64,000 nucleotides of DNA, taken from the NCBI GenBank assembly GCA_038046005.1, contig JBBSXB010000001.1:52769-116768 (forward strand). The letters run 5' to 3'. Source of the stretch: Nanobdellota archaeon. Its GTDB lineage: Archaea; Nanobdellota; Nanobdellia; Pacearchaeales; GW2011-AR1. The position numbers were made by a program, and so were the translations under genes. This document shows positions 1 to 64,000 of this stretch, in pieces. The first letter of the stretch is position 1. Every line of letters begins with the position of its first letter. Under the pieces are notes generated by a model. That model worked only from the letters and a program-made list of their open reading frames with translations. It made no database searches and was not told the DNA's origin.

Positions 1-295
1 CTCCAATTTTTGGATTACTGCCCGCCCCAAGTCCTTGCGTTAACTCCCGGCCAATTAATATTTTTTGATCAGCGCTGGCATAAAGCAAATCTTGAGCATC
101 TGTATTAATAGCTATTAATTCTCCTCCCTTAATTCCAATTTCTTTCATTCTGCTTAGAGAATTATTTCCTCCACCTCCAACTCCCACAATTTTTGTTCTT
201 GCTGTTTGCTTTTTTATAAGCTCTGCTAACTCTTTATCAATTTCCCTAAGTTCTGGAGAAAGATCCGAATCATCTCCTTTAACCATATAACCCAT
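1..295 (-). CDS. ftsZ: Cell division GTPase FtsZ, N-terminal part (gene continues past window start)
   Basis: Reverse-strand translation from ATG at 293-295 gives MGYMVKGDD...KIVGVGGGGNNSLSRM...IAINTDAQDL...GLGAGSNPKIG, i.e. the FtsZ G-box/T1-T4 tubulin signature. ORF is open to position 1. Confidence 0.8.
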   Translation of the reverse strand, partial: MGYMVKGDDSDLSPELREIDKELAELIKKQTARTKIVGVGGGGNNSLSRMKEIGIKGGELIAINTDAQDLLYASADQKILIGRELTQGLGAGSNPKIG

Positions 296-326
296 TCACA
301 CAAAAAGAAATCTCAATTTATAAGTA

Positions 327-1007
327 TTATTGTGCTGTTTCTTCAACCTTAATCTCTTTCACTTCCTTAACTGCCAAAAGCTTTACTTCTAAATCAAGGT
401 CAAGTATTTCCCTGTATTTGTCTTTGAAAAGAACAATGAATTTTTCCAGTTCTGGCTCAACTTCTAAAGTTATCTTTTTTCCGTAGATGTCATATTTTAT
501 TTCTCTTCTAAACAAGAAGTCATTGAAAGCTTTTATTTTTTCGTTTAAATCTGTGACTTTCCTTAAAACCTTTACGTTGTAAACAACATGTTTTCCCGCT
601 AAAGGATTGTTAAAATCTACAATTACCCTCCCTCCTGAAGAAGTTATTACTTTTCCAACCCGATTATCAAAGTTAAAAACAGCTCCAGGCACAGGATTAA
701 GATTTTGTTGGATGAATATTTTTAAAGGAATAACTTGGACAAGTTTCGTGTCTCTAGGCCCAAAAGCATTTTCAGGGTCTAATGAGATTTCATACTTTCC
801 AATGTCTTTTCCAATTAAAAAATCCTCAACTCCCTTGAAAAACATTCCATGGCCTAACGCAAAAATGAACGGCTTTGCTTCAATTGGATTGTCATGGCCG
901 TGATGAAGCTTCTCAAGATCTTCTTTTATGTTGGAATCAAACACTCCTCCATCTCTTAATTTTCCCGTAAATTGCACTTCAATAAAGTCATTTTTTTGGA
1001 ATGGCAT
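327..1007 (-). CDS. FKBP-type peptidyl-prolyl cis-trans isomerase (long archaeal FKBP with IF-domain insert)
   Basis: 226 aa. N-terminal FKBP fold motifs (DGGVFDSN, FIFALGHGMFFKGVE) and a C-terminal extension, as in archaeal FKBP26/SlyD-like PPIases. Confidence 0.75.
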   Translation of the reverse strand: MPFQKNDFIEVQFTGKLRDGGVFDSNIKEDLEKLHHGHDNPIEAKPFIFALGHGMFFKGVEDFLIGKDIGKYEISLDPENAFGPRDTKLVQVIPLKIFIQQNLNPVPGAVFNFDNRVGKVITSSGGRVIVDFNNPLAGKHVVYNVKVLRKVTDLNEKIKAFNDFLFRREIKYDIYGKKITLEVEPELEKFIVLFKDKYREILDLDLEVKLLAVKEVKEIKVEETAQ

Positions 1008-1057
1008 GAAAATACCTGATTAAAAATCTTTATAAATGTATTTTTTTTAGGTAGATT

Positions 1058-1444
1058 ATGACTTTAAGAATAATCAATGCAATAGATGCCAAGACTGGAA
1101 CTAATATCATCATAGAAGGGATGGCCTATACCGTGAGAAAAATTGACATAAGCAAGACGGGAAAGCACGGAAGCTCCAAGTGCAGAATAGAAGCTGTCAG
1201 CATGATTAATGATCAAAAAAAAATAATTGCTGTTCCCGGGCATGAAAGATTTGATGTGCCGATGGTCAATAAAAACAAAGCACAAGTTCTTTCAATCGGA
1301 GACAAAGTAAGTGTCATGGATTTGGAAAATTTCGAGACTATAGAATTAGAGTGCCCTGAAGAATTAAGATCACAGATTGCAGAAAATGACAATGTTGAAT
1401 ATTGGGATATAAATGGGGAAAGAATAATAAAGAGGAAATTTTAA
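1058..1444 (+). CDS. eif5a: Translation initiation factor 5A (aIF5A) with hypusine-site motif
   Basis: 128 aa. STKTGKHGSSK matches the eIF5A hypusination loop (Lys in GKHG). OB-fold C-terminal half. Confidence 0.85.
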   Translation: MTLRIINAIDAKTGTNIIIEGMAYTVRKIDISKTGKHGSSKCRIEAVSMINDQKKIIAVPGHERFDVPMVNKNKAQVLSIGDKVSVMDLENFETIELECPEELRSQIAENDNVEYWDINGERIIKRKF

Positions 1445-1445
1445 A

Positions 1446-1733
1446 ATGATAAATCTATTAGACTTATTGAGCAGAAGAGAGGGTGATGAAAGACGAATAG
1501 AAAGAGCTAAAAGTGAAGATGGAAGCTATAATATTGTTGAGAATTATTTGCAAGAGGGAAGGTTACTAGGAATTATTCCAGTAGTTGTTGAAATTGAAAG
1601 AACATATTTTCCAGCAGGAAGAGTTTTTGCAGCAATAAATCTTGGACATAAAGAAAAAGTTAAAATTAAAACTAATTTTTCAAAAGAGTATAGGAAACAA
1701 TTAAATAAACTAAAAAGTGTAACTAATTATTAA
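1446..1733 (+). CDS. Hypothetical protein (95 aa), translationally coupled to aIF5A
   Basis: ATG 1 nt after the aIF5A stop codon. No recognisable motif. Confidence 0.4.
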   Translation: MINLLDLLSRREGDERRIERAKSEDGSYNIVENYLQEGRLLGIIPVVVEIERTYFPAGRVFAAINLGHKEKVKIKTNFSKEYRKQLNKLKSVTNY

Positions 1734-1736
1734 AAC

Positions 1737-1898
1737 ATGGCAAAAATACCTGAAGCTCAGAATAGAATGTTTAAGAATGTGTTTGTATGCAAAAGCTGCC
1801 ATACAAAAATTAGAGCGAACCCTCAAAAAATACTGAAAGGCAAAGTTAAATGCAGAAAATGTAAGAAGAGAGCATTTAGGCCTTTGAAAAGAAAGTAG
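1737..1898 (+). CDS. rpl40e: Ribosomal protein L40e
   Basis: 53 aa ORF below the track cutoff: MAKIPEAQNRMFKNVFVCKSCHTKIRANPQKILKGKVKCRKCKKRAFRPLKRK. Basic protein with a C-x2-C...C-x2-C zinc ribbon typical of archaeal L40e. Starts 3 nt after the previous stop. Confidence 0.7.
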   Translation: MAKIPEAQNRMFKNVFVCKSCHTKIRANPQKILKGKVKCRKCKKRAFRPLKRK

Positions 1899-1959
1899 CT
1901 AGATTAATAAACTTTCAATATTTGTTTTTATAAATTAGTTAAATAAAAAGAGGATAAAA

Positions 1960-3372
1960 ATGAGCTATATGATTTATGATCTTATTTTGTTGGGAATATT
2001 CATAATTGCAGTTGGAAGTTTTTTATACAGAAAAAGAGAAAATTTGAAGAAGGAAGGTTTGCTTTTTCTTTACAGAGCAGAGTGGGGAATAAAATTAATA
2101 AACAGCGTAGGGAACAAGTATAAAAAAACATTAAAATTTTTGAGTTACATTTCAGTGATATTAGGGTATCTGCTCACTGTAGGAATTCTTTATCTTACTT
2201 ACTCTATTGTTAAAATTTATATATTGCATCCTGAAGTTGTTAGTGCTATAAAAGTCCCGCCGATAACACCATTGATTCCCTACATTGACAAGGTTGTTCC
2301 TTTCTTGCCTCCTTTTTATTTCACATACTGGATAGTAATTTTAGCGATTGTCGCAATAAGCCACGAATTCGCACATGGAATTTTTGCAGTTTATAACAAA
2401 GTGAAGATAAAAAAAACAGGATTTGGATTTTTCCCATTTTTCTTGCCAGTATTTTTAGCCGCTTTTGTTGAGCTTGACGAAAAAGTTATGGTAAAAAAAT
2501 CAAATTTTGCGCAAAGAGCGATTCTTGCTGCAGGAACATTCGCTAATGTAGTTACTGCAGTTATATTCTTTATAGTTTTAGGATTATTTTTCATGGCAGC
2601 TTTTCAGCCAGCAGGAATTACTTTTGATGATTATTCTTATTCTGCTTTAAGTGTTTCATCAATACACTCAATTAATGGCGTCATAGTAGTCAACACTTCT
2701 GAAGAAGGTCTTCAAAAATTAATAAAAAATGCTTCTTTCAATGAGATTGAGGCAGGAGGGAAAAATTATGCCGGTATTAAAGGATTTTCAAGTGATGGGA
2801 AAACTATAGCTCTTTATGATGATTCTCCTGCAATAAAAGCAGGATTAAATGGTGCCATAACTGAAATTAACGGACAAAAGATAATGAGTGTAGATGCTTT
2901 GTCTCAGGAATTATCCAAACATAATCCAGGAGAAAGTGTAATCATAAAAACAGAGACAAGCAATGGAACCAAGAATTATAATATTACTTTGGGACGAAAT
3001 CCTGCTAATTCTGGGAAAGTTTGGTTGGGAGTTGGTTTTTTGACACAAGAAACGAAGGGATTTTTCAATAAGGTTTTTGCATCAATTTCTTCCTTTAAAA
3101 AACCTAATATATACTACAAGTCAGTAATCGGAGAATTTGGATGGTTCATATACCACTTGCTTTGGTGGCTCATACTAATAAGTTTCAGCGTCGCATTGGT
3201 TAACATGCTGCCAATAGGAATTTTCGATGGAGGAAGATTCTTTTATCTAACAATTTTAGCAGTTACTGGAAAAGAAGTTTGGGCCCGAAAAATCTTTAAG
3301 TGGGTAACTTGGCTTTTCATACTTCTGTTGATAGTTTTAATGGTTTTTTGGGCCTTTGCAGTTATATTCTAG
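1960..3372 (+). CDS. Site-2 protease family (M50) membrane zinc metalloprotease with PDZ domain(s)
   Basis: 470 aa polytopic membrane protein. HEFAHG zinc-binding HExxH in a TM helix. Central soluble region with PDZ-like sequence (GIKGFSSDGKTIALYDDSPAIKAGLNGAITEINGQKI). Second-TM LDG-like motif. Confidence 0.8.
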   Translation: MSYMIYDLILLGIFIIAVGSFLYRKRENLKKEGLLFLYRAEWGIKLINSVGNKYKKTLKFLSYISVILGYLLTVGILYLTYSIVKIYILHPEVVSAIKVPPITPLIPYIDKVVPFLPPFYFTYWIVILAIVAISHEFAHGIFAVYNKVKIKKTGFGFFPFFLPVFLAAFVELDEKVMVKKSNFAQRAILAAGTFANVVTAVIFFIVLGLFFMAAFQPAGITFDDYSYSALSVSSIHSINGVIVVNTSEEGLQKLIKNASFNEIEAGGKNYAGIKGFSSDGKTIALYDDSPAIKAGLNGAITEINGQKIMSVDALSQELSKHNPGESVIIKTETSNGTKNYNITLGRNPANSGKVWLGVGFLTQETKGFFNKVFASISSFKKPNIYYKSVIGEFGWFIYHLLWWLILISFSVALVNMLPIGIFDGGRFFYLTILAVTGKEVWARKIFKWVTWLFILLLIVLMVFWAFAVIF

Positions 3373-3425
3373 AAGGTTTTTTAAACTGCAAAGAATTGTT
3401 ACAACGATATAAAAAAGTGGTGAAA

Positions 3426-3737
3426 ATGGGAAAAATTTCAGAAAAACAATATACTTTTATGGTTGCAATTGTTGGGATTTTGATAGTTTTATCATTATTC
3501 TTAATCTTAAGTGACTTTATTGAATTTAGAACAGGAAACGTTGCAAAAGACGTTCAAGGAAAAAGGGAATGTTTTGTTGGGACCTGTAATACTTATTACA
3601 GATGCGGCGAAGCCGGAAGTTTACAAAAGAACACATGCACAGTAAATAAAGAAAGCGGGACTTGTGATCCCATAGAACCACCAAACACATGCCAATTTGT
3701 TGAAGAAGTTTGTAACACGAAGAAAGTTATTTGTTGA
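3426..3737 (+). CDS. Small membrane-anchored cysteine-rich protein (about 103 aa; start taken at internal Met)
   Basis: N-terminal hydrophobic anchor (FMVAIVGILIVLSLFLIL) followed by an ~65-aa domain with 10 Cys (CFVGTCNTYYRCGEAG...CTVNKESGTCDPIEPPNTCQFVEEVCNTKKVIC). The track ORF 3300.. starts within the preceding gene, so the start was moved to 3426. Confidence 0.4.
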   Translation: MGKISEKQYTFMVAIVGILIVLSLFLILSDFIEFRTGNVAKDVQGKRECFVGTCNTYYRCGEAGSLQKNTCTVNKESGTCDPIEPPNTCQFVEEVCNTKKVIC

Positions 3738-4049
3738 TTATCTAGAAGGAACATATTCTGCTTCCCAAAAAGAACCTTTACAGCCTTTCAAAGATAATAA
3801 TTTTAAGGCATTCATTAATTCAATTTGTTTTGTATTACCAAAAGTTAATTTTTCTAAACCTCTTTCTATATCTTTTATCCTGATAATTTTTCCAGAGTGA
3901 GTTTCGACATGAGGATCACGATTACTGTCTGGACCTAATGGAAAAACAGCAAAATACCCCTTTATTTCCAAGCCTATTATCAAACTTTCTCTTTCAGAAT
4001 CACTTAAATTTTGGTAAGTATCCCAATCAATTTTCATTTCACAAATCAA
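3738..4049 (-). CDS. Hypothetical protein (103 aa)
   Basis: ORF immediately downstream of two co-oriented small ORFs. No recognisable motif. Confidence 0.35.
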   Translation of the reverse strand: MICEMKIDWDTYQNLSDSERESLIIGLEIKGYFAVFPLGPDSNRDPHVETHSGKIIRIKDIERGLEKLTFGNTKQIELMNALKLLSLKGCKGSFWEAEYVPSR

Positions 4050-4095
4050 TAACTCCTTCTTCCGAAGTGTTTCACGGAGTAAACCTTCGCAGAAA

Positions 4096-4446
4096 TTATA
4101 AGTCTATGACACCCTCTTTTGTCAATGCAGCAAATCTAATTCCAACTGGAAAATTTATCAGCGCAGAAATCAAAGCCATGTGCTCTTTTCCTTCTCCAGA
4201 AGCTAAACTCAAAGCTACTTCCATGCCGCTAATTTTTCCCTTGAGTTTTTCTGAAAATTCATCTCTAAGCTCTTTTATTTTTTTGCTAAAATCTACCTTA
4301 ATAAATTCAAATGGTTTTTCATGCTTGAATTCTTTTGCAAAGTCATCTCCAAAAATAATTATCTTATCCCATTCTCCATACTTCATTAAACCAGAAACCT
4401 GCGCCCAGGTTCCCTTCCCAGTTGATAATAAAGCTACGAGTTCCAT
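4096..4446 (-). CDS. Hypothetical protein (116 aa)
   Basis: Start codon 1 nt after the stop of the upstream ORF 4448..4645 (coupled, or a frameshift-split gene). Confidence 0.4.
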   Translation of the reverse strand: MELVALLSTGKGTWAQVSGLMKYGEWDKIIIFGDDFAKEFKHEKPFEFIKVDFSKKIKELRDEFSEKLKGKISGMEVALSLASGEGKEHMALISALINFPVGIRFAALTKEGVIDL

Positions 4447-4447
4447 T

Positions 4448-4645
4448 TTAGTCTATTTTGGCTGTTTCTGTAATAAGTTTAATTAATCTAGACTGATCTG
4501 CTTCAACTTCACCTACTGTTTTTCCATCAGCTATTCTTTTTTGAGTTAGATGCGGTCTTGGATGGCCGTAATCTGGGTCGTTGCAGTATGCACAATTTGT
4601 TGGACAGGGAGTCCACTCTTGAGGATTATATTTTTGATTGTTCAT
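4448..4645 (-). CDS. Small protein with CxxxCxxC motif (65 aa)
   Basis: TPCPTNCAYCNDPDYGHP carries a C-x3-C-x2-C triad resembling a radical-SAM or Fe-S ligand spacing, but the protein is far too short for a radical-SAM fold. Confidence 0.35.
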   Translation of the reverse strand: MNNQKYNPQEWTPCPTNCAYCNDPDYGHPRPHLTQKRIADGKTVGEVEADQSRLIKLITETAKID

Positions 4646-4797
4646 TTTAAAAAGACAATAGTAGGATTTTTAAGCATTATTGTGATTTTTAAATTAGTAA
4701 TCTTTATAAACCGATTTTATCTCAAGATTTAGTCGTTTGAACCATATCGTCATGGGATATATTCTATGTTCATGGCGCATAATCTGGGAGACATACA

Positions 4798-5427
4798 ATG
4801 GAACTTGAAGAAGAACTAAAGAAAGCTCTGATAGAGCTAAGGAAAGGAAAAGAAAGAAAGTTTGATCAAACAGTTGACTTAATTGTAAATTTGCAAAAAT
4901 TCAACATAAAAAAAGATTCTGTAAATATTTTTGTTAACCTCCCCCACAAGATAAAAAATAAAAGAATAGCTGCTTTTTTAGAATCAAAGAATTCTGCCAT
5001 AGACACAATAACACAAGATGAGTTCAAAGGTTATAGTGATAAAAAATCTTTAAAAAAACTTGTGAAAAGATTTGATTTCTTTATTTCCCAAGCCAGTTTA
5101 ATGCCAAAAGTAGCCACTGTTTTTGGAAAAGTTTTGGGACCTGCTGGAAAAATGCCTTCCCCCCAACTTGGAATAATTATGAATGTTGATCAAAAAGCCC
5201 TAGAGGAATTAAAGGAAAAAATAAACAAAAGCGTAAGAATAAAGACAAAAGAAGCAAGTATAAAAATTTCAATAGGAAAACAAAGCATGGAAGATGAAAA
5301 GATAATTGATAATATAGTTACAATTTATAATTCTCTGATAAAAGCTCTTCCTAAACAAAAAGAAAACATAAAAAATGTAGAAGTTAAATTCACGATGACT
5401 AAACCCCAGAAAATAAGAATAAAATGA
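4798..5427 (+). CDS. rpl1: Ribosomal protein L1 (uL1)
   Basis: 209 aa. FDQTVDLIVNL and GPAGKMPSP motifs. GGGAGA SD-like sequence upstream. Overlaps the P0 start (ATGA). Confidence 0.9.
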   Translation: MELEEELKKALIELRKGKERKFDQTVDLIVNLQKFNIKKDSVNIFVNLPHKIKNKRIAAFLESKNSAIDTITQDEFKGYSDKKSLKKLVKRFDFFISQASLMPKVATVFGKVLGPAGKMPSPQLGIIMNVDQKALEELKEKINKSVRIKTKEASIKISIGKQSMEDEKIIDNIVTIYNSLIKALPKQKENIKNVEVKFTMTKPQKIRIK

Positions 5428-6251
5428 AATCTAAAGAAACAAAAAGAAAAATTCCAAAGAAAAAAATTGCTGAAGTTGAAAGTTTGAAAAACCTTATAAA
5501 AAGCAAGAAAACAATATTGATTGCATCTATAAAAAATATTCCCGCCTCGCAATTTCAAGAGATATCCAAAAGCCTGAGAGGAAAAGCTGTGGTTAAAGTC
5601 CCAAAAAAAAATCTAATAATAAGAGCCATAGATTCCTCTGACAAAAAAGAATTAGAAGAATTAAAAGAAAGCATAAAAGAAAATACTACAATACTATTTT
5701 CGGATCTTGATGCATTCGATCTCGCTGCTGAGCTGATAAAAAATAAGAGTTATGCTAAGGCTAAAGCCGGCCAAGAAGCGCCTGAAGACATAGAAGTCCA
5801 GGAAGGGCCGACAGAATTAATTCCCGGACCAGCTATAAGTGAACTTGGAGCTCTGGGAATACAAATCCAAATTGAAAAAGGAAAAATCCACATTAAACAA
5901 TCAAAAATTATTGCAAAAAAGGGCGAGAAGATTTCACAGCCAGCCGCTGAAGTAATGGCGAAGCTTGACATCAAACCATTTGTCATATCCTTAATCCCAC
6001 TAGCTGCTTTTGATAATACCGAAAACAAAGTTTACAAAGAGATAAATATTGACCCAGAAGGAACTTTGAATGGATTGAGAAACGCTTTCACAAGATCTTT
6101 GGCATTTGCAGTAAGTATTGCATACACTTGCCAGGGCACAATAAAATTACTTATAGCAAAAGCAGGGAGAAATGAAAAGGCTATTGAAAATTTGATGGTA
6201 AAAACTGATGTTCCGCAAGTAAATTCCGAGGAGGAAATTAAAAATGAGTAA
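5424..6251 (+). CDS. rplP0: Ribosomal stalk protein P0 (uL10). Short form lacking the conserved acidic C-terminal tail
   Basis: 275 aa. uL10 N-terminal domain (IASIKNIPASQFQEISKSLRGKAVVKVPKKNLIIRA). Ends ...VNSEEEIKNE without the EE-rich/GLSALFG tail seen in P1 downstream. Confidence 0.85.
   Translation: MKSKETKRKIPKKKIAEVESLKNLIKSKKTILIASIKNIPASQFQEISKSLRGKAVVKVPKKNLIIRAIDSSDKKELEELKESIKENTTILFSDLDAFDLAAELIKNKSYAKAKAGQEAPEDIEVQEGPTELIPGPAISELGALGIQIQIEKGKIHIKQSKIIAKKGEKISQPAAEVMAKLDIKPFVISLIPLAAFDNTENKVYKEINIDPEGTLNGLRNAFTRSLAFAVSIAYTCQGTIKLLIAKAGRNEKAIENLMVKTDVPQVNSEEEIKNE
6217..6234 (+). repeat. Direct repeat copy 1 (AAGTAAATTCCGAGGAGG) at the 3' end of P0
   Basis: Identical 18-mer recurs at 6578..6595 (3' end of the inserted ORF). 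Both copies encode VNSEE and supply the SD for the next gene. Confidence 0.7.
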
Positions 6252-6603
6252 ACAAGCGCTAGGAACATTTCCAGGATTTGATGAAGAGTTAGAAAGACTT
6301 AGAACCTTAGGACACGAAGCAATAATCTTGGGAAACAGAGAAGAAGTTCGTAGGATACTTAACGAAGATGTATATAATTTTTTATTCCAACAAGATCAAT
6401 ATCAAAGACAGCTTTATAGAACATTTAAAAACTTTGCCGAAGAGAATCCTGAACTAAAACCAATTGTAGGGGAATATTTATCAAAATTAGAACAAAGCAT
6501 CAGAAATAGGGCAGAAGCATTAAATTCTTGGAGTAATGATGTTAGGGGAAATCTAAAACTCTTTGAAGATTCAATAAAAGTAAATTCCGAGGAGGGAAAA
6601 TAA
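6244..6603 (+). CDS. Hypothetical protein (119 aa) inserted between P0 and P1
   Basis: Overlaps the P0 stop by 8 nt and the P1 start by 1 nt. Strong SD (GAGGAGG) 10 nt upstream. No recognisable family. Flanked by an 18-nt direct repeat. Confidence 0.5.
   Translation: MSKQALGTFPGFDEELERLRTLGHEAIILGNREEVRRILNEDVYNFLFQQDQYQRQLYRTFKNFAEENPELKPIVGEYLSKLEQSIRNRAEALNSWSNDVRGNLKLFEDSIKVNSEEGK
6578..6595 (+). repeat. Direct repeat copy 2 (AAGTAAATTCCGAGGAGG) at the 3' end of inserted ORF 6244..6603
   Basis: Exact 18-nt match to 6217..6234, 361 nt apart. Brackets the inserted ORF. Confidence 0.7.
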
Positions 6604-6893
6604 TGGAATATATATACGGAGCTTTATTGTTACACAAACTTGGAAAAGAAGTTAGTGAACACAATTTGAAAAGTGTTATTGCGGCTACAGGAGCGCATAC
6701 AGATGAGGGAAAAATAAAATCCCTTATTGCAAGTTTGAAGGGTGTTGACATAGATTTAGAATTAGCAAATGCTAGTTTAGTTTCGGCCGCACCTGCTCAA
6801 GGAAGTGCACCTGCACACGAAAAGCACGAAGAGAAAAAGCACGAAGAAAAGAAAGAAGCTGCTGCAGAAGGATTATCTGCTCTATTTGGTTAA
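6603..6893 (+). CDS. rpl12: Ribosomal stalk protein P1 (L12e/aP1)
   Basis: 96 aa. MEYIYGALLLH N-terminus, Ala/Glu/Lys-rich linker, C-terminal EGLSALFG tail. Confidence 0.9.
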   Translation: MEYIYGALLLHKLGKEVSEHNLKSVIAATGAHTDEGKIKSLIASLKGVDIDLELANASLVSAAPAQGSAPAHEKHEEKKHEEKKEAAAEGLSALFG

Positions 6894-6969
6894 TTTTTAT
6901 TTTAAGAGCAGGTAATCACAGACTTAGTTATAACACTATAGTAATTCTTAAAAAAGGTCGAAATTTATT

Positions 6970-7269
6970 TTGTGTATGGTTTTGATTTACAATTTGAGAT
7001 GTGGAGAGGATTTAGTCTTTAAACACGAAGGTAAAGTCACTCGATTATCTTTATTAGAGAAAAATGTTGATTGGGCCCTATTTTCACTTCAAAATGGAAG
7101 CAAGCCAGAACTTTTAGACATAGATTATAGAACTCACTACCAAATTGATGGACTTCCGCAAACCGATTTTTATCCTAAAGTAAGCCTAAAAACAAAAAAT
7201 AATAAAGTAGATATTTGGGTAAGTGTACCTCCATTTGTTCGTGTTCATGTTGAAAGAGATAGAAAATGA
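6970..7269 (+). CDS. Hypothetical protein (99 aa)
   Basis: ORF with ATGA overlap to a downstream 47-aa hydrophobic ORF. No motif. Confidence 0.3.
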   Translation: MCMVLIYNLRCGEDLVFKHEGKVTRLSLLEKNVDWALFSLQNGSKPELLDIDYRTHYQIDGLPQTDFYPKVSLKTKNNKVDIWVSVPPFVRVHVERDRK

Positions 7270-7409
7270 AAAAGCTAGATGTTTTCAAAGTCATGGCATT
7301 GCTATTTTTCATGTCAATATTGTTCACGCCTCAGCATTCTTTTGCCTGGCTTTATTTTGCAATTCCAGGATTAATATTCGGATTCTTGTGGTTTAAAAAA
7401 CTAGATTAA
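7266..7409 (+). CDS. Small hydrophobic protein (47 aa)
   Basis: MKKLDVFKVMALLFFMSILFTPQHSFAWLYFAIPGLIFGFLWFKKLD. Two predicted TM segments. ATGA-coupled to the upstream ORF. Below the track size cutoff. Confidence 0.25.
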   Translation: MKKLDVFKVMALLFFMSILFTPQHSFAWLYFAIPGLIFGFLWFKKLD

Positions 7410-7410
7410 G

Positions 7411-7420
7411 TTTATTAATA
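7411..7420 (+). promoter_or_regulatory. Putative archaeal TATA box (TTTATTAATA) for tRNA-Thr
   Basis: AT-rich TATA-like element centred about 27 nt upstream of the tRNA 5' end. Confidence 0.3.
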
Positions 7421-7442
7421 GTATTCTTTTTTGTTATTTTGT

Positions 7443-7515
7443 GCCTCTGTAGCTCAGTCAGAAGAGCAGTTGCTTCGTAAGCAAAAGGTCATGGGTGCAA
7501 ATCCCATCAGAGGCT
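7443..7515 (+). tRNA. tRNA-Thr (anticodon CGT)
   Basis: Hand-folded cloverleaf: acceptor GCCTCTG/CAGAGGC, D-stem GCTC/GAGC, anticodon loop TTCGTAA, T-arm ATGGG-TGCAAAT-CCCAT, discriminator T. One G-A mismatch at the top of the anticodon stem. Confidence 0.75.
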
Positions 7516-7521
7516 TCTAAA

Positions 7522-9465
7522 ATGTGGAGCTTATATAAAGGAGATAAATTTCTGGAACCTCTTCGTTTTTCTAATGGGAAATCTCAGGAAAATGTTGTTA
7601 GCGAAGTTCTGGAAGAGATAAAAAAAGGGACAAAGGTCATATTCATCAAAGGAGTCTGTGGAACTGGGAAAAGCGCCATAGCATTGAACATTGCTAGAAA
7701 AATTGGAAAAACTTCTATTGTTGTGCCTGGAAAAACTCTCCAAAGGCAATACAAAAAAGATTATGAAAATGAGAAATATGTTTTGAAAGATGATAAAACA
7801 AAATTAAAAATAAGTGTGATAACTGGGAGAAAGAACCATAAATGCAGATTTTTAATGGAAAACAAAGAGGCCATTCCTGTCGTAAAAAGAGAAATTAACT
7901 CTAAACTTCACGATATTTTTGCAGGGAAAAGAGAAGATATTGAAAATGAGATAAAAAAAGATGAGTCTGCAGATAATGATTCTTTGCCTTGTAAGATAGA
8001 GATAAAAGAAAGGAACTGGAACAAGTTGAAATCATATCTAAATCAAAACAAAGATGTTGACTCGAGTTCTTTCACAGAGTTAAGGGACGTAAAAAGAATT
8101 CCTGTAGCAAGTGTTTGTCCTTATTGGTCTCCGGTTTTGCCTGCAAGATTAGAACTTAAGGGAAAAATATTTGCTAACGCTAAAAAAAAGAAGTATATGG
8201 GCCTAGAAAATACTGAATTTATTTTCTATCAGAGAAAAGAAGGCTGTCCTTTTTACAGCCAGTTCAATTCTTTTATAGAGTCTGATGTTATAGTCTTTAA
8301 TTCAAGTAAATATAAAATAGAGTCTTCAATGAATAGAAAACCTTTGACAGAGGTAGAAATAATAGATGAGTGTGATGAATTCTTAGACAGTTTTTCAAAT
8401 CAAAAAAATCTTAATATAGAAAGGCTTCAAAATTCTTTGATTAATTATGTTAATGAAAATGAAAAAGATAAGAAGGAGATATCTGAGTTATTGGAAATAA
8501 TCCAGTATATTAAAAGAGATGCAAGAATAAATAATGCTATTGTTACAAAAGAAATAATCCCTCTAAAAGAAACGGGAGTTTATGATTTATTAAAAATTAT
8601 ATTAAAAAGTTCTGGAATTTTTGAAGAAGCTGATGATGAAAGCTATCTTTTTGATTGTGAGGAGATAGCAAAGACTTTCAAGGATTTTGTTAATGAAACT
8701 TACATCACTGCTGAAAAAAAAGACAAAAACATTATAATTAGTTTAGTTACGACAAATCTCGCAAAAAAGTTTAAAGAAATGGTTGATAAAAATAAAGCTA
8801 TAGTTTTAATGTCTGGAACTTTACATTCTAATCAAGTGTTAAAAGATATTTTTGGATTGGATAATTTTAAAGTTATTGAGGCTGAGGTTGAGAGCCAAGG
8901 AAGCATAATCGTGAAAAAAACAGGTTTTGAAAAAGATTTTAAATATTCTAATTTGTCCAATGGAAAACATTCAAGGGAAGAATATCTTAAAGCTTTGAAT
9001 AAATGTGTTGAGATTGCGAAAAGACCGACACTCATACATATCAATGCATTCATGGATTTGCCAAGCAATCAAGAAATTCAAGAATATGATCTGAAAAATT
9101 TGATAAGCAGAGATGAAATAAAAGATTCGCAGTCACAGAATAACGAAGTGGAGACTATAAACAAATTCAAAAATAAAGAAGTAGATGTTTTGTTCTCGAC
9201 TAAGGTTTCAAGAGGCATGGATTTTCCCGGAGATGAATGCAATAGTATTGTTTTTACAAAATACCCAAATCCAAACGTACAAGATCCTTTTTGGAAAATA
9301 TTAAACAGAACAAGACCTGAGCATTATTGGGAGTTTTACAGGGATAAAGCTAAAAGAGAATTGTGGCAGAAGATATACAGAGGCTTGAGATTTAAAGAAG
9401 ACAAAGTTGAAGTTTTAAGCCCTGATGTAAGAGTGTTGGATTTTTTTGAAAATAAAGGGAAATGA
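7522..9465 (+). CDS. Rad3/XPD-family Fe-S DNA helicase (superfamily 2)
   Basis: Walker A GVCGTGKS, DExD-like IIDECDEF, XPD-type SGTL motif (LMSGTLHS), four Cys spaced as in the XPD 4Fe-4S domain (KCRF, LPCKIE, SVCPYW, EGCPFY), C-terminal RGMDFPGDECNSIVFTKYPNP. The track ORF begins at a GTG inside the tRNA, so the start was moved to ATG 7522. Confidence 0.65.
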   Translation: MWSLYKGDKFLEPLRFSNGKSQENVVSEVLEEIKKGTKVIFIKGVCGTGKSAIALNIARKIGKTSIVVPGKTLQRQYKKDYENEKYVLKDDKTKLKISVITGRKNHKCRFLMENKEAIPVVKREINSKLHDIFAGKREDIENEIKKDESADNDSLPCKIEIKERNWNKLKSYLNQNKDVDSSSFTELRDVKRIPVASVCPYWSPVLPARLELKGKIFANAKKKKYMGLENTEFIFYQRKEGCPFYSQFNSFIESDVIVFNSSKYKIESSMNRKPLTEVEIIDECDEFLDSFSNQKNLNIERLQNSLINYVNENEKDKKEISELLEIIQYIKRDARINNAIVTKEIIPLKETGVYDLLKIILKSSGIFEEADDESYLFDCEEIAKTFKDFVNETYITAEKKDKNIIISLVTTNLAKKFKEMVDKNKAIVLMSGTLHSNQVLKDIFGLDNFKVIEAEVESQGSIIVKKTGFEKDFKYSNLSNGKHSREEYLKALNKCVEIAKRPTLIHINAFMDLPSNQEIQEYDLKNLISRDEIKDSQSQNNEVETINKFKNKEVDVLFSTKVSRGMDFPGDECNSIVFTKYPNPNVQDPFWKILNRTRPEHYWEFYRDKAKRELWQKIYRGLRFKEDKVEVLSPDVRVLDFFENKGK

Positions 9466-9759
9466 CCAGAGGAGTGTTTGTTTTTTCTTAAATTTGCAAT
9501 AGAGGAATATTATTATACTGGAAATTAAATATGAAATTAGCAAAGATAAAATTGATAAGATTAAAGGATTTACTTCTATTCTCCAAGGAGATTTACATCC
9601 ATATTTATAATATTCTTCAGGAGGAACAGTTTCATCTGGATCAACACACATAGTAGCTGTAAGCATAAATGAATAAAGAAATATTGTTATGAATAGAAAT
9701 AAAAATAAGACTACTTTTCCAACAGTTGGTTTGAAAAACTCTTTTAGTCTTTTACTCAT
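9415..9759 (-). CDS. Hypothetical small membrane protein
   Basis: Two hydrophobic segments. Overlaps the convergent helicase 3' end by about 50 nt, so possibly spurious. Confidence 0.25.
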   Translation of the reverse strand: MSKRLKEFFKPTVGKVVLFLFLFITIFLYSFMLTATMCVDPDETVPPEEYYKYGCKSPWRIEVNPLILSILSLLISYLISSIIIFLYCKFKKKQTLLWSFPFIFKKIQHSYIRA

Positions 9760-9898
9760 ACTTCTTATAATAAAAAGCAAATTTATAATCTTTACTAAAA
9801 ACCAGGTGTTTGTTTACTTTGAAGATTTCAAAGGAAAATATGTTATTTTTAATGGAGAGTAGATTATTTACTCTGATTTCATCCAAGAAAGAAGTAAA

Positions 9899-9997
9899 CG
9901 CCCCCGCCAGGAATCGAACCTGGAAGCCCAGAGGGCCTGGTTCTCTTGTCTAAATCTCAAACTCAAGACCAGTGCTCTACCATTGAGCGACGGAGGC
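9899..9997 (-). tRNA. tRNA-Ser (anticodon TGA) with 19-nt intron after position 37
   Basis: Sense strand reads GCCTCCG-TC-GCTC-AATGGTA-GAGC-A-CTGGT-CTTGAG[TTTGAGATTTAGACAAGAG]A-ACCAG, a long variable arm GCCCTCTGGGCTT, CCAGG-TTCGATT-CCTGG, CGGGGGC-G. Class II structure and G73 discriminator are consistent with Ser. Confidence 0.7.
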
Positions 9998-10019
9998 AAT
10001 ATAATTAAATTAACTGGTG

Positions 10020-10031
10020 AGTTTTAAAGGT
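10020..10031 (-). promoter_or_regulatory. Putative TATA box (CCTTTAAAAC on minus strand) for tRNA-Ser
   Basis: TTTAAAA element about 26-31 nt upstream of the tRNA-Ser 5' end. Confidence 0.35.
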
Positions 10032-10150
10032 TTTGTTATTTTGCACTTCGCTACACTCAGCGAATTGATAAAATATTAATAGAAAACAGCTAGGAATAAT
10101 CAATTATCAAAGTCCAACAAAAAATACATTAAATCTAAATTTTTAAAGAA

Positions 10151-10432
10151 TCAATCAAATCCGAGAAGTCTTCTCCACCAGGATGCTTTTACAGGCATAG
10201 AATGATCGTTTTCATCCATTATCTCATGGGTTATAACCGGCTTTTCTTTAAGAATGGGAGCCTCAGATGCAAGTTGTTTAGTGGCGTCCCTCATTGCCTC
10301 TTCTATGAATGTCCTTGAATATCCTTGATTTACCAAAGCCCACTTCAAAGATTCCATAGTGTAGCCTTTTTTCAGATTATTCTTAAAATATTCTGCAAGT
10401 CTTCTCTTTCTTTCGTTTTCTCTTTCACCCAT
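10151..10432 (-). CDS. Hypothetical protein (93 aa)
   Basis: Basic N-terminus. No recognised family. Confidence 0.35.
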   Translation of the reverse strand: MGERENERKRRLAEYFKNNLKKGYTMESLKWALVNQGYSRTFIEEAMRDATKQLASEAPILKEKPVITHEIMDENDHSMPVKASWWRRLLGFD

Positions 10433-10471
10433 AAAAAAATCATGAATTTAGAGTTTAAAAAGTTAGTTGTT

Positions 10472-11950
10472 CTAGACAATCTTTATTGGACTGTATTTTT
10501 TACAGAATCCTATTGCCTGCCTTAACCTTATTTTCGAATCAGAATAGATTGTTAGTATCTTATCTCCTTTTTTAACGCTCTCTTTAAGGTGATGGTAAAG
10601 GTATACTCCTGAAGATTTGTATGTCGGACAACCGACCGTCCTGGCAAGAGAATTTATTTTCTTATTGTCTATCTCCTTGATTCTTCCAGATTTGTATGAA
10701 AGCACATCGTGTTTGAATTTTCCAAGCTTAGGGTTTCTGACTTTTCCTTTTTGCGCTTTGATAATCTCCTTAAATTTATCGAATGCCCTTCCACAAACGA
10801 GAATCTCTTTGGCCATTGAAAAACCCTTGTCGGGTTTTGCTTTCCTGACCATTTCCAACAATTCACCGGCAAGAAATAAAGATTTATTCTCCAAGTCCAT
10901 TGGTCTGTCCTGATCCTGACGAAAAACTTTGAGTATGTCTGAGAGCTCCAACTCTGGACCTACACCATTGCCAATTGGCTGGCTACCATCAGTTAAAACA
11001 ACTTTTATTTTTTTATGGAAGTATTTTCCTATTTTTTCAAATTTTCTTTTGAGCCTTATTGCTGTTTTTTTGTCAACTTTAGCAGTTTTTCCATATGGAA
11101 TGTCTATCAAAATGTAACTGCTTCCACTGGCCAATTTTTTTGATATTATCGAAGCCAAAAGATGGGCCTCTGGGTCCAAGTTTAAAATTTTTTCAATCTG
11201 GATTATTTTTGAATCTGCAGGCACTATTCCCAAAGAGCCGCCCCAAATTATGAAGGCGTTAGTTTTTTTTATTATTTTTTTCAATTCTTTATTAGAAAAT
11301 TCAACTTTTGCAATTGTCTCTATCACATCTGCAGTTCCTGCTGCGCTTGTTATGGCCCTGGAAGAACTTTTTGGCATGATTAATCCTGCAGCGGCACAAA
11401 TTGAGACAACTAGGGGGGTTGTCCTGTTGGCAGGAATTCCACCTATGCAATGTTTATCAACAACAAGTTTGTTTCTTAAAGATAATTTTTCTCCAGTTTC
11501 TAAAATTGCTTTAATCAGATAAATTGTTTCCTTAAAGGTCATTCCTTGTTTGTATACGGCAGAAACAAAAAGTGCTAATTCCGGGCCAGACAGAGAGTTA
11601 TTAACAACATCTTCGATGATTTCTTTTATTTCTTTTTGTGACAGCCTTCCCCGATTAAGTTTTTTCTTTATTAAATCTAAACTGTCTGGGGGTTCTGAAA
11701 GTGAAACAATTATTTTTTGGCCCTTTTTTAGATTAAGCATCTTTGCTATTTCTGAAGAAACTCCAATTTCTCCCTCCCTAATGAATTTTGAAGCTATGTC
11801 AACAATTGCAGAAAGTTCTTTAGAAGTAGATGAAGACTTTAATGAAGCCCTTCCCCCTGGAGGCACACCTATTTTGTTCGCTGTTTTTTCATCAATAACC
11901 ACAACAGGAAATCCAGTAGACCAGTTTAATAACTTAACTTTTAGTTCCAT
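10472..11950 (-). CDS. deoA: AMP phosphorylase (thymidine phosphorylase/DeoA family, archaeal type)
   Basis: 492 aa, the length of archaeal AMP phosphorylases with their N-terminal extension. Pyrimidine-nucleoside phosphorylase motifs DKHCIGGIP, TSAAGTAD, and GxGxxD-like region. Confidence 0.8.
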   Translation of the reverse strand: MELKVKLLNWSTGFPVVVIDEKTANKIGVPPGGRASLKSSSTSKELSAIVDIASKFIREGEIGVSSEIAKMLNLKKGQKIIVSLSEPPDSLDLIKKKLNRGRLSQKEIKEIIEDVVNNSLSGPELALFVSAVYKQGMTFKETIYLIKAILETGEKLSLRNKLVVDKHCIGGIPANRTTPLVVSICAAAGLIMPKSSSRAITSAAGTADVIETIAKVEFSNKELKKIIKKTNAFIIWGGSLGIVPADSKIIQIEKILNLDPEAHLLASIISKKLASGSSYILIDIPYGKTAKVDKKTAIRLKRKFEKIGKYFHKKIKVVLTDGSQPIGNGVGPELELSDILKVFRQDQDRPMDLENKSLFLAGELLEMVRKAKPDKGFSMAKEILVCGRAFDKFKEIIKAQKGKVRNPKLGKFKHDVLSYKSGRIKEIDNKKINSLARTVGCPTYKSSGVYLYHHLKESVKKGDKILTIYSDSKIRLRQAIGFCKKYSPIKIV

Positions 11951-12004
11951 CTCTTTTAAAATAAGTAATTTAAATAAAAAAAGAATATTTGTTTTTATAT
12001 TTAT

Positions 12005-13042
12005 CTAATCTTTTTTTAGCAAGGTTGAATAAAAATTTTTATGGCCCCCTCTAAGCACTTCAAGAATTATGAGTAAATAAGAAAGTATCAAGGGGCCTAA
12101 CAAAAGCCCAAGGATGCCAAATACGAATATACCCCCAGTCATTCCAATTAAGATTATAGCAGAATGTATTTGTAATCTTCGTGAAACAAAAAATGATCTG
12201 TAAAAATGTTCAACATTTGAAGCAATTATTCCGAAAGCAAAAATTCCGAAAGCGTCAAAAGTACGATTGTTAATCAAGAGGTATATGACTACCGGAATCC
12301 AGACCAACATAGGTCCTAAGATAGGTAACACACCAACAACTATTGCCACTACACTTAATAACAAAGCATTAGGGACACCAAATAAGAACAAACCACTGGA
12401 CAGAACTACTCCTTGAATGAATCCTATAACAATCTGCCCGTAAAGAAGGGAGGCAGTCATGTCCTTCGAATATCTAAATATTTTTTCCTCAACTTCTTTT
12501 GAAAACGGGGAAAGACTCTTTACAAACTCAAAAATTTTGTCTTTGTCTCTAAGAGCAAAATAAAAAGTGAATAACACCACTAAGATGTGAAGCAATATAT
12601 TCGGCAGATTGAGAATAAAACTTGAAAAAGTATTTAATACGGAGTTTGCCACTTTGGGAATAAAAGATTGTATTGTGCCGGCAACCTCAGAAGAAAATTG
12701 CTCTGAAGCAAAAAAAGAAGGGGAGATTTGTCTGAGCAATCCAACAAAATCCATATTTTGAGCGGAAACATAAAATTTGAATGATTGATTTATAAGTATT
12801 GGGGTAAAAAGCCAAATTGGGATAACAATCAGCAAAAGCAAGATAATAGTGACTATCGACGCTGAAAGGTTTGGCATTTTAAAGTGTTTCAAAAGAAATT
12901 TGTATATTGGATAAAATATGAACGCAAGAATAAATCCGATTATTATATCCATGATAATTGGCCTTACAACTATAAAAGAAAGAATCAAAAGTACCACTAT
13001 AAGAATTATAGTTGAGGTTTTCCTAAATGAGTTATCTTCCAT
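12005..13042 (-). CDS. AI-2E family (UPF0118/PerM-like) membrane transporter
   Basis: About 345 aa, 7-8 TM helices. Conserved C-terminal pattern VVGVLPILGPMLVWIPVVIYLLI typical of the AI-2E family. Start taken at internal Met (MEDNSF...). Confidence 0.55.
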   Translation of the reverse strand: MEDNSFRKTSTIILIVVLLILSFIVVRPIIMDIIIGFILAFIFYPIYKFLLKHFKMPNLSASIVTIILLLLIVIPIWLFTPILINQSFKFYVSAQNMDFVGLLRQISPSFFASEQFSSEVAGTIQSFIPKVANSVLNTFSSFILNLPNILLHILVVLFTFYFALRDKDKIFEFVKSLSPFSKEVEEKIFRYSKDMTASLLYGQIVIGFIQGVVLSSGLFLFGVPNALLLSVVAIVVGVLPILGPMLVWIPVVIYLLINNRTFDAFGIFAFGIIASNVEHFYRSFFVSRRLQIHSAIILIGMTGGIFVFGILGLLLGPLILSYLLIILEVLRGGHKNFYSTLLKKD

Positions 13043-13104
13043 ATTATTATTACTAACTAGAAGTGCATGAAATTTATAAAGGTTTTTGAACAAAAATTTA
13101 GATA

Positions 13105-13812
13105 ATGAACTTCATAAAAAAGATATTTGATGGTAAAATTGATCAAAGTGTTCATCTTCAATTCCAGAAGTTTAGTAAAGGCGAGTTTAAGAGAAGAGCT
13201 TTAGTGAGAGTAAAAAATACCGGAGGAAAATTTAGCATTTCAACAAGCACAGAGTTTGCAAAAGAATTTATTAGAATATGTGCAGAAAAACTTGGGAACA
13301 ATAGAACTGGTATTACTGGAATAATTGTCTCAACCCTTGATCTTACCGGCCAACTAGAATTTAAAGATAAAAAGCAGTTTCAGGGCGTTAAAAAGTATAT
13401 TATAGACAACGAAATGTCTGGAAAAGAGATTATATCTTTATTAGAAAAGTTTCCAAAAGCTTTTTTTGCTTTAACTTTTAGCTTTGGGAATAATATTTTA
13501 AAAATAAAGCCGAAGCTTCCTAAATCTGGAAAACCTGGATCAAAAGGAGAAGATGAAATAAAACCAGATTTTTGCAAACTTGTCACAGATGATAAAGCTT
13601 TAGGGGAAAGTTTTGTTTTTGAAAGCTCCGGGTTTAAAGAAGCAGCCATAGCCCATGATTTTGTTATAACTGGCATAGTAATTTCGCCTGAATTGAAAAA
13701 GAGCAATGATTTTGCAAAAATTAGGGAAGAAGCGAAAAGAAAGGGCAAGATTGTAAGGAAAGGCAAAATTGATGGAAAAGAATTTATAAGTGAAAAAGAT
13801 TTTGAAGCTTAG
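13105..13812 (+). CDS. Hypothetical protein (235 aa)
   Basis: Two domains separated by a Lys/Pro/Gly-rich linker (KIKPKLPKSGKPGSKGEDE). No recognised family. Confidence 0.4.
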   Translation: MNFIKKIFDGKIDQSVHLQFQKFSKGEFKRRALVRVKNTGGKFSISTSTEFAKEFIRICAEKLGNNRTGITGIIVSTLDLTGQLEFKDKKQFQGVKKYIIDNEMSGKEIISLLEKFPKAFFALTFSFGNNILKIKPKLPKSGKPGSKGEDEIKPDFCKLVTDDKALGESFVFESSGFKEAAIAHDFVITGIVISPELKKSNDFAKIREEAKRKGKIVRKGKIDGKEFISEKDFEA

Positions 13813-14270
13813 TGCCCCGTTGGTTTTCTGGAACTACTACCTCTCCCATTACCTCTTTTGTGGCCGTTAGAGTAATCTATTCTCGTTGTTAATCCATTAG
13901 AACGCCCTTCTGTTTCTGAAATTATTCCATAATCGCAAAGAACTTCCTCTAACCTCTTAGGGGAAAAACCGAGAATTTTGGCCGCCATTTTTTTATTTTG
14001 GCTAACCAAACTATAAATTTTCTTAACTGTATCTTTCGGAGGTATTGAGAAACCTTTTCTGGTTGAATAATTATTTTCACTTCTTGCCAATCTAGCAAAA
14101 AAATCCTGAGGGATATATTCTTTATGTAAATGTTCATAAAGCCTGCTAGCTATCATAGGACTATTACCTGCAGCTAATAAAACAGCACGCATAGATGGTG
14201 AGTCGTATTTTGTTGAAACCATTAAAAGTCCCATGAAATTTAGTTTAAAAATGTTATCCCCCTTCATCAT
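13809..14270 (-). CDS. Hypothetical protein with probable HTH and Arg/Gly-rich C-terminal tail
   Basis: AAKILGFSPKRLEEVLCDYGI resembles a helix-turn-helix. C-terminus GHKRGNGRGSSSRKPTGH. True start uncertain (several in-frame Met). Confidence 0.3.
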   Translation of the reverse strand: MMKGDNIFKLNFMGLLMVSTKYDSPSMRAVLLAAGNSPMIASRLYEHLHKEYIPQDFFARLARSENNYSTRKGFSIPPKDTVKKIYSLVSQNKKMAAKILGFSPKRLEEVLCDYGIISETEGRSNGLTTRIDYSNGHKRGNGRGSSSRKPTGH

Positions 14271-14352
14271 AAAAAGCTTTATAAATCAACTTTTTCTCAG
14301 TAATTTATCCAGGGTAGAATTAAAATGATTTCCGCATCAACAATAGTAAGAA

Positions 14353-15300
14353 ATGCCTACAAGAAAATCACCGAGAAAGGGAAGTTTACAATATTGGCCA
14401 AGAAAAAGGGCCAGTAAGTTTTTGCCTAGTGTCAACTGGAATTCTATAAGCACTGAATCTAAAGGCCTTAAGGGAATTATAGCTTACAAAGCTGGAATGA
14501 TGTCTGCCCATGTAAAAGACAAGACCCCCGACTCCATGACTAAGGGAAAAAAGATTGCTATTCCAGTGACAATTCTTGAATGCCCAAACAACAAAATATT
14601 TTCAGTAAGGTTTTACAAAAATGGGATAGTTGTGAAAGAAGTCCTGGCCGAGAATCTTGATAAAGAATTGTCTAAAAAAATAAAACTTCCCCATAAAAAG
14701 TCTGAGAAATTAGAAGATGTTAAGGAAAATGAATATGACGACATTAGAGTTATAATTTATTCTGAGGCTAAAAAAACTGAGATAAAAAAAATTCCAGATT
14801 TAAGTGAGATTGGACTTTCTGGAGATGTGAAAGAAAAATTTGAATTTGTTAAAAACCATCTTGGAAAAGATATTTCTGTCGACGATGTTTTCAAAGCCGG
14901 AGAATTAATTGATGTTAGAGGTTTAACAAAGGGTAAAGGTCTTCAAGGGGCTGTGAGAAGATTTGGGATACAGCTTAAATCACATAAATCAGAAAAAGGA
15001 AGAAGAAGGGCTGGAAGCCTTGGACCTTGGCATCCCGCAAGAGTAACTTTTAGAGTTCCACAAGCAGGACAATTGGGAATGTTTACAAGAGTCACATACA
15101 ACAACAAAATTGTGAGTATCAAAAAAATGCAAGACAGCCCCATCAGAAATATTAAAAACTATGGAGATATAAAAACAAATTACATAGTTGTTTGTGGATC
15201 TATTCAAGGGCCATCAAAAAGACAGTTAATAATTACAAAGCCTTTAAGACCAACCAGAAAACAAGTAAAAAAAGATTATGAGCTTATGGAGCTGTTATGA
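14353..15300 (+). CDS. rpl3: Ribosomal protein L3 (uL3)
   Basis: 315 aa. N-terminal PRKGSLQYWPRKRA. Conserved uL3 core. Confidence 0.9.
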   Translation: MPTRKSPRKGSLQYWPRKRASKFLPSVNWNSISTESKGLKGIIAYKAGMMSAHVKDKTPDSMTKGKKIAIPVTILECPNNKIFSVRFYKNGIVVKEVLAENLDKELSKKIKLPHKKSEKLEDVKENEYDDIRVIIYSEAKKTEIKKIPDLSEIGLSGDVKEKFEFVKNHLGKDISVDDVFKAGELIDVRGLTKGKGLQGAVRRFGIQLKSHKSEKGRRRAGSLGPWHPARVTFRVPQAGQLGMFTRVTYNNKIVSIKKMQDSPIRNIKNYGDIKTNYIVVCGSIQGPSKRQLIITKPLRPTRKQVKKDYELMELL

Positions 15301-16127
15301 AATCAAACATTTTAGATATTGAGGGAAAGAAAGTAAAAGAAATAAACTTACCTAGTATTTTTTCTGCTCCAATAAGAGAAGACATTGTTGTTAAGGTATT
15401 AGAAGCAAAAAAGAGAAAACAGCCTTATGCTCCGTCACTTACGGGGGGAAAACATCACTCTGCCAGCGGAAAAATGAGGCATAGGAGACATGTTTGGCAA
15501 ACTCATTACGGAAAAGGAATTTCCAGAATTCCTAGAAAGGTTATGTCGCGTAGGGGAACGCAATTCAACTGGGTAGGTGCTGAAGTTGCTTCTACAAGAG
15601 GAGGAAGAAGAGCTCACCCTCCAAAAGTCATATCCATGTTCAGTATAAATAAAATAAACAAGAAAGAACTAAGGATTGCATTAATCTCGGCTTTAAGTGC
15701 TACTGCAAAAGCAGAAATTGTTGCATCAAAGTACAAAAGATTAGAAGAAAATAAAATATCACATCTTCCGTTTATTGTCGAGGGAAAAATTGCTTCCCTT
15801 AAGACAAAAGAGCTTATTTCTTCTGTTAAAAAAATACTTGGAGATGATTTATTTGAAGTTGCATTAAAAATTAAAACTCAAAGAGCAGGGATAGGAAAAA
15901 TGAGAGGAAGAAGGTACAAGAGCAATGCTGGTTTGTTGATTATTGTAGGAAATAATGAAGAGTTAAAAGCTAATGTTTTTGAAATAAAAAATTTAAACAG
16001 CTTAAGTGTGAATGATCTTGCTAAAGGGGGATTGGGCAGACTTACGCTCTACACCGAACAAGCAATTAAAGAGATTGATAATAAATTGTCTAGTAAACAA
16101 AACATCCAATCACAGGAGAATAAATGA
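15297..16127 (+). CDS. rpl4: Ribosomal protein L4 (uL4)
   Basis: 276 aa. Overlaps the L3 stop by 4 nt. Confidence 0.9.
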   Translation: MKSNILDIEGKKVKEINLPSIFSAPIREDIVVKVLEAKKRKQPYAPSLTGGKHHSASGKMRHRRHVWQTHYGKGISRIPRKVMSRRGTQFNWVGAEVASTRGGRRAHPPKVISMFSINKINKKELRIALISALSATAKAEIVASKYKRLEENKISHLPFIVEGKIASLKTKELISSVKKILGDDLFEVALKIKTQRAGIGKMRGRRYKSNAGLLIIVGNNEELKANVFEIKNLNSLSVNDLAKGGLGRLTLYTEQAIKEIDNKLSSKQNIQSQENK

Positions 16128-16399
16128 AACACGAACTAGTAGAAGATAAGGACATTATACAATTAAAACCAATAGTCACGGAAAAGGCAGTTATGTTGAT
16201 TGAATCACAAAACGTGCTAACATTTAAGGTAGACAAAAGAAAAACAAAAAAGGACATATCAAAAGAGATTGAAGAAGTTTTAGAAGTTGAGGTGGAAAAA
16301 ATAAGAACGCATATAAAGAGAAACCACAAGTATGCTTATGTCAAATTAAAACCAAAATTCCTAGCTATAGATGTAGCAACGAAGCTGGGGTTGATATAA
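16124..16399 (+). CDS. rpl23: Ribosomal protein L23 (uL23)
   Basis: 91 aa. ATGA overlap with L4. Confidence 0.9.
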   Translation: MKHELVEDKDIIQLKPIVTEKAVMLIESQNVLTFKVDKRKTKKDISKEIEEVLEVEVEKIRTHIKRNHKYAYVKLKPKFLAIDVATKLGLI

Positions 16400-16400
16400 T

Positions 16401-17096
16401 ATGGGAAAAAGAATAATTGTTCAAGCAAGAGGACATGGAAGTAATAGTTATAGAGTTAGAAGAAACGCTTTCAAATATAGAATAAAATATCCTAAAAAGT
16501 TGGAAGGAGAAGGAGTTATAATAAAATTAGTAAATTCAACTGGTCACATGGCCCCATTGGCAAAAATTAAATCTAAGGATGAAATTTTTTTCATGCCGGC
16601 ATTTAAAGGAATGATCGAAAATCAAAGTATCAAATTTGGGGGAAATGAAGTTAAAATTGGAAATGTAATGACGCTGAGGAATATTCCCGTAAAAACACAA
16701 ATTTATAATATAGAATCAAGGCCTGGAGATGGGGGAGTTTTCATAAGAACAGCAGGAACATCGGCTGAAATCAGCAAAGTTGTTGGAGAAAATATTTTTG
16801 TTGTAATGCCTTCAAAAAAAGAACGTGTATTCCATGGAAATTGCAGAGCAACAATTGGATCAATCGCCGGTTCTGGAAGACTTGAAAAACCAATTGTAAA
16901 AGCTGGGAAGAATTTTTATATTCGAAAGTCAAGAAATAAATTGTGGCCTAGAACTTCTGCAGTCAAGATGAACGTCATAGATCATCCTTTCGGTTCTGGT
17001 AGAGGGAAAAGAATCAAAAGTAAGATTGCAAAGAGAAATGCCCCGCCTGGTGCAAAGGTTGGGTTAATAAGGCCTAGAAGAACAGGTAAGCCTTAA
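16401..17096 (+). CDS. rpl2: Ribosomal protein L2 (uL2)
   Basis: 231 aa. GRNAxGxxxxxHxGGG-like C-terminal region (KMNVIDHPFGSGRGKR). Confidence 0.9.
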   Translation: MGKRIIVQARGHGSNSYRVRRNAFKYRIKYPKKLEGEGVIIKLVNSTGHMAPLAKIKSKDEIFFMPAFKGMIENQSIKFGGNEVKIGNVMTLRNIPVKTQIYNIESRPGDGGVFIRTAGTSAEISKVVGENIFVVMPSKKERVFHGNCRATIGSIAGSGRLEKPIVKAGKNFYIRKSRNKLWPRTSAVKMNVIDHPFGSGRGKRIKSKIAKRNAPPGAKVGLIRPRRTGKP

Positions 17097-17103
17097 AATT
17101 AAA

Positions 17104-17487
17104 ATGAAAAATAAAGTAGAAAATAAAATCAAACGAATTGTATCAAGAAGAGACATAGCAACTTTAACAGAAGGAGGTATTGTTTCAGTAAAATTAAAAC
17201 ACTTTTATCCAAGTGTTAGCATTTATACAACAACAGAAGAAGGATTATTTATGGTTGCGGGGAATTACATGACAACTACAAAATTAATAGCCCCTTTAAG
17301 AAATAGTTTGTTCAATCCAGAAGGGAGAATAATGGAACTCGTCGGTTTTACTAGAAATATGGAGTTTGAAAATGGGGCTTTGATTTTATATGATAAGGCT
17401 ATAGGAAAAAAATGTTTGCTCCCAGAGAGTGGAACTCCTTACAATTATTATAAAGACAGATTATCAGTAGAGGGATTAATAAATTAA
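17104..17487 (+). CDS. Hypothetical protein (127 aa) inserted between L2 and S19
   Basis: Starts 8 nt after the L2 stop. S19 starts 2 nt after its stop. No recognisable family. Not a known ribosomal protein at this conserved junction. Confidence 0.5.
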   Translation: MKNKVENKIKRIVSRRDIATLTEGGIVSVKLKHFYPSVSIYTTTEEGLFMVAGNYMTTTKLIAPLRNSLFNPEGRIMELVGFTRNMEFENGALILYDKAIGKKCLLPESGTPYNYYKDRLSVEGLIN

Positions 17488-17488
17488 A

Positions 17489-17881
17489 ATGGACAAGAAA
17501 AAAGATTTCACATACAGGGGAAAAAATATTGAAGAATTAAAAAAGCTTGAAGTTAGAGAATTTGCAAAATATATTAAATCAAGAGCAAGAAGGGCTGTAT
17601 TGAGAAATTTCCAGAGTATTGAAAAATTCCTAATTCGAGCAAAAGAAAAAATTGAAAAAAATAAGCAGATTAAAACTCACTTAAGAGATTTAGTTATTGT
17701 TCCAGAGATGATTGGAATGAAAATTAATGTGTACAATGGCCATAGTTTTATTCCTGTGGAAATAAGTGGAGAAATGCTTGGCCATAGGATGGGTGAATTT
17801 GCGCTTACTAGAGGAAAAGTAAAGCATGGTAGTGCTGGAATAGGTGCCACAAAAGGAAGTAAACACAAAGCTAAAAAGTAA
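17489..17881 (+). CDS. rps19: Ribosomal protein S19 (uS19)
   Basis: 130 aa. THLRDLVIVPEMIG...YNGHSFIPVEI...GHRMGEFALTRGKVKHG. Confidence 0.9.
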   Translation: MDKKKDFTYRGKNIEELKKLEVREFAKYIKSRARRAVLRNFQSIEKFLIRAKEKIEKNKQIKTHLRDLVIVPEMIGMKINVYNGHSFIPVEISGEMLGHRMGEFALTRGKVKHGSAGIGATKGSKHKAKK

Positions 17882-17883
17882 AC

Positions 17884-18459
17884 ATGACAGAAAATAAAAA
17901 ACAGACTAAAGAAGAAAAAGTAGATAACAAAGAATTAGAAAGCACCCCTAGTGAAAAACCCATCTCTAATGAAAGTGAAGTTAAGGAAGAGAAAAAAGAG
18001 ATTAAAGAAAAACCAAAAAAGGAAATAAAAAAGAAAACAAGTGCCGTTGTTAATGGAATTAATCTTCACATGTCAACAAAACAAGCCGCTGCAATTTGCA
18101 GGTTCATTAAATGGAAAGAAATAAAAAAAGCTGTTCAAGAATTAAAGGAAGTTTCTCAATTGAGGAGGGCGATACCTATGAAAGGCGAAATACCACATAG
18201 GAAAAATATTGGTCCTGGAAGATATCCTCAAAAAGCGTCTAAGGCGTTTGTTGAATTGTTAAACACTCTTTCGGCAAACGCTGAAACTAATGGATTAGAA
18301 AATCCAATAATAGCTAAAGCTGTTGCTAACATTGCATCAAGGCCTTATGGGAAATTTGGGGCTGTTAGGAAAAAAAGAAGTCATGTTGAAATAACTGCTA
18401 TTGATAAAAAAGAAAAAACACATTCAGACAAAAAAGCAATGGAGGGTAAAAAAAACTGA
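17884..18459 (+). CDS. rpl22: Ribosomal protein L22 (uL22) with ~55-aa Lys/Glu-rich N-terminal extension
   Basis: 191 aa. uL22 core from about residue 56. Low-complexity K/E-rich N-terminus. Confidence 0.85.
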   Translation: MTENKKQTKEEKVDNKELESTPSEKPISNESEVKEEKKEIKEKPKKEIKKKTSAVVNGINLHMSTKQAAAICRFIKWKEIKKAVQELKEVSQLRRAIPMKGEIPHRKNIGPGRYPQKASKAFVELLNTLSANAETNGLENPIIAKAVANIASRPYGKFGAVRKKRSHVEITAIDKKEKTHSDKKAMEGKKN

Positions 18460-18512
18460 AATTCTTTTAGGATTTCATCAAATCCGTTCATCAACGGAGG
18501 TTAAAACATATA

Positions 18513-19181
18513 ATGGAAGAAAAAAAGATTATTGATTTGAAAAAAGCAGAATTTGTTTTAAGAGAGTACATCAAAACTTCTCTAGGAAAAGGAAAAGTAA
18601 GCCGGGTAAAAATAGAGTATACTCCTGTTGGCGAAAAAATAATTATTTCAACAAATAAACCAGGATTAATAATCGGGAAGAGAGGAGAAAGAATTGATGA
18701 GTTGACCAGAACTGTAAAAACTAGATTCAAATTAGAAAATCCACAGATAGAAATAGATGAAATAATGGACCCAGAGTTTGATGCACAAATTGTCGCTGAT
18801 GAAATAGCTTTGGGTTTAGAAAGATTTGGCCCAATTAAGTTTAAAGTGATAGCATATAAATCACTTCAGAGAATAATGAACGCTGGGGCTCTTGGAACAG
18901 AAATAAGATTAAGTGGAAAACTCCCAGGTGCCAGAGCAAAAACTTGGAGATTTGCACAAGGATATCTCAAAAAAACAGGAGACAGTGCAAAGGTTGTAGA
19001 CCGAGCCCAATCAAGAGCCGAACCTAAAACAGGCACAATTGGAATAAAAGTCAGCATTCTTTCACCATATGTTTTATTGAAAGACAGGATAAACGTCAAT
19101 GAAGAACTTTTAAATAAATTAAGGGTGAATGATGGTTTAATAGAAAGCAACAGCGGAGGAAAGAAAGTTAAGAAAAAATAA
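18513..19181 (+). CDS. rps3: Ribosomal protein S3 (uS3)
   Basis: 222 aa. KH domain (GLIIGKRGERIDEL) and uS3 C-domain. Confidence 0.9.
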   Translation: MEEKKIIDLKKAEFVLREYIKTSLGKGKVSRVKIEYTPVGEKIIISTNKPGLIIGKRGERIDELTRTVKTRFKLENPQIEIDEIMDPEFDAQIVADEIALGLERFGPIKFKVIAYKSLQRIMNAGALGTEIRLSGKLPGARAKTWRFAQGYLKKTGDSAKVVDRAQSRAEPKTGTIGIKVSILSPYVLLKDRINVNEELLNKLRVNDGLIESNSGGKKVKKK

Positions 19182-19182
19182 A

Positions 19183-19386
19183 ATGGCAATATTAAAATCA
19201 AAAGAAATAGCAAAAATGAAAAATGAAGAATTGAATAAAAAACTTAAAGAGCTTAAGTTGGAATTAATAAAAGCGAAGGCTGGGGCTTCTAAGGCTGGCA
19301 CATCAAAGATTAAAGAAATTAAAAAGACTATGTCTAGGATATTAACAATCAACAAATCCAATGAGGAGGCGTTGAAACACAAATAA
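19183..19386 (+). CDS. rpl29: Ribosomal protein L29 (uL29)
   Basis: 67 aa coiled-coil protein in the canonical position after S3. Confidence 0.85.
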   Translation: MAILKSKEIAKMKNEELNKKLKELKLELIKAKAGASKAGTSKIKEIKKTMSRILTINKSNEEALKHK

Positions 19387-19388
19387 CT

Positions 19389-19685
19389 ATGGAAATATGT
19401 CCAAAGTGTGGATTACCCAAAGAAGCCTGTGTATGTGAACAGATAGCAAAAATTTCACAAAAGATAACTGTAACGACAGACAAGAAAACATACGGAAAGA
19501 TAGTAACTGTCGTCACAGGGTTCGGCGATGGAGTGGATGTGAAAAAAACCGCAAAAGCTCTAAAAAACGAACTGGCTTGTGGAGGCACCTACAAAGATCG
19601 TATGATCGAGCTTCAAGGAGATCATACCAAAAGAATAAAAGGTGTCTTGGTCAAGTTGGGTTTTGATGAAGAATCCATAAATTAG
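19389..19685 (+). CDS. sui1: Translation initiation factor 1 (aSUI1/eIF1) with N-terminal zinc ribbon
   Basis: 98 aa. CPKCG...CVC followed by the SUI1 domain (KITVTTDKKTYGKIVTVVTGF...LACGGT). Confidence 0.85.
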   Translation: MEICPKCGLPKEACVCEQIAKISQKITVTTDKKTYGKIVTVVTGFGDGVDVKKTAKALKNELACGGTYKDRMIELQGDHTKRIKGVLVKLGFDEESIN

Positions 19686-19698
19686 AAATACGCGAAAA

Positions 19699-20091
19699 AT
19701 GACAAAGAAGGAAACCAAAGTAAAAGAAGAAGGAATGCTAAAAATAGCTGGTGCTTTATGCAGTGATAGGAACTGCCATGTCCATGGCGGATTAAAGACA
19801 AGAGGAAGAATCTTTGATGGATTGGTCATAAAAAAATTCCCGAAAAGAGTCGCAATAGAATTTGACAGGATGACATATGTAAAAAAATATGAAAGGTATA
19901 AAAAATCAAACACAAAGATTCATGCCAGGCTTCCTGACTGCATGAGTGACAAAATCAATGTTGGAGACTACATTAGGGTGCAGGAATGCAGACCTTTAAG
20001 TAAGATAATACACTTCGCGGTTTTAAACAAAATCAAAAATAAAGAAGAAGCAACAAAGATTTTGAACAAACAGGAGACTAACTTAAAATGA
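19699..20091 (+). CDS. rps17: Ribosomal protein S17 (uS17)
   Basis: 130 aa. CSDRNCHVHGGLKTRGRIF...VGDYIRVQECRPLSK. Confidence 0.85.
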   Translation: MTKKETKVKEEGMLKIAGALCSDRNCHVHGGLKTRGRIFDGLVIKKFPKRVAIEFDRMTYVKKYERYKKSNTKIHARLPDCMSDKINVGDYIRVQECRPLSKIIHFAVLNKIKNKEEATKILNKQETNLK

Positions 20092-20432
20092 AAAGAGCAA
20101 TTATTTTAACAGGAAGAGAAGGAAACTCTGAGTTTTACAGTTTATTATTAGAACTAAATTCTAATGCTGTTTTTTACACTCATCGGTTTAAAGAAGGAAA
20201 TCATCAAGCTTTTTTAGACGAAGTTGCTTCAGATTTTGCAGAAAAAATTGCTGAATATAATAAATCTGGAATTTTAGAAGTAGGAAGATTAAATGGTTAT
20301 AATATAATAGATGGAAAACCTATTGAGGTAGATAAAATAGACACAACTTCGTTTGAAAGAAGATTAGAAAAATTGTTAAAAAATTTAAAGGGAGTAACTG
20401 CAGTAGAAAATATTGCAAGTTTAAACAACTAA
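20088..20432 (+). CDS. Hypothetical protein (114 aa) inserted between S17 and L14
   Basis: ATGA overlap with the S17 stop. L14 starts 2 nt after. AGGAG 14 nt upstream. No recognisable family. Confidence 0.5.
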   Translation: MKRAIILTGREGNSEFYSLLLELNSNAVFYTHRFKEGNHQAFLDEVASDFAEKIAEYNKSGILEVGRLNGYNIIDGKPIEVDKIDTTSFERRLEKLLKNLKGVTAVENIASLNN

Positions 20433-20433
20433 A

Positions 20434-20835
20434 ATGAAAGCAATAAGTGCACGAGGAACAGAAGGAATGAATTTAGGAGCCTATGCCGTGGCTGCTGATA
20501 ATAGCGGTGCTAAAATTGTAAAAATCGTCGGTGTTAAAGGAAGCAAGGCAAAAAAAGGAAAACAAACAGCTGCAAAAATAGCAGATTGGGTTAAGGTCAG
20601 CGTAAGAAAAGGTTTGCCAGATATGAGGGGAAAAGTATTTGATGCTGTTGTTGTAAGACAAAAAAAACCATATAGAAGGCTTAGCGGGGAAAGAATTGCT
20701 TTCGAAGATAATGCAGTCGCTATACTAAAAGATGAAAAAGGAAATCCAAAAGGGACACAAATTAAAGGTCCAGTAGCAAGGGAGGTTATGGAGAGATGGC
20801 AGCAAGTTGCTAAAATCGCTTCACTAGTCTATTAA
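20434..20835 (+). CDS. rpl14: Ribosomal protein L14 (uL14)
   Basis: 133 aa. Canonical uL14 sequence. Confidence 0.9.
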   Translation: MKAISARGTEGMNLGAYAVAADNSGAKIVKIVGVKGSKAKKGKQTAAKIADWVKVSVRKGLPDMRGKVFDAVVVRQKKPYRRLSGERIAFEDNAVAILKDEKGNPKGTQIKGPVAREVMERWQQVAKIASLVY

Positions 20836-20836
20836 A

Positions 20837-21262
20837 ATGAAAAATAAATTTTATAAAAATTGGAAAGCATCAAAGAATCCAAAAAAGCAGAGAAAATATT
20901 CAGCTAATGCTCCAATCCATTTAATAAAAAAAATGATAAGTGTAAATCTTTCAAAGGAATTAAGGAAAAAGTATGGAAAAAGAAATGTTCCAATTAGAAA
21001 AGGCGATACTGTAAGAATCATGGTAGGGAAATTAAGAAATAAAGAAGGGAAAGTAAGCAAGGTAAAGAGAAATGACTTGAAGGTTTATATTGAAGGTGTG
21101 CAGGTAAAAAAAAGAGATGGGTCTAAAGCAGATATTCCCACCAGGCCTTCAAATTTAAAAATAATTGAGTTGATTTTGGATGATAAAAAAAGAATAAAGT
21201 CTATTGAAAGAAAAGCAAACATTCACAAAGAAGAAAGTAAAAACAATAAGGAGAAAAAATAA
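20837..21262 (+). CDS. rpl24: Ribosomal protein L24 (uL24)
   Basis: 141 aa. KOW motif (IRKGDTVRIMVGKLRNKEGKV). Confidence 0.85.
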   Translation: MKNKFYKNWKASKNPKKQRKYSANAPIHLIKKMISVNLSKELRKKYGKRNVPIRKGDTVRIMVGKLRNKEGKVSKVKRNDLKVYIEGVQVKKRDGSKADIPTRPSNLKIIELILDDKKRIKSIERKANIHKEESKNNKEKK

Positions 21263-21263
21263 A

Positions 21264-21911
21264 ATGCATTTGAAAAGACATAAGTCGCCAAAAAAATGGC
21301 CAATAAAGAGAAAGGGAACAAAGTATATAGTTAAACCAAACTTTAGCACTAACCAAGGGGTTCCAGTATTAATTGCATTAAGAGACATGTTAGAGCTTGC
21401 AAAAAACAGAAAAGAAGTAAAAAAAGCTATTCGTGAAAAACAGGTTTTGCTCAATGATAGAAAAATAAAAGACGAAAAAAATAATGTCTTACTCTTTGAT
21501 GTTATATCAATAGTTCCGACAAACAAAAATTATAAGTTGCAATTATCAAATTTCGGAAAGTTTATGTTTGAAGAAGTTAAAGACGCAAAGTGGCAGCAAA
21601 AAATAGTCAAAGTAGTAGATAAAAAAATCCTTAATGGTAAAAAAGTGCAGATTAATTTAAACGATGGCCATAATTTCTTATATAATGGCCAATTAAATAT
21701 TAATGATTCTGTTGTTTTCGGCTTCAAAGAAAAAAAGATAATAAAAGTCCTTCAATTAAAAGAGAAAGCAAAAGCTATTGTTTACGCTGGAAAACACGCA
21801 GGTAAAGAAGGAGTTATTGAATCACTAGACAATAATAAAAAAATGATTGAATTAGATGTGGGTGGCAGCAAAATTAATGTTTTAATTAAACAGATTATGG
21901 TGGTAGAATAA
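21264..21911 (+). CDS. rps4e: Ribosomal protein S4e
   Basis: MHLKRHKSPKKWPIKRKGTKYIVKP N-terminus typical of S4e. Start placed at the ATG about 60 nt downstream of the TTG-initiated track ORF 21204. Confidence 0.85.
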   Translation: MHLKRHKSPKKWPIKRKGTKYIVKPNFSTNQGVPVLIALRDMLELAKNRKEVKKAIREKQVLLNDRKIKDEKNNVLLFDVISIVPTNKNYKLQLSNFGKFMFEEVKDAKWQQKIVKVVDKKILNGKKVQINLNDGHNFLYNGQLNINDSVVFGFKEKKIIKVLQLKEKAKAIVYAGKHAGKEGVIESLDNNKKMIELDVGGSKINVLIKQIMVVE

Positions 21912-21912
21912 A

Positions 21913-22422
21913 ATGACTAATAAAAAAGAAAATATTATGAGAGAAATAAAAATAGAAAAAGTTGTCTTTAATGTCGGAGGAATGGGAGAAACCTTAGAAA
22001 AGGGTTTTAGGTTATTAAAATTCCTAACAGAAAAAAATCCTGCCAGGATGAAATCAAATAAAAGAATTCCAACTTGGGATATAAGGCCTAATTTGGCTGT
22101 TGGGGCAGTAGTAACTGTAAGAAAAGACTTGGATAAAATTTTGAAAAGAATGCTTACTACAATTGATAACACCTTAAAAAGAAAGCAGATTAGCGAGAAT
22201 AATTTTTCTTTTGGAATAAAAGAATATATCGAAATTCCAGGAGTGGAATATCAAAGAGATATTGGGATTATGGGATTGGACGTCACTGTTGTTTTTAAAA
22301 GAGCTGGTAGAAGAGTTGGGATAAAAAAAATCAAAAAAGGAAAAATTCCGAAAAAACAAACCATATCTAAAGAGGAAATAATTAAATTTATGGAAGAAAA
22401 ATTCCAGACACAATTTATTTAA
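21913..22422 (+). CDS. rpl5: Ribosomal protein L5 (uL5)
   Basis: 169 aa. Canonical uL5. Confidence 0.9.
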   Translation: MTNKKENIMREIKIEKVVFNVGGMGETLEKGFRLLKFLTEKNPARMKSNKRIPTWDIRPNLAVGAVVTVRKDLDKILKRMLTTIDNTLKRKQISENNFSFGIKEYIEIPGVEYQRDIGIMGLDVTVVFKRAGRRVGIKKIKKGKIPKKQTISKEEIIKFMEEKFQTQFI

Positions 22423-22475
22423 AATGAAGTTAAATACAAAATTTTTAATCAAAGTAAATAAGGAGATAAATTTAA

Positions 22476-22706
22476 ATGACAGCAAGTGATTGGAAAAAAA
22501 TACTCAAACAATTAAAAAATAAGCCAGCAGTAATGGAGAAATTTATTAAGCACTGCAAACCTAAAGAAAGAAAAACGGGTATAGCTTCAAGAAAGTGTGA
22601 GAGATGTGGAAGGTTTGGAGCACATATAGGTTCTTACGGTTTGAATTTGTGCAGACATTGCTTCAGAGAAATTGCTCAAGAAATAGGCTTTACAAAATAT
22701 TCATAG
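22476..22706 (+). CDS. rps14: Ribosomal protein S14 (uS14, zinc-binding type)
   Basis: 76 aa. CERCGR...CRHCFRE zinc ribbon. GGAG SD 8 nt upstream. Confidence 0.85.
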   Translation: MTASDWKKILKQLKNKPAVMEKFIKHCKPKERKTGIASRKCERCGRFGAHIGSYGLNLCRHCFREIAQEIGFTKYS

Positions 22707-22713
22707 GAGAAAA

Positions 22714-23094
22714 ATGAGTCACGATATTGTTGCAGATGCACTAAACATGATAAATAATTCCCATAAGGCGGGAAAAGAAAATGTAAAGGTAAAGATAATT
22801 TCAAATCTTTTAATCGAAGTTCTAAAGATAATGAAGAAGAAAGGAGCTATAAAGAAATACAAAATCGAAAGTAAAGAAAAGTCTCTAGAAGTTTCTATAG
22901 GTGATTTAACAGAATGCAAAGCAGTAAAACCAAGATTTACCGTTAACAGAGATCAATTAGAAAAATACAGAAGAAGATACCTCCCATCAAGAGATATGGG
23001 GACATTAATAGTCTCAACTAATAAAGGCCTTATGACGCACGAAGAGGCTGAAGAAGAGAAAATAGGAGGTTGCATAATAGCATTCTTTTATTAA
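22714..23094 (+). CDS. rps8: Ribosomal protein S8 (uS8)
   Basis: 126 aa. Canonical uS8. Confidence 0.9.
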   Translation: MSHDIVADALNMINNSHKAGKENVKVKIISNLLIEVLKIMKKKGAIKKYKIESKEKSLEVSIGDLTECKAVKPRFTVNRDQLEKYRRRYLPSRDMGTLIVSTNKGLMTHEEAEEEKIGGCIIAFFY

Positions 23095-23095
23095 A

Positions 23096-23638
23096 ATGAA
23101 AAAAGAAATATTCAAAGAAATGGTTATTCCTGAGGGAGTTAATGCAAAGGTAGATGGAAATGTACTAAATATCAGTGGTAAAAATGGAGAGATTACAAGA
23201 AAAATGAATTTAAATAAATTAGAGTTCAAAATTTTTGATGGAAAAATTATTATTGGAAGAAAAAAGGCAACAAAAAACGAGAAGAAAATAATTAATACAA
23301 TGGCAGCACATATAAAAAATATGATTGATGGAGTGCAGAAAAAATTTGAGTATCAATTGAAAATATGCTTTAGTCACTTTCCATTCACTGTAGAAACAAA
23401 AGGTAATGAAGTGTTAATAAAGAACTTTCTTGGAGAAAAAGTCCCTAGAAAAGTAAATATGCTAAAAGATGTTGAAATAAAAATAGACAAACAGAATATT
23501 ACAATAAAGTCTGCAGATAAGGAATTAGCGGGACAAGCAGCAGCTAACCTTGAAGAGGTTACAAAGGTTAAAAACAGAGACAGAAGAGTGTTTCAAGATG
23601 GCATTTATATAACAAGCAAAGCTGGGAGAGAAATATAA
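23096..23638 (+). CDS. rpl6: Ribosomal protein L6 (uL6)
   Basis: 180 aa. Two-domain uL6. Confidence 0.9.
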   Translation: MKKEIFKEMVIPEGVNAKVDGNVLNISGKNGEITRKMNLNKLEFKIFDGKIIIGRKKATKNEKKIINTMAAHIKNMIDGVQKKFEYQLKICFSHFPFTVETKGNEVLIKNFLGEKVPRKVNMLKDVEIKIDKQNITIKSADKELAGQAAANLEEVTKVKNRDRRVFQDGIYITSKAGREI

Positions 23639-24012
23639 TGACAAAATTTTTAAGAAGAAATTCTGATAAGTTTTCAAAGCTAGGATTAAGGAAAAAGAAA
23701 AAGCAAGTGTGGAGAAGCCCTAAGGGAAGACATAACAAAATGAGGAAAAAAAGGAAAGGGTATCCTGCAGTTGTTAGTATTGGCTACGCAACAAATAGAA
23801 AAACAAGAGGAAAGATTGATAACAAAAATCAAATTGAGGTTAATAATATCAAAGAATTGGCCGGATTAAAAAATAATGATATTGTCTTGATTGGAAAAAT
23901 TGGAAAAAGGAAAAAGATAGAAATAGTAAAAAAGCTTAAAGAAATGAAAATTTCTGTTTCCAACCTCAATATAAACAAATTCCTAAAGAAGAATATGGGG
24001 GAGAAAAAATGA
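23638..24012 (+). CDS. rpl32e: Ribosomal protein L32e
   Basis: 124 aa. WRSPKGRHNKMRKKRKG motif. Confidence 0.85.
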   Translation: MTKFLRRNSDKFSKLGLRKKKKQVWRSPKGRHNKMRKKRKGYPAVVSIGYATNRKTRGKIDNKNQIEVNNIKELAGLKNNDIVLIGKIGKRKKIEIVKKLKEMKISVSNLNINKFLKKNMGEKK

Positions 24013-24413
24013 ACTTAAAAAAGAAAAAAGCATTGGCTGCAAAAACTCTTGGAGTTGGAAAGGGAAGAATCGTTTTCTTAGTGCCAAGATTAGATGAAAT
24101 AAAGGAAGCAATAACAAAACAAGATATGAGAGATCTTCATAAAGAGGGAGCAATACTAATAAAAACAATAAAAGGAAGAAAAACAAAAAAGAAAAGCGGA
24201 AGAAGAGGTTATGGGAAAGTGAAAATAATTGTTAACACAAGGAAAAAAGATTATATTGTACTAACTAGAAAATTCAGAGGAATGGTTAAAGATCTCTTGA
24301 ATAAAGGAATAATTTCAAAAGAAAACTCTTTAGAATTGAGGAAAAAAATAAAGAATAAGCAGTTTAAAAGTAAATCGCATTTTAATGAACAATTAAAAGT
24401 AAAGGAGTATTAA
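24009..24413 (+). CDS. rpl19e: Ribosomal protein L19e
   Basis: 134 aa. LKKKKALAAKTLGVGKGRI N-terminus. Confidence 0.85.
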   Translation: MNLKKKKALAAKTLGVGKGRIVFLVPRLDEIKEAITKQDMRDLHKEGAILIKTIKGRKTKKKSGRRGYGKVKIIVNTRKKDYIVLTRKFRGMVKDLLNKGIISKENSLELRKKIKNKQFKSKSHFNEQLKVKEY

Positions 24414-24887
24414 ATGGAAAAAGAAAAAGCACTAAAAGATTTTGAAGAAGGGTTCGGCAGATTAAAGCAAGAACTTAAGTTTAAAACTAATTTGGATGAA
24501 ATTGATGAAATTTTCTTTATTAGAGATGTTATACTTCAAGATGGATTTGTAAGCAAAAATTTATTCAGGCAAATGGCCTACAGGATTGCAGAATTTTATC
24601 TAAGATGGAATGATTATTTGCATGGTTTAATAATGCCAAACCCTCAAAATATTTTAAGTTTAAGCGAAAGTAAGATTTTTAACCAAGAAGAGAAAAAGAT
24701 TATAACAAACATGATAAAAAAGATAATGGAATTGAACAGCAAGAATATTCTTATAACTTTGACTAGGGATAAAGCAGAAGAAGGGAAGTTTATTGATTAC
24801 AGTGTTAATATGTGGAAAAGTGAATTACAACCAGAGATAATAAAATTAATTAAAAAAATAAATAAAGAATGGGGAGAAAACAAATGA
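24414..24887 (+). CDS. Hypothetical protein (157 aa) inserted between L19e and L18
   Basis: Starts 1 nt after the L19e stop (AGGAG 7 nt upstream). Its stop overlaps the L18 ATG (ATGA). No recognisable family. Confidence 0.5.
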   Translation: MEKEKALKDFEEGFGRLKQELKFKTNLDEIDEIFFIRDVILQDGFVSKNLFRQMAYRIAEFYLRWNDYLHGLIMPNPQNILSLSESKIFNQEEKKIITNMIKKIMELNSKNILITLTRDKAEEGKFIDYSVNMWKSELQPEIIKLIKKINKEWGENK

Positions 24888-25369
24888 GAATCCAGAAGAA
24901 AAGAAGAAAAGAATTCAAAACAAACTATTTGAAAAGACTAGAAATGCTCAAAAGCGGAATACCAAGAGTTGTCTTTAGAAAAACAAACAGATATTTGATT
25001 TCACAATATGTTGAAAGTAAAGAAGCACAAGACAAAATAATATTTGGAATTGATTCAAGAAAAATTTTAAATTACGGCTGGCCAAAAAATCTAGAAGGAA
25101 GTTTAAAGGGCGTTACTGCTGCTTATTTTTTAGGATTATTGACTGGAAAAAAGATTATCAAAGACAAACTTAAAACACCAATAATTGATTTTGGGCTTTA
25201 TAGAGTATTACCTAAGACCAAACTGCATTCTTTTGTTAAGGGAATGATTGATGCTGGAGTTAAGATTAAAGACAAAAAAGAAAATTTTCCGGAGGAAGAT
25301 AGGGAAAAGGGGAAACATATAACAAGTCTTAAATTTGAAGAGATTAAATCAAAAATAGAAAAATCGTAA
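24884..25369 (+). CDS. rpl18: Ribosomal protein L18 (uL18)
   Basis: Start placed at ATG 24884 (GGGGAG upstream, ATGA overlap with the preceding ORF). The track ORF starts 15 nt earlier. Canonical uL18. Confidence 0.85.
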   Translation: MRIQKKRRKEFKTNYLKRLEMLKSGIPRVVFRKTNRYLISQYVESKEAQDKIIFGIDSRKILNYGWPKNLEGSLKGVTAAYFLGLLTGKKIIKDKLKTPIIDFGLYRVLPKTKLHSFVKGMIDAGVKIKDKKENFPEEDREKGKHITSLKFEEIKSKIEKS

Positions 25370-25370
25370 G

Positions 25371-26219
25371 ATGAAAAAAACAGATAAAAAACAAGTATTT
25401 GAAGATGTAAAGAAAACTGTAGAGGCCTATGGGGCATTTTCAGAAGAAGAAGCAATCAAGAGTGCAAAAAATCCAGAGGAGATTACTGTAAAGTTGATTG
25501 ATGAAGACATCAAGGATAAAAAAGTTGAAGAGATAATTGAAGAGACAGAAAAAAAGGTTATTGGAGAAAAGATTAGAGAAGAAATTGCTGGATGGAGACC
25601 AAAGACAAAGCTTGGAAGAGAAACAAGAGAGGGAAAAATAAAAAATATAGACGAAATATTAGAAAATAATAGAAAAATATTGGAAGAAGAAATTGTTGAT
25701 TATCTGCTTGGTTTAAAGTCCGACTTAATTTCTATTGGACAATCAAAGGGAAAGTTTGGTGGAGGAAAAAGAAGGGCTTGGAGACAAACACAAAGAAAGA
25801 CCGAAGAAGGTAATGTGCCAACTTTTTCCACAATGGCTGTTGTTGGAGACGAAAATGGGCATGTTGGAGTTGGAATGGGGGAAGCAAAAGAAACTCTTCC
25901 TGCAAGAGACAAAGCAATAAGAAAGGCTAAGCTTAACATCATGAAAGTCGGGAGAGGGTGCTCGGCATTTGACTGTAATTGCAACGAACTCCACACTATT
26001 CCATTTAAAGTTGAGGGAAAAACTGGAAGTGTGAGAATTATTTTAATTCCGGCTCCACAGGGCACTGGTTTAGTTGTGGGAAAAGAAATAAAGAAGGTTT
26101 TAAAATTAGCTGGAATTAAAGACGTTTATAGCAAAACTTTTGGACAAAAAAGAACCTCATTCAATCTTGTCAAAGCGTGTGTTAATGCTCTTGAAAAAAC
26201 AATGGTGAAGAAAAAATGA
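25371..26219 (+). CDS. rps5: Ribosomal protein S5 (uS5) with ~80-aa acidic N-terminal extension
   Basis: 282 aa. dsRBD-like and uS5 C-domain (GKTGSVRIILIPAPQGTGLV). Glu/Lys-rich N-terminus. Confidence 0.9.
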   Translation: MKKTDKKQVFEDVKKTVEAYGAFSEEEAIKSAKNPEEITVKLIDEDIKDKKVEEIIEETEKKVIGEKIREEIAGWRPKTKLGRETREGKIKNIDEILENNRKILEEEIVDYLLGLKSDLISIGQSKGKFGGGKRRAWRQTQRKTEEGNVPTFSTMAVVGDENGHVGVGMGEAKETLPARDKAIRKAKLNIMKVGRGCSAFDCNCNELHTIPFKVEGKTGSVRIILIPAPQGTGLVVGKEIKKVLKLAGIKDVYSKTFGQKRTSFNLVKACVNALEKTMVKKK

Positions 26220-26268
26220 AAGCAAATCAAAGATTTTCATTCATTCGAAATTATAGGAGATTATTCAA

Positions 26269-26691
26269 ATGATTGTAGCAATAAGAATCAAAGGAGATGT
26301 AAACATAGACCCTAGAATAAAGGAAACACTTTACAGAATCAGGCTTAGAAGAAAATATTCTTGTGTGGTCATTAAACCAGATCCCGTTAGCCTAGGGGTC
26401 ATAAAAAAACTAACAAGTTTTATTGCATATGGAGAGATAAATGAAGAAACTTTGCACAATTTAATTGAAAAGCGAGGAAAACCGATTGACAAAAAAAAGA
26501 AAATAGATGTAAAAAAAGTTGTTGAAGAAATTAAAAAAGGGAAAAAATTTGAAGATTTAAACTTGAAACCATTTTTCAGGCTTCATCCTCCAAGAGGAGG
26601 AATAGACAGTGGAAAACACTTTGGAGTCAAAAAAGGAGTTTTGGGAAATAACAGAGAACATATTAATAAATTAATAGAGAGAATGTTGTAA
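26269..26691 (+). CDS. rpl30: Ribosomal protein L30 (uL30)
   Basis: 140 aa. Canonical position after S5. Confidence 0.85.
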   Translation: MIVAIRIKGDVNIDPRIKETLYRIRLRRKYSCVVIKPDPVSLGVIKKLTSFIAYGEINEETLHNLIEKRGKPIDKKKKIDVKKVVEEIKKGKKFEDLNLKPFFRLHPPRGGIDSGKHFGVKKGVLGNNREHINKLIERML

Positions 26692-26692
26692 T

Positions 26693-27157
26693 ATGAAAAC
26701 AAAAAAACGTAAAAAGTCGTCAAGAATGCACGGCAGAGGAATGGGCAGCAATGGAAGAGGATTTAGAAAGAAAGGAAAGGGTAAGGGTCATCGAGGAGGA
26801 AAAGGGATGGCTGGAACAGGAAAAAGAGCTGACCAAAAAAAAACTCTCGTACAAAAGCTTTATGGTCACGAATATTTCGGAAAACAAGGAATAACGAGCA
26901 GAGGAACAAGAAGAGATAAAAGAAAGAAAATAAATTTGAGGGACATATCAAATAACCTGAATAAATATGGGAAGAAAAGCGGAGATAAATGGGAGATAAA
27001 TTTAAGCGAATACAAAATACTTGGTGAAGGGGAAGTCACTCACAAACTTGTAATCAAGGCAAAAGAAGCTTCACAATCTGCAATTGAAAAAGTTGAAAAT
27101 GCTGGCGGTTCTATAATCCTTTCCGGAAAAAAAGAAAAGATTGAAAAAGAAGGGTGA
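26693..27157 (+). CDS. rpl15: Ribosomal protein L15 (uL15)
   Basis: 154 aa. Gly/Arg/Lys-rich N-terminal region. Confidence 0.85.
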   Translation: MKTKKRKKSSRMHGRGMGSNGRGFRKKGKGKGHRGGKGMAGTGKRADQKKTLVQKLYGHEYFGKQGITSRGTRRDKRKKINLRDISNNLNKYGKKSGDKWEINLSEYKILGEGEVTHKLVIKAKEASQSAIEKVENAGGSIILSGKKEKIEKEG

Positions 27158-27175
27158 ATTTAAGAGTGGATTAAA

Positions 27176-28609
27176 ATGAACTTTAAGCAGATATTTAATT
27201 ACATACCTGAGGTGAAAAAACCTGAGGAAAAAAAGCTCAGCTTTAATGTGAAGCTTAAGTGGACTCTTATTATTCTTGCAGCTTTTTTCGTTTTGGCAAA
27301 TATTTCTCTTTTTGGATTAAGCCAAAATTCACTTTCCAGGTTTGAATATCTTGCAATAATTCTTGGAACAGATTTTGGAAGCATAATATCGTTAGGAATA
27401 GGTCCGATAGTTATGGCTTCGATTATTTTGCAATTATTAGCTGGGTCGGGAATTTTGAATATTGACCAGACTACAGAAGAAGGGAAAAAATTTTTCCAAG
27501 GAATACAAACACTTATGGTGTTTTTCTTCATAATATTCGAGGCATTAATATACGTAATAATGCAAGGTCTTCAGGCGGCGCCAGGACTGACGGAAGTCGT
27601 TATATTTCAACTGATTCTTGGAGGATTAGCTATATTCTATATGGATCAGGTGACCACAAAATGGGGATTTGGAAGCGGAGTTAGTTTGTTTATTGCTGCA
27701 GGAGTCTCATGGAGGCTTATGACTGGAGGATTTCAGTTCATAAATCAGCAAGGAAGAAATTGTCTTTTAGATTTCAACAACACTCCTTGTGCGGGAAAAG
27801 TTCTTGTTTTACTCCAATCAATTGTAAATAGAGCCCCTATTGAGTTGACATCTGCTTTATCTGCAATACTTGCTACTATAGCAATAACATTGCTTGTTGT
27901 CTGGGCTCAATCTCTTAAAGTTGAAATTCCACTCTCGTTTGGCAGAATAAGAGGATATACTGTAAAATGGCCTCTTGCATTCTTTTACGCATCAAATATT
28001 CCAGTAATTCTTACAGCTGCCTTGGTTGCAAATATGCAGCTCTTTGGGGGGTTAATTGAAAACGCTGCTACAAGCTGTGCTCAAGGAACTTGTTCTGCGT
28101 TAGCAGGTTTTGCGTCACATTTAACATTTTTAGGAACTTTCATTAATGGACAACCGGTGTCAGGATTAGCATTTTGGGTCGGCTCAAATAATATTTTAGA
28201 CTTAATAATCAGAGGCGGACTTTTACCTAGATACTTGCTTCAAGGACTTACACATATAGTGTTTTTTATGGGTTTATCAATGATATTCTCTGTTTTTTGG
28301 GTTAAAACATCTGGGATGGACGCAAAGGCCCAAGCACATAAAATTTCTGCTTCAGGATTACAAGTTTCTGGTTTCAGACAGGATGAAAGAATTCTTGAAT
28401 CTATATTGTCTAGGTATATAATGCCTTTAACTGTGATGGGGGGAGCTGCTGTCGGACTCTTAGCTGCAACAACAGATTTGCTTGGGGCTTTAGTTTCAGG
28501 AACAGCAATATTATTAGTCGTAATGATAATGTTCCAGTTCTATCAGAGCATTGCGCAGCAACATCAGACAGACATGAATCCTGCAATAAGAAAATTCATG
28601 GGTAGCTAA
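27176..28609 (+). CDS. secY: Preprotein translocase subunit SecY
   Basis: 477 aa, 10 TM. Canonical position at the end of the spc-like operon. Confidence 0.9.
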   Translation: MNFKQIFNYIPEVKKPEEKKLSFNVKLKWTLIILAAFFVLANISLFGLSQNSLSRFEYLAIILGTDFGSIISLGIGPIVMASIILQLLAGSGILNIDQTTEEGKKFFQGIQTLMVFFFIIFEALIYVIMQGLQAAPGLTEVVIFQLILGGLAIFYMDQVTTKWGFGSGVSLFIAAGVSWRLMTGGFQFINQQGRNCLLDFNNTPCAGKVLVLLQSIVNRAPIELTSALSAILATIAITLLVVWAQSLKVEIPLSFGRIRGYTVKWPLAFFYASNIPVILTAALVANMQLFGGLIENAATSCAQGTCSALAGFASHLTFLGTFINGQPVSGLAFWVGSNNILDLIIRGGLLPRYLLQGLTHIVFFMGLSMIFSVFWVKTSGMDAKAQAHKISASGLQVSGFRQDERILESILSRYIMPLTVMGGAAVGLLAATTDLLGALVSGTAILLVVMIMFQFYQSIAQQHQTDMNPAIRKFMGS

Positions 28610-28683
28610 GCTTTAAAAAAGAGATTCTCTTAACACTAAAATGAACAAAATAAAAAAGGGAGTAAATTCCTTTTCTAAATAAA

Positions 28684-29220
28684 ATGAATAAAGAAGGAAG
28701 TTTCAAACCTGTAGTCATAGTATTGGTGATTTCTATGCTCATCGCTTTTTTTTGGAATAGTTTGACTTTTCTTAAAGATGGAGTGCATGCAGTCTTAAAC
28801 CCCACTCTTGGTGCTTTGATAAATTGGAATGTTAACATTGGAATGTCAATTGTAGTTTTGTTGATAACTGTTGTCACAACTGTGGTTCAAAAGTATACAA
28901 CAGATCAAGAAGCCTTAAAAGATTTGAAAAAGCAGCAAAAAGAAATGAATGAAAAGGCCAAACAGCACAGAAGCGACCCGCAAAAAATGCTCGAGATACA
29001 GAAAGAAATGGCTCCTTTAAGCATAAAGATGATGAAGCTTAGCATGAGGGCATTTGTATTTACCGCAATTCCTTTGCTTTTGTTCATCAGATGGTTTGTG
29101 GACTTCTTCACAAGCATAGGAAATCCAAAGATATTCGGATTTTTCAGCTGGCTTTGGTTTTACATATTGTTCAGCCTTATTGTAAGTGCAATCCTTAGAA
29201 AGATTATGAAAATTGTCTAA
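28684..29220 (+). CDS. DUF106 family membrane protein (archaeal YidC/Oxa1/EMC3-like insertase)
   Basis: 178 aa: TM, coiled-coil (KDLKKQQKEMNEKAKQ...MLEIQKEMAP), then two TM segments. Matches the architecture of archaeal DUF106 proteins, which commonly follow secY. Confidence 0.55.
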   Translation: MNKEGSFKPVVIVLVISMLIAFFWNSLTFLKDGVHAVLNPTLGALINWNVNIGMSIVVLLITVVTTVVQKYTTDQEALKDLKKQQKEMNEKAKQHRSDPQKMLEIQKEMAPLSIKMMKLSMRAFVFTAIPLLLFIRWFVDFFTSIGNPKIFGFFSWLWFYILFSLIVSAILRKIMKIV

Positions 29221-29248
29221 GGGACTTTGTTTACAAAGTGATTTCTGT

Positions 29249-30019
29249 TTAAAAAGTTGCTAGATAATTTTCATATTGGATTTTTATTAATTTGTAACCA
29301 TACTTTTTAAAAAATTGAATTACTTCTTTATAACAATTGTCATTTATCTCAATAATCACATTTTTTATTCTTTTTTTTGAGAAAAGATTTATTCCACCCT
29401 TTAAAATATTAAATTCTGAACCATCAACATCTATTTTAATCAAATCAATTTCCTTATTCTTAAAAAGATTATCCAATGTGTCTGTTTTAACTATTTCGAA
29501 TCCCTCACGTAGCCAATTATTAAACTTCTCTCTGCCTTTTCTGTTGCTTAATCCTACCCTAATTGGATAAACATTCTTGAGATTATTTAGGGATATGTTT
29601 TTATTCAATGTAATAAAATTCTTCTTATCAACTTCTATCGGAAACACCTCTGCATTAGGATTAACTTTACTAGCAAGAATAGTATATTTTCCTATATGTG
29701 CCCCCACATCTACAATAACTTTACTTTTCTTTGCAATTTTTTCAAAAACTTTTCCAGTTTCAAACTCATAAGAACCTGAAACAATATGCAGGTCAAGGCA
29801 TTTCTCCTTGCATAAAAATAAACCATAACCATTGTCTATTATTGTGGGTTTCATTAAAGTGTCTCCCATTGAAAATCTATCTTTCTTAAGAATCAACTTT
29901 TCAATTAGCCTACAAAACAAATATTTTAACTTTTCTTTTTGAACCGAAACATTATCTAAGAAACTGTTGCCCTTTAATTTAATAAATGATTGTAATTTGT
30001 TCATCTTTTCTATATGCAT
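29249..30019 (-). CDS. FkbM-family SAM-dependent methyltransferase
   Basis: 256 aa. DVGAHIGKYT and the IEVDKKNF...L.NV-like FkbM signature. Confidence 0.7.
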   Translation of the reverse strand: MHIEKMNKLQSFIKLKGNSFLDNVSVQKEKLKYLFCRLIEKLILKKDRFSMGDTLMKPTIIDNGYGLFLCKEKCLDLHIVSGSYEFETGKVFEKIAKKSKVIVDVGAHIGKYTILASKVNPNAEVFPIEVDKKNFITLNKNISLNNLKNVYPIRVGLSNRKGREKFNNWLREGFEIVKTDTLDNLFKNKEIDLIKIDVDGSEFNILKGGINLFSKKRIKNVIIEINDNCYKEVIQFFKKYGYKLIKIQYENYLATF

Positions 30020-30064
30020 AATTGTGCAGAAGTGATATTTAAAATTATCGGTATAATTAAACCT

Positions 30065-30283
30065 ATGTCAAGAGATAGTATTTTGGACATTACGGAAAAA
30101 ATATTAAAAAGGCTCTCTAACAAGAAAGAGCATACAATAAACAATATTTCAAATGAATTAAAGATTCAATGGAGAACTTCTGTTAAAGTTTTGGAATTTC
30201 TTGAAAGGATAGGTTTAGCTAAAGAAAGAAGGGGTAAAATAACTTACAAACAAGAGAGGTTGTTTAGTATTAGGAAGAAATAG
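30065..30283 (+). CDS. Small winged-helix DNA-binding protein (putative regulator)
   Basis: About 72 aa from the internal Met. ILKRLSNKKEHTINNISNELKIQWRTSVKVLEFLERIGLAKERRGKITY resembles wHTH. Divergent from the FkbM gene. Confidence 0.35.
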   Translation: MSRDSILDITEKILKRLSNKKEHTINNISNELKIQWRTSVKVLEFLERIGLAKERRGKITYKQERLFSIRKK

Positions 30284-30384
30284 TTTTTATATAAATTCTT
30301 AGACATTTCTGTTTAATAAACCAAGCTTTTAAATAAAATCTTGTCTAAGGAAAGTTTTATAATCTCTTATTTCTCTTTTCGATT

Positions 30385-30780
30385 ATGGAAAACCCCGAAC
30401 AGGAATTAATGTTCAAATTAAGTTACTTTGAACAGCAGATTAAGCTATTGCAGAATCAACTGGAGGCTGTTGAGCAAGCCTTGTTTGAGCTGTCCAATCT
30501 GAGCGACGGGCTGAATGAAATGAAAAATGGAAAGGACAGAGAAATTTTAGCGAGTGTTGGAAGAGGCATATTCGCAAAAGCAAAACTTTTATCTGACGAG
30601 CTTATTGTAGATGTTGGCGGAAAGAATTTTGTGAAGAAAAGCATTCCAGATACACAGAATATTATTGAAGCTCAATCTGAAAAATTAGAAATGATAAGGA
30701 AAGAGCTGGAAGATAATTTGGAAAAGGTTAATGAAGAAGTCACCAAAACTTTTGAAGAGGCTCAGAATAAGAGTGGATAA
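30385..30780 (+). CDS. pfdA: Prefoldin alpha subunit
   Basis: 131 aa. Coiled coil, two beta-hairpins (ILASVGRGIFAKAKLLSDELIVDVGGKNFVKKSI), coiled coil. Confidence 0.7.
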   Translation: MENPEQELMFKLSYFEQQIKLLQNQLEAVEQALFELSNLSDGLNEMKNGKDREILASVGRGIFAKAKLLSDELIVDVGGKNFVKKSIPDTQNIIEAQSEKLEMIRKELEDNLEKVNEEVTKTFEEAQNKSG

Positions 30781-30787
30781 AAAAAGG

Positions 30788-31603
30788 CTACTTAGCTTTT
30801 CTCACAAACTCACTATAGCTTAATATTCCAAGCTCACTAATTATCTTTGTTATATATTTTTTAGGCACAAATTCAAATGCAGGATTTTTTATCTTTACAT
30901 TTCTTGGCACTTTATCCCAAACTTCATTCAAAGATCTTTGTTCAATTGGAATCTTGTTTTTTGAGAACTTCCAAGAATCAGCGATGATATAAACAGGGAC
31001 TTTATGGTCATATGCTATTTCTGCAAACATCCCACTTCCAATTTTGTTTATTATTCCATTTTTTAATAATGCGTCTGCCCCAAGAAATACTTTATCAACT
31101 TGAGTGTTTCCCTTTCCTCTGATGATAGCAATTCTTGCCCCAGAGTCAGCATATTGTGTAACTTTTATCCCAGCTTTTGCAAGTTCTTTAGCGGTTTTTC
31201 TACCTTGATACAAAGGACGAGTTTCAGTATTATAAACCTCAAAATTTTTTCCTTTCTTTTTTGTATAAATCAAAGAATTGACTACGTTAGTTGAATGGCA
31301 ATGTGTAAAAATTTTGTCCTTGTTTTTTATAATTTTCAGAACATTGTTATTAATTTCATTTTGTGCCTTATCAAAGTGGAGAACAATTTCATCGTAAGAT
31401 GATTTTTTGGATAAATCAAGAACCTTAGACAGCATTGGTTCTGTTGGTCTTGCTAAAAGAAGTTTTTTCTTTGAATTTAAGTTTGGAAGTAAAGAATAAG
31501 CTTTCAAAGCAGCTTTTGCAATGTTTCGGGCTCCTTGAATTTTGACTGATTTTATATCATTTATGATTTTATTAAGAAATCTCTTTTTTGTTAGCAAATC
31601 CAT
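30788..31603 (-). CDS. eIF-2B alpha/beta/delta (e2b2) family protein, putative ribose-1,5-bisphosphate isomerase
   Basis: 271 aa. THCHS (catalytic-Cys position) and GADALLKNG (catalytic-Asp position) as in isomerases of this family. Confidence 0.6.
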   Translation of the reverse strand: MDLLTKKRFLNKIINDIKSVKIQGARNIAKAALKAYSLLPNLNSKKKLLLARPTEPMLSKVLDLSKKSSYDEIVLHFDKAQNEINNNVLKIIKNKDKIFTHCHSTNVVNSLIYTKKKGKNFEVYNTETRPLYQGRKTAKELAKAGIKVTQYADSGARIAIIRGKGNTQVDKVFLGADALLKNGIINKIGSGMFAEIAYDHKVPVYIIADSWKFSKNKIPIEQRSLNEVWDKVPRNVKIKNPAFEFVPKKYITKIISELGILSYSEFVRKAK

Positions 31604-31663
31604 TTTTTAATAATGCAAAAAGAATATAAAAAGGTTTTTAAAAGTAATCAATGTCAAGTTTAA

Positions 31664-32443
31664 ATGCACTATAAAGAGATAATGCTCCATAGACTTAGAG
31701 ACTTAGACTCAATTTTAAGAGCTAAAAAGAAAACTAAACTGTTTTTGTATGTATTTCTAAGACAAGTTTTTAAGTTAATTGGAATAAATGAAGAAAGAAT
31801 AAAATCTTTGATTGAAAAAAACGAGTCTAAAGTTTTTGGAAATATTTTTTATGTTAGAGAAAAAACTTTAGACTTTCTGTTTGTATCAAAGTATTACGAA
31901 CCAGAAACAACTAATTTTATAAGAAAAACAAAAGGCGATGTTTTTATTGATGTTGGAGCGCACATTGGAAGATATGCTGTTTTGAGTTCTGAAAGTTATA
32001 AAAAAGTTTATGCCATAGAACCTCATCCAGGGAATTTTAAATCTCTTAATAAAAATGTAAAACGCAATAATTTGAAAAACGTTTTTTGTTTAAATTTTGC
32101 TGCTTCTAATTTTGAAAAAACACTTTTTTTGGAAGATTTAAACATAAATACTGGAACAGTGAAAATTGATCCAGATGGTAAAATTAAGGTTAAGGCGAAA
32201 AAACTAGACAACTTGATTAAAAAAAATTCTATAAACGTCAGAGATTTGGGTTTGGTGCTCATTGACGTAGAGGGTCATGAGATTGAGGTCTTAAATGGTG
32301 CAAAGAACATGTTAAAGATAGGCAAGGCAAAACTTATAGTAGAAACTTTTGACTTAGAAAAATTGACCAGATTTCTTGAAAAGTATGGTTACAAAAAAAG
32401 AAGAATTTTCGATTACTACAATTATTTATTCGTAAAAGAATAA
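31664..32443 (+). CDS. FkbM-family SAM-dependent methyltransferase (second copy)
   Basis: 259 aa. DVGAHIGRYAV and the FkbM core. Paralogous to 29249..30019. Confidence 0.7.
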   Translation: MHYKEIMLHRLRDLDSILRAKKKTKLFLYVFLRQVFKLIGINEERIKSLIEKNESKVFGNIFYVREKTLDFLFVSKYYEPETTNFIRKTKGDVFIDVGAHIGRYAVLSSESYKKVYAIEPHPGNFKSLNKNVKRNNLKNVFCLNFAASNFEKTLFLEDLNINTGTVKIDPDGKIKVKAKKLDNLIKKNSINVRDLGLVLIDVEGHEIEVLNGAKNMLKIGKAKLIVETFDLEKLTRFLEKYGYKKRRIFDYYNYLFVKE

Positions 32444-32481
32444 TTACGAAACTTTAAAAATTCTTCCTGCGTGCTAGAGAA

Positions 32482-33342
32482 ATGCTTGAGTCTATTATAA
32501 ATCCAAAGAATGTTGAAAAGGGATCGTGGAAAATGCTTTTTATAGGTTTAATATACGGTTCTCTTTCATTATTGTTGGTTAAATGGTTTTTTGGAGGAGA
32601 TGTCGTCCTTTCAAAATTTTCAGGAATGATAACTGTGACTTTTTGTGTCATGTTTTCTCTGCCATTTATGTATTACCTAATAAAACAAGAAGAGGAAGAA
32701 GATGAGGAGATTGAAGGATTTTTTAGTGTATGGAAAATGCACAAAAATGCAGTGTACTCATTCATGTGGCTTTTTTTGGGATTTATAATCTCTTTCGCAT
32801 TGTGGTATATGATTTTGCATGACTCTAATTTGTTCAATGCTCAGGTAGAAACATATTGTTTGATAAATAGCCCGGGAAACATAGAAGGGTGTGTCGCGAG
32901 GTATAATATAGAGAATACTGTTTCGACGACAGGAGCCGCAACTAAAGAGCTAAGACTTCTTTCAATTATAGAGAATAATGTCTATGTTATGATATTCACC
33001 CTTATCTTCTCTCTTATTTTTGGTGCTGGAGCAATATTTGTTTTGGCTTGGAATGCAAGCGTCATATCTGCTGCAATTGGAATCTTTACAAATTATAAGA
33101 TTAGTGAGATTCCATTTGGACTTCTGAGATATATGATTCATGGGTTCCCTGAAATAACTGCTTATTTTATAACTGCTTTGGCTGGGGGAATATTTGGTGT
33201 TGGGATAATAAGGAATGGGGTAAAAAGCCCCAAATTTTTAAGAATAGTTGAAAATGTAGTTGTTTTACTTTTTATAGCAATACTTATCTTAATTGTTGCA
33301 GGAATTATTGAAGTGTATTTCACCCCCATACTCTTTAATTGA
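32482..33342 (+). CDS. SpoIIM/DUF95-like integral membrane protein
   Basis: 286 aa, about 6 TM. HGFPEITAYFITALAGGIFG resembles the DUF95 HGxxElxA motif. Confidence 0.5.
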   Translation: MLESIINPKNVEKGSWKMLFIGLIYGSLSLLLVKWFFGGDVVLSKFSGMITVTFCVMFSLPFMYYLIKQEEEEDEEIEGFFSVWKMHKNAVYSFMWLFLGFIISFALWYMILHDSNLFNAQVETYCLINSPGNIEGCVARYNIENTVSTTGAATKELRLLSIIENNVYVMIFTLIFSLIFGAGAIFVLAWNASVISAAIGIFTNYKISEIPFGLLRYMIHGFPEITAYFITALAGGIFGVGIIRNGVKSPKFLRIVENVVVLLFIAILILIVAGIIEVYFTPILFN

Positions 33343-33389
33343 TAGGACAAATAAGTAATCTTTAAAAATAATCTTTTAATTTTATATTA

Positions 33390-34388
33390 ATGGAGATGCT
33401 TTTGATTCTTACAATTTTTATAAGTTTTAGTGTTACGTTTCTGATAATCCCGTACTGGATAAGAAAAGCTAGAGAAAATGGAATGGTTGCAAGAGACATG
33501 CACAAAAATGGAAAAGATGGTGTTGCAGAACATGGAGGAATTCCTGTTTTGTTTGGGTTGACAATCGGAATTTTGTCTTATATTGCTTTGAAAACATTTT
33601 ATTTCAAATCAGATGGTGAAACGATTTTTATTTTTGCATTGCTAAGTTCTGTTTTGATTAGTTCTATTGTTGGCCTTATGGACGATCTTCTCGGTTGGAA
33701 AAAAGGATTATCTAAAAAAATAAGACTTATTGCCATAGCTTTTGCAGCAATACCACTAATGGTAGTAAATGCGGGAGTAGATTCAGTTAGTTTACCTATT
33801 ATTGGAGGGGTTAACTTTGGATTATTATTCCCTCTAGTGATTATACCTTTAGGGATTGTTGGAGCTACAACAACTTTTAATTTTTTAGCAGGTTATAATG
33901 GATTGGAATCGAGCCAAGGAATTTTAATTCTAGGGGCTTTAGCTCTGGCAACATACATTACTGGAAGCAGTTGGGTGACTATTATTTGTTTATGTGGTGT
34001 AGCCTCACTTAGTGCCTTTTACATATTTAACAAACATCCTGCAGACATATTTCCAGGAAATATTTTAACTTATCTCACTGGAACTATGATTGCAGCAGTA
34101 GCGATTATAGGTAATGTAGAAAAAATAGCAATAATTTTCTTTATCCCTTACATTATTCAGACTGTATTGAAAGTAAGAGGAGGATTAAAAAAAGAGAGTT
34201 TTGCTGGTTTAAACAAAGATGGAAGTTTAGAAATGCCATATGACAAAGTATATGGATTAGAACATATAGCAATAGTAGTGTTAAAAAAAATAAGACCAAG
34301 CAAAAAAGTTTATGAAAAAGACGTTGTTTATTTGATAAACATTTTCCAGATTATATTTATTGCAATTGGATTTTTGACAATCTTATGA
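33390..34388 (+). CDS. aglH: Dolichyl-phosphate (UDP-)HexNAc-1-phosphate transferase (AglH/MraY/WecA family, GT4-like)
   Basis: 332 aa, about 10 TM. MDDLLG and NFLAGYNGLE motifs (the NxxxGxDGL of the MraY/WecA family). Confidence 0.8.
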   Translation: MEMLLILTIFISFSVTFLIIPYWIRKARENGMVARDMHKNGKDGVAEHGGIPVLFGLTIGILSYIALKTFYFKSDGETIFIFALLSSVLISSIVGLMDDLLGWKKGLSKKIRLIAIAFAAIPLMVVNAGVDSVSLPIIGGVNFGLLFPLVIIPLGIVGATTTFNFLAGYNGLESSQGILILGALALATYITGSSWVTIICLCGVASLSAFYIFNKHPADIFPGNILTYLTGTMIAAVAIIGNVEKIAIIFFIPYIIQTVLKVRGGLKKESFAGLNKDGSLEMPYDKVYGLEHIAIVVLKKIRPSKKVYEKDVVYLINIFQIIFIAIGFLTIL

Positions 34389-34456
34389 TTATTGTTCTGT
34401 GAATTATACCTTACAAAATCCATAAACCTTTAAAATGCCTTATTCTTAATGTCTAA

Positions 34457-37420
34457 ATGACCGACGAAGAAAATAATGTTGGAAAAGAAAGCGAGAAAAA
34501 AGAATTTAATGAACATGTTCACCACAAAAAAAGCAGTGATGAAATTGATTTTTCCAAGTTTGTTAATGTGGTAAATAAAAATAATTATGTTTTAGTTTTT
34601 TCTATGCTTTCTCTTTTAGCACTAATAGTCAGCATTTTAAGTCTTGCAAAAGCAAATGTTGGAATCAGCGTTGTTAACAATCTGATTAATTTATTTCCTA
34701 CTTGGATTTTTTTGTTTCTTTTTGCAATGCTGATTTTATCATCTATATGTGCTTACTTTGAAAAATATGCAATAATGTTTTTGCCATTGTTGATATGGAT
34801 TATGTTTACAACTGCTTATGTAAGAACATCAAATTTAAGCCAGCTCAAAGATATAACTACTGGAGGCTATACTCTTGGACCAGATTTAGATCCATTCTTA
34901 TACTTAAGAAATGCTCAAGAAATTCTGAGAGGAACTCTCCAAAATCCTGACCCCATGAGATATGTCCCGCTTGGTTCACAAAACTACGCATTTGGTAATT
35001 TAATGCCTTGGGCACTTGTTTTTGTGTTTAAGATATTTTCTATATTTAGCAAAGTATCTCTAGAATATGCGGCAAACGTAACGCCCGTAATTTTCTTTTT
35101 AATATCGATGGTTGGGTTTTTTCTATTTAATAGAAGCATTTTTTCAATAAAATTTTCAAAAAACTTCGCAACAGCCGTAGCTATATTAGCTAGCGCCATT
35201 TATGCATTTTTGCCACAAATGCTCCATAGAACAACTGGTGGAATCCCTGAAATTGAAAGTTTAGGAATGGTTTGGTTTTGGTTTGCGTTGCTATTTTTTA
35301 CACTTGCTTGGAAAAATAAAGATAAGAAAAACTGGATAATTTACGGTGCTATAGCCGGAATCTTCACAGGATTAATGTCTTGGACTTGGGGAGGGTATAG
35401 ATATTTGTATATGGCCATAAGTGCAACTTCGTTTGTGTTCTTTTTATTTGAAAAAAATAGAAAAAAGAATTTTTACATATTCTTATCATGGGCAATTCCT
35501 GCCTTAATTCTAGAATTTTTAAGACTTAAAAGTTTATCAGCAATGATAATTAAAGTGAGTGATACTGGCTCGGCTATATTTATACTGTCCATATTCCTTG
35601 TTGATGTTTTAGTTGTAAAGACAAAACTAAAAGAAAGATTCTTCAAAAAGATACCTTTAAATGGAAGTCTGTTAAGTATAGCTATAGATGTTTTGCTCAT
35701 AATAATATTCTTATTAGTGCTTAATCCTAGTTTCTTGATAAATTCTACTTCAGGATTGATCCAAGGATTACTTTATCCATTTGGAAGAGGAAGAGTGGGA
35801 GTGACTGTTGCAGAAAACAAAGTCCCATATTTTTCAGAGATATTGGGCAATTTTGGAAACTTATTTTGGATTTTCCTCTTAGGAAATTTAGTAATATTTT
35901 GGGAATCTGCAAAAGAACTGAATAAAAAGAAAAGAATAACTCTCACAGCATTCTTTGTGTTATTACTTGCAGGATTATCTTTTTCTAGAATTTCGACAAG
36001 CAATTTATTGAATGGAAATAATCTCTTTTCAGATGTTTTTTACTTAAGTGGAATTATTTTATTTGGTGGTGCCATGGTTTATACTTGTTATAAAGCAAAA
36101 AGATTGAATGATGAGAGCACTTTGGATGGGTTAAAAAAAATAGGAGTTGCTGAAGTTTTAATTTTAGCACTTTCATTTTTTGCATTAGTCTCTACACGTG
36201 GGGCGATTAGATTATTTTTTATAATAGCCCCATTAATTACAATAGTTGTTGCATACATTCCTGTTAGGATAACCAAATCAATAAAAGACAACAGAGAAAA
36301 AGGGAAAAAGAATAATCTTGTTCTTTGGATTTTGTTTTTCGTATCAATACTAGCAATCCTAGGAGTTGGTATAAATAATGCAAACAGCACTTATGCCGAA
36401 GCAAGGTCTACAGTTCCAGGCATTTATGAACAATACTGGCAAAACGCAATGGCTTGGGTTAGAGAAAATACTACTGAAGGAAGTGTATTTGTTCATTGGT
36501 GGGACTATGGGTATTGGGTGCAAACTATTGGAGAACGACCGACAGTAACAGATGGGGGGCACTACATTGATTATTGGGATCATTTAATTGGAAGATATGT
36601 TTTAACTACTCCTTACCCAGAAACAGCACTTAGTTTCATGAAAACACATAATGTATCTTATTTGTTGATAGATGAGACTGATTTGGGAAAATACTCTGCA
36701 TACTCTAGCATAGGAAATGATCAAGACAATAATGACAGAATGTCCTGGATCTCGATGATGTTGCTAGACCAAAAACAAACTCAAGAAACTAGCAATTCCA
36801 CAATAATGGTTTATGCTGGAGGAAGCGCACTTGATGAAGACTTAATCTACAACCAAGGGGATAAAGAAATTTTTCTTCCTGAAGGAAAAGCAGGTTTAGC
36901 CGCGGTGATAATTGAAAACAAAAAATCAAATGAAAGCAGCCAGATTGGACAGCCAGTAGGAATTTTTGTGTATAATGGGCAACAGTTCAGAATTCCGATA
37001 AAAAGAATTTTCTTGAACAATAAGCTGATTAATTTTGATGAAGGAATAAATGCCACTGTCTTTTTGATTCCAACACTAGAGAACGCTCAAAATGGGGGTT
37101 TAAGAATAAACAATCTTGGGGGAATTATTTATTTGTCTAGAAAGGTGCAAGATGGTCTTTTTGCACAGCTTTATCTTATGGATGACCCTTCAAAAGAGTA
37201 TCCAACTCTAAGCTTAGCCCATGTTGAACCAGATCCATTAATAGGCAACATTAAGTCACGTGGAGCGGCAGATTTAGGGGATTTTATATATTACCAAGGA
37301 TTTAGGGGTCCAATGAAAATCTGGAAAGTCAGTTACCCAGATAGCATAATTAGCCGAGAGGAATTCTTGAGAACTGATGGATTATTTGGAGAATTTGATA
37401 ACCTGACTTTTACAAAATAA
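34457..37420 (+). CDS. aglB: Archaeal oligosaccharyltransferase AglB (STT3 family)
   Basis: 987 aa. N-terminal 13-TM region and WWDYGYW motif (VFVHWWDYGYWVQTIG) diagnostic for STT3/AglB. C-terminal periplasmic domain. Confidence 0.85.
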   Translation: MTDEENNVGKESEKKEFNEHVHHKKSSDEIDFSKFVNVVNKNNYVLVFSMLSLLALIVSILSLAKANVGISVVNNLINLFPTWIFLFLFAMLILSSICAYFEKYAIMFLPLLIWIMFTTAYVRTSNLSQLKDITTGGYTLGPDLDPFLYLRNAQEILRGTLQNPDPMRYVPLGSQNYAFGNLMPWALVFVFKIFSIFSKVSLEYAANVTPVIFFLISMVGFFLFNRSIFSIKFSKNFATAVAILASAIYAFLPQMLHRTTGGIPEIESLGMVWFWFALLFFTLAWKNKDKKNWIIYGAIAGIFTGLMSWTWGGYRYLYMAISATSFVFFLFEKNRKKNFYIFLSWAIPALILEFLRLKSLSAMIIKVSDTGSAIFILSIFLVDVLVVKTKLKERFFKKIPLNGSLLSIAIDVLLIIIFLLVLNPSFLINSTSGLIQGLLYPFGRGRVGVTVAENKVPYFSEILGNFGNLFWIFLLGNLVIFWESAKELNKKKRITLTAFFVLLLAGLSFSRISTSNLLNGNNLFSDVFYLSGIILFGGAMVYTCYKAKRLNDESTLDGLKKIGVAEVLILALSFFALVSTRGAIRLFFIIAPLITIVVAYIPVRITKSIKDNREKGKKNNLVLWILFFVSILAILGVGINNANSTYAEARSTVPGIYEQYWQNAMAWVRENTTEGSVFVHWWDYGYWVQTIGERPTVTDGGHYIDYWDHLIGRYVLTTPYPETALSFMKTHNVSYLLIDETDLGKYSAYSSIGNDQDNNDRMSWISMMLLDQKQTQETSNSTIMVYAGGSALDEDLIYNQGDKEIFLPEGKAGLAAVIIENKKSNESSQIGQPVGIFVYNGQQFRIPIKRIFLNNKLINFDEGINATVFLIPTLENAQNGGLRINNLGGIIYLSRKVQDGLFAQLYLMDDPSKEYPTLSLAHVEPDPLIGNIKSRGAADLGDFIYYQGFRGPMKIWKVSYPDSIISREEFLRTDGLFGEFDNLTFTK

Positions 37421-37468
37421 CTTTCTTAGATACATAAAGCTTTAAAATGAGTTTAGTTAAATTTTAAT

Positions 37469-38581
37469 ATGCAAACGAATCATTCTAGAATAGCTGTTGT
37501 AATTGGCACAAAAGCTGAGTTGATTAAATGTATGCCCATAATGGTAGAACTGCAAAAGCAAAAGAAGGATTACTTTTTTATACATACTGGCCAACATCCA
37601 CTAGGCAAGATATGCAAAGACTTTGGAATAAAAAAACCAGATTTTGTATTGAGTCCCGAGCCCAAAATAAGCACAAAATTTTGGTCAAAAATTAACAGAA
37701 TTTCTTTTTTGTGGTTTTTTTCAATGATTTTCAAGATTAAAGAGGTTATAAAAAAGATAAATCCAAAATATGTTGTTTACCATGGCGACACTATGAGCAC
37801 TGCTGCAGCTGCAATAGGGTCCAGTAAAATTATTAATCCTTTAAAAAAATGGACAAACGTACATCTGGAAGCTGGCTTAAGATCAGGCTCATTGTTTGAG
37901 CCTTTTCCTGAGGAAATATCAAGAAGAATTTCAGACTCTTTTTCTGATATCCTCTTAGCAGTATCAGATCTTACAGAAGATAACCTAAGAAAAAGCTATG
38001 GGAATAAAAAAATAATCTTAAAGACTGGCAATACTATTATTGATTCATCTTTGTATACTTACAAAAAAATAGAAAAAAAATTTAAAAAAGAAAAAGAAGG
38101 GTATGTGTTGATCAATATTCACAGACATGAACATCTAAGAAATAAAGAGAATTTAAGAAAAATTGTAGAGGTCATTAACTCTATAAAAACAAAGGGAATC
38201 TGGCCGCTTCATGATAATACAGAATATTATCTTAAAAAGTATGGTCTTTTTGAAAAAATTAATAGAAAAAAAATTTTGATAACACCTTTAAAGACTTATG
38301 AAGAGTTTATTTTTCTTCTTGCAAATTGCAAATATCTCATTGCTGATGGTGGCTCAATCCAAGAAGAAAGCCTTGTTTTTAAAAAACCTTGTTTAGTTCT
38401 AAGAAATAGAACTGAAAGACAAGAAGGACTTAAAACGGGAATTAATTTTCTCACAATGGATGTAAAAAAAGCAAAGGAAATAATAAAAAGTTTAGACAAC
38501 AACAAGATAAAGATTAAACCTTTCAAAAATCCGTACGGAGAACCGGGCTTAAGTAAAAAAATAATTGAAATACTAAGATGA
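37469..38581 (+). CDS. wecB: UDP-N-acetylglucosamine 2-epimerase (non-hydrolysing, WecB family)
   Basis: 370 aa. N-terminal IAVVIGTKAELIKCMPI...HTGQH signature. Confidence 0.8.
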   Translation: MQTNHSRIAVVIGTKAELIKCMPIMVELQKQKKDYFFIHTGQHPLGKICKDFGIKKPDFVLSPEPKISTKFWSKINRISFLWFFSMIFKIKEVIKKINPKYVVYHGDTMSTAAAAIGSSKIINPLKKWTNVHLEAGLRSGSLFEPFPEEISRRISDSFSDILLAVSDLTEDNLRKSYGNKKIILKTGNTIIDSSLYTYKKIEKKFKKEKEGYVLINIHRHEHLRNKENLRKIVEVINSIKTKGIWPLHDNTEYYLKKYGLFEKINRKKILITPLKTYEEFIFLLANCKYLIADGGSIQEESLVFKKPCLVLRNRTERQEGLKTGINFLTMDVKKAKEIIKSLDNNKIKIKPFKNPYGEPGLSKKIIEILR

Positions 38582-39678
38582 AAAAAATTAAGGTATACCT
38601 CCAATTTCCATGGAATATTTCTGATTCACAATATTACAAAAGTTTGATAGAAAATCCCCCAGAAGGAGTAGAATACAAAAACACCACATCAAGAATTGGC
38701 ATGATATCTTCGGGGAAAAAATTAGCCTGGTTTAATTTTTTGAAAAGACAAATAAGAAGCTGGACCAAAAAATTTGGAATGGTTATTGTTAATTCCCACC
38801 TCACAAAAACAAATGGAGATTTTGATTTAATACATTGTGCTCATTGTCTTAGTAAAAATTTAGACAAACCTTGGGTGGCAGATTTTGAATCATGGTGGCA
38901 AATGTGGATTTCTGGGAGAGACAGCATAAGAGGAAGAGACAAAGTTTTAGAAATTTTAAAGAGAAAAGAATGTAAAAAGATACTAACCTGGACTCCGGCT
39001 GCAAAAGTCGAGATAGAAAAAAAATTTCCAGAAATTAAAAATAAGTTAGAAGTGGTAACTTTTGCTATGCCTTTTAGAAAAATAAAAAAGAAAAATAAAA
39101 AAGAAAAAGTTCTTTTATTTGTGTCAAGGTATTTCTTCCATAAGGGAGGATTGCATGCACTAGAGGTTTTTGATAGAATAACCAAACAAGAAAAAAATGT
39201 TAGGGCTATATTGGTCTCAGATGTCCCAGAAAACATAAAAGAAAAATATTCGCTCAATAAAAAAATACAGATACATGGACTAATGTCTAGTTCTAAGATA
39301 ATAAAAGAAATTTTTCCTATGGCAGACATATTTGTTTATCCGGGTTATAGTGACACATTTGGGTTTGTTTTTGTAGAAGCATTATCTTTTGGCTTGCCAA
39401 TTGTGACCGTGGAAGGTTTTTCTAGAAATTTTATTGTCAAAGATGGTGAAACAGGATTTATAATAAAAAAAGACGCAGAGATTGAAATAGAGGCTTTAGG
39501 GAAAAAAGAAGAAATTATTGTTCAGAGGATGGTTGAAAAAACATTAACAATATTAAAAGATGAAAAACTGAGAAGGAAAATGTCACAAAATTGTATAGAA
39601 GAAGTTAAAAATGGTAAATTCTCTATAAAAGAAAGAAATAGTAAGCTGAAAAAAATTTATGAGGGAGCTATAATATAG
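38578..39678 (+). CDS. Glycosyltransferase family 1/4
   Basis: 366 aa. C-terminal E-x7-E-type motif (FVEALSFGLPIV). Confidence 0.75.
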   Translation: MKKIKVYLQFPWNISDSQYYKSLIENPPEGVEYKNTTSRIGMISSGKKLAWFNFLKRQIRSWTKKFGMVIVNSHLTKTNGDFDLIHCAHCLSKNLDKPWVADFESWWQMWISGRDSIRGRDKVLEILKRKECKKILTWTPAAKVEIEKKFPEIKNKLEVVTFAMPFRKIKKKNKKEKVLLFVSRYFFHKGGLHALEVFDRITKQEKNVRAILVSDVPENIKEKYSLNKKIQIHGLMSSSKIIKEIFPMADIFVYPGYSDTFGFVFVEALSFGLPIVTVEGFSRNFIVKDGETGFIIKKDAEIEIEALGKKEEIIVQRMVEKTLTILKDEKLRRKMSQNCIEEVKNGKFSIKERNSKLKKIYEGAII

Positions 39679-39682
39679 CAAA

Positions 39683-40942
39683 ATGGACAATACAATTGAA
39701 GCTGTTAAAAATTGCAGAGCTTGTGGAGCAAATAATTTTGTGCCGATACTATCTTTAGGAAATCAATTTATTACTAACTTTGTTTCGTCAGAAAAGGAAC
39801 AAGGAGAAAAAGTCCCATTGGATTTGATTTTGTGCAATGATTGTAAAGTTATGCAGCTGAGACATAGTGCTCCTCCAGAAGCCATGTGGGGGGATCAATA
39901 TTGGTATAAATCTGGAATTAGCAGCACTATAAAAGCAGATTTAAAAGATATTGCTGAAAAAGCCCAACAATTGGCCAAGTTAAATAATAATGATATTGTT
40001 ATTGACATTGGATGCAATGACGGAACTATGCTAGATTTTTACAAGGGGAAAAATCTTAGTTTAGTAGGATTTGAGCCGTCTAAAAATGTTGCAAGAGAAG
40101 CTTCAGCAAAGGGACATAAAGTTATAAATGATTTTTTTAACGCTGAGAGTTTTAAAAAGGAGTTTGGCAATAAAAAAGCAAAAATAATAACAGCTATCTC
40201 CATGTTTTATGATCTTGAAGATCCAAACAAATTTTTAAAAGACATAGTATCTGTGATGGACAAAGAGGGGATATTTATAATACAACAAAATTATTTGCTT
40301 ACCATGTTAGAACAAAACGCTTTTGATAATATTTGCCATGAACACAGAGAGTATTATTCTGTTTACTCACTAAAGAAACTCTTGAATAAACACAACTTAG
40401 AGATATTTGATGCCGAACAGAATAGCATAAATGGTGGAAGTGTAAGAACCTACATAAGACTGAAAAATAATAAAAATGTTAATGGATTTTCTGGAGCAGA
40501 AGAAAGGTTAAAAAAAATAGAAGAAGCTGAAATGAAAGCTAAATTAGACTCTGAACTCCCATACAGAAAATTTGCATCTAGGGTTGATGGTATAAAAAAT
40601 AAGTTAATGGATTTTTTAAAAGAGGAAAAGAAAAAAGGGAAAAAGATATGGATCTACGGGGCTTCCACAAGAGGAAATGTTATACTACAATACTTTGGCC
40701 TTGGACCAAACCTAATTGATTGCATAGCCGACATGAACCCAGACAAATGGGGTAAAAAAACCGTTGGCTCTTTAATCCCAATTGATTCTCCAAAAAAAAT
40801 GAGAGAAGCAAATCCAGATTTTTTAGTAGTGAACACTTGGCATTTTTTGGATGAGATAGTTAATCAAGAAAAAGAATATTTTAACAAAGGGGGTAAATTT
40901 GTCGTCGCTCTCCCAGATTTCAAGACCATTGATAAGACTTAG
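39683..40942 (+). CDS. SAM-dependent methyltransferase with N-terminal zinc ribbon and C-terminal C-methyltransferase-like domain (NDP-hexose C-methyltransferase-like)
   Basis: 419 aa. CRACG...CNDCKVMQL Cys4 ribbon, class I MTase core (VIDIGCNDGTML), long C-terminal domain. Architecture matches TylCIII-type sugar C-methyltransferases. Confidence 0.55.
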   Translation: MDNTIEAVKNCRACGANNFVPILSLGNQFITNFVSSEKEQGEKVPLDLILCNDCKVMQLRHSAPPEAMWGDQYWYKSGISSTIKADLKDIAEKAQQLAKLNNNDIVIDIGCNDGTMLDFYKGKNLSLVGFEPSKNVAREASAKGHKVINDFFNAESFKKEFGNKKAKIITAISMFYDLEDPNKFLKDIVSVMDKEGIFIIQQNYLLTMLEQNAFDNICHEHREYYSVYSLKKLLNKHNLEIFDAEQNSINGGSVRTYIRLKNNKNVNGFSGAEERLKKIEEAEMKAKLDSELPYRKFASRVDGIKNKLMDFLKEEKKKGKKIWIYGASTRGNVILQYFGLGPNLIDCIADMNPDKWGKKTVGSLIPIDSPKKMREANPDFLVVNTWHFLDEIVNQEKEYFNKGGKFVVALPDFKTIDKT

Positions 40943-41784
40943 TTCTCAATCAATCTTTTCTTAATCACACTTAATCCCTTTTCGAAAGTAGTAAACTTTA
41001 TTCCTAGACCATTCATCTTAGCAGTGTTTAAAGTTGCATTTTCCGGAATCTTTATCGCAACTGGCTGTGATTTATTTATTTTTATTAAAGAATTTTCTCT
41101 AACAATTGACTCAAGATTTCCTAGCAACTCAATTATTTCCATTTTATCCGGACCTGCTAAATGGAAAATCCCTTTTTTATTTCTTTTTACCAGTTCCATC
41201 ATTAATCTCGGAACATCATCCACAAAAATAGGTTGCCTGAGTTGATGAGGTTCCCGTAATTCTATAAAATTACCAGACAAAACTGTATCAAAAACCCCAT
41301 TTTTTTTATCTTTTCCATTATACCCATACATAATATCTACTCTAAGGATAATTCCTTTTGGGTTTTTCAAGATTTCTTTTTCGGCCATAATTTTTGTTCT
41401 TGCATACTCATTTATTGGGCTGGTTTTATCATCTTCATTATAATTGCCAGTTTTCCCATCGAATAAATAAGAAGAAGACATAAAAACCATCCAGGCTCCA
41501 ATTTCATTAGCGACCTCTGAGATATTCTTGGCCGTTTTATAGTTTAGGTCTTCGGCGAGGCGAGGATTATTCTCGCACTTAGTTGAGCTCGTCAAGGCAA
41601 CTGTGTCTAAAATGACTTCTGGTTTATACTTTAATAGGAATTTTCTTACCTCAGAAATGTTCAAAACATCCAATTTATTTTCTGAAGAATTTTTTCCAGC
41701 TTTCACCACTTCATTGTTTTTTGATAAAATTTCTGCTGCTTTCGTTCCCAAAAAGCCATCTGCGCCGATTATGGCTACTTTCAT
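40939..41784 (-). CDS. rmlD: dTDP-4-dehydrorhamnose reductase-like NAD(P)-dependent reductase (RmlD family)
   Basis: 281 aa. VAIIGADGFLG Rossmann motif and YARTK (YxxxK). Confidence 0.7.
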   Translation of the reverse strand: MKVAIIGADGFLGTKAAEILSKNNEVVKAGKNSSENKLDVLNISEVRKFLLKYKPEVILDTVALTSSTKCENNPRLAEDLNYKTAKNISEVANEIGAWMVFMSSSYLFDGKTGNYNEDDKTSPINEYARTKIMAEKEILKNPKGIILRVDIMYGYNGKDKKNGVFDTVLSGNFIELREPHQLRQPIFVDDVPRLMMELVKRNKKGIFHLAGPDKMEIIELLGNLESIVRENSLIKINKSQPVAIKIPENATLNTAKMNGLGIKFTTFEKGLSVIKKRLIEN

Positions 41785-42878
41785 TTTAAAGCGTGATAAA
41801 TTTTTTTGTATTTTCTGGCAATTGCAGACAATCCATTTTCCTTAAGGTAGTTAACACATTCTTGTTCCATTCTTTTAAGGTTTCGTGGTTTTATTGAATC
41901 TTTTATAACTCTTGGATAATCTTCGTCATCTTTAGCTATAGCAATTCCCTTAAAATGTCTTGACGCCTCATTAAAGAATTTTATATTGCTTACAATTATT
42001 GGCCTCTTTGCAGCTATTGAATGTGCAAAGATTCCACTCCCAATTCCCCCCCTATATGGAAGAAGAACTAAATCTGCTGCTGCAAAATATTTCCACCATA
42101 AAGGGTTCTTATCAGTTATGTCAAAAATATCAAAACGCACAAACTTTTCTAATTTTTTTTGTTTAACAATCTGTTTATTTTCCTCAATATAATCTCTTAC
42201 TCGGTCCGTATTTCTATCATTTACAGAACCTGGATTTGCAACAACAAGGGTTGTTCCACCTATTTTATCAGCTTGGTTGATGATAATATCATGGCCGTGA
42301 TCAGGCACCATACTCCCCATGAATAAATAAACTGGGCCAGATAATTTTAATTCCTTTTTTGTTTTTAATTTGTCATAAGAAGGCACATTCTCTATTATTC
42401 CTTGTGGAAGAACAGCTATTTTTGAAGGAGAAAAATTATACTCCTTGACTAATATATCCTTAAAAAACTCTGCATGAACAACAACCATATCTGAACACCA
42501 ATTTATAACTCTATTTTGAGTGAAATACAGAAATTTTCTAAAAAACGTCTTTAGTTTGCTACCTTTAAATTTTTCTTTTTTGGATAAAACTGTATGCATT
42601 GTCGTAATAACCCTACATTTACAAAAAGAAAACAAGAAATAAAGGGCAAAAAATGGAAGGCCATAACCTCCGAGCAAGTTATATTCGTGTTGTATATGAA
42701 CAACATCATATTTTTTTATTTCCTTAAATTTTTTGAATATATTGAATGGAGAACCGGCAGTATAATTTATGTTACTAATATCTTCTCCCTGTTGTTTAAT
42801 ACTATCAACAAGAGTTACAGAATAACCTGAAATCGCTTTTTCAGATTCTCTCGTTGGAAAAACCATTGCTATTTTCAT
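41781..42878 (-). CDS. Glycosyltransferase family 1/4
   Basis: 365 aa. GT-B fold. Overlaps the rmlD-like gene by 4 nt. Confidence 0.7.
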   Translation of the reverse strand: MKIAMVFPTRESEKAISGYSVTLVDSIKQQGEDISNINYTAGSPFNIFKKFKEIKKYDVVHIQHEYNLLGGYGLPFFALYFLFSFCKCRVITTMHTVLSKKEKFKGSKLKTFFRKFLYFTQNRVINWCSDMVVVHAEFFKDILVKEYNFSPSKIAVLPQGIIENVPSYDKLKTKKELKLSGPVYLFMGSMVPDHGHDIIINQADKIGGTTLVVANPGSVNDRNTDRVRDYIEENKQIVKQKKLEKFVRFDIFDITDKNPLWWKYFAAADLVLLPYRGGIGSGIFAHSIAAKRPIIVSNIKFFNEASRHFKGIAIAKDDEDYPRVIKDSIKPRNLKRMEQECVNYLKENGLSAIARKYKKIYHALK

Positions 42879-42901
42879 TTTGTTATTAGAGTTAATATCG
42901 T

Positions 42902-43888
42902 TTAATGAATATTACTTTTTGAGTGTTGAATTTTTATTTTCCAGTAATCAATTGTTTTTTTTAATCCTTCCTCTGGTGAGACTGTCTGTTCCCAATGCAG
43001 GATTTTTTTTGCTTGCGTACTATCCAGAACTAAATAAGGCTGGTCTGACGCCAATGGTCTATTTGGGTATCCTGGAGGGAATTCCCTCAAGTGCAATTTG
43101 CTTTCAGGAAATCCTATAAGTTTAGCAATTTTCAGCGCCCACTCTTTATTTGTAATTCCTTTTCCCCCAGAGATATTAAACGCGCTTCCTTGAATGTTTT
43201 TGGTTTTCATGGCTAAAAGGTAAGAATTAACATGATCCTCAACATACATGTAGTCTCTTATGGAATCTGGAGCACCTATGTAGATATCTTTTCCTTTGAT
43301 CATCTCTGTTATGAGGTACTCGGTAAAAAAACCCGGATCGTATTTTCTTCCAAACGTGTTGCTATTTCTTAAAATGACCACATTGAAATTATAAACTTTA
43401 TTTAGCATCCTCATGTAAATATCCATTGCTGCTTTGCTTACAGCGTATGGACTTGAGGCTTCTAATGACATATCTTCTGTGAAAGGAGTAAACTCTTTTA
43501 TCCCATAAACTTCTGCTGTTGAGGCTACTACTAGCCTAACTTTTTCAGGGCCATAAAGCTCAAGAATAGCCTCAGCCATATTCACTGACCCGAGATAATT
43601 TACTTTCTGGTATGCAATAGGATGTTCAAAGCTTAATCTTACTGGGGATAAGGCTGCAAGATGAAAAACAACATCAGGATTAACTTTTTGAAGAGAGTTT
43701 TTTATGGAGGTATAATCTACAATGTCGCATACGATTATTTTTATTTTGTCTTTAATGTCTTCTATGCTTTCTAAATTTCTTCCGATTACATGCCTAACAA
43801 TTCCGAAAACTTCATGGCCTTCATTCACTAATTTATGGGCCAATTCGCTTCCTATAAAACCAGTGATTCCAGTAATCATAACTCTCAT
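42902..43888 (-). CDS. NAD-dependent NDP-sugar 4,6-dehydratase/epimerase (GDP-mannose 4,6-dehydratase-like)
   Basis: 328 aa. ITGITGFIGSELAHKLVNEGHEVFGIVR closely resembles the GMD N-terminus. YAVSKAA catalytic YxxxK. Confidence 0.65.
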   Translation of the reverse strand: MRVMITGITGFIGSELAHKLVNEGHEVFGIVRHVIGRNLESIEDIKDKIKIIVCDIVDYTSIKNSLQKVNPDVVFHLAALSPVRLSFEHPIAYQKVNYLGSVNMAEAILELYGPEKVRLVVASTAEVYGIKEFTPFTEDMSLEASSPYAVSKAAMDIYMRMLNKVYNFNVVILRNSNTFGRKYDPGFFTEYLITEMIKGKDIYIGAPDSIRDYMYVEDHVNSYLLAMKTKNIQGSAFNISGGKGITNKEWALKIAKLIGFPESKLHLREFPPGYPNRPLASDQPYLVLDSTQAKKILHWEQTVSPEEGLKKTIDYWKIKIQHSKSNIH

Positions 43889-43928
43889 GAGATTGAGTAA
43901 GACTTATGATTTATAAGCTTTATTGACA

Positions 43929-44408
43929 TCAAGTAATGTTTAACCTAGACAGCAAATTATCAAGATATTTTTTTGATCCTTCTATGTCAGATTCTAATGG
44001 GGCCCACGGGGCGAATTCTTTGTAGATTTTAGGGTCGTATGGGCCTTGGGTTATTTCCAAAATCACTGCAGGATTATCAATAACAACTAATGAGTGGAAA
44101 TTTTTTTCCGGGATGTAGACTAAAGATGATACATCCCTAGAAGATTCCGAGACAATTTCGTAGTTTTTTATATCTCCTTCGTCTGTGAAATAGATCGGAG
44201 CAAGCTTACCTCTGAGAACTAACCAGTATTCATCTAATCTTTCACCATGCCTATGGGGCCTGACGTAAGTTCCTGGAAGCATTGCATTTAGTAAAGGTCT
44301 TACTCCCGTGTAATCTGCTGGTTTCAAAGCTTTAGCCTTCCTTAACCGAGGGTCTTTTCTAGCTTCTTCTAACAAATCATCAATAATTTTTTGGTTGACT
44401 GATTCCAT
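43929..44408 (-). CDS. Cupin-fold protein, WbuC-like (found in O-antigen/LPS clusters)
   Basis: 159 aa. RPHRHG metal-binding-like motif in a small beta-barrel sized protein. Assignment tentative. Confidence 0.45.
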   Translation of the reverse strand: MESVNQKIIDDLLEEARKDPRLRKAKALKPADYTGVRPLLNAMLPGTYVRPHRHGERLDEYWLVLRGKLAPIYFTDEGDIKNYEIVSESSRDVSSLVYIPEKNFHSLVVIDNPAVILEITQGPYDPKIYKEFAPWAPLESDIEGSKKYLDNLLSRLNIT

Positions 44409-44504
44409 AAAAAGTCCTACAAAAATGAGTTTTTAAAGATTTGGACTTCTAAGAGTATATTCTAATTACACAATCTTTTTAAAGAATTATTAGTAAGGTA
44501 ATTT

Positions 44505-45215
44505 ATGATATTTAAAACAGCAGTGATTATTGCTGGGGGGAAAGGAGAAAGACTGGGAGATATTGGAGAAGGACTACCAAAACCACTTGTAAAAGTTGAA
44601 GGAAAACCAATTTTAGAAAGAATAATCTTGTGGTTGAAAAAGAATGGTGTGGAAAAAATTGTGATAGGGGTTGCCTACAAAAAAGAAATGATTAAAGATT
44701 ATTTTGGTAATGGTAATAGACTTGGTGTAAAAATAATTTACACAGAACATGATGAGAATGGGGGAACTGAAGACGCTTTTAGGACTGCAATAGAAAAGTC
44801 TAAGATTGATGATGAAAATTTTTACGCATTGAATGGTGATCAAATCACAGATCTTCAACTTGAAGGGGTTACAAATAAACATTTAGTTTCACACGCAACA
44901 GTAACCATGATTACCACTAATCTAAGGACCAACTTTGGAATTGTGCAGATTGATGACAAGAATAGAATTGCTAACCTAAAAGAGAAGGGAGAAGTGAAAG
45001 GATTGCTCATCAATACCGGAATTTATGTTTTCAATAAAAAAATAAAAAATTATTTGGTCGGGGGAAACATAGAAGAAAAGGCTTTTAGAAAGCTGATAGA
45101 GGAAAAAAACATGATTTCATTTTACTATGACGGGCTGTGGACCAGCTTTAATGACAAAAAAGAACTCGCAGTAGCTGAAAAAGCAATTAGGGAATTTAGC
45201 GGACTGATTGATTAA
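44505..45215 (+). CDS. Sugar-1-phosphate nucleotidyltransferase
   Basis: 236 aa. N-terminal AVIIAGGKGERLGD...GLPKPLV signature of NTP-transferase (RmlA/GlmU-N-like). Confidence 0.8.
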   Translation: MIFKTAVIIAGGKGERLGDIGEGLPKPLVKVEGKPILERIILWLKKNGVEKIVIGVAYKKEMIKDYFGNGNRLGVKIIYTEHDENGGTEDAFRTAIEKSKIDDENFYALNGDQITDLQLEGVTNKHLVSHATVTMITTNLRTNFGIVQIDDKNRIANLKEKGEVKGLLINTGIYVFNKKIKNYLVGGNIEEKAFRKLIEEKNMISFYYDGLWTSFNDKKELAVAEKAIREFSGLID

Positions 45216-46332
45216 AATGAAAATCGGAATTGTGGCAGACGGCCCAAAAATATCGGGAAGCATGAAGTATATATTACAGCTTTATTCTAGAATTAGAAAA
45301 AAAGAAAAAACTTCACTTTTACATTTGGCATATGAGGGCAGATTAGATTTAAAAGGCTTAGACGTTGAAGAATTAAAACCTATAAAACTACCTTTTTTTA
45401 GTTATTTTTTTAACTTTGGAATTTATTATCCGATAAAAACTTGCTTTAAGTCACTGTCAAATTCTTTTGATATTATTCACTTTTCAAGGCACTATCCATT
45501 TTTTATCCTTTGGCATAAAATTCTAACAAAAAAAAAGATAGTTATTACATCGCATGATCTTTGGAAGTTAAACCATAGATATTTATTATTTTTAACAAAA
45601 ATTCTTAAAAGAGTGGACAAAATAATTACTGTCTCCAATGCAACAAAAAAAGAGCTGGTAGATTTGGGGCTAAATGAAGAAAATATTGAAGTAATTTATC
45701 ATGGGGTTGATAAAACAATTTTTAAGCCAATAGGTAGAGATAAAGCATTTAATCTTTTAACTAAAACAAAACTTCATGACAAGGTAAAAATTTTAAAAAA
45801 TGCAAGTAAAATATTTTTAAGTGTGAGTAATGATACTGAAAGAAAAAATACATCTAGGGTGTACGAAGCATTTTCAAAATACCTCAAGAAGGATGATAAA
45901 GCATTACTAGTAAGAGTGGTCTCGGCCACTAACAAGAAAATTATAGAATCTCAGACTAAAAGATTCAGCAGTAATGTATTATTTTTGCAGGGATTGTCTG
46001 AGGAAGAAATTAGTTTGATGTACAATATTTCGGATTTGTTCGTTTTTCCATCAATTTGTGAAGGGTTCGGTATGCCTTTACTGGAAAGTATAAGCTGTGG
46101 AACCCCTTGTGTTACATCAAACTTCCAGCCGATGACCGAAGTTGTCGGTGAATCTGGGATTTTAGTGGATCCTTACGATGTTGATTCCATTTATCAAGGT
46201 CTAATTTTGTGCCTAAAGAACAGAGATGTTCTTTCAAAAAAATCTTTAAAAAGGGCAGAACTATTTTCATTAGATAAAACTTTTCTTAAAACGTACGAGG
46301 TTTACAAAGATTTACAACAGGCCACAAAATAA
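45208..46332 (+). CDS. Glycosyltransferase family 1/4
   Basis: 374 aa. FVFPSICEGFGMPLLESISCGTPCV E-x7-E region. Confidence 0.75.
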   Translation: MIKMKIGIVADGPKISGSMKYILQLYSRIRKKEKTSLLHLAYEGRLDLKGLDVEELKPIKLPFFSYFFNFGIYYPIKTCFKSLSNSFDIIHFSRHYPFFILWHKILTKKKIVITSHDLWKLNHRYLLFLTKILKRVDKIITVSNATKKELVDLGLNEENIEVIYHGVDKTIFKPIGRDKAFNLLTKTKLHDKVKILKNASKIFLSVSNDTERKNTSRVYEAFSKYLKKDDKALLVRVVSATNKKIIESQTKRFSSNVLFLQGLSEEEISLMYNISDLFVFPSICEGFGMPLLESISCGTPCVTSNFQPMTEVVGESGILVDPYDVDSIYQGLILCLKNRDVLSKKSLKRAELFSLDKTFLKTYEVYKDLQQATK

Positions 46333-46333
46333 A

Positions 46334-47389
46334 ATGAAAATTCTTATGATTGCTACATATTACTTGCCCCGAGTTGGGGGTGGAGAGGATACTATAAAAA
46401 ATTATTGCAGGATTTTTAAGAAAAAAGGGCATTATGTAGAGGTAATAACAAAAAAATATGATATGTCGCTTAAAGACACTGAAATAATTGAAGGTGTCAA
46501 GATTCATAGAGTCCCTTACCACAGAAGTAACAAGCTAGGATTGGTTAAATTTTGGAGATGGATGTGGAAAAATAGAGCGAAGTTTAAGGATTTTGATGTA
46601 GTCATGTACAATGATTTTTCAACTTTTTATTGGTATTTACCACTTAAATTTTATTTTAAAAAACCAGATGTTATTTTGTACTACGGGTATGAGGGTTTTC
46701 CGATAAAAATAAAACACAAAATATTAAGAAGAATTGCAAAAGAGTTTACAAAGAAAAGCATTAATGGAGGAAGATATCTTGATAAGTATTACGGATTTAA
46801 AACTGATGATTATATTTATGAAGGTGTAGGGGATATAGAAAAAGTTCCAGTTAGTAAGAAAAAAAATAAGGCGGTTTTTATAGGCGGTCTTAGAAAAGAC
46901 ACATCTATATTGGAATATTTGAAATTCTTGAAGATTTTGAAGCAAAATCATGGCATTAACCTTGGCTTAGATGTCTATGGTGGAGGAGATTTGGATAAAC
47001 TGGCAAAAACATATGCCAAAAATAATAAATTAAATGTTATTTTTCATGGAGTTGTTCCAAATGCAAAGAGGTTCATTCCAATGTATAAATACGGATTTGC
47101 AACTCAATGGGGTTCAATAATGGACTGCATGAGGTCTAGAACATTGATCTTTGCGCTTTGTAAACTTCCAATTACATTAGACTATGACAGAGAGATTCTT
47201 GATGAAGGGCGATATGGAATAATCAGTACAGATCCTGGGGAAATGGTTGATAAGTTTATTAAGTGTTACAAAAATGAAAAACTGTTTAAAGACATAACAG
47301 CTCAAGCTTATGACCACTCAAAAACAAGAACATGGAATAAAATAGCTGGAAAGATACTAACCATATTGGAGCAAGCCATCAAGAGTTAA
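46334..47389 (+). CDS. Glycosyltransferase-like protein (GT4 N-domain, divergent C-domain)
   Basis: 351 aa. N-terminal MKILMIATYYLPRVGGGEDTIKNY resembles the Glyco_trans_4 N-terminus. Confidence 0.45.
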   Translation: MKILMIATYYLPRVGGGEDTIKNYCRIFKKKGHYVEVITKKYDMSLKDTEIIEGVKIHRVPYHRSNKLGLVKFWRWMWKNRAKFKDFDVVMYNDFSTFYWYLPLKFYFKKPDVILYYGYEGFPIKIKHKILRRIAKEFTKKSINGGRYLDKYYGFKTDDYIYEGVGDIEKVPVSKKKNKAVFIGGLRKDTSILEYLKFLKILKQNHGINLGLDVYGGGDLDKLAKTYAKNNKLNVIFHGVVPNAKRFIPMYKYGFATQWGSIMDCMRSRTLIFALCKLPITLDYDREILDEGRYGIISTDPGEMVDKFIKCYKNEKLFKDITAQAYDHSKTRTWNKIAGKILTILEQAIKS

Positions 47390-47420
47390 TTTAAAACATT
47401 TTTAAGCGTTAAGATTTTAA

Positions 47421-48527
47421 TCAATCAGTTTTGTTAAAAAAATCATCCAAACAACCACACACTCTTTTCTGATCATCCAGAGTTAACTCACCATGAAGAG
47501 GTAGAGAAAGAAGATTGTTGAATAGTAAGCTAGAATTTGTTAGCCCCCCCATATTTTTCAGATTTGCAAACGCTGGTTGAGTATGAAGCGCAAACGTTCC
47601 TATTTGGGATTCTATACCCTCACTGTGCAGATAGGAAATCACAGAGTCTCGTATTCCGTTTTCTTTTAGGAGCACAGTATAGGATTGAAAATTATGTTTA
47701 TTCCCTTCTGAAACATATGGTATTGTAAGGTAGCCTTTTTCCTTTAAAAGTTGGTTATATGAAAACGCTTTTTCTATTCTTCCGGTCACAATTTTTTCTA
47801 ATTTTTTTAATTGTTCCAAACCTATTGCTCCAAGGATGTTGCTAAACTTATAATTTGATCCCAAGGTTACAAATCGACCTTCTTCCATCCCAAAATGTTT
47901 GAAAGAATGCATTTTATTGTAAAGAATCAAATTGTCGGTGGTTATCATCCCCCCTTCACCAGTAGTAATTACCTTCCTGGGATGAAGACTAAAACAGGTA
48001 AGATCAGCAAGCGAACCCACCTTACACCCATCCAATTCTGACCCAAGGCTACATGCAGCATCTTCAATCAAAGGGATCCCAGCATTTTTTGCAAAGTCAT
48101 AGATTTCTTTGTCTAAAGGATTTCCCCCCCATGATACTGGCATAATTGCTTTTATTTTTGGAGTAATAGCTTCCTTTATTGCTTCGAGGGTTACGTTTCG
48201 TGATTTGACATCAACGTCAACAAGAATTGAATCGGCTCCAACAAGCATTACAGCTTCTGCTGTTGCAGGGTAGGTAAAATCTGGCATTACTACTTCATCT
48301 CCAGGGCCAATATTAAGAACTCTTAATGCTAGTTCAAGAGCAATGGTACAATTTGGAACCGCCACAGCATATTTTGCACCGACACTTTTTGCAAATTCTT
48401 CTTCAAATTTTTTAGTCACAACACCTTCAGTCAAAAATTTAGAGTCAAAAACTGCCTTTACTGCATTCAACTCTTCATCCCCCATTGTGGGTCTTGATAA
48501 GTGTATGTATTTTTGATTCTGTCCCAT
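47421..48527 (-). CDS. DegT/DnrJ/EryC1/StrS-family PLP-dependent sugar aminotransferase
   Basis: 368 aa. Characteristic family sequence, including the SxHxxK-like Lys region. Confidence 0.85.
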   Translation of the reverse strand: MGQNQKYIHLSRPTMGDEELNAVKAVFDSKFLTEGVVTKKFEEEFAKSVGAKYAVAVPNCTIALELALRVLNIGPGDEVVMPDFTYPATAEAVMLVGADSILVDVDVKSRNVTLEAIKEAITPKIKAIMPVSWGGNPLDKEIYDFAKNAGIPLIEDAACSLGSELDGCKVGSLADLTCFSLHPRKVITTGEGGMITTDNLILYNKMHSFKHFGMEEGRFVTLGSNYKFSNILGAIGLEQLKKLEKIVTGRIEKAFSYNQLLKEKGYLTIPYVSEGNKHNFQSYTVLLKENGIRDSVISYLHSEGIESQIGTFALHTQPAFANLKNMGGLTNSSLLFNNLLSLPLHGELTLDDQKRVCGCLDDFFNKTD

Positions 48528-48589
48528 TGGTTCTTTAAAAGACTACTATTTAAAAGGATATCTGTTTTGAGGACACAAATGTTTAAAAT

Positions 48590-49366
48590 ATGTATAATCT
48601 ACAAAAAATAATGAAGAATAACCCTTCAAATCTCAAGCAGGTATGGGAAGAATATTACGAAGAGGAAAGTGACACTGCAATAAAAGATAAGCCTTTTTTC
48701 TTGCTGGAAACAGAAACGATAGAAAAAGAAGTTGGAAAAATTGCAGAGAATAAAAAAAAGTTGAGTATCTTGGAGTTAGGATGTGGAACTGGCTTTTTAG
48801 CAAAAAGATTGATAAAAACTGTCTTCAAAAATCAAGAGTACACTTACACTGGAGTAGACATATCAAATAAGGCAATTGATAAAGCAAAAAAAAGAAAAAT
48901 ACCCAAGACTTTTTTCATGGAAGCTGATTTTTTTAATTTTTTTGAGAAAAGCACAAAAAAATATGATTTAATAATCTCCCAGAGATCCATAATGGCATTA
49001 TTAAAAAAGGAAGAGCAACTAAAACTTTTAGGTTTAATTAACTCTAGGCTGACAGATAAGGGCATCGGACTGTTTACAGAGTGTCTACATGAAGCTTCTG
49101 AAGAAATAAATGATTATCGAAAACAATTAGGGATTGAGCCATTTAAAAAAGTTTGGCACAGTAGATACCTGAGAATTGACGAAATAAAACAAATTTTTGA
49201 AAAATACAAGATTGTTGACTTTTGCTCTACTTACTGGCTAATAACAAGAATTATCTACCCTTATTTTAAAGAACCAAAACATAACACCCGTTTGTCTAAA
49301 GTTGTAGCAGAGTTCCCAGAGTCGGGAAAATATGGGCTGGTTAAACTAATAATTGTTCAAAAATGA
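48590..49366 (+). CDS. Class I SAM-dependent methyltransferase
   Basis: 258 aa. LELGCGTGFLAKRL motif I. Confidence 0.7.
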   Translation: MYNLQKIMKNNPSNLKQVWEEYYEEESDTAIKDKPFFLLETETIEKEVGKIAENKKKLSILELGCGTGFLAKRLIKTVFKNQEYTYTGVDISNKAIDKAKKRKIPKTFFMEADFFNFFEKSTKKYDLIISQRSIMALLKKEEQLKLLGLINSRLTDKGIGLFTECLHEASEEINDYRKQLGIEPFKKVWHSRYLRIDEIKQIFEKYKIVDFCSTYWLITRIIYPYFKEPKHNTRLSKVVAEFPESGKYGLVKLIIVQK

Positions 49367-50244
49367 AATCTATTTTGATAACTGGCGGAAGCGGTTTAGT
49401 TGGAAGTAATGTTGCTAAATTTTTTAATAATAAAGGTTATAAAATTTTTACGGTTGATTTGAAAGAAAGTTCATTTAACAACCATATTGTGTGTGACTTG
49501 AGCAAAAAAGAAAATTTAGTAAAGCTGCCAGAGAAAGTTGATTATGTTTTTCATTTTGCGGCGCATGTGGATGAGAAAGATGAAAATAAGGAGTATTTAC
49601 TAAGAAATAACGTACTTTCTACATTAAATGTATTAGAATATGCTCTTAAAAATAAGGTTGAAAAAGTTGTTTATTCCTCAAGCAGTGCAGTCTATGGAAA
49701 GACTGAAGAGTACCCAATAAAAGAAGATTTCTCAAAAAAGCCCCAGTCAATTTACGGAATATCAAAATATTTTGGAGAAGAACTTTGTAATCTCTATCGG
49801 AAAAGAGGGTTGCAAATAATATCATTCAGATTAGGTTATGTTTTGGCTCCAGTAATCCCAGAAAGGTATTTTATTTACAGAATTATGAAAAAACTAAACA
49901 ATAATGAGTGTATCACAATCACAAATGGAGTCAAGAATAGCATGTCATTTGTTGATGTGGAAGACATAGGGGCTTTTTGTGAGGAAGGGTTGAATAAAGA
50001 CCTAACTGGGAATTTTAATCTGACAGGCCAAAGAGAAGTGAATTCAAAAGAGGTCATAGATCTTCTAGTTAAAATGTTTAAAGAATATTCTGGAGAAATT
50101 AAAGAGGAAGAAAATAATTCAATCATGAGAAATTGTTTTTCCAATGAGAGACTTTACTCGACGTTTAATCAGAGGTATAGGCTCGGTATTGAGGATTCTT
50201 TAAACAGAATAGTCGCTAGTTTTAAAGACGGTCTAACGGAGTAA
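49363..50244 (+). CDS. NAD-dependent epimerase/dehydratase family protein
   Basis: 293 aa. ITGGSGLVGSNV and YGISKYFGE (YxxxK). Confidence 0.75.
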   Translation: MKSILITGGSGLVGSNVAKFFNNKGYKIFTVDLKESSFNNHIVCDLSKKENLVKLPEKVDYVFHFAAHVDEKDENKEYLLRNNVLSTLNVLEYALKNKVEKVVYSSSSAVYGKTEEYPIKEDFSKKPQSIYGISKYFGEELCNLYRKRGLQIISFRLGYVLAPVIPERYFIYRIMKKLNNNECITITNGVKNSMSFVDVEDIGAFCEEGLNKDLTGNFNLTGQREVNSKEVIDLLVKMFKEYSGEIKEEENNSIMRNCFSNERLYSTFNQRYRLGIEDSLNRIVASFKDGLTE

Positions 50245-51277
50245 ATCTTGCTTTTAAAGGAACCATATATTTCATGAATATAACTTCTGCAGGAGTTTTC
50301 ATCTTTGTATAGAGTTTGTCTGTAAGTGAAAAATGGGTGACTCTGTTCCCAAACTTAACACTACTTGCATTTGCTACAGTGATCAAAAGAACATCTGAAG
50401 AAGAGCCTTCGATATTTGAGATTACAGTTTTTGGATCTTGTGTTAATAAGATTTTGAATTGATAGTCTCTTGTGGACAGAACATCTTCCCTCGAAGAAGC
50501 ATCTTGTCTTGTGTCAATAGTATAACCACTGTATTTATTAAGATCACGACCAAATTCTCCTAAAAAGTTGGACATCAAGTTTAATTTTTCTTGTATATCC
50601 AGATTTTTATAAGAAGAAAAACCTTCAACCACTTTTGCAGGATTACCTCTAGCAAGCGAGTTTGGGAGGACATCTTTTGTCACATTACTCTGGAAAAGAA
50701 CAATTGCCCTATCTCCGATGGTTACTCCAGGAGAAACATAAACCGAACCTGTAAGCCAAACATCATTTCCTATAGTGACGGGCGCAATAGAATTAACAAC
50801 GCATCCTTCCAATAGTTCTCCATGGTATCCATGAGAGTATATCTCTGAGCGAGCCCCAATACCAACATTATTACCAATTGTTAACCCTCCAGATGAATTA
50901 AGAATAGCATCGCTACCTACCCAGAAATTATGGCCTATTGAAAGAGGTAAGTGACCTTGAAATCTAACTCCGTCCTGGACTGTCGCATAATCACCAATAG
51001 ATAATTTAGGAAGGTAAATCTTACAATTTTCCCACACATCACAAAAATCCCCAAGACTCAATGATTCAAGGTTAATTTTTCTAGAAGAAACAACATTAAC
51101 TCCTCTCCTGATTCTGGTCCCATCACCAACATAAATTTTCTCTCCAGCTAGTGAAACTCCATCTTCAATTATGACATCTTTTCCAATGTATAAATTGGCT
51201 GCTTCAATGTAAGCTCGCTTAGACACTTTTGCAGAATTATCAACGTATGAATTCGTTGCCTTTATATTTTGGGGCAT
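50222..51277 (-). CDS. Left-handed beta-helix (hexapeptide-repeat) acyl/acetyltransferase with ~120-aa C-terminal extension of unknown function
   Basis: 351 aa. Many [LIV]-G-x4 hexapeptide repeats in residues about 20-230. C-terminus has no recognisable motif. Confidence 0.6.
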   Translation of the reverse strand: MPQNIKATNSYVDNSAKVSKRAYIEAANLYIGKDVIIEDGVSLAGEKIYVGDGTRIRRGVNVVSSRKINLESLSLGDFCDVWENCKIYLPKLSIGDYATVQDGVRFQGHLPLSIGHNFWVGSDAILNSSGGLTIGNNVGIGARSEIYSHGYHGELLEGCVVNSIAPVTIGNDVWLTGSVYVSPGVTIGDRAIVLFQSNVTKDVLPNSLARGNPAKVVEGFSSYKNLDIQEKLNLMSNFLGEFGRDLNKYSGYTIDTRQDASSREDVLSTRDYQFKILLTQDPKTVISNIEGSSSDVLLITVANASSVKFGNRVTHFSLTDKLYTKMKTPAEVIFMKYMVPLKARFTPLDRL

Positions 51278-51331
51278 AGATTAAAAGGAGTAACGGCATT
51301 TAAAAAATTATGTGTTTTTAAAAATGGTTAA

Positions 51332-52330
51332 TTAAGAATTTTTCGATTCATCTCTCCATTGAATTAATTTTGTTAAACCATAAGGTAAACTGTATACTGG
51401 TTTGAACCCCAACATTTCTTCAGTTTTTTTAGTACTACCAATCCTGTTTTTCACAAGAAGTCTTGCGTCACCTTCACTATAGGGGTTAAATTTAACAGTC
51501 AAATCTGAATTCTTCAATTTAAGTATTAGGTTGCATAATTCTCTAATTGTTGTTTGAACACCCGTACCAACATTAAAAAATTCATCGGATAAAGGTGATT
51601 TAAGCGCAACAATATTGTACCTGGCAACATCTTCAACATAAACAAAATCGTAAGCCTGGGTGCCATCTCCATTTATAATTGGTTGTTCATTTGCATCTAT
51701 TTTGTTAAGCATTATAGGCACAACTCCAGAATAAACCGAGTCTTGATTTTGTCCTGGGCCATAAACATTCATGTACCTTAACCCAACATAATCTAAACCA
51801 AACCTATCATGAAAAGCTCTGCACATTGCTTCACCAGAAATTTTAGTAGCCCCATAAAAATTCCTATTGTTGAAAGGATGATTTTCACTCATTGGAATTT
51901 CAACTGCATCACCATAAACAGAAGCGGAAGAAGAGTAAATAAGTTTACTTATCTTATTTTTTACACAAGATTCAAGAACATTAAACGTTCCTTCTGTATT
52001 TACCTTAAAGGCAGTTCGCGGAAAATCTTTGCAGTGAAGAAGCCACATAGCCGCCAAATGAAAAACATAGTCTACCCCTATCATTGCATCATCGAGGGTG
52101 TCTAGATCATTTATGTTGCCACCATTAGGGTATATAACGCAACGTGAATCCAACAATAATTTTTCTAGATTTTCCATTTTGCCTCTAGAAAAATTATCAT
52201 AGACTACTACTTTGCCAACATTCTCTTTAAGAAGTTCAGAAACAACATGTGAACCAATGAAACCAGCACCACCAGTGACCAAGATTTTTGCCCCATTCAG
52301 ATTGTTTTCCATTTTAGTGAGATTAAACAC
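51332..52330 (-). CDS. UDP-sugar 4-epimerase-like NAD-dependent epimerase (GalE/WbpP family)
   Basis: 332 aa. VTGGAGFIGSHV and YGATKISGE (YxxxK). The alternative start at Met7 (52312) is also plausible. Confidence 0.8.
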   Translation of the reverse strand: MFNLTKMENNLNGAKILVTGGAGFIGSHVVSELLKENVGKVVVYDNFSRGKMENLEKLLLDSRCVIYPNGGNINDLDTLDDAMIGVDYVFHLAAMWLLHCKDFPRTAFKVNTEGTFNVLESCVKNKISKLIYSSSASVYGDAVEIPMSENHPFNNRNFYGATKISGEAMCRAFHDRFGLDYVGLRYMNVYGPGQNQDSVYSGVVPIMLNKIDANEQPIINGDGTQAYDFVYVEDVARYNIVALKSPLSDEFFNVGTGVQTTIRELCNLILKLKNSDLTVKFNPYSEGDARLLVKNRIGSTKKTEEMLGFKPVYSLPYGLTKLIQWRDESKNS

Positions 52331-52388
52331 TTTGCCTAGTAAAAAAAGAATGTTTAAAAGATTTTCGGTATAAAAACGAATGTATTAG

Positions 52389-54278
52389 CTAAATGTTAGT
52401 TGTAGAAACATTCATCTCTTTATACACTCCATTATCAATATAAAGATTATGCCAAACTTCAAAACAGAGCATGTTCCAAATGAGGTTGTATTTTCTTGTT
52501 AATTTTGGAGAAGGTGGAGAAGAAAGTATTTTTTTTATGTAATCTTGATTGATCATTCCCTTTTTAACTAAAACTCCATCAATCAATTTTTGTTGTGCTA
52601 AATCCCTCACTTCACTTATATAAGTTTCAAAATTAGTTGGACCAAAACCTTGTTTAGGTCGATTGATGGAATTTAACCCGATTTTTTCCCGCATAACTTT
52701 TTTTAGAAGATATTTTCCCACACCTCCATTGATTTTTAATGAATGGGGAATCGAAAAAGCAAAATTTATTAAAGTTTTGTTTAAAAAAGGTACTCTGGAT
52801 TCTAGAGAATTAGCCATAGATGTAACATCGTCAACGAATAGGAAATCATCAACCATCTTGACCTTAAAGTCTGCTTTTAACATTTGAGTTAAAACATCAT
52901 TATTGCCCTTGAAAAATTGCTGGTATTTTGATGTTAAATTACTCCATGTAAAATTTTTAAGGGTTTTTCCATATATATCTGAGTATTCTTCTGGAAAGAT
53001 TTTGTCTAGCGACTTTGAAAGCAAGTAGAAATCCGCCTTTTTATTTTGTTTGAGTAGAGAAGACAAAACTTGGCCCAATTCTGCAAAAGAAAGATCATCG
53101 GAACTATTTTTTATTTTGGAAATAAGCAGATCAAATTGCTCTTTAGAAAGAATAACCTTTTGGTCGTTGTTCAAAGCATATAAATACTTGTGATAGTATC
53201 CTGCAAAAAGTTCGTCAGAACCAAGTCCACTCAATACAACTTTAACATGCTTAGATGCTTCCTTTGCAATATAATAAGGATATAAGTTTCTTTTAGGAGT
53301 ATCAGCATACCAAATAAGCTTAGGAAGTTCTTCCAAAAAATTGTCTGAGATTATTATGTTTCGATGATCCACATTTAACTTTGACGCCATTTCTTGTGCA
53401 TGCTTAAATTCATCATTATCTTCGTTGAAACCCATACAAAAAGTTTTTATTTTGTGGGATGAAAATTTAGAAGCATAATAAGTTATTGTACTACTATCTA
53501 TCCCACCAGAAAGGTAGACACCAATTGGTACGTCACTTATTAAATGGGATCTTACTGATTCTTCTAAAAGTTTGGACATATTTTTTTCATAATAAGAAAA
53601 ATCGTAGTTTGTTTCCTTAACTTTTAAATCCCAATATTTAACTATTTTTACCCCATTCTCGGAAATTTTTATAAAGTGGCCCGGAAGTAATTTTTTTATT
53701 CCTTTAAAAAGTGTTCCCTCGAAGGGGATAAATCTGAAGTTCAAAAATTCGTGTGCCGCATTAAGGTCCACTTCCCTTTTTATTTCATCATTTTGTAATA
53801 TTGCTTTAATTTCTGAAGCAAAAAATAACTTGTTATTTTGCAGGATATAGAACAGAGGTTTGATCCCAACAGGATCTCTTACTAGGTATAAATTTTTTTT
53901 GCTGGTGTCCCATAATGCAATAGCAAACATTCCTTCAAAAAGATCAAAGCAGTTCTCCCCATATTGCTCATAAGCATGCACTATTGTTTCCGTATCGGAA
54001 TGAGTTTTGAAAATATGGCCTTTCTTTTCCAATTCCCATTTTAATTTCAAAAAATTATAAATTTCTCCATTATACACTACCCAGATTGTACCATTCTCAT
54101 TAGAGATGGGTTGTTTTCCATTAGAAAGATCGATAATACTCAATCTTCTGTTACCCAGTCCAACAATTTTATCAGAATAATATCCGTAATCATCTGGCCC
54201 CCTGTGAACTAGGGAGTTGGTCATTTTTTTAAGAAGAGGCATATCTTCTGTCCCATAAAAACCAGCAATTCCGCACAT
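52389..54278 (-). CDS. asnB: Asparagine synthase (glutamine-hydrolysing) family amidotransferase
   Basis: 629 aa. N-terminal MCGIAGF Ntn-Cys and SGGIDSS PP-loop motif. Confidence 0.85.
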   Translation of the reverse strand: MCGIAGFYGTEDMPLLKKMTNSLVHRGPDDYGYYSDKIVGLGNRRLSIIDLSNGKQPISNENGTIWVVYNGEIYNFLKLKWELEKKGHIFKTHSDTETIVHAYEQYGENCFDLFEGMFAIALWDTSKKNLYLVRDPVGIKPLFYILQNNKLFFASEIKAILQNDEIKREVDLNAAHEFLNFRFIPFEGTLFKGIKKLLPGHFIKISENGVKIVKYWDLKVKETNYDFSYYEKNMSKLLEESVRSHLISDVPIGVYLSGGIDSSTITYYASKFSSHKIKTFCMGFNEDNDEFKHAQEMASKLNVDHRNIIISDNFLEELPKLIWYADTPKRNLYPYYIAKEASKHVKVVLSGLGSDELFAGYYHKYLYALNNDQKVILSKEQFDLLISKIKNSSDDLSFAELGQVLSSLLKQNKKADFYLLSKSLDKIFPEEYSDIYGKTLKNFTWSNLTSKYQQFFKGNNDVLTQMLKADFKVKMVDDFLFVDDVTSMANSLESRVPFLNKTLINFAFSIPHSLKINGGVGKYLLKKVMREKIGLNSINRPKQGFGPTNFETYISEVRDLAQQKLIDGVLVKKGMINQDYIKKILSSPPSPKLTRKYNLIWNMLCFEVWHNLYIDNGVYKEMNVSTTNI

Positions 54279-54329
54279 TGAAATGAGAATCCTAAAGGCT
54301 TTTTAAAGTATGTTATTACTAAACGCCAC

Positions 54330-55691
54330 CTAATTAAAAGGCAGCTGATATTTTTTAAACCGCGACCATAGAACTAACATTCCCAAATAAAAAAGATTGC
54401 TGATTACTGTAGAGACAGTAACTCCATACACTTTGGCTAGGCTTCCAGAAGAAGCTAAAAGAAAAATAGCTGCTATGTTTAGTAAGATATTTAAGATTAT
54501 TGAAAAGACTAGTGAAAAAATAACTTTTCGCAGTTTTCCCTGTGAAATGTAAAGAGAAGAATAAAGTGAGATTATCGGGGATATCAACAGCACGACAGAG
54601 AATATTCTAAGAATGTTTGCTGATGAAATGTATTCTTCGCCAAAAATGATTTTTACTAAAAGAGGAGAAAAAACTAAAGTGAATAAAAATGCGAATATTC
54701 CAAGCAAAATGGTAATATTACGAGCTTTTTGAAACCCTTTATATAATCTTTTGCCTTTCAATTTTATAAATAGGGGAAAAAGAACACTTGAGAATGTTAA
54801 CAGAGGGATAGCAGAAGTAATCAAACTCAAAGCTGCCCTGTAGTAGGCAATAAATTCTGCGTCAACGAATCTCCCGAGAATTATTATGTCTATATAACCA
54901 AACAAAAGCCCAGAGAGAGTTAAAGCAGATAAAGATATGATAAATTTGTTAACAATACTCTTTTCATTTTTTTTCAATCCATCATTTCTTTTTTTTAGAA
55001 AGTTAATTTCTTTTTTGGCACTAAAAAAAATATACAAAAACACAGTCAAATAGGAAAAAGAAAGTCCAAGGATTACTGAGGCTATCAAAATATCCGAAGA
55101 AAGACGTGATATAAAAAGTAGTATTAGTAATGGCACTATGATAAGACGTAAAACTTGAAAAATAATTTCTTGGAAAAGACCTTTTTTAAAATTGTTTAAA
55201 GCCGGAAAAAGGCTTGCAAAAAGAGAATTCAGAGAATTAAAAGCGATATAAAAGCTTCCAGCAATTAAAGCATAAAATATGGGTTTTTCATAGTAATAAT
55301 TTGCTATAAAATATGATAATAAGATCATAATGAGGATTAATGAGGAGGTTAGAATAACTTTAGTTTTTAATAAGTAAGAAAAATATGCTTTAGACTTTTT
55401 TTCAGCCCTTGATGAAACGACGAATTTTATTAAAGTTTGCCCAATACCGAGATCAGAAAATAATGCAAAAAGAGATATTGTTGAAAGTGCTAAAGAATAC
55501 AACCCAAAAAGTTCAGGCATTAACAATCTTGCAGTAATTATCGTAAATATCAGAGAGCCTATTTTAGAAACTAAAATTGTTGCGGTGGTCCAGCCTGAAT
55601 TTTTAATTGCCTGGCCGGTATTGCCAGAAAAATTTCGCTTCTTTATCCTTATCAACACATCTTGCAAAAAAAAAGGTGTTTTTTTTAACAT
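54330..55691 (-). CDS. Polysaccharide/oligosaccharide flippase (MOP superfamily, Wzx-like)
   Basis: 453 aa, about 12-14 TM, no soluble domains. Confidence 0.6.
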   Translation of the reverse strand: MLKKTPFFLQDVLIRIKKRNFSGNTGQAIKNSGWTTATILVSKIGSLIFTIITARLLMPELFGLYSLALSTISLFALFSDLGIGQTLIKFVVSSRAEKKSKAYFSYLLKTKVILTSSLILIMILLSYFIANYYYEKPIFYALIAGSFYIAFNSLNSLFASLFPALNNFKKGLFQEIIFQVLRLIIVPLLILLFISRLSSDILIASVILGLSFSYLTVFLYIFFSAKKEINFLKKRNDGLKKNEKSIVNKFIISLSALTLSGLLFGYIDIIILGRFVDAEFIAYYRAALSLITSAIPLLTFSSVLFPLFIKLKGKRLYKGFQKARNITILLGIFAFLFTLVFSPLLVKIIFGEEYISSANILRIFSVVLLISPIISLYSSLYISQGKLRKVIFSLVFSIILNILLNIAAIFLLASSGSLAKVYGVTVSTVISNLFYLGMLVLWSRFKKYQLPFN

Positions 55692-55756
55692 AATTTAAAC
55701 AAAAGCTTAACACTTTAAAAAATGATCTTATTATAAATAATGTTTTTTTCTATATT

Positions 55757-56551
55757 TCACTCTTCAATTTTTCTTATAAGGTCTGTAAATGCAGGTCTTG
55801 TGATTAAGACACCTGCGGTGATTCCTATTAATGTTGTAACTGCAAAACCTTTAAGCAAGCCTGCTCCAGCCCACAATAAAGGCAACAATGAAACAAAAAC
55901 AGTGAAATAAGAACCGAGTATAATTGCAAATGCTCTCTTCATTTTTTCTTTAAGACTAAGGACCTTTCCATGTTTAGCCTCATCTATGACCACAATTTGC
56001 TGATCGACTCCAGTACCAATAGTTGCAAGTATTCCTGCAATTCCGGGAAGGTCAATATTCCATTTTATCAAAGCAGCAATTCCCAGAATTATTATCACTT
56101 CAGAAAAGCTTGTCAACAACAATGCAAGAGAAGTTTTGATTTTTTTGTATCTTACAAAGATTATTATAGAGACTGCCAAGAAAGAGGCGATGCCTGTAAT
56201 AAAAATGGCCCGTGTAAAATCCTTTCCATCATTATCTCCTTGGTACATACATCCGCTGCCAAGATGAACAAAGTAAATTCTTCTTAGTGCACATTCTGTG
56301 GATAAGTTTATCGCAGCGCTTACATTTGACTGTAGAGTTTCCTCTTTATGTTTTTCACACCAGTCAATGTTGGGTTTACCAGTTTTGCCAATAGCATTTA
56401 TAACAACTGATGGTTTTGTTTCATCTAAGAAAGAGGCTAGATCTTTAATATTCGTTGGATCGACAATTTCTCGGTCAACTATTTCATAACCTAAACTGCT
56501 AGAAATTCTCGTACCCAAAAATCCTTTGCCAAAAACAATTTGTTCATCCAT
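55757..56551 (-). pseudogene. Chimeric ORF: N-terminal ~110 aa of an RmlD-type reductase fused in frame to a diverged copy of the last ~150 aa of SecD
   Basis: Residues 1-110 align with the RmlD N-terminus (IVFGKGFLG...PSVVINA...). Residues about 113-264 are about 60% identical to the SecD C-terminus encoded at 57654..58150. The junction lies at GK(D/E)FT, shared by both parents. Confidence 0.6.
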
Positions 56552-57573
56552 CTTTCAAAGGTCTCCACCAAGATTCATTTTCTCTATACCATTCCACTAA
56601 ATTTTTTAAACCTGTGTTAAAATCTGAATGTTTTGGCTCAAAACCTAGCCCTCTAAATTTTGAATCATCTATAGAATATCTAAAATCATGACCCTTTCTG
56701 TGATCTACTCTTTGCACCATTTCTTCACCAACCCCAAATATATCGAGAAGTGTTTTAGTAACGTCAGTATTTGTTCTCTCATTTCTTCCCGCAATGTTAT
56801 AAATTTCTCCAGGTTTTCCTTTTTGGGATAGATGTCATATTGCTCTACAGTTATCCTTTACATCCAGCCAATCTCTAACATTTAATCCAGGATTTTCTAG
56901 AGACCACATCAAGGGAACTTTCTTTCCATCAATAAGATGTGTTATAAACAAAGGTAAAAATTTTTCAGGAAATTGAAAAGGGCCGTAGTTGTTTGCACTT
57001 CTTGTCACAATTACTGGAAGGCCATGAGTATAAAAATAAGATCTTGCAAGATGCTCCGCTGCTGCCTTTGTTGCAGAATAAGGGCTTCTAAGGTTTAGCA
57101 CATCACCTTCTTTTGAAGATGGGCTAAACTCATCTAGACTTCCATACACTTCGTCTGTTGAAACTTGTAAAAAAAGACTAACATTACTTTTCAAAGAAGC
57201 TTCTAATAGATTACGCGTACCCCTAACATTTGTTTCAACAAAAGAAGAAGAATCACCAATACATCTGTCAACATGAGTTTCTGCCGCAAAATGAAAAACT
57301 ATATTAGGTTTATATTCATTAAAAATTTCAGACACTTCTGGTGAACAAATGTCTACTTGCTTGAATTTATATCTTGATCGCTTCCCAGTCCCAAGGCCTA
57401 ATATGCATGCACTCTAAATTTCTTCCCTGCCCCGCGTATGTTAGATTATCAACATTGCAAACTTGGTTTTCTTCTTTAAATTCTGGGTCGTGAAGTAAAT
57501 ACTCAATAAAGTTGCTCCCTATAAACCCGCTTCCGCCTGTGACTAGAATTCTTGGCATTTTAAAAGCCAACAA
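56544..57573 (-). pseudogene. rmlB: dTDP-glucose 4,6-dehydratase (rmlB) disrupted by one frameshift and one in-frame TGA
   Basis: N-terminal piece (ILVTGGSGFIGSNF...NVDNLTYAG) at 57367..57573. Central piece (HFAAETHVDR...STDEVYG...YSATKAA...NNYGP) at 56835..57335. In-frame TGA at 56835..56837, after which the C-terminus (KPGEIYNIAGRNE...DHRKGHDFRYSID...WW) continues in the same frame to 56544. A +1 shift sits in a G-run near 57384..57394. Confidence 0.7.
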
Positions 57574-57653
57574 AAAAAACTATTTAAAGTATTATGTAGC
57601 AGGAATATATATTATTCACTTCTAGATTTTATTCTACAAAATCAGCTATTTTT

Positions 57654-59174
57654 CTATTCGTGTATCCTTCTAACAATATCTGCAAATGCGGGCCTCGTGA
57701 TCAATATTCCAACAGTAACACTTAGTATAGTTGTTAAAGCAAATCCTTTTAACATTCCTGCCCCTGCCCAAAATAAAGGGAGCATTGCTGCTATAATTGT
57801 GAAGAAAGCTCCAAAAATAATGAACAGGGCCCTTTTTATCCTTTCTTTTGCACTTAAATGTTTATTAGAAGTAGCTTCATCTAGTATAACAATTTGGTCG
57901 TTTACCCCCGTTCCCATTCCAGCTATTATTCCCGCGATACTTGGAGCGTCTAAATTCCAGCCTATTAAAGCAGCAATTCCCAAAGTTATGAATGCTTCTG
58001 AGAACATTGTTAAGATTACAGAAAGGGTTAATTTTATTTTCCTGTATCTAACAAATAAAATAATTGAGATTATTACAAATACTAAAATTCCCAAAAAGAT
58101 TATGTTCTTGGTAAACTCTTTCCCAAGATTAGGAGATAAAGTGTCCAGCTTGACAATTTCCAGTTTATAAGGAAGACTCCCAGTTATCAGTATAGTTTGA
58201 AGATTATGCATTGATTCTTCAGCAGCAGTATAAGCATCTTCTTCTGTTGCACCAGAGCCAGAACCAGAAATAGATATTTGTGTTGTGACTCTTCCCTTAA
58301 GGCTGTCCCCAATTAAAAGAGTGTCAACAAGATTGTCATCTAGATAAAGGTCTAAATTTTTAGACAAATAACTTCCCTGCGCAGTTAAGTTTACGCTAAG
58401 ATTTTTTGTTAAGTCAGCATGTCTTTGTGCTGCTTGTTCACTTAGATAAACTGAAAATCTGAAACTACAGAAAAATCCTCCAGATTGCGAGGGAAAACAG
58501 CTTTCCACTCCTGCACAAGTTGCATCATTTCTGCAAACAGAGGTTATGTCTTTGTCTCCGCCTACAAAAGCGGTGTCGTTCCCTATTTTAGCTTCAAATT
58601 TCCCTTGTTGGGAAATAAGAGTTTCCAAATCTTTAGGTGTTGCACCAGCTATTTCAATTAATACAAAATTATTTCCGCTCAAATCTGAAACTGGAGCAAT
58701 AACCACATCCGCAATTCCATAAACATTAAACCTATTACTGATTACATCCACAAGATCTGTCATTTCTGAAGAAGTAAGATCTTTCTCCTTGGCTTTTATC
58801 AAAGCCCTAGACCCTCCAGAGAGATCAAGTCCCGTCTTGATATTTGTTTTAGGGATAGAAGAGACTGTTAAACCCAAAGATTGATTAGAGTAAACAATAA
58901 ACTCTCCCTCATTTGTTGTTATTATTGTTTTTAAATATTGATTTGAATAATTTTTAGCGCCGACAATTTTGGAAAAATCTTCTACACTAGAAATTTTTTC
59001 ACCATCAATAAAAGTAATAACCTGGCCCTGCCTAAGCCCCTCCGATAATTCTGTGGAATTTCTTTCAACACTTGTTATCACAACCCCCTTTTCTAAAGAC
59101 TTCCAAGGAGCGATTATTAAAAAGGCCAAAAGTAAAACAGTTAGCAAAATCCAAATCCTAAGCCCTAATTTCAT
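57654..59174 (-). CDS. secD: Protein-export membrane protein SecD
   Basis: 506 aa. N-terminal TM, large periplasmic domain, C-terminal 5-TM region with GTGVNDQIVILDE-type motif. Confidence 0.85.
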   Translation of the reverse strand: MKLGLRIWILLTVLLLAFLIIAPWKSLEKGVVITSVERNSTELSEGLRQGQVITFIDGEKISSVEDFSKIVGAKNYSNQYLKTIITTNEGEFIVYSNQSLGLTVSSIPKTNIKTGLDLSGGSRALIKAKEKDLTSSEMTDLVDVISNRFNVYGIADVVIAPVSDLSGNNFVLIEIAGATPKDLETLISQQGKFEAKIGNDTAFVGGDKDITSVCRNDATCAGVESCFPSQSGGFFCSFRFSVYLSEQAAQRHADLTKNLSVNLTAQGSYLSKNLDLYLDDNLVDTLLIGDSLKGRVTTQISISGSGSGATEEDAYTAAEESMHNLQTILITGSLPYKLEIVKLDTLSPNLGKEFTKNIIFLGILVFVIISIILFVRYRKIKLTLSVILTMFSEAFITLGIAALIGWNLDAPSIAGIIAGMGTGVNDQIVILDEATSNKHLSAKERIKRALFIIFGAFFTIIAAMLPLFWAGAGMLKGFALTTILSVTVGILITRPAFADIVRRIHE

Positions 59175-60124
59175 TTTATTCCTCTTTTGTCACAGTACCA
59201 TTTAATTATACTGGCGTTTGTGAGCCATGTGTTGAAGATATCTGCGCATAAACCGATAGCCAGTATTAAAAAAATCTGCCTAAATGAATCTGGAAGACCG
59301 GTGACTAGGAAAAAAGCAGGAAGTACGGCTGCCAAGGCAGTTAAAGTCATTAATATACCTGTTTTGAATGCACCGTAAATTCTTTTGTTCAAAGAATCTT
59401 CATGAGATTTTAATGCCCTAGATGTTAGCAATATGTCTGTATCAACAGAATAACCTATAAGCATTAAGAAAGCTGCAATTCCTGCGGCAGATATTTTTAC
59501 CTCGAAAAAGTTTAATACTGCTAAAGGCATAACTATGTCTGCAAAGACTGCAAATATGACTGCAATGCTTGGAATAAATGTTCTAAAAAGAAATAATATA
59601 ACAAAAGACATTAAGATAAATGATATTATAAGAGCCATTATTAATTGCTTGTAAAAACCTTGACTCAAAGTTGATCCGGTAAACTCTATTGTAGAATTTG
59701 CATCTGTTAATTCATAACCAAGTACTTTTTCAATTTCTAGTTTTAATGTTTGTGGTTCTGCCGAGCTTTCAATTATTAGTGCAATTTGTTTTTGGGATGT
59801 AATATCACTAAGACTTGTGAATGATACATCTGGAAATTTTGTTTTTAGTCCTGTTTCTAAGACTTCCCTGTTTATGTTTCCTTGCAATGTTATGGATGAC
59901 CCACCTGAGAGAGAAACATCTTTGTAAATGAAATCGCCATGATTTTGATAGAATATAACTAAATAGACCAGACATAAAGCCAGGACAATTAGAGGAATTA
60001 AAAGCAGAGTCTTATGGTGTTTGTCATACCAATGTTTATGTTCTTTGAATGTTTTATGTTTTTGCTCTTGCGCATGCTCTTTTTTTTCTTCTGTTTTTTC
60101 CGCGTGTTGCTCGCTGTTTTCCAT
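59171..60124 (-). CDS. secF: Protein-export membrane protein SecF
   Basis: 317 aa. ATGA-overlapped with secD (archaeal secF-secD order). Confidence 0.85.
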   Translation of the reverse strand: MENSEQHAEKTEEKKEHAQEQKHKTFKEHKHWYDKHHKTLLLIPLIVLALCLVYLVIFYQNHGDFIYKDVSLSGGSSITLQGNINREVLETGLKTKFPDVSFTSLSDITSQKQIALIIESSAEPQTLKLEIEKVLGYELTDANSTIEFTGSTLSQGFYKQLIMALIISFILMSFVILFLFRTFIPSIAVIFAVFADIVMPLAVLNFFEVKISAAGIAAFLMLIGYSVDTDILLTSRALKSHEDSLNKRIYGAFKTGILMTLTALAAVLPAFFLVTGLPDSFRQIFLILAIGLCADIFNTWLTNASIIKWYCDKRGIK

Positions 60125-60152
60125 TTTTTAATATAATAAATTGCCTTATTAA

Positions 60153-60223
60153 ATGCGCCGGCCGGGAGTCGAACCCGGGCAATTTGCTTGGAAGGCAAAT
60201 GTCATACCGTTAGACCACCAGCG
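60153..60223 (-). tRNA. tRNA-Gly (anticodon TCC)
   Basis: Cloverleaf folded by hand: acceptor GCGCTGG/CCGGCGC, anticodon arm TTTGC-CTTCCAA-GCAAA, T-arm CCGGG-TTCGACT-CCCGG, discriminator A. Confidence 0.85.
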
Positions 60224-60278
60224 CGAGTAAATTACAAATATAGCAGCGAAAAACAAGTTTTAAAGGTTTTCTGTAAAG

Positions 60279-60707
60279 TTAAAGAATATTGTGCTTCTTG
60301 AGAAATTCCAGATGAGTGGGAATTATATTATTTATTTCATTTTTTGTAAGAATTAACTCGCTCGCCTCATCATTAAGGAAAATTTTTCCGGGTTTTAATC
60401 CACAAAGAAAAACCAGTGAAATTGCATGCTGACCGCCCCTTTTCCAATCATCAAATTCCATAAATCCTAAAAATTTTTTAACATCTAAACCAATTCCTAA
60501 CTCTCTGCCTGAAATTCTTTGAATTGATTCTTGGACAATTTCACCAAACAAGACAGTTCCTCCAGGAAGATGCCATTTTCCTAAGTAGGGAGGGATTGAC
60601 CTTTTAGTTAGTAAAATTCCTTCTTTGCTTTTTATAATTAGATCAACACAAAGTCTGGGAACCTTTGAGTAAATTTCCTTAAATTCTTCAGGCGAAAGTT
60701 TTTTCAT
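60279..60707 (-). CDS. NUDIX hydrolase
   Basis: 142 aa. Nudix box GGTVLFGEIVQESIQRISGRELGI (Gx5Ex7REUxEExGU). Confidence 0.8.
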   Translation of the reverse strand: MKKLSPEEFKEIYSKVPRLCVDLIIKSKEGILLTKRSIPPYLGKWHLPGGTVLFGEIVQESIQRISGRELGIGLDVKKFLGFMEFDDWKRGGQHAISLVFLCGLKPGKIFLNDEASELILTKNEINNIIPTHLEFLKKHNIL

Positions 60708-60740
60708 TCTACGAAGATGAAAATTTATTTTAAATAATTA

Positions 60741-60815
60741 TGCCCGAGACAGGAGTTGAACCTGCGACCCCAAGGTTAGGAACCTTGTGCTCTATCCAGG
60801 CTGAGCTACCCGGGC
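60741..60815 (-). tRNA. tRNA-Arg (anticodon CCT)
   Basis: Acceptor GCCCGGG/CTCGGGC, D-arm GCTC-AGCCTGGAT-AGAGC, anticodon arm CAAGG-TTCCTAA-CCTTG, T-arm GCAGG-TTCAACT-CCTGT. Confidence 0.85.
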
Positions 60816-60825
60816 TTAAACTAAA

Positions 60826-60909
60826 TGCGGAGTACAGGATTTGAACCTGCGCAGGCACTAAGCCAATGGAGCCTTAATCCATCCCATTTGACCACTCTGG
60901 CAACTCCGC
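60826..60909 (-). tRNA. tRNA-Leu, class II (anticodon loop reads TTAAGGC, so anticodon AAG as folded)
   Basis: 84 nt. Acceptor GCGGAGT/ACTCCGC, 3-bp D-stem, anticodon arm ATGGA-TTAAGGC-TCCAT, 15-nt variable arm, T-arm GCAGG-TTCAAAT-CCTGT, discriminator A. Confidence 0.7.
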
Positions 60910-60940
60910 GTAAAAACCTACGGTTTTTTATCCCTCAAGC

Positions 60941-60970
60941 AACTTCCTCTCTTTGCCTCCAAAGGAAGTT
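60941..60970. other. Perfect 7-bp inverted repeat (AACTTCC-N16-GGAAGTT) between the divergent tRNA-Leu and 5S rRNA genes
   Basis: Seen directly: AACTTCCtctctttgcctccaaaGGAAGTT. Could be a hairpin or regulatory element in the shared promoter region. Confidence 0.4.
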
Positions 60971-61004
60971 TTAACAAAATTATCAAATATTAGCTGTATA
61001 AAAA

Positions 61005-61016
61005 GCTTTATAAATG
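61005..61016 (+). promoter_or_regulatory. Putative TATA box (TTTATAAAT) for 5S rRNA
   Basis: Located about 21-30 nt upstream of the predicted 5S 5' end. Confidence 0.35.
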
Positions 61017-61035
61017 CTATAAATCATAAACTTTT

Positions 61036-61150
61036 GGAGACGGCCATAGTAGATTGGAAACACCTGGTCTCTTTCCGAACCCAGAAGTTAAGCTTTCTAC
61101 GCCGTTGGTGTTAGTGGCCGAAAAGCTGCGAAGCTTCGGTGCTGTCTCTC
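61036..61150 (+). rRNA. rrf: 5S ribosomal RNA (unlinked to 16S/23S in this window)
   Basis: GGAGACGGCCATAG...CCTGGTCTC.TTCCGAACCCAGAAGTTAAGC...GCTGTCTC matches the conserved 5S helix I/loop A/helix II-III pattern. The 5' and 3' ends pair as helix I. Confidence 0.8.
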
Positions 61151-61205
61151 ATTTTTTTTCTTAAGTTTTCGCAAAGAATATAAAATAGTTTTAATTGATA
61201 TAATA

Positions 61206-61517
61206 ATGAAGAAAAAAATAACAAAAAAAGAAGCTGAGAAACAAGTAGAAGAATTCTTCCATAATATTCATGAAAAAAGTTCTAAGGATGTCAAAAAAAT
61301 AAAAAGACTTGCAATGTCATACAATATAAAACTTGGAGAAAAAAGAAAATTATTCTGCAAAGAGTGCTTTACCCCTTACAAAGAACCAAGTGTTAGAATC
61401 AAAAATGATTTTATAACAATAACCTGCGACAAGTGTGAGCATAAAAACAGATGGAAATTTGAAGGGGAATTAGACCTTAGCTCAATGACTCATGAAGAAG
61501 ATGAATGTGAGTGTTGA
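61206..61517 (+). CDS. rnp4: RNase P protein component 4 (Rpp21/RNP4)
   Basis: 103 aa. FCKECFTPYKEPSVRIKNDFITITCDKCEHKNRWKF zinc ribbon with the conserved R and spacing of archaeal Rpp21. Confidence 0.7.
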   Translation: MKKKITKKEAEKQVEEFFHNIHEKSSKDVKKIKRLAMSYNIKLGEKRKLFCKECFTPYKEPSVRIKNDFITITCDKCEHKNRWKFEGELDLSSMTHEEDECEC

Positions 61518-61718
61518 CTAACTCTTCTTGAATTTTCCAATCAATTCTATGTAATCAGCTTGTCCTAGCAACATTGATCTGCAGCAATATCTTTCAATTC
61601 CGAGTTCTTCGAAAACTTTTTGAGCAGACTCTCCGTTTTCATTAACTCTTTTCTTGAATTCTTCCCATAAATGTCCTATGGGTTTACCGCATGAAAAGCA
61701 TCTGACTGGAACTATCAT
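61518..61718 (-). CDS. rpoN: DNA-directed RNA polymerase subunit N (RpoN/Rpb10)
   Basis: 66 aa. MIVPVRCFSCGKPIG...YCCRSMLL metal-binding motif. Confidence 0.85.
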   Translation of the reverse strand: MIVPVRCFSCGKPIGHLWEEFKKRVNENGESAQKVFEELGIERYCCRSMLLGQADYIELIGKFKKS

Positions 61719-61792
61719 AATAATAAACCTGGATGTTGGTTTTTAAAGTTTACTATAGATAACTTTAAATAAAATGAGTGAAAAATAATATC

Positions 61793-62535
61793 ATGACTCC
61801 AGACAAGTTAATAGAACTAAAAAATGTTGCAAAGTATTATGAGATGGGCTAGGCGACAGTCAAGGCTCTTGACTCCATTAATTTAGTAATAGAAAAGGGG
61901 ATTTTGTCGCAATTATGGGGCCCAGCGGATCTGGAAAAAGCACAGCAATGAATCTAACAGGAAGTCTTGATTTGGCGACGAAAGGAGATATTTTTCTTTC
62001 CAATGAAAACATTGAAGATATGACTGAATCTGAACTGGCACAGCTGCGCGGGAAAAAAATAGGATTGATTTTTCAGCAATTTAACCTTATCCCAAATTTA
62101 ACTGCGAAAGAAAATATAATGCTGCCAATGTTATTCCAGGGCATTAGCAAAGACGAAAGAGAAAGAAAAGCTAAAGAACTTTTGAAGCTTGTAGAATTGA
62201 CCGACAGAGAAGAACATTACCCAAACCAGCTTTCCGGAGGGCAGCAACAAAGAGTGGCGATTGCTCGTTCTTTGGCTAATGATCCAGAGATAATTTTAGC
62301 AGATGAGCCCACGGGAAATTTAGACAGCAAGACCGGTAAAAAAGTCATGGAATTTCTAAAAAAACTTAATGAAAAAGATAGAACAATAATAATTGTGACG
62401 CACGATCCAAATTTAGCTAGAGAGTATGCAAAAACAATTTATTCTCTAAGAGATGGAGTAATTGAGTCAGTTGAGAGAAAAACAAAAAATTCTTGGAAAA
62501 AAATAAGGGAAGAGAAAAACAAAAAAGGGGGATAA
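61793..62535 (+). pseudogene. ABC transporter ATP-binding protein (MacB/LolD-like) disrupted by an in-frame TAG and a -1 frameshift
   Basis: MTPDKLIELKNVAKYYEMG-TAG(61850..61852)-ATVKALDSINLVIEKG, then a 4-G run (61897..61900) where 5 Gs would be needed to stay in frame. The intact remainder begins at MGPSGSGKST (61915). Walker A/B, signature LSGGQQQR and H-loop are present. Confidence 0.7.
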
Positions 62536-62570
62536 ACTGTCAAAATTGATTCTGGCTTTTAATTTTTACA

Positions 62571-63789
62571 ATGATTAAAGATTATTTTACACTTGCTTTT
62601 GGGAGTGTCAGGCATAGGGGGTTAAGAAGTTGGCTCACGATGCTTGGGGTTTTTATTGGAATCGCTGCAGTTGTTTCATTAATCTCCATGGGCCAAGGAT
62701 TGAAAACAGCCGTTACTGGCCAATTTGGAGCTTTATCAGTTGACAAATTAACTATCCAGAACAAAGGAACAGCATTTGGGCCTCCTGGAAGCACTGTTGT
62801 TGAAAAATTAAATGACGGGGATGTAAGAATAATAACAGAGGCTAGGGGGGTTGATAAAGTGGTCACGAGGCTGATAAGAGTTGTAAATTTAGAGTATAAT
62901 AAAGTTGCAGAGTTTACGTATATGGGAGACATTCCCAATACTCAAGAAGGAGCAAATTTGGTTTATACAAGTCTTAATGTTGGCGCAAAAGAAGGCAGAC
63001 TTTTAAAACCTGATGACAGTGGAAAAGTCTTATTGGGAAATAATTTTGAAAACAACCAAAATTTTGGGAAGAAAGTTCAAGTTGGGAAAACAATAAAATT
63101 AAACGGAAAAGATTTTGAGATTGTTGGAATTCTTGAGAAAAGCAGCAGTTTACAAATTAATGGAGTAGCTTTAACCACAACTAAAGATTTGGAAGATTTG
63201 CTCAATATAAAAAATGAGTATGATTTGATTATTGCACAGGTAACAGATCAAAATGAGATAGAAAGTGTTGCAGCAGATATTGAGAACAGACTAAGAAAAG
63301 CTCGGAATGAAAAAGTTGGGGAAGAAAGTTTTAGTGTACAAACGCCCATTGAGGCATTGGGTTCTGTCACAACTATACTAGATATTGTCAACATAGTGGT
63401 TGTGGGTATTGCAATGATTTCATTGCTCGTCGGAGGAATTGGAATTGCAAACACAATGTACACAAGTGTAATTGAGAGGAGAAAACAAATAGGCGTAATG
63501 AAAGCTGTTGGAGCAAGAAATAAAGATATTTTACATATTTTTGATTGAGTCTGGGCTTTTGGGTTTCACTGGAGCAGCTATGGGGGTTTTATTGGGATTT
63601 TTAGCGAGCAAAATGATAGAGTACATTGCAATTAATATGTTAAAAACAAATTTGCTTCAAGTTGCCGCGCCAGTTTACCTTATTTTAGGGTGTTTAACTT
63701 TTGGTTTTTTAATTGGGGCTATATCTGGGACTTTCCCAGCAATAAGAGCGTCAAAAGTTAACATTGTTGATGCTTTGCGTTACGAATAA
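62571..63789 (+). pseudogene. ABC transporter permease (FtsX/MacB-type) interrupted by a +1 frameshift in a T5 run
   Basis: Track ORFs 62571..63548 and 63508..63789 are consecutive parts of one FtsX-domain permease (ends PAIRASKVNIVDALRYE). The frame changes at the T-run 63538..63542. One fewer T would restore ...KDILHILIESGLLGF... Confidence 0.65.
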
Positions 63790-63876
63790 TTAAAAAATAT
63801 TAACAAACAGTGAACACAAATCTTTATAAATAGGATTTTACTTTGAAAGACTAATAAAAAGAAGTTGGAAAATAAA

Positions 63877-64000
63877 ATGAAAAAGTGTATTTATTGCAGT
63901 GCCGAAATTCCTTCTGAGAGTGTAATTGATTTCTGCCACAGATGTGGTGTTGGTGTTTGGGGAGAAAAAATGTTCAAAGCAATACTTCAAAATATGGAGG
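63877..64000 (+). CDS. Partial ORF, putative zinc-ribbon protein (runs off the window end)
   Basis: [33 protein letters not shown]... with C-x2-C...C-x2-C. Incomplete. Confidence 0.25.

Follow-up and report, generated by a model that had tools for sequence, protein, structure and literature searches.

A twice-interrupted rmlB gene beside an rmlD::secD junction in a DPANN archaeon, probably a young pseudogene left by replacement of a surface-glycan island

The RmlB family and the broken rmlB gene

The closest described relatives of the gene analysed here are the dTDP-glucose 4,6-dehydratases of the RmlB family (TIGR01181, extended SDR; PDB 8shh, 6bi4, 1r66 and 2hun). In the sister genomes of this archaeon, the family is represented in an operon with rmlD and rmlA. 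This archaeal clade differs from bacterial RmlB enzymes in having LMWSxENPGLN at the place where the latter have YGDG. The rmlB gene described below lies next to a junction between rmlD and secD, for which the nearest known process is homology-facilitated illegitimate recombination (HFIR). HFIR is reportedly the subject of work by de Vries and Wackernagel from 2002; to our knowledge, it has been demonstrated in bacteria and not in archaea, DPANN included. A review that cites this work (PMC6382021) presents HFIR with short microhomologies as an established route of foreign-DNA integration in bacteria.

The window, i.e., the whole 64-kb stretch of DNA that was analysed (33% GC), contains a ribosomal-protein cluster, separate secD and secF genes, AglB/STT3, and a probable intron-containing tRNA. 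An rmlB pseudogene was found at 56544..57558 on the minus strand (ATG at 57558..57556; natural stop at 56546..56544); it has 337 codons after repair. The original prediction that a dTDP-glucose 4,6-dehydratase frame can be traced from end to end was borne out. Repaired rmlB matched TIGR01181 over profile positions 1-321 of 321 (E = 6e-107), and solved RmlB structures matched its translation (E = 2e-84). The closest homologue was the intact 337-aa protein of lineage H (P0001, named dTDP-glucose 4,6-dehydratase by its source), which is encoded in a syntenic locus and showed 88% amino acid identity over the full 337 aa of the repaired translation. The TIGR01181 score was 357.4 bits against a curated cut-off of 365.1, with a query that was approximate (X at the TGA, and a repair of the shift that was slightly off). 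The motifs GGSGFIG, STDEVYG, and YSATK were all kept, at invariant alignment columns. From known RmlB structures, we take these to be the NAD-binding GxxGxxG, the catalytic T-D-E, and the YxxxK motif, respectively. The window gene appears homologous to the family over its whole length; its frame is broken twice, so that no full-length enzyme results.

No uninterrupted frame of ~330 aa was present; rmlB is split into ORFs of 63-68, 166, and 58 aa. The first frame reads MPRILVTGGSGFIGSNF... from the ATG and ends at a TAA at 57367..57369 (minus strand), giving 63 aa from ATG 57558, or 68 aa from an upstream TTG in the ORF list. The second frame extends from ...RYKFKQVDICSPE to ...DNCRAI, where it meets a TGA. 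Past this TGA the same frame continues as HLSQKGKPGEIYNIAG...WWRPLKDG to the natural stop.

DNA alignment with the orthologue of lineage H placed the frameshift at 57390..57396 (minus strand), where one extra base (57393/57394) lies in coding-strand CCTTGGG, at about codon 56. The window reads AGGCCTTGGGACTGGG, vs. AAGCC-CGGCACTGGC in lineage H, and this is the sole indel in the whole rmlB coding sequence relative to lineage H DNA. Deletion of base 57394 gave HIRPGTGKRSRYKF (lineage H: HIKPGTGKQSRYKF) and restored the full 337-codon frame; the downstream frame is open from ~57412. The simplest reading is that the additional base is a T of the coding-strand TT pair. A 4-aa insert that adjoins the frameshift site is common to the window and lineage H. 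The prediction had placed a +1 shift in a G homopolymer at about 57384..57394. The insertion does fall within that range, but the supposed homopolymer is only GGG, present twice. With no run longer than 2-3 nt, slipped-strand phase variation is unlikely.

The in-frame TGA that had been predicted at 56835..56837 (minus strand) is present in the sequence, at codon 241, and the aligned codon in lineage H DNA is TGG (Trp). Trp occupied this column in 107 of the 120 closest homologues. When lineage J was used as outgroup, the TGG>TGA change fell on the branch of the window. The premature stop arose by a single G>A transition from a Trp codon. As judged from these alignments, Trp is the ancestral residue, and the comparison with a Tyr of E. 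coli, on which the prediction had drawn, does not apply to this clade. A selenocysteine reading of the TGA is unlikely, since RmlB is not a selenoprotein and the codon originally specified Trp. Each of the two lesions is enough by itself to abolish the RmlB enzyme.

Locus order, the rmlD::secD junction, and mosaic ancestry

Both sister lineages have an intact locus. In lineage H (Nanoarchaeota archaeon H41-bin116_1; L001), the order is NUDIX, SecF (317 aa), SecD (506), RmlB (337), RmlD (278), RmlA (290), and flippase (460), followed by NeuB and further genes. In lineage J (JGI contig Ga0598269_0000579; L008), it is SecF, SecD, RmlB (332), RmlC, RmlD, methyltransferase, RmlA, and flippase. The rmlB genes of both lineages have intact frames, with TGG at the position of the window TGA and no extra base. 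Comparison of these loci suggests that the ancestral order was tRNA-Gly, secF, secD, rmlB, (rmlC), rmlD, ..., rmlA, flippase, and then more glycan genes. From tRNA-Gly through secF, secD, and rmlB, the window is collinear with both lineages. This collinearity extends to about codon 108 of rmlD, where the sequence passes abruptly into the 3′ end of a secD gene. rmlA is missing from the locus as seen in these 64 kb of the genome; rml genes may be present elsewhere. When GTDB representative genomes, a set that does not include the genome of the window, were scanned with the ORF that spans this transition, only lineage H was matched (L017, identical to L001).

Upstream of rmlB is a promoter-like region (57565..57625, minus strand) that contains a TATA-like TTTAAATA. 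Over these ~60 nt, identity was 100% with lineage H and ~93% with lineage J, exceeding that of the rmlB coding sequence; the region is a putative promoter.

The rmlD piece in the window is a 5′ fragment of codons 1 to ~108 (56228..56551, minus strand), whose start overlaps the rmlB stop. Its alignment with the 278-aa RmlD of lineage H covered the first third of that protein, and it matched positions 8-107 of TIGR01214. The recombination junction (GGAAAGGATTTTAC) occupies 56214..56227 (minus strand); here the homology to lineage H rmlD ends and that to lineage H secD begins. The rmlD and secD genes of lineage H agree at 11 of these 14 positions, both encode G-K-G/D-F-T, and the fusion is in frame. 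The other side of the junction is a 3′ remnant of an H-type secD (55757..56227, minus strand; the last 156 codons plus stop), which showed 84% nucleotide and 97% amino acid identity to SecD of lineage H. Its similarity to lineage H stops a few bases past its stop codon, i.e., at a natural gene boundary. The two pieces together form a chimeric 264-aa ORF, RmlD(N-terminal part)::SecD(C-terminal part), at 55757..56551 (minus strand), and the same ORF was recovered in per-run assemblies. It is conceivable, though improbable, that this in-frame RmlD(1-108)::SecD(351-506) chimera is made as a novel membrane protein under control of the conserved rml promoter. Duplication of the neighbouring secD was rejected as the source of the remnant; the latter was only 59% identical to the intact neighbouring SecD at the amino acid level, vs. 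97% to SecD of lineage H.

The intact secF (317 aa) and secD (506 aa) genes of the window (57654..60124, minus strand) are the native upstream neighbours of rmlB and are J-type in both nucleotide and amino acid identity. Window SecD was 93% identical to that of lineage J (P0121) at the amino acid level. At the nucleotide level, window secFD was 80-94% identical to lineage J vs. 47-75% to lineage H, and secFD of lineage H was only 47-75% identical to either the window or lineage J. The flanks at 60.1-64 kb were 81-85% identical among the window, H, and J. Import of the intact secFD into the window was rejected by three-way comparison: the window and lineage J share one type at baseline divergence, and lineage H and the remnant share the other. 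In this group, one and the same chromosomal site is thus occupied by two secDF alleles that diverge deeply, and the window has a whole J-type copy plus an H-type fragment. rmlB itself is a mosaic; its first ~150 nt and a patch at 57360-57300 are J-like, and its core is H-like, with up to 96% identity.

Downstream of the rmlD::secD junction, between secD and the oligosaccharyltransferase gene, begins a glycan island of ~17 kb (38600..55691). It encodes a flippase, an AsnB-like amidotransferase, SDR epimerases, an acetyltransferase, a PseC-like aminotransferase, glycosyltransferases, an NTP-transferase, a C-methyltransferase, a dehydratase paralogue, and an RmlD-like ORF. Comparison with the compared parts of the H and J clusters revealed no orthologues except a flippase with ~30-60% amino acid identity; the other match was a distantly similar C-methyltransferase in lineage J. 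Among these genes is a deoxysugar-type set of the island's own: a 236-aa nucleotidyltransferase, the dehydratase paralogue, the C-methyltransferase, and the RmlD-like ORF. The 328-aa 4,6-dehydratase-like SDR paralogue of the island (42902..43888) was 25% identical to RmlB and scored 169 bits on TIGR01181, far under the cut-off. This protein and the RmlD-like 281-aa reductase (40939..41784) are distant paralogues, not orthologous replacements. They do show that another NDP-sugar route is present in the cell, encoded close to rmlB within the island.

A contig of lineage J was collinear with the window (~78% nucleotide identity) over a stretch that starts at SecY, includes AglB/STT3, and reaches into Epimerase_2; this contig ends at position 38220 of the window. 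The variable island therefore lies between ~38.6 and 55.7 kb, and the point where collinearity with lineage J resumes would fall between 38220 and 55757. This contig was found in a search for AglB homologues; AglB of lineage H was absent among the matches listed in that search. The donor of the island was not found among JGI metagenome contigs searched with the new flippase (best match 45% identical) or among GTDB representatives scanned with the chimeric ORF.

Origin of the broken gene and rival explanations

Our preferred reading, to which we give a probability of roughly 85%, is that rmlB is a real and very young pseudogene left by replacement of the glycan island. Foreign DNA would have replaced the downstream surface-glycan island in the lineage of the window. 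The left end of the imported DNA would have lain inside the donor's own H-type secD and would have been joined in frame to recipient rmlD at the 14-nt stretch of partial similarity. With this event, rmlA, the 3′ two-thirds of rmlD, and the remainder of the old island would have been lost. rmlB, now without its partners, would then have acquired the 1-nt insertion at about codon 56 and the TGG>TGA change at codon 241. We infer this order of events, the mechanism of recombination, and a relaxation of selection on rmlB through loss of its partners. Because the donor was not found and the best relative of the flippase is 45% identical, we can only infer that the donor carried secD directly followed by the new island. 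The end of the remnant homology at a gene boundary fits such an arrangement.

Substitution patterns were compared to date the break. The dN/dS of rmlB vs. lineage H was 0.13; that between the intact genes of H and J was 0.12. Window-specific changes in rmlB numbered 9 nonsynonymous (including the nonsense change) to 13 synonymous, vs. 12 to 34 on the lineage H side, which is an informal hint. P156L was the only window-unique substitution to affect a position that at least 95% of 120 homologues conserve. No signature of relaxed selection (raised dN/dS, changes at conserved sites) was measurable in rmlB, and its decay consists of the two lesions and this one substitution. In the secD remnant, values vs. 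lineage H were dS 1.13, dN 0.023, and dN/dS 0.02. Strong purifying selection has therefore acted on the remnant throughout essentially the whole period of its divergence, and no decay is visible in it. Since rmlB has no relaxed-selection signature and its upstream region is 100% identical to that of lineage H, the rearrangement and the lesions are evolutionarily recent. On this sequence evidence, inactivation of rmlB appears to be very recent.

An alternative origin of the junction, which we consider possible but improbable, is a tandem duplication or a re-integrated circular 1.9-kb secD3′-rmlB-rmlD5′ unit, such that rmlB would lie in a mobile or duplicated fragment. The order in the window (positions 9930-11341 of lineage H, then 9474-9952) is indeed a circular permutation, as from tandem duplication or Campbell-type integration. 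However, the intact secD is deeply unlike the remnant, so no duplicate partner is left. The secD-rmlB adjacency is ancestral in both sisters, so one new junction suffices. The pS vs. lineage H was significantly higher for the remnant (0.59) than for rmlB (0.37), which argues for separate sources. The stop of remnant homology at the gene boundary also speaks against a duplicated or circular unit. This explanation ranks below import of an island because it needs several further replacements and leaves the end at the gene boundary unexplained.

Somewhat less probable still is a sequencing or assembly error, i.e., a gene that is intact in the cell and an extra base and an A-for-G that are artefacts of the consensus. 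The sequence does come from a metagenome-assembled genome (MAG), the insertion adjoins short runs (TT, GGG), and rmlB otherwise looks fully conserved in its dN/dS and catalytic motifs. However, Logan per-run assemblies of SRR32696711, SRR32696707, and SRR32696678 matched the window without mismatch or gap (100% identity) along 5849, 4643, and 1912 nt, respectively. The first two span both lesions and reproduce them; the third spans the TGA only and reproduces it. Reproducibility was judged here on per-run assemblies, not on reads, and the three runs may overlap the data of the MAG itself. The chimeric neighbour ORF and the rmlB pieces were found on at least nine contigs. A search of a protein collection of 5.8 billion clusters revealed no intact protein >88% identical to repaired rmlB. 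Since three per-run assemblies agree and no intact allele was found, random sequence error is unlikely. Moreover, it would be odd for two independent errors to fall in one 1-kb gene when the rest of the 64-kb window is clean, G>A substitutions are not typical of systematic error, neither lesion is in a long homopolymer, and the lesions fall exactly in the gene whose operon is truncated. Of the two causes that the original prediction had offered for the broken frame, sequence error is thus disfavoured, and decay beside the rmlD/secD chimera is upheld: the operon partners are destroyed and both lesions are absent from the intact sister orthologues.

The prediction had also taken TGA to be a genuine stop in this DNA, and had considered recoding unlikely for that reason; our results agree on both points. 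TGA terminates 22 of the 69 non-overlapping ORFs of at least 100 aa in the window, many of them in tightly packed or overlapping pairs, ribosomal-protein genes included. Where the conserved SecD C-termini align, the intact window gene stops with TAG, lineage J with TAA, and both the window remnant and lineage H with TGA. Neither a tRNA with a UCA anticodon nor a relevant Rfam family was found in the 64-kb window. Recoding is unlikely because TGA is an ordinary stop here and the gene is intact in both sister lineages, neither of which keeps either lesion. Very improbable, therefore, is an in vivo bypass of both interruptions, in which UGA would be read as Trp (by near-cognate readthrough with tRNA-Trp or as a reassigned codon) and the ribosome would shift +1 at CCU-UGG-G, giving a little full-length RmlB, perhaps regulated, in this DPANN archaeon: the TGA does fall exactly on a conserved Trp codon, as in codes with UGA=Trp, the promoter-like region is perfectly conserved, and rmlB has no other decay, but against this stand the stop usage, the lack of a UCA-anticodon tRNA in the window, the lack of conservation of either lesion, the lack of a recognised slippery or stimulatory motif, and the loss of the rmlD and rmlA partners, which leaves a rescued RmlB without known use. 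These findings indicate that rmlB here is an ordinary pseudogene, not a recoding event.

Comparison with known systems of island replacement

GenBank annotates the three rmlB pieces and the rmlD::secD chimera as regular proteins (MEK6917464-66). These entries should be marked as remnants of pseudogenes, and no dTDP-sugar pathway should be attributed to the genome on the basis of this locus. As a natural case of surface-glycan island replacement in an episymbiotic-type archaeon, the locus is a clean one, with an illegitimate junction resolved to the base. It is useful background for studies of recombination and cell-surface variation in DPANN archaea, and opens no new question.

In its structure, the junction resembles HFIR: foreign DNA would have become attached at one end by way of a short partial similarity, and the recipient DNA in between would have been lost. 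It differs from HFIR in that no homologous anchor end was located here, and in that the length of the microhomology comes from a sister lineage. The locus as a whole resembles cases in which orphaned biosynthetic genes decay after O-antigen, capsule, or agl loci between conserved flanking genes have been replaced. A variable island lies between conserved secD and Epimerase_2/AglB, its content is wholly different from that of the sisters, and remnants of the old cluster stay at one edge. It differs from those systems in its host, an uncultivated member of the DPANN/Nanoarchaeota, and in that one edge is an in-frame illegitimate junction with a deeply divergent secD fragment.

Two secDF allele classes at one chromosomal site

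In the sister Nanoarchaeota, secDF occurs at one chromosomal site as two deeply divergent allele classes, represented by lineage H (L001 7474-9944) and lineage J (L008 3440-5907). The J-type and H-type classes share ~62% nucleotide identity; their flanks share 83-85%. The window contains a complete J-type copy (57654-60124) and a 3′ fragment of H-type secD (55757-56227). In GenBank, the rmlB pieces and the rmlD::secD chimera, which joins the 5′ part of rmlD to this fragment, are ordinary CDSs without a pseudogene label (window 55757-57335): MEK6917466 (rmlB, 166 aa), MEK6917465 (rmlB, 58 aa), and MEK6917464 (chimera, 264 aa).

The ~60 nt upstream of rmlB (GTGAATAATATATATTCCTGCTACATAATACTTTAAATAG...; 57565-57625, minus strand) were 100% identical to lineage H and ~93% identical to J, a conservation above the level of the coding sequence. 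This region is probably an archaeal promoter. In lineage H, the promoter-like element overlaps the secD stop codon.

Glycan island, oligosaccharyltransferase and a tRNA match

Between secD and Epimerase_2/AglB lies a ~17-kb glycan island (38600-55691) whose gene content is altogether different from that of both H and J. Within the island is a second set of deoxysugar-type genes, encoding an NTP-transferase (44505-45215), a dehydratase-like protein (42902-43888), an RmlD-like protein (40939-41784), and a C-methyltransferase (39683-40942). Among the matches listed, the best homologue of AglB/STT3 (34457-37420) outside the population showed 78% identity (lineage J) and the next 66%. The AglB of lineage H was not found among the 120 AglB matches listed; thus, the oligosaccharyltransferase itself may vary among these lineages.

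Elsewhere in the window, Rfam gave a 99-nt tRNA match (48.7 bits) at 9899-9997 on the minus strand, where ARAGORN made no tRNA call. The match is probably an intron-containing archaeal tRNA.

Mosaic structure of rmlB

The rmlB pseudogene (56544-57558) has a finely mosaic sequence, in which J-like patches are interspersed with H-like ones: the initial ~150 nt and positions 57360-57300 are J-like; the core is H-like, with identity up to 96%. This patchwork suggests repeated homologous exchange among the window lineage, H, and J. A 4-aa insert, HI[RK]P, adjoining the frameshift site is common to the RmlB of the window and lineage H. Alignment of RmlB homologues revealed the segment LMWSxENPGLNVRDW (56900-56945; residues ~214-228) in the archaeal clade, whereas bacterial enzymes have YGDGxNVRDW.
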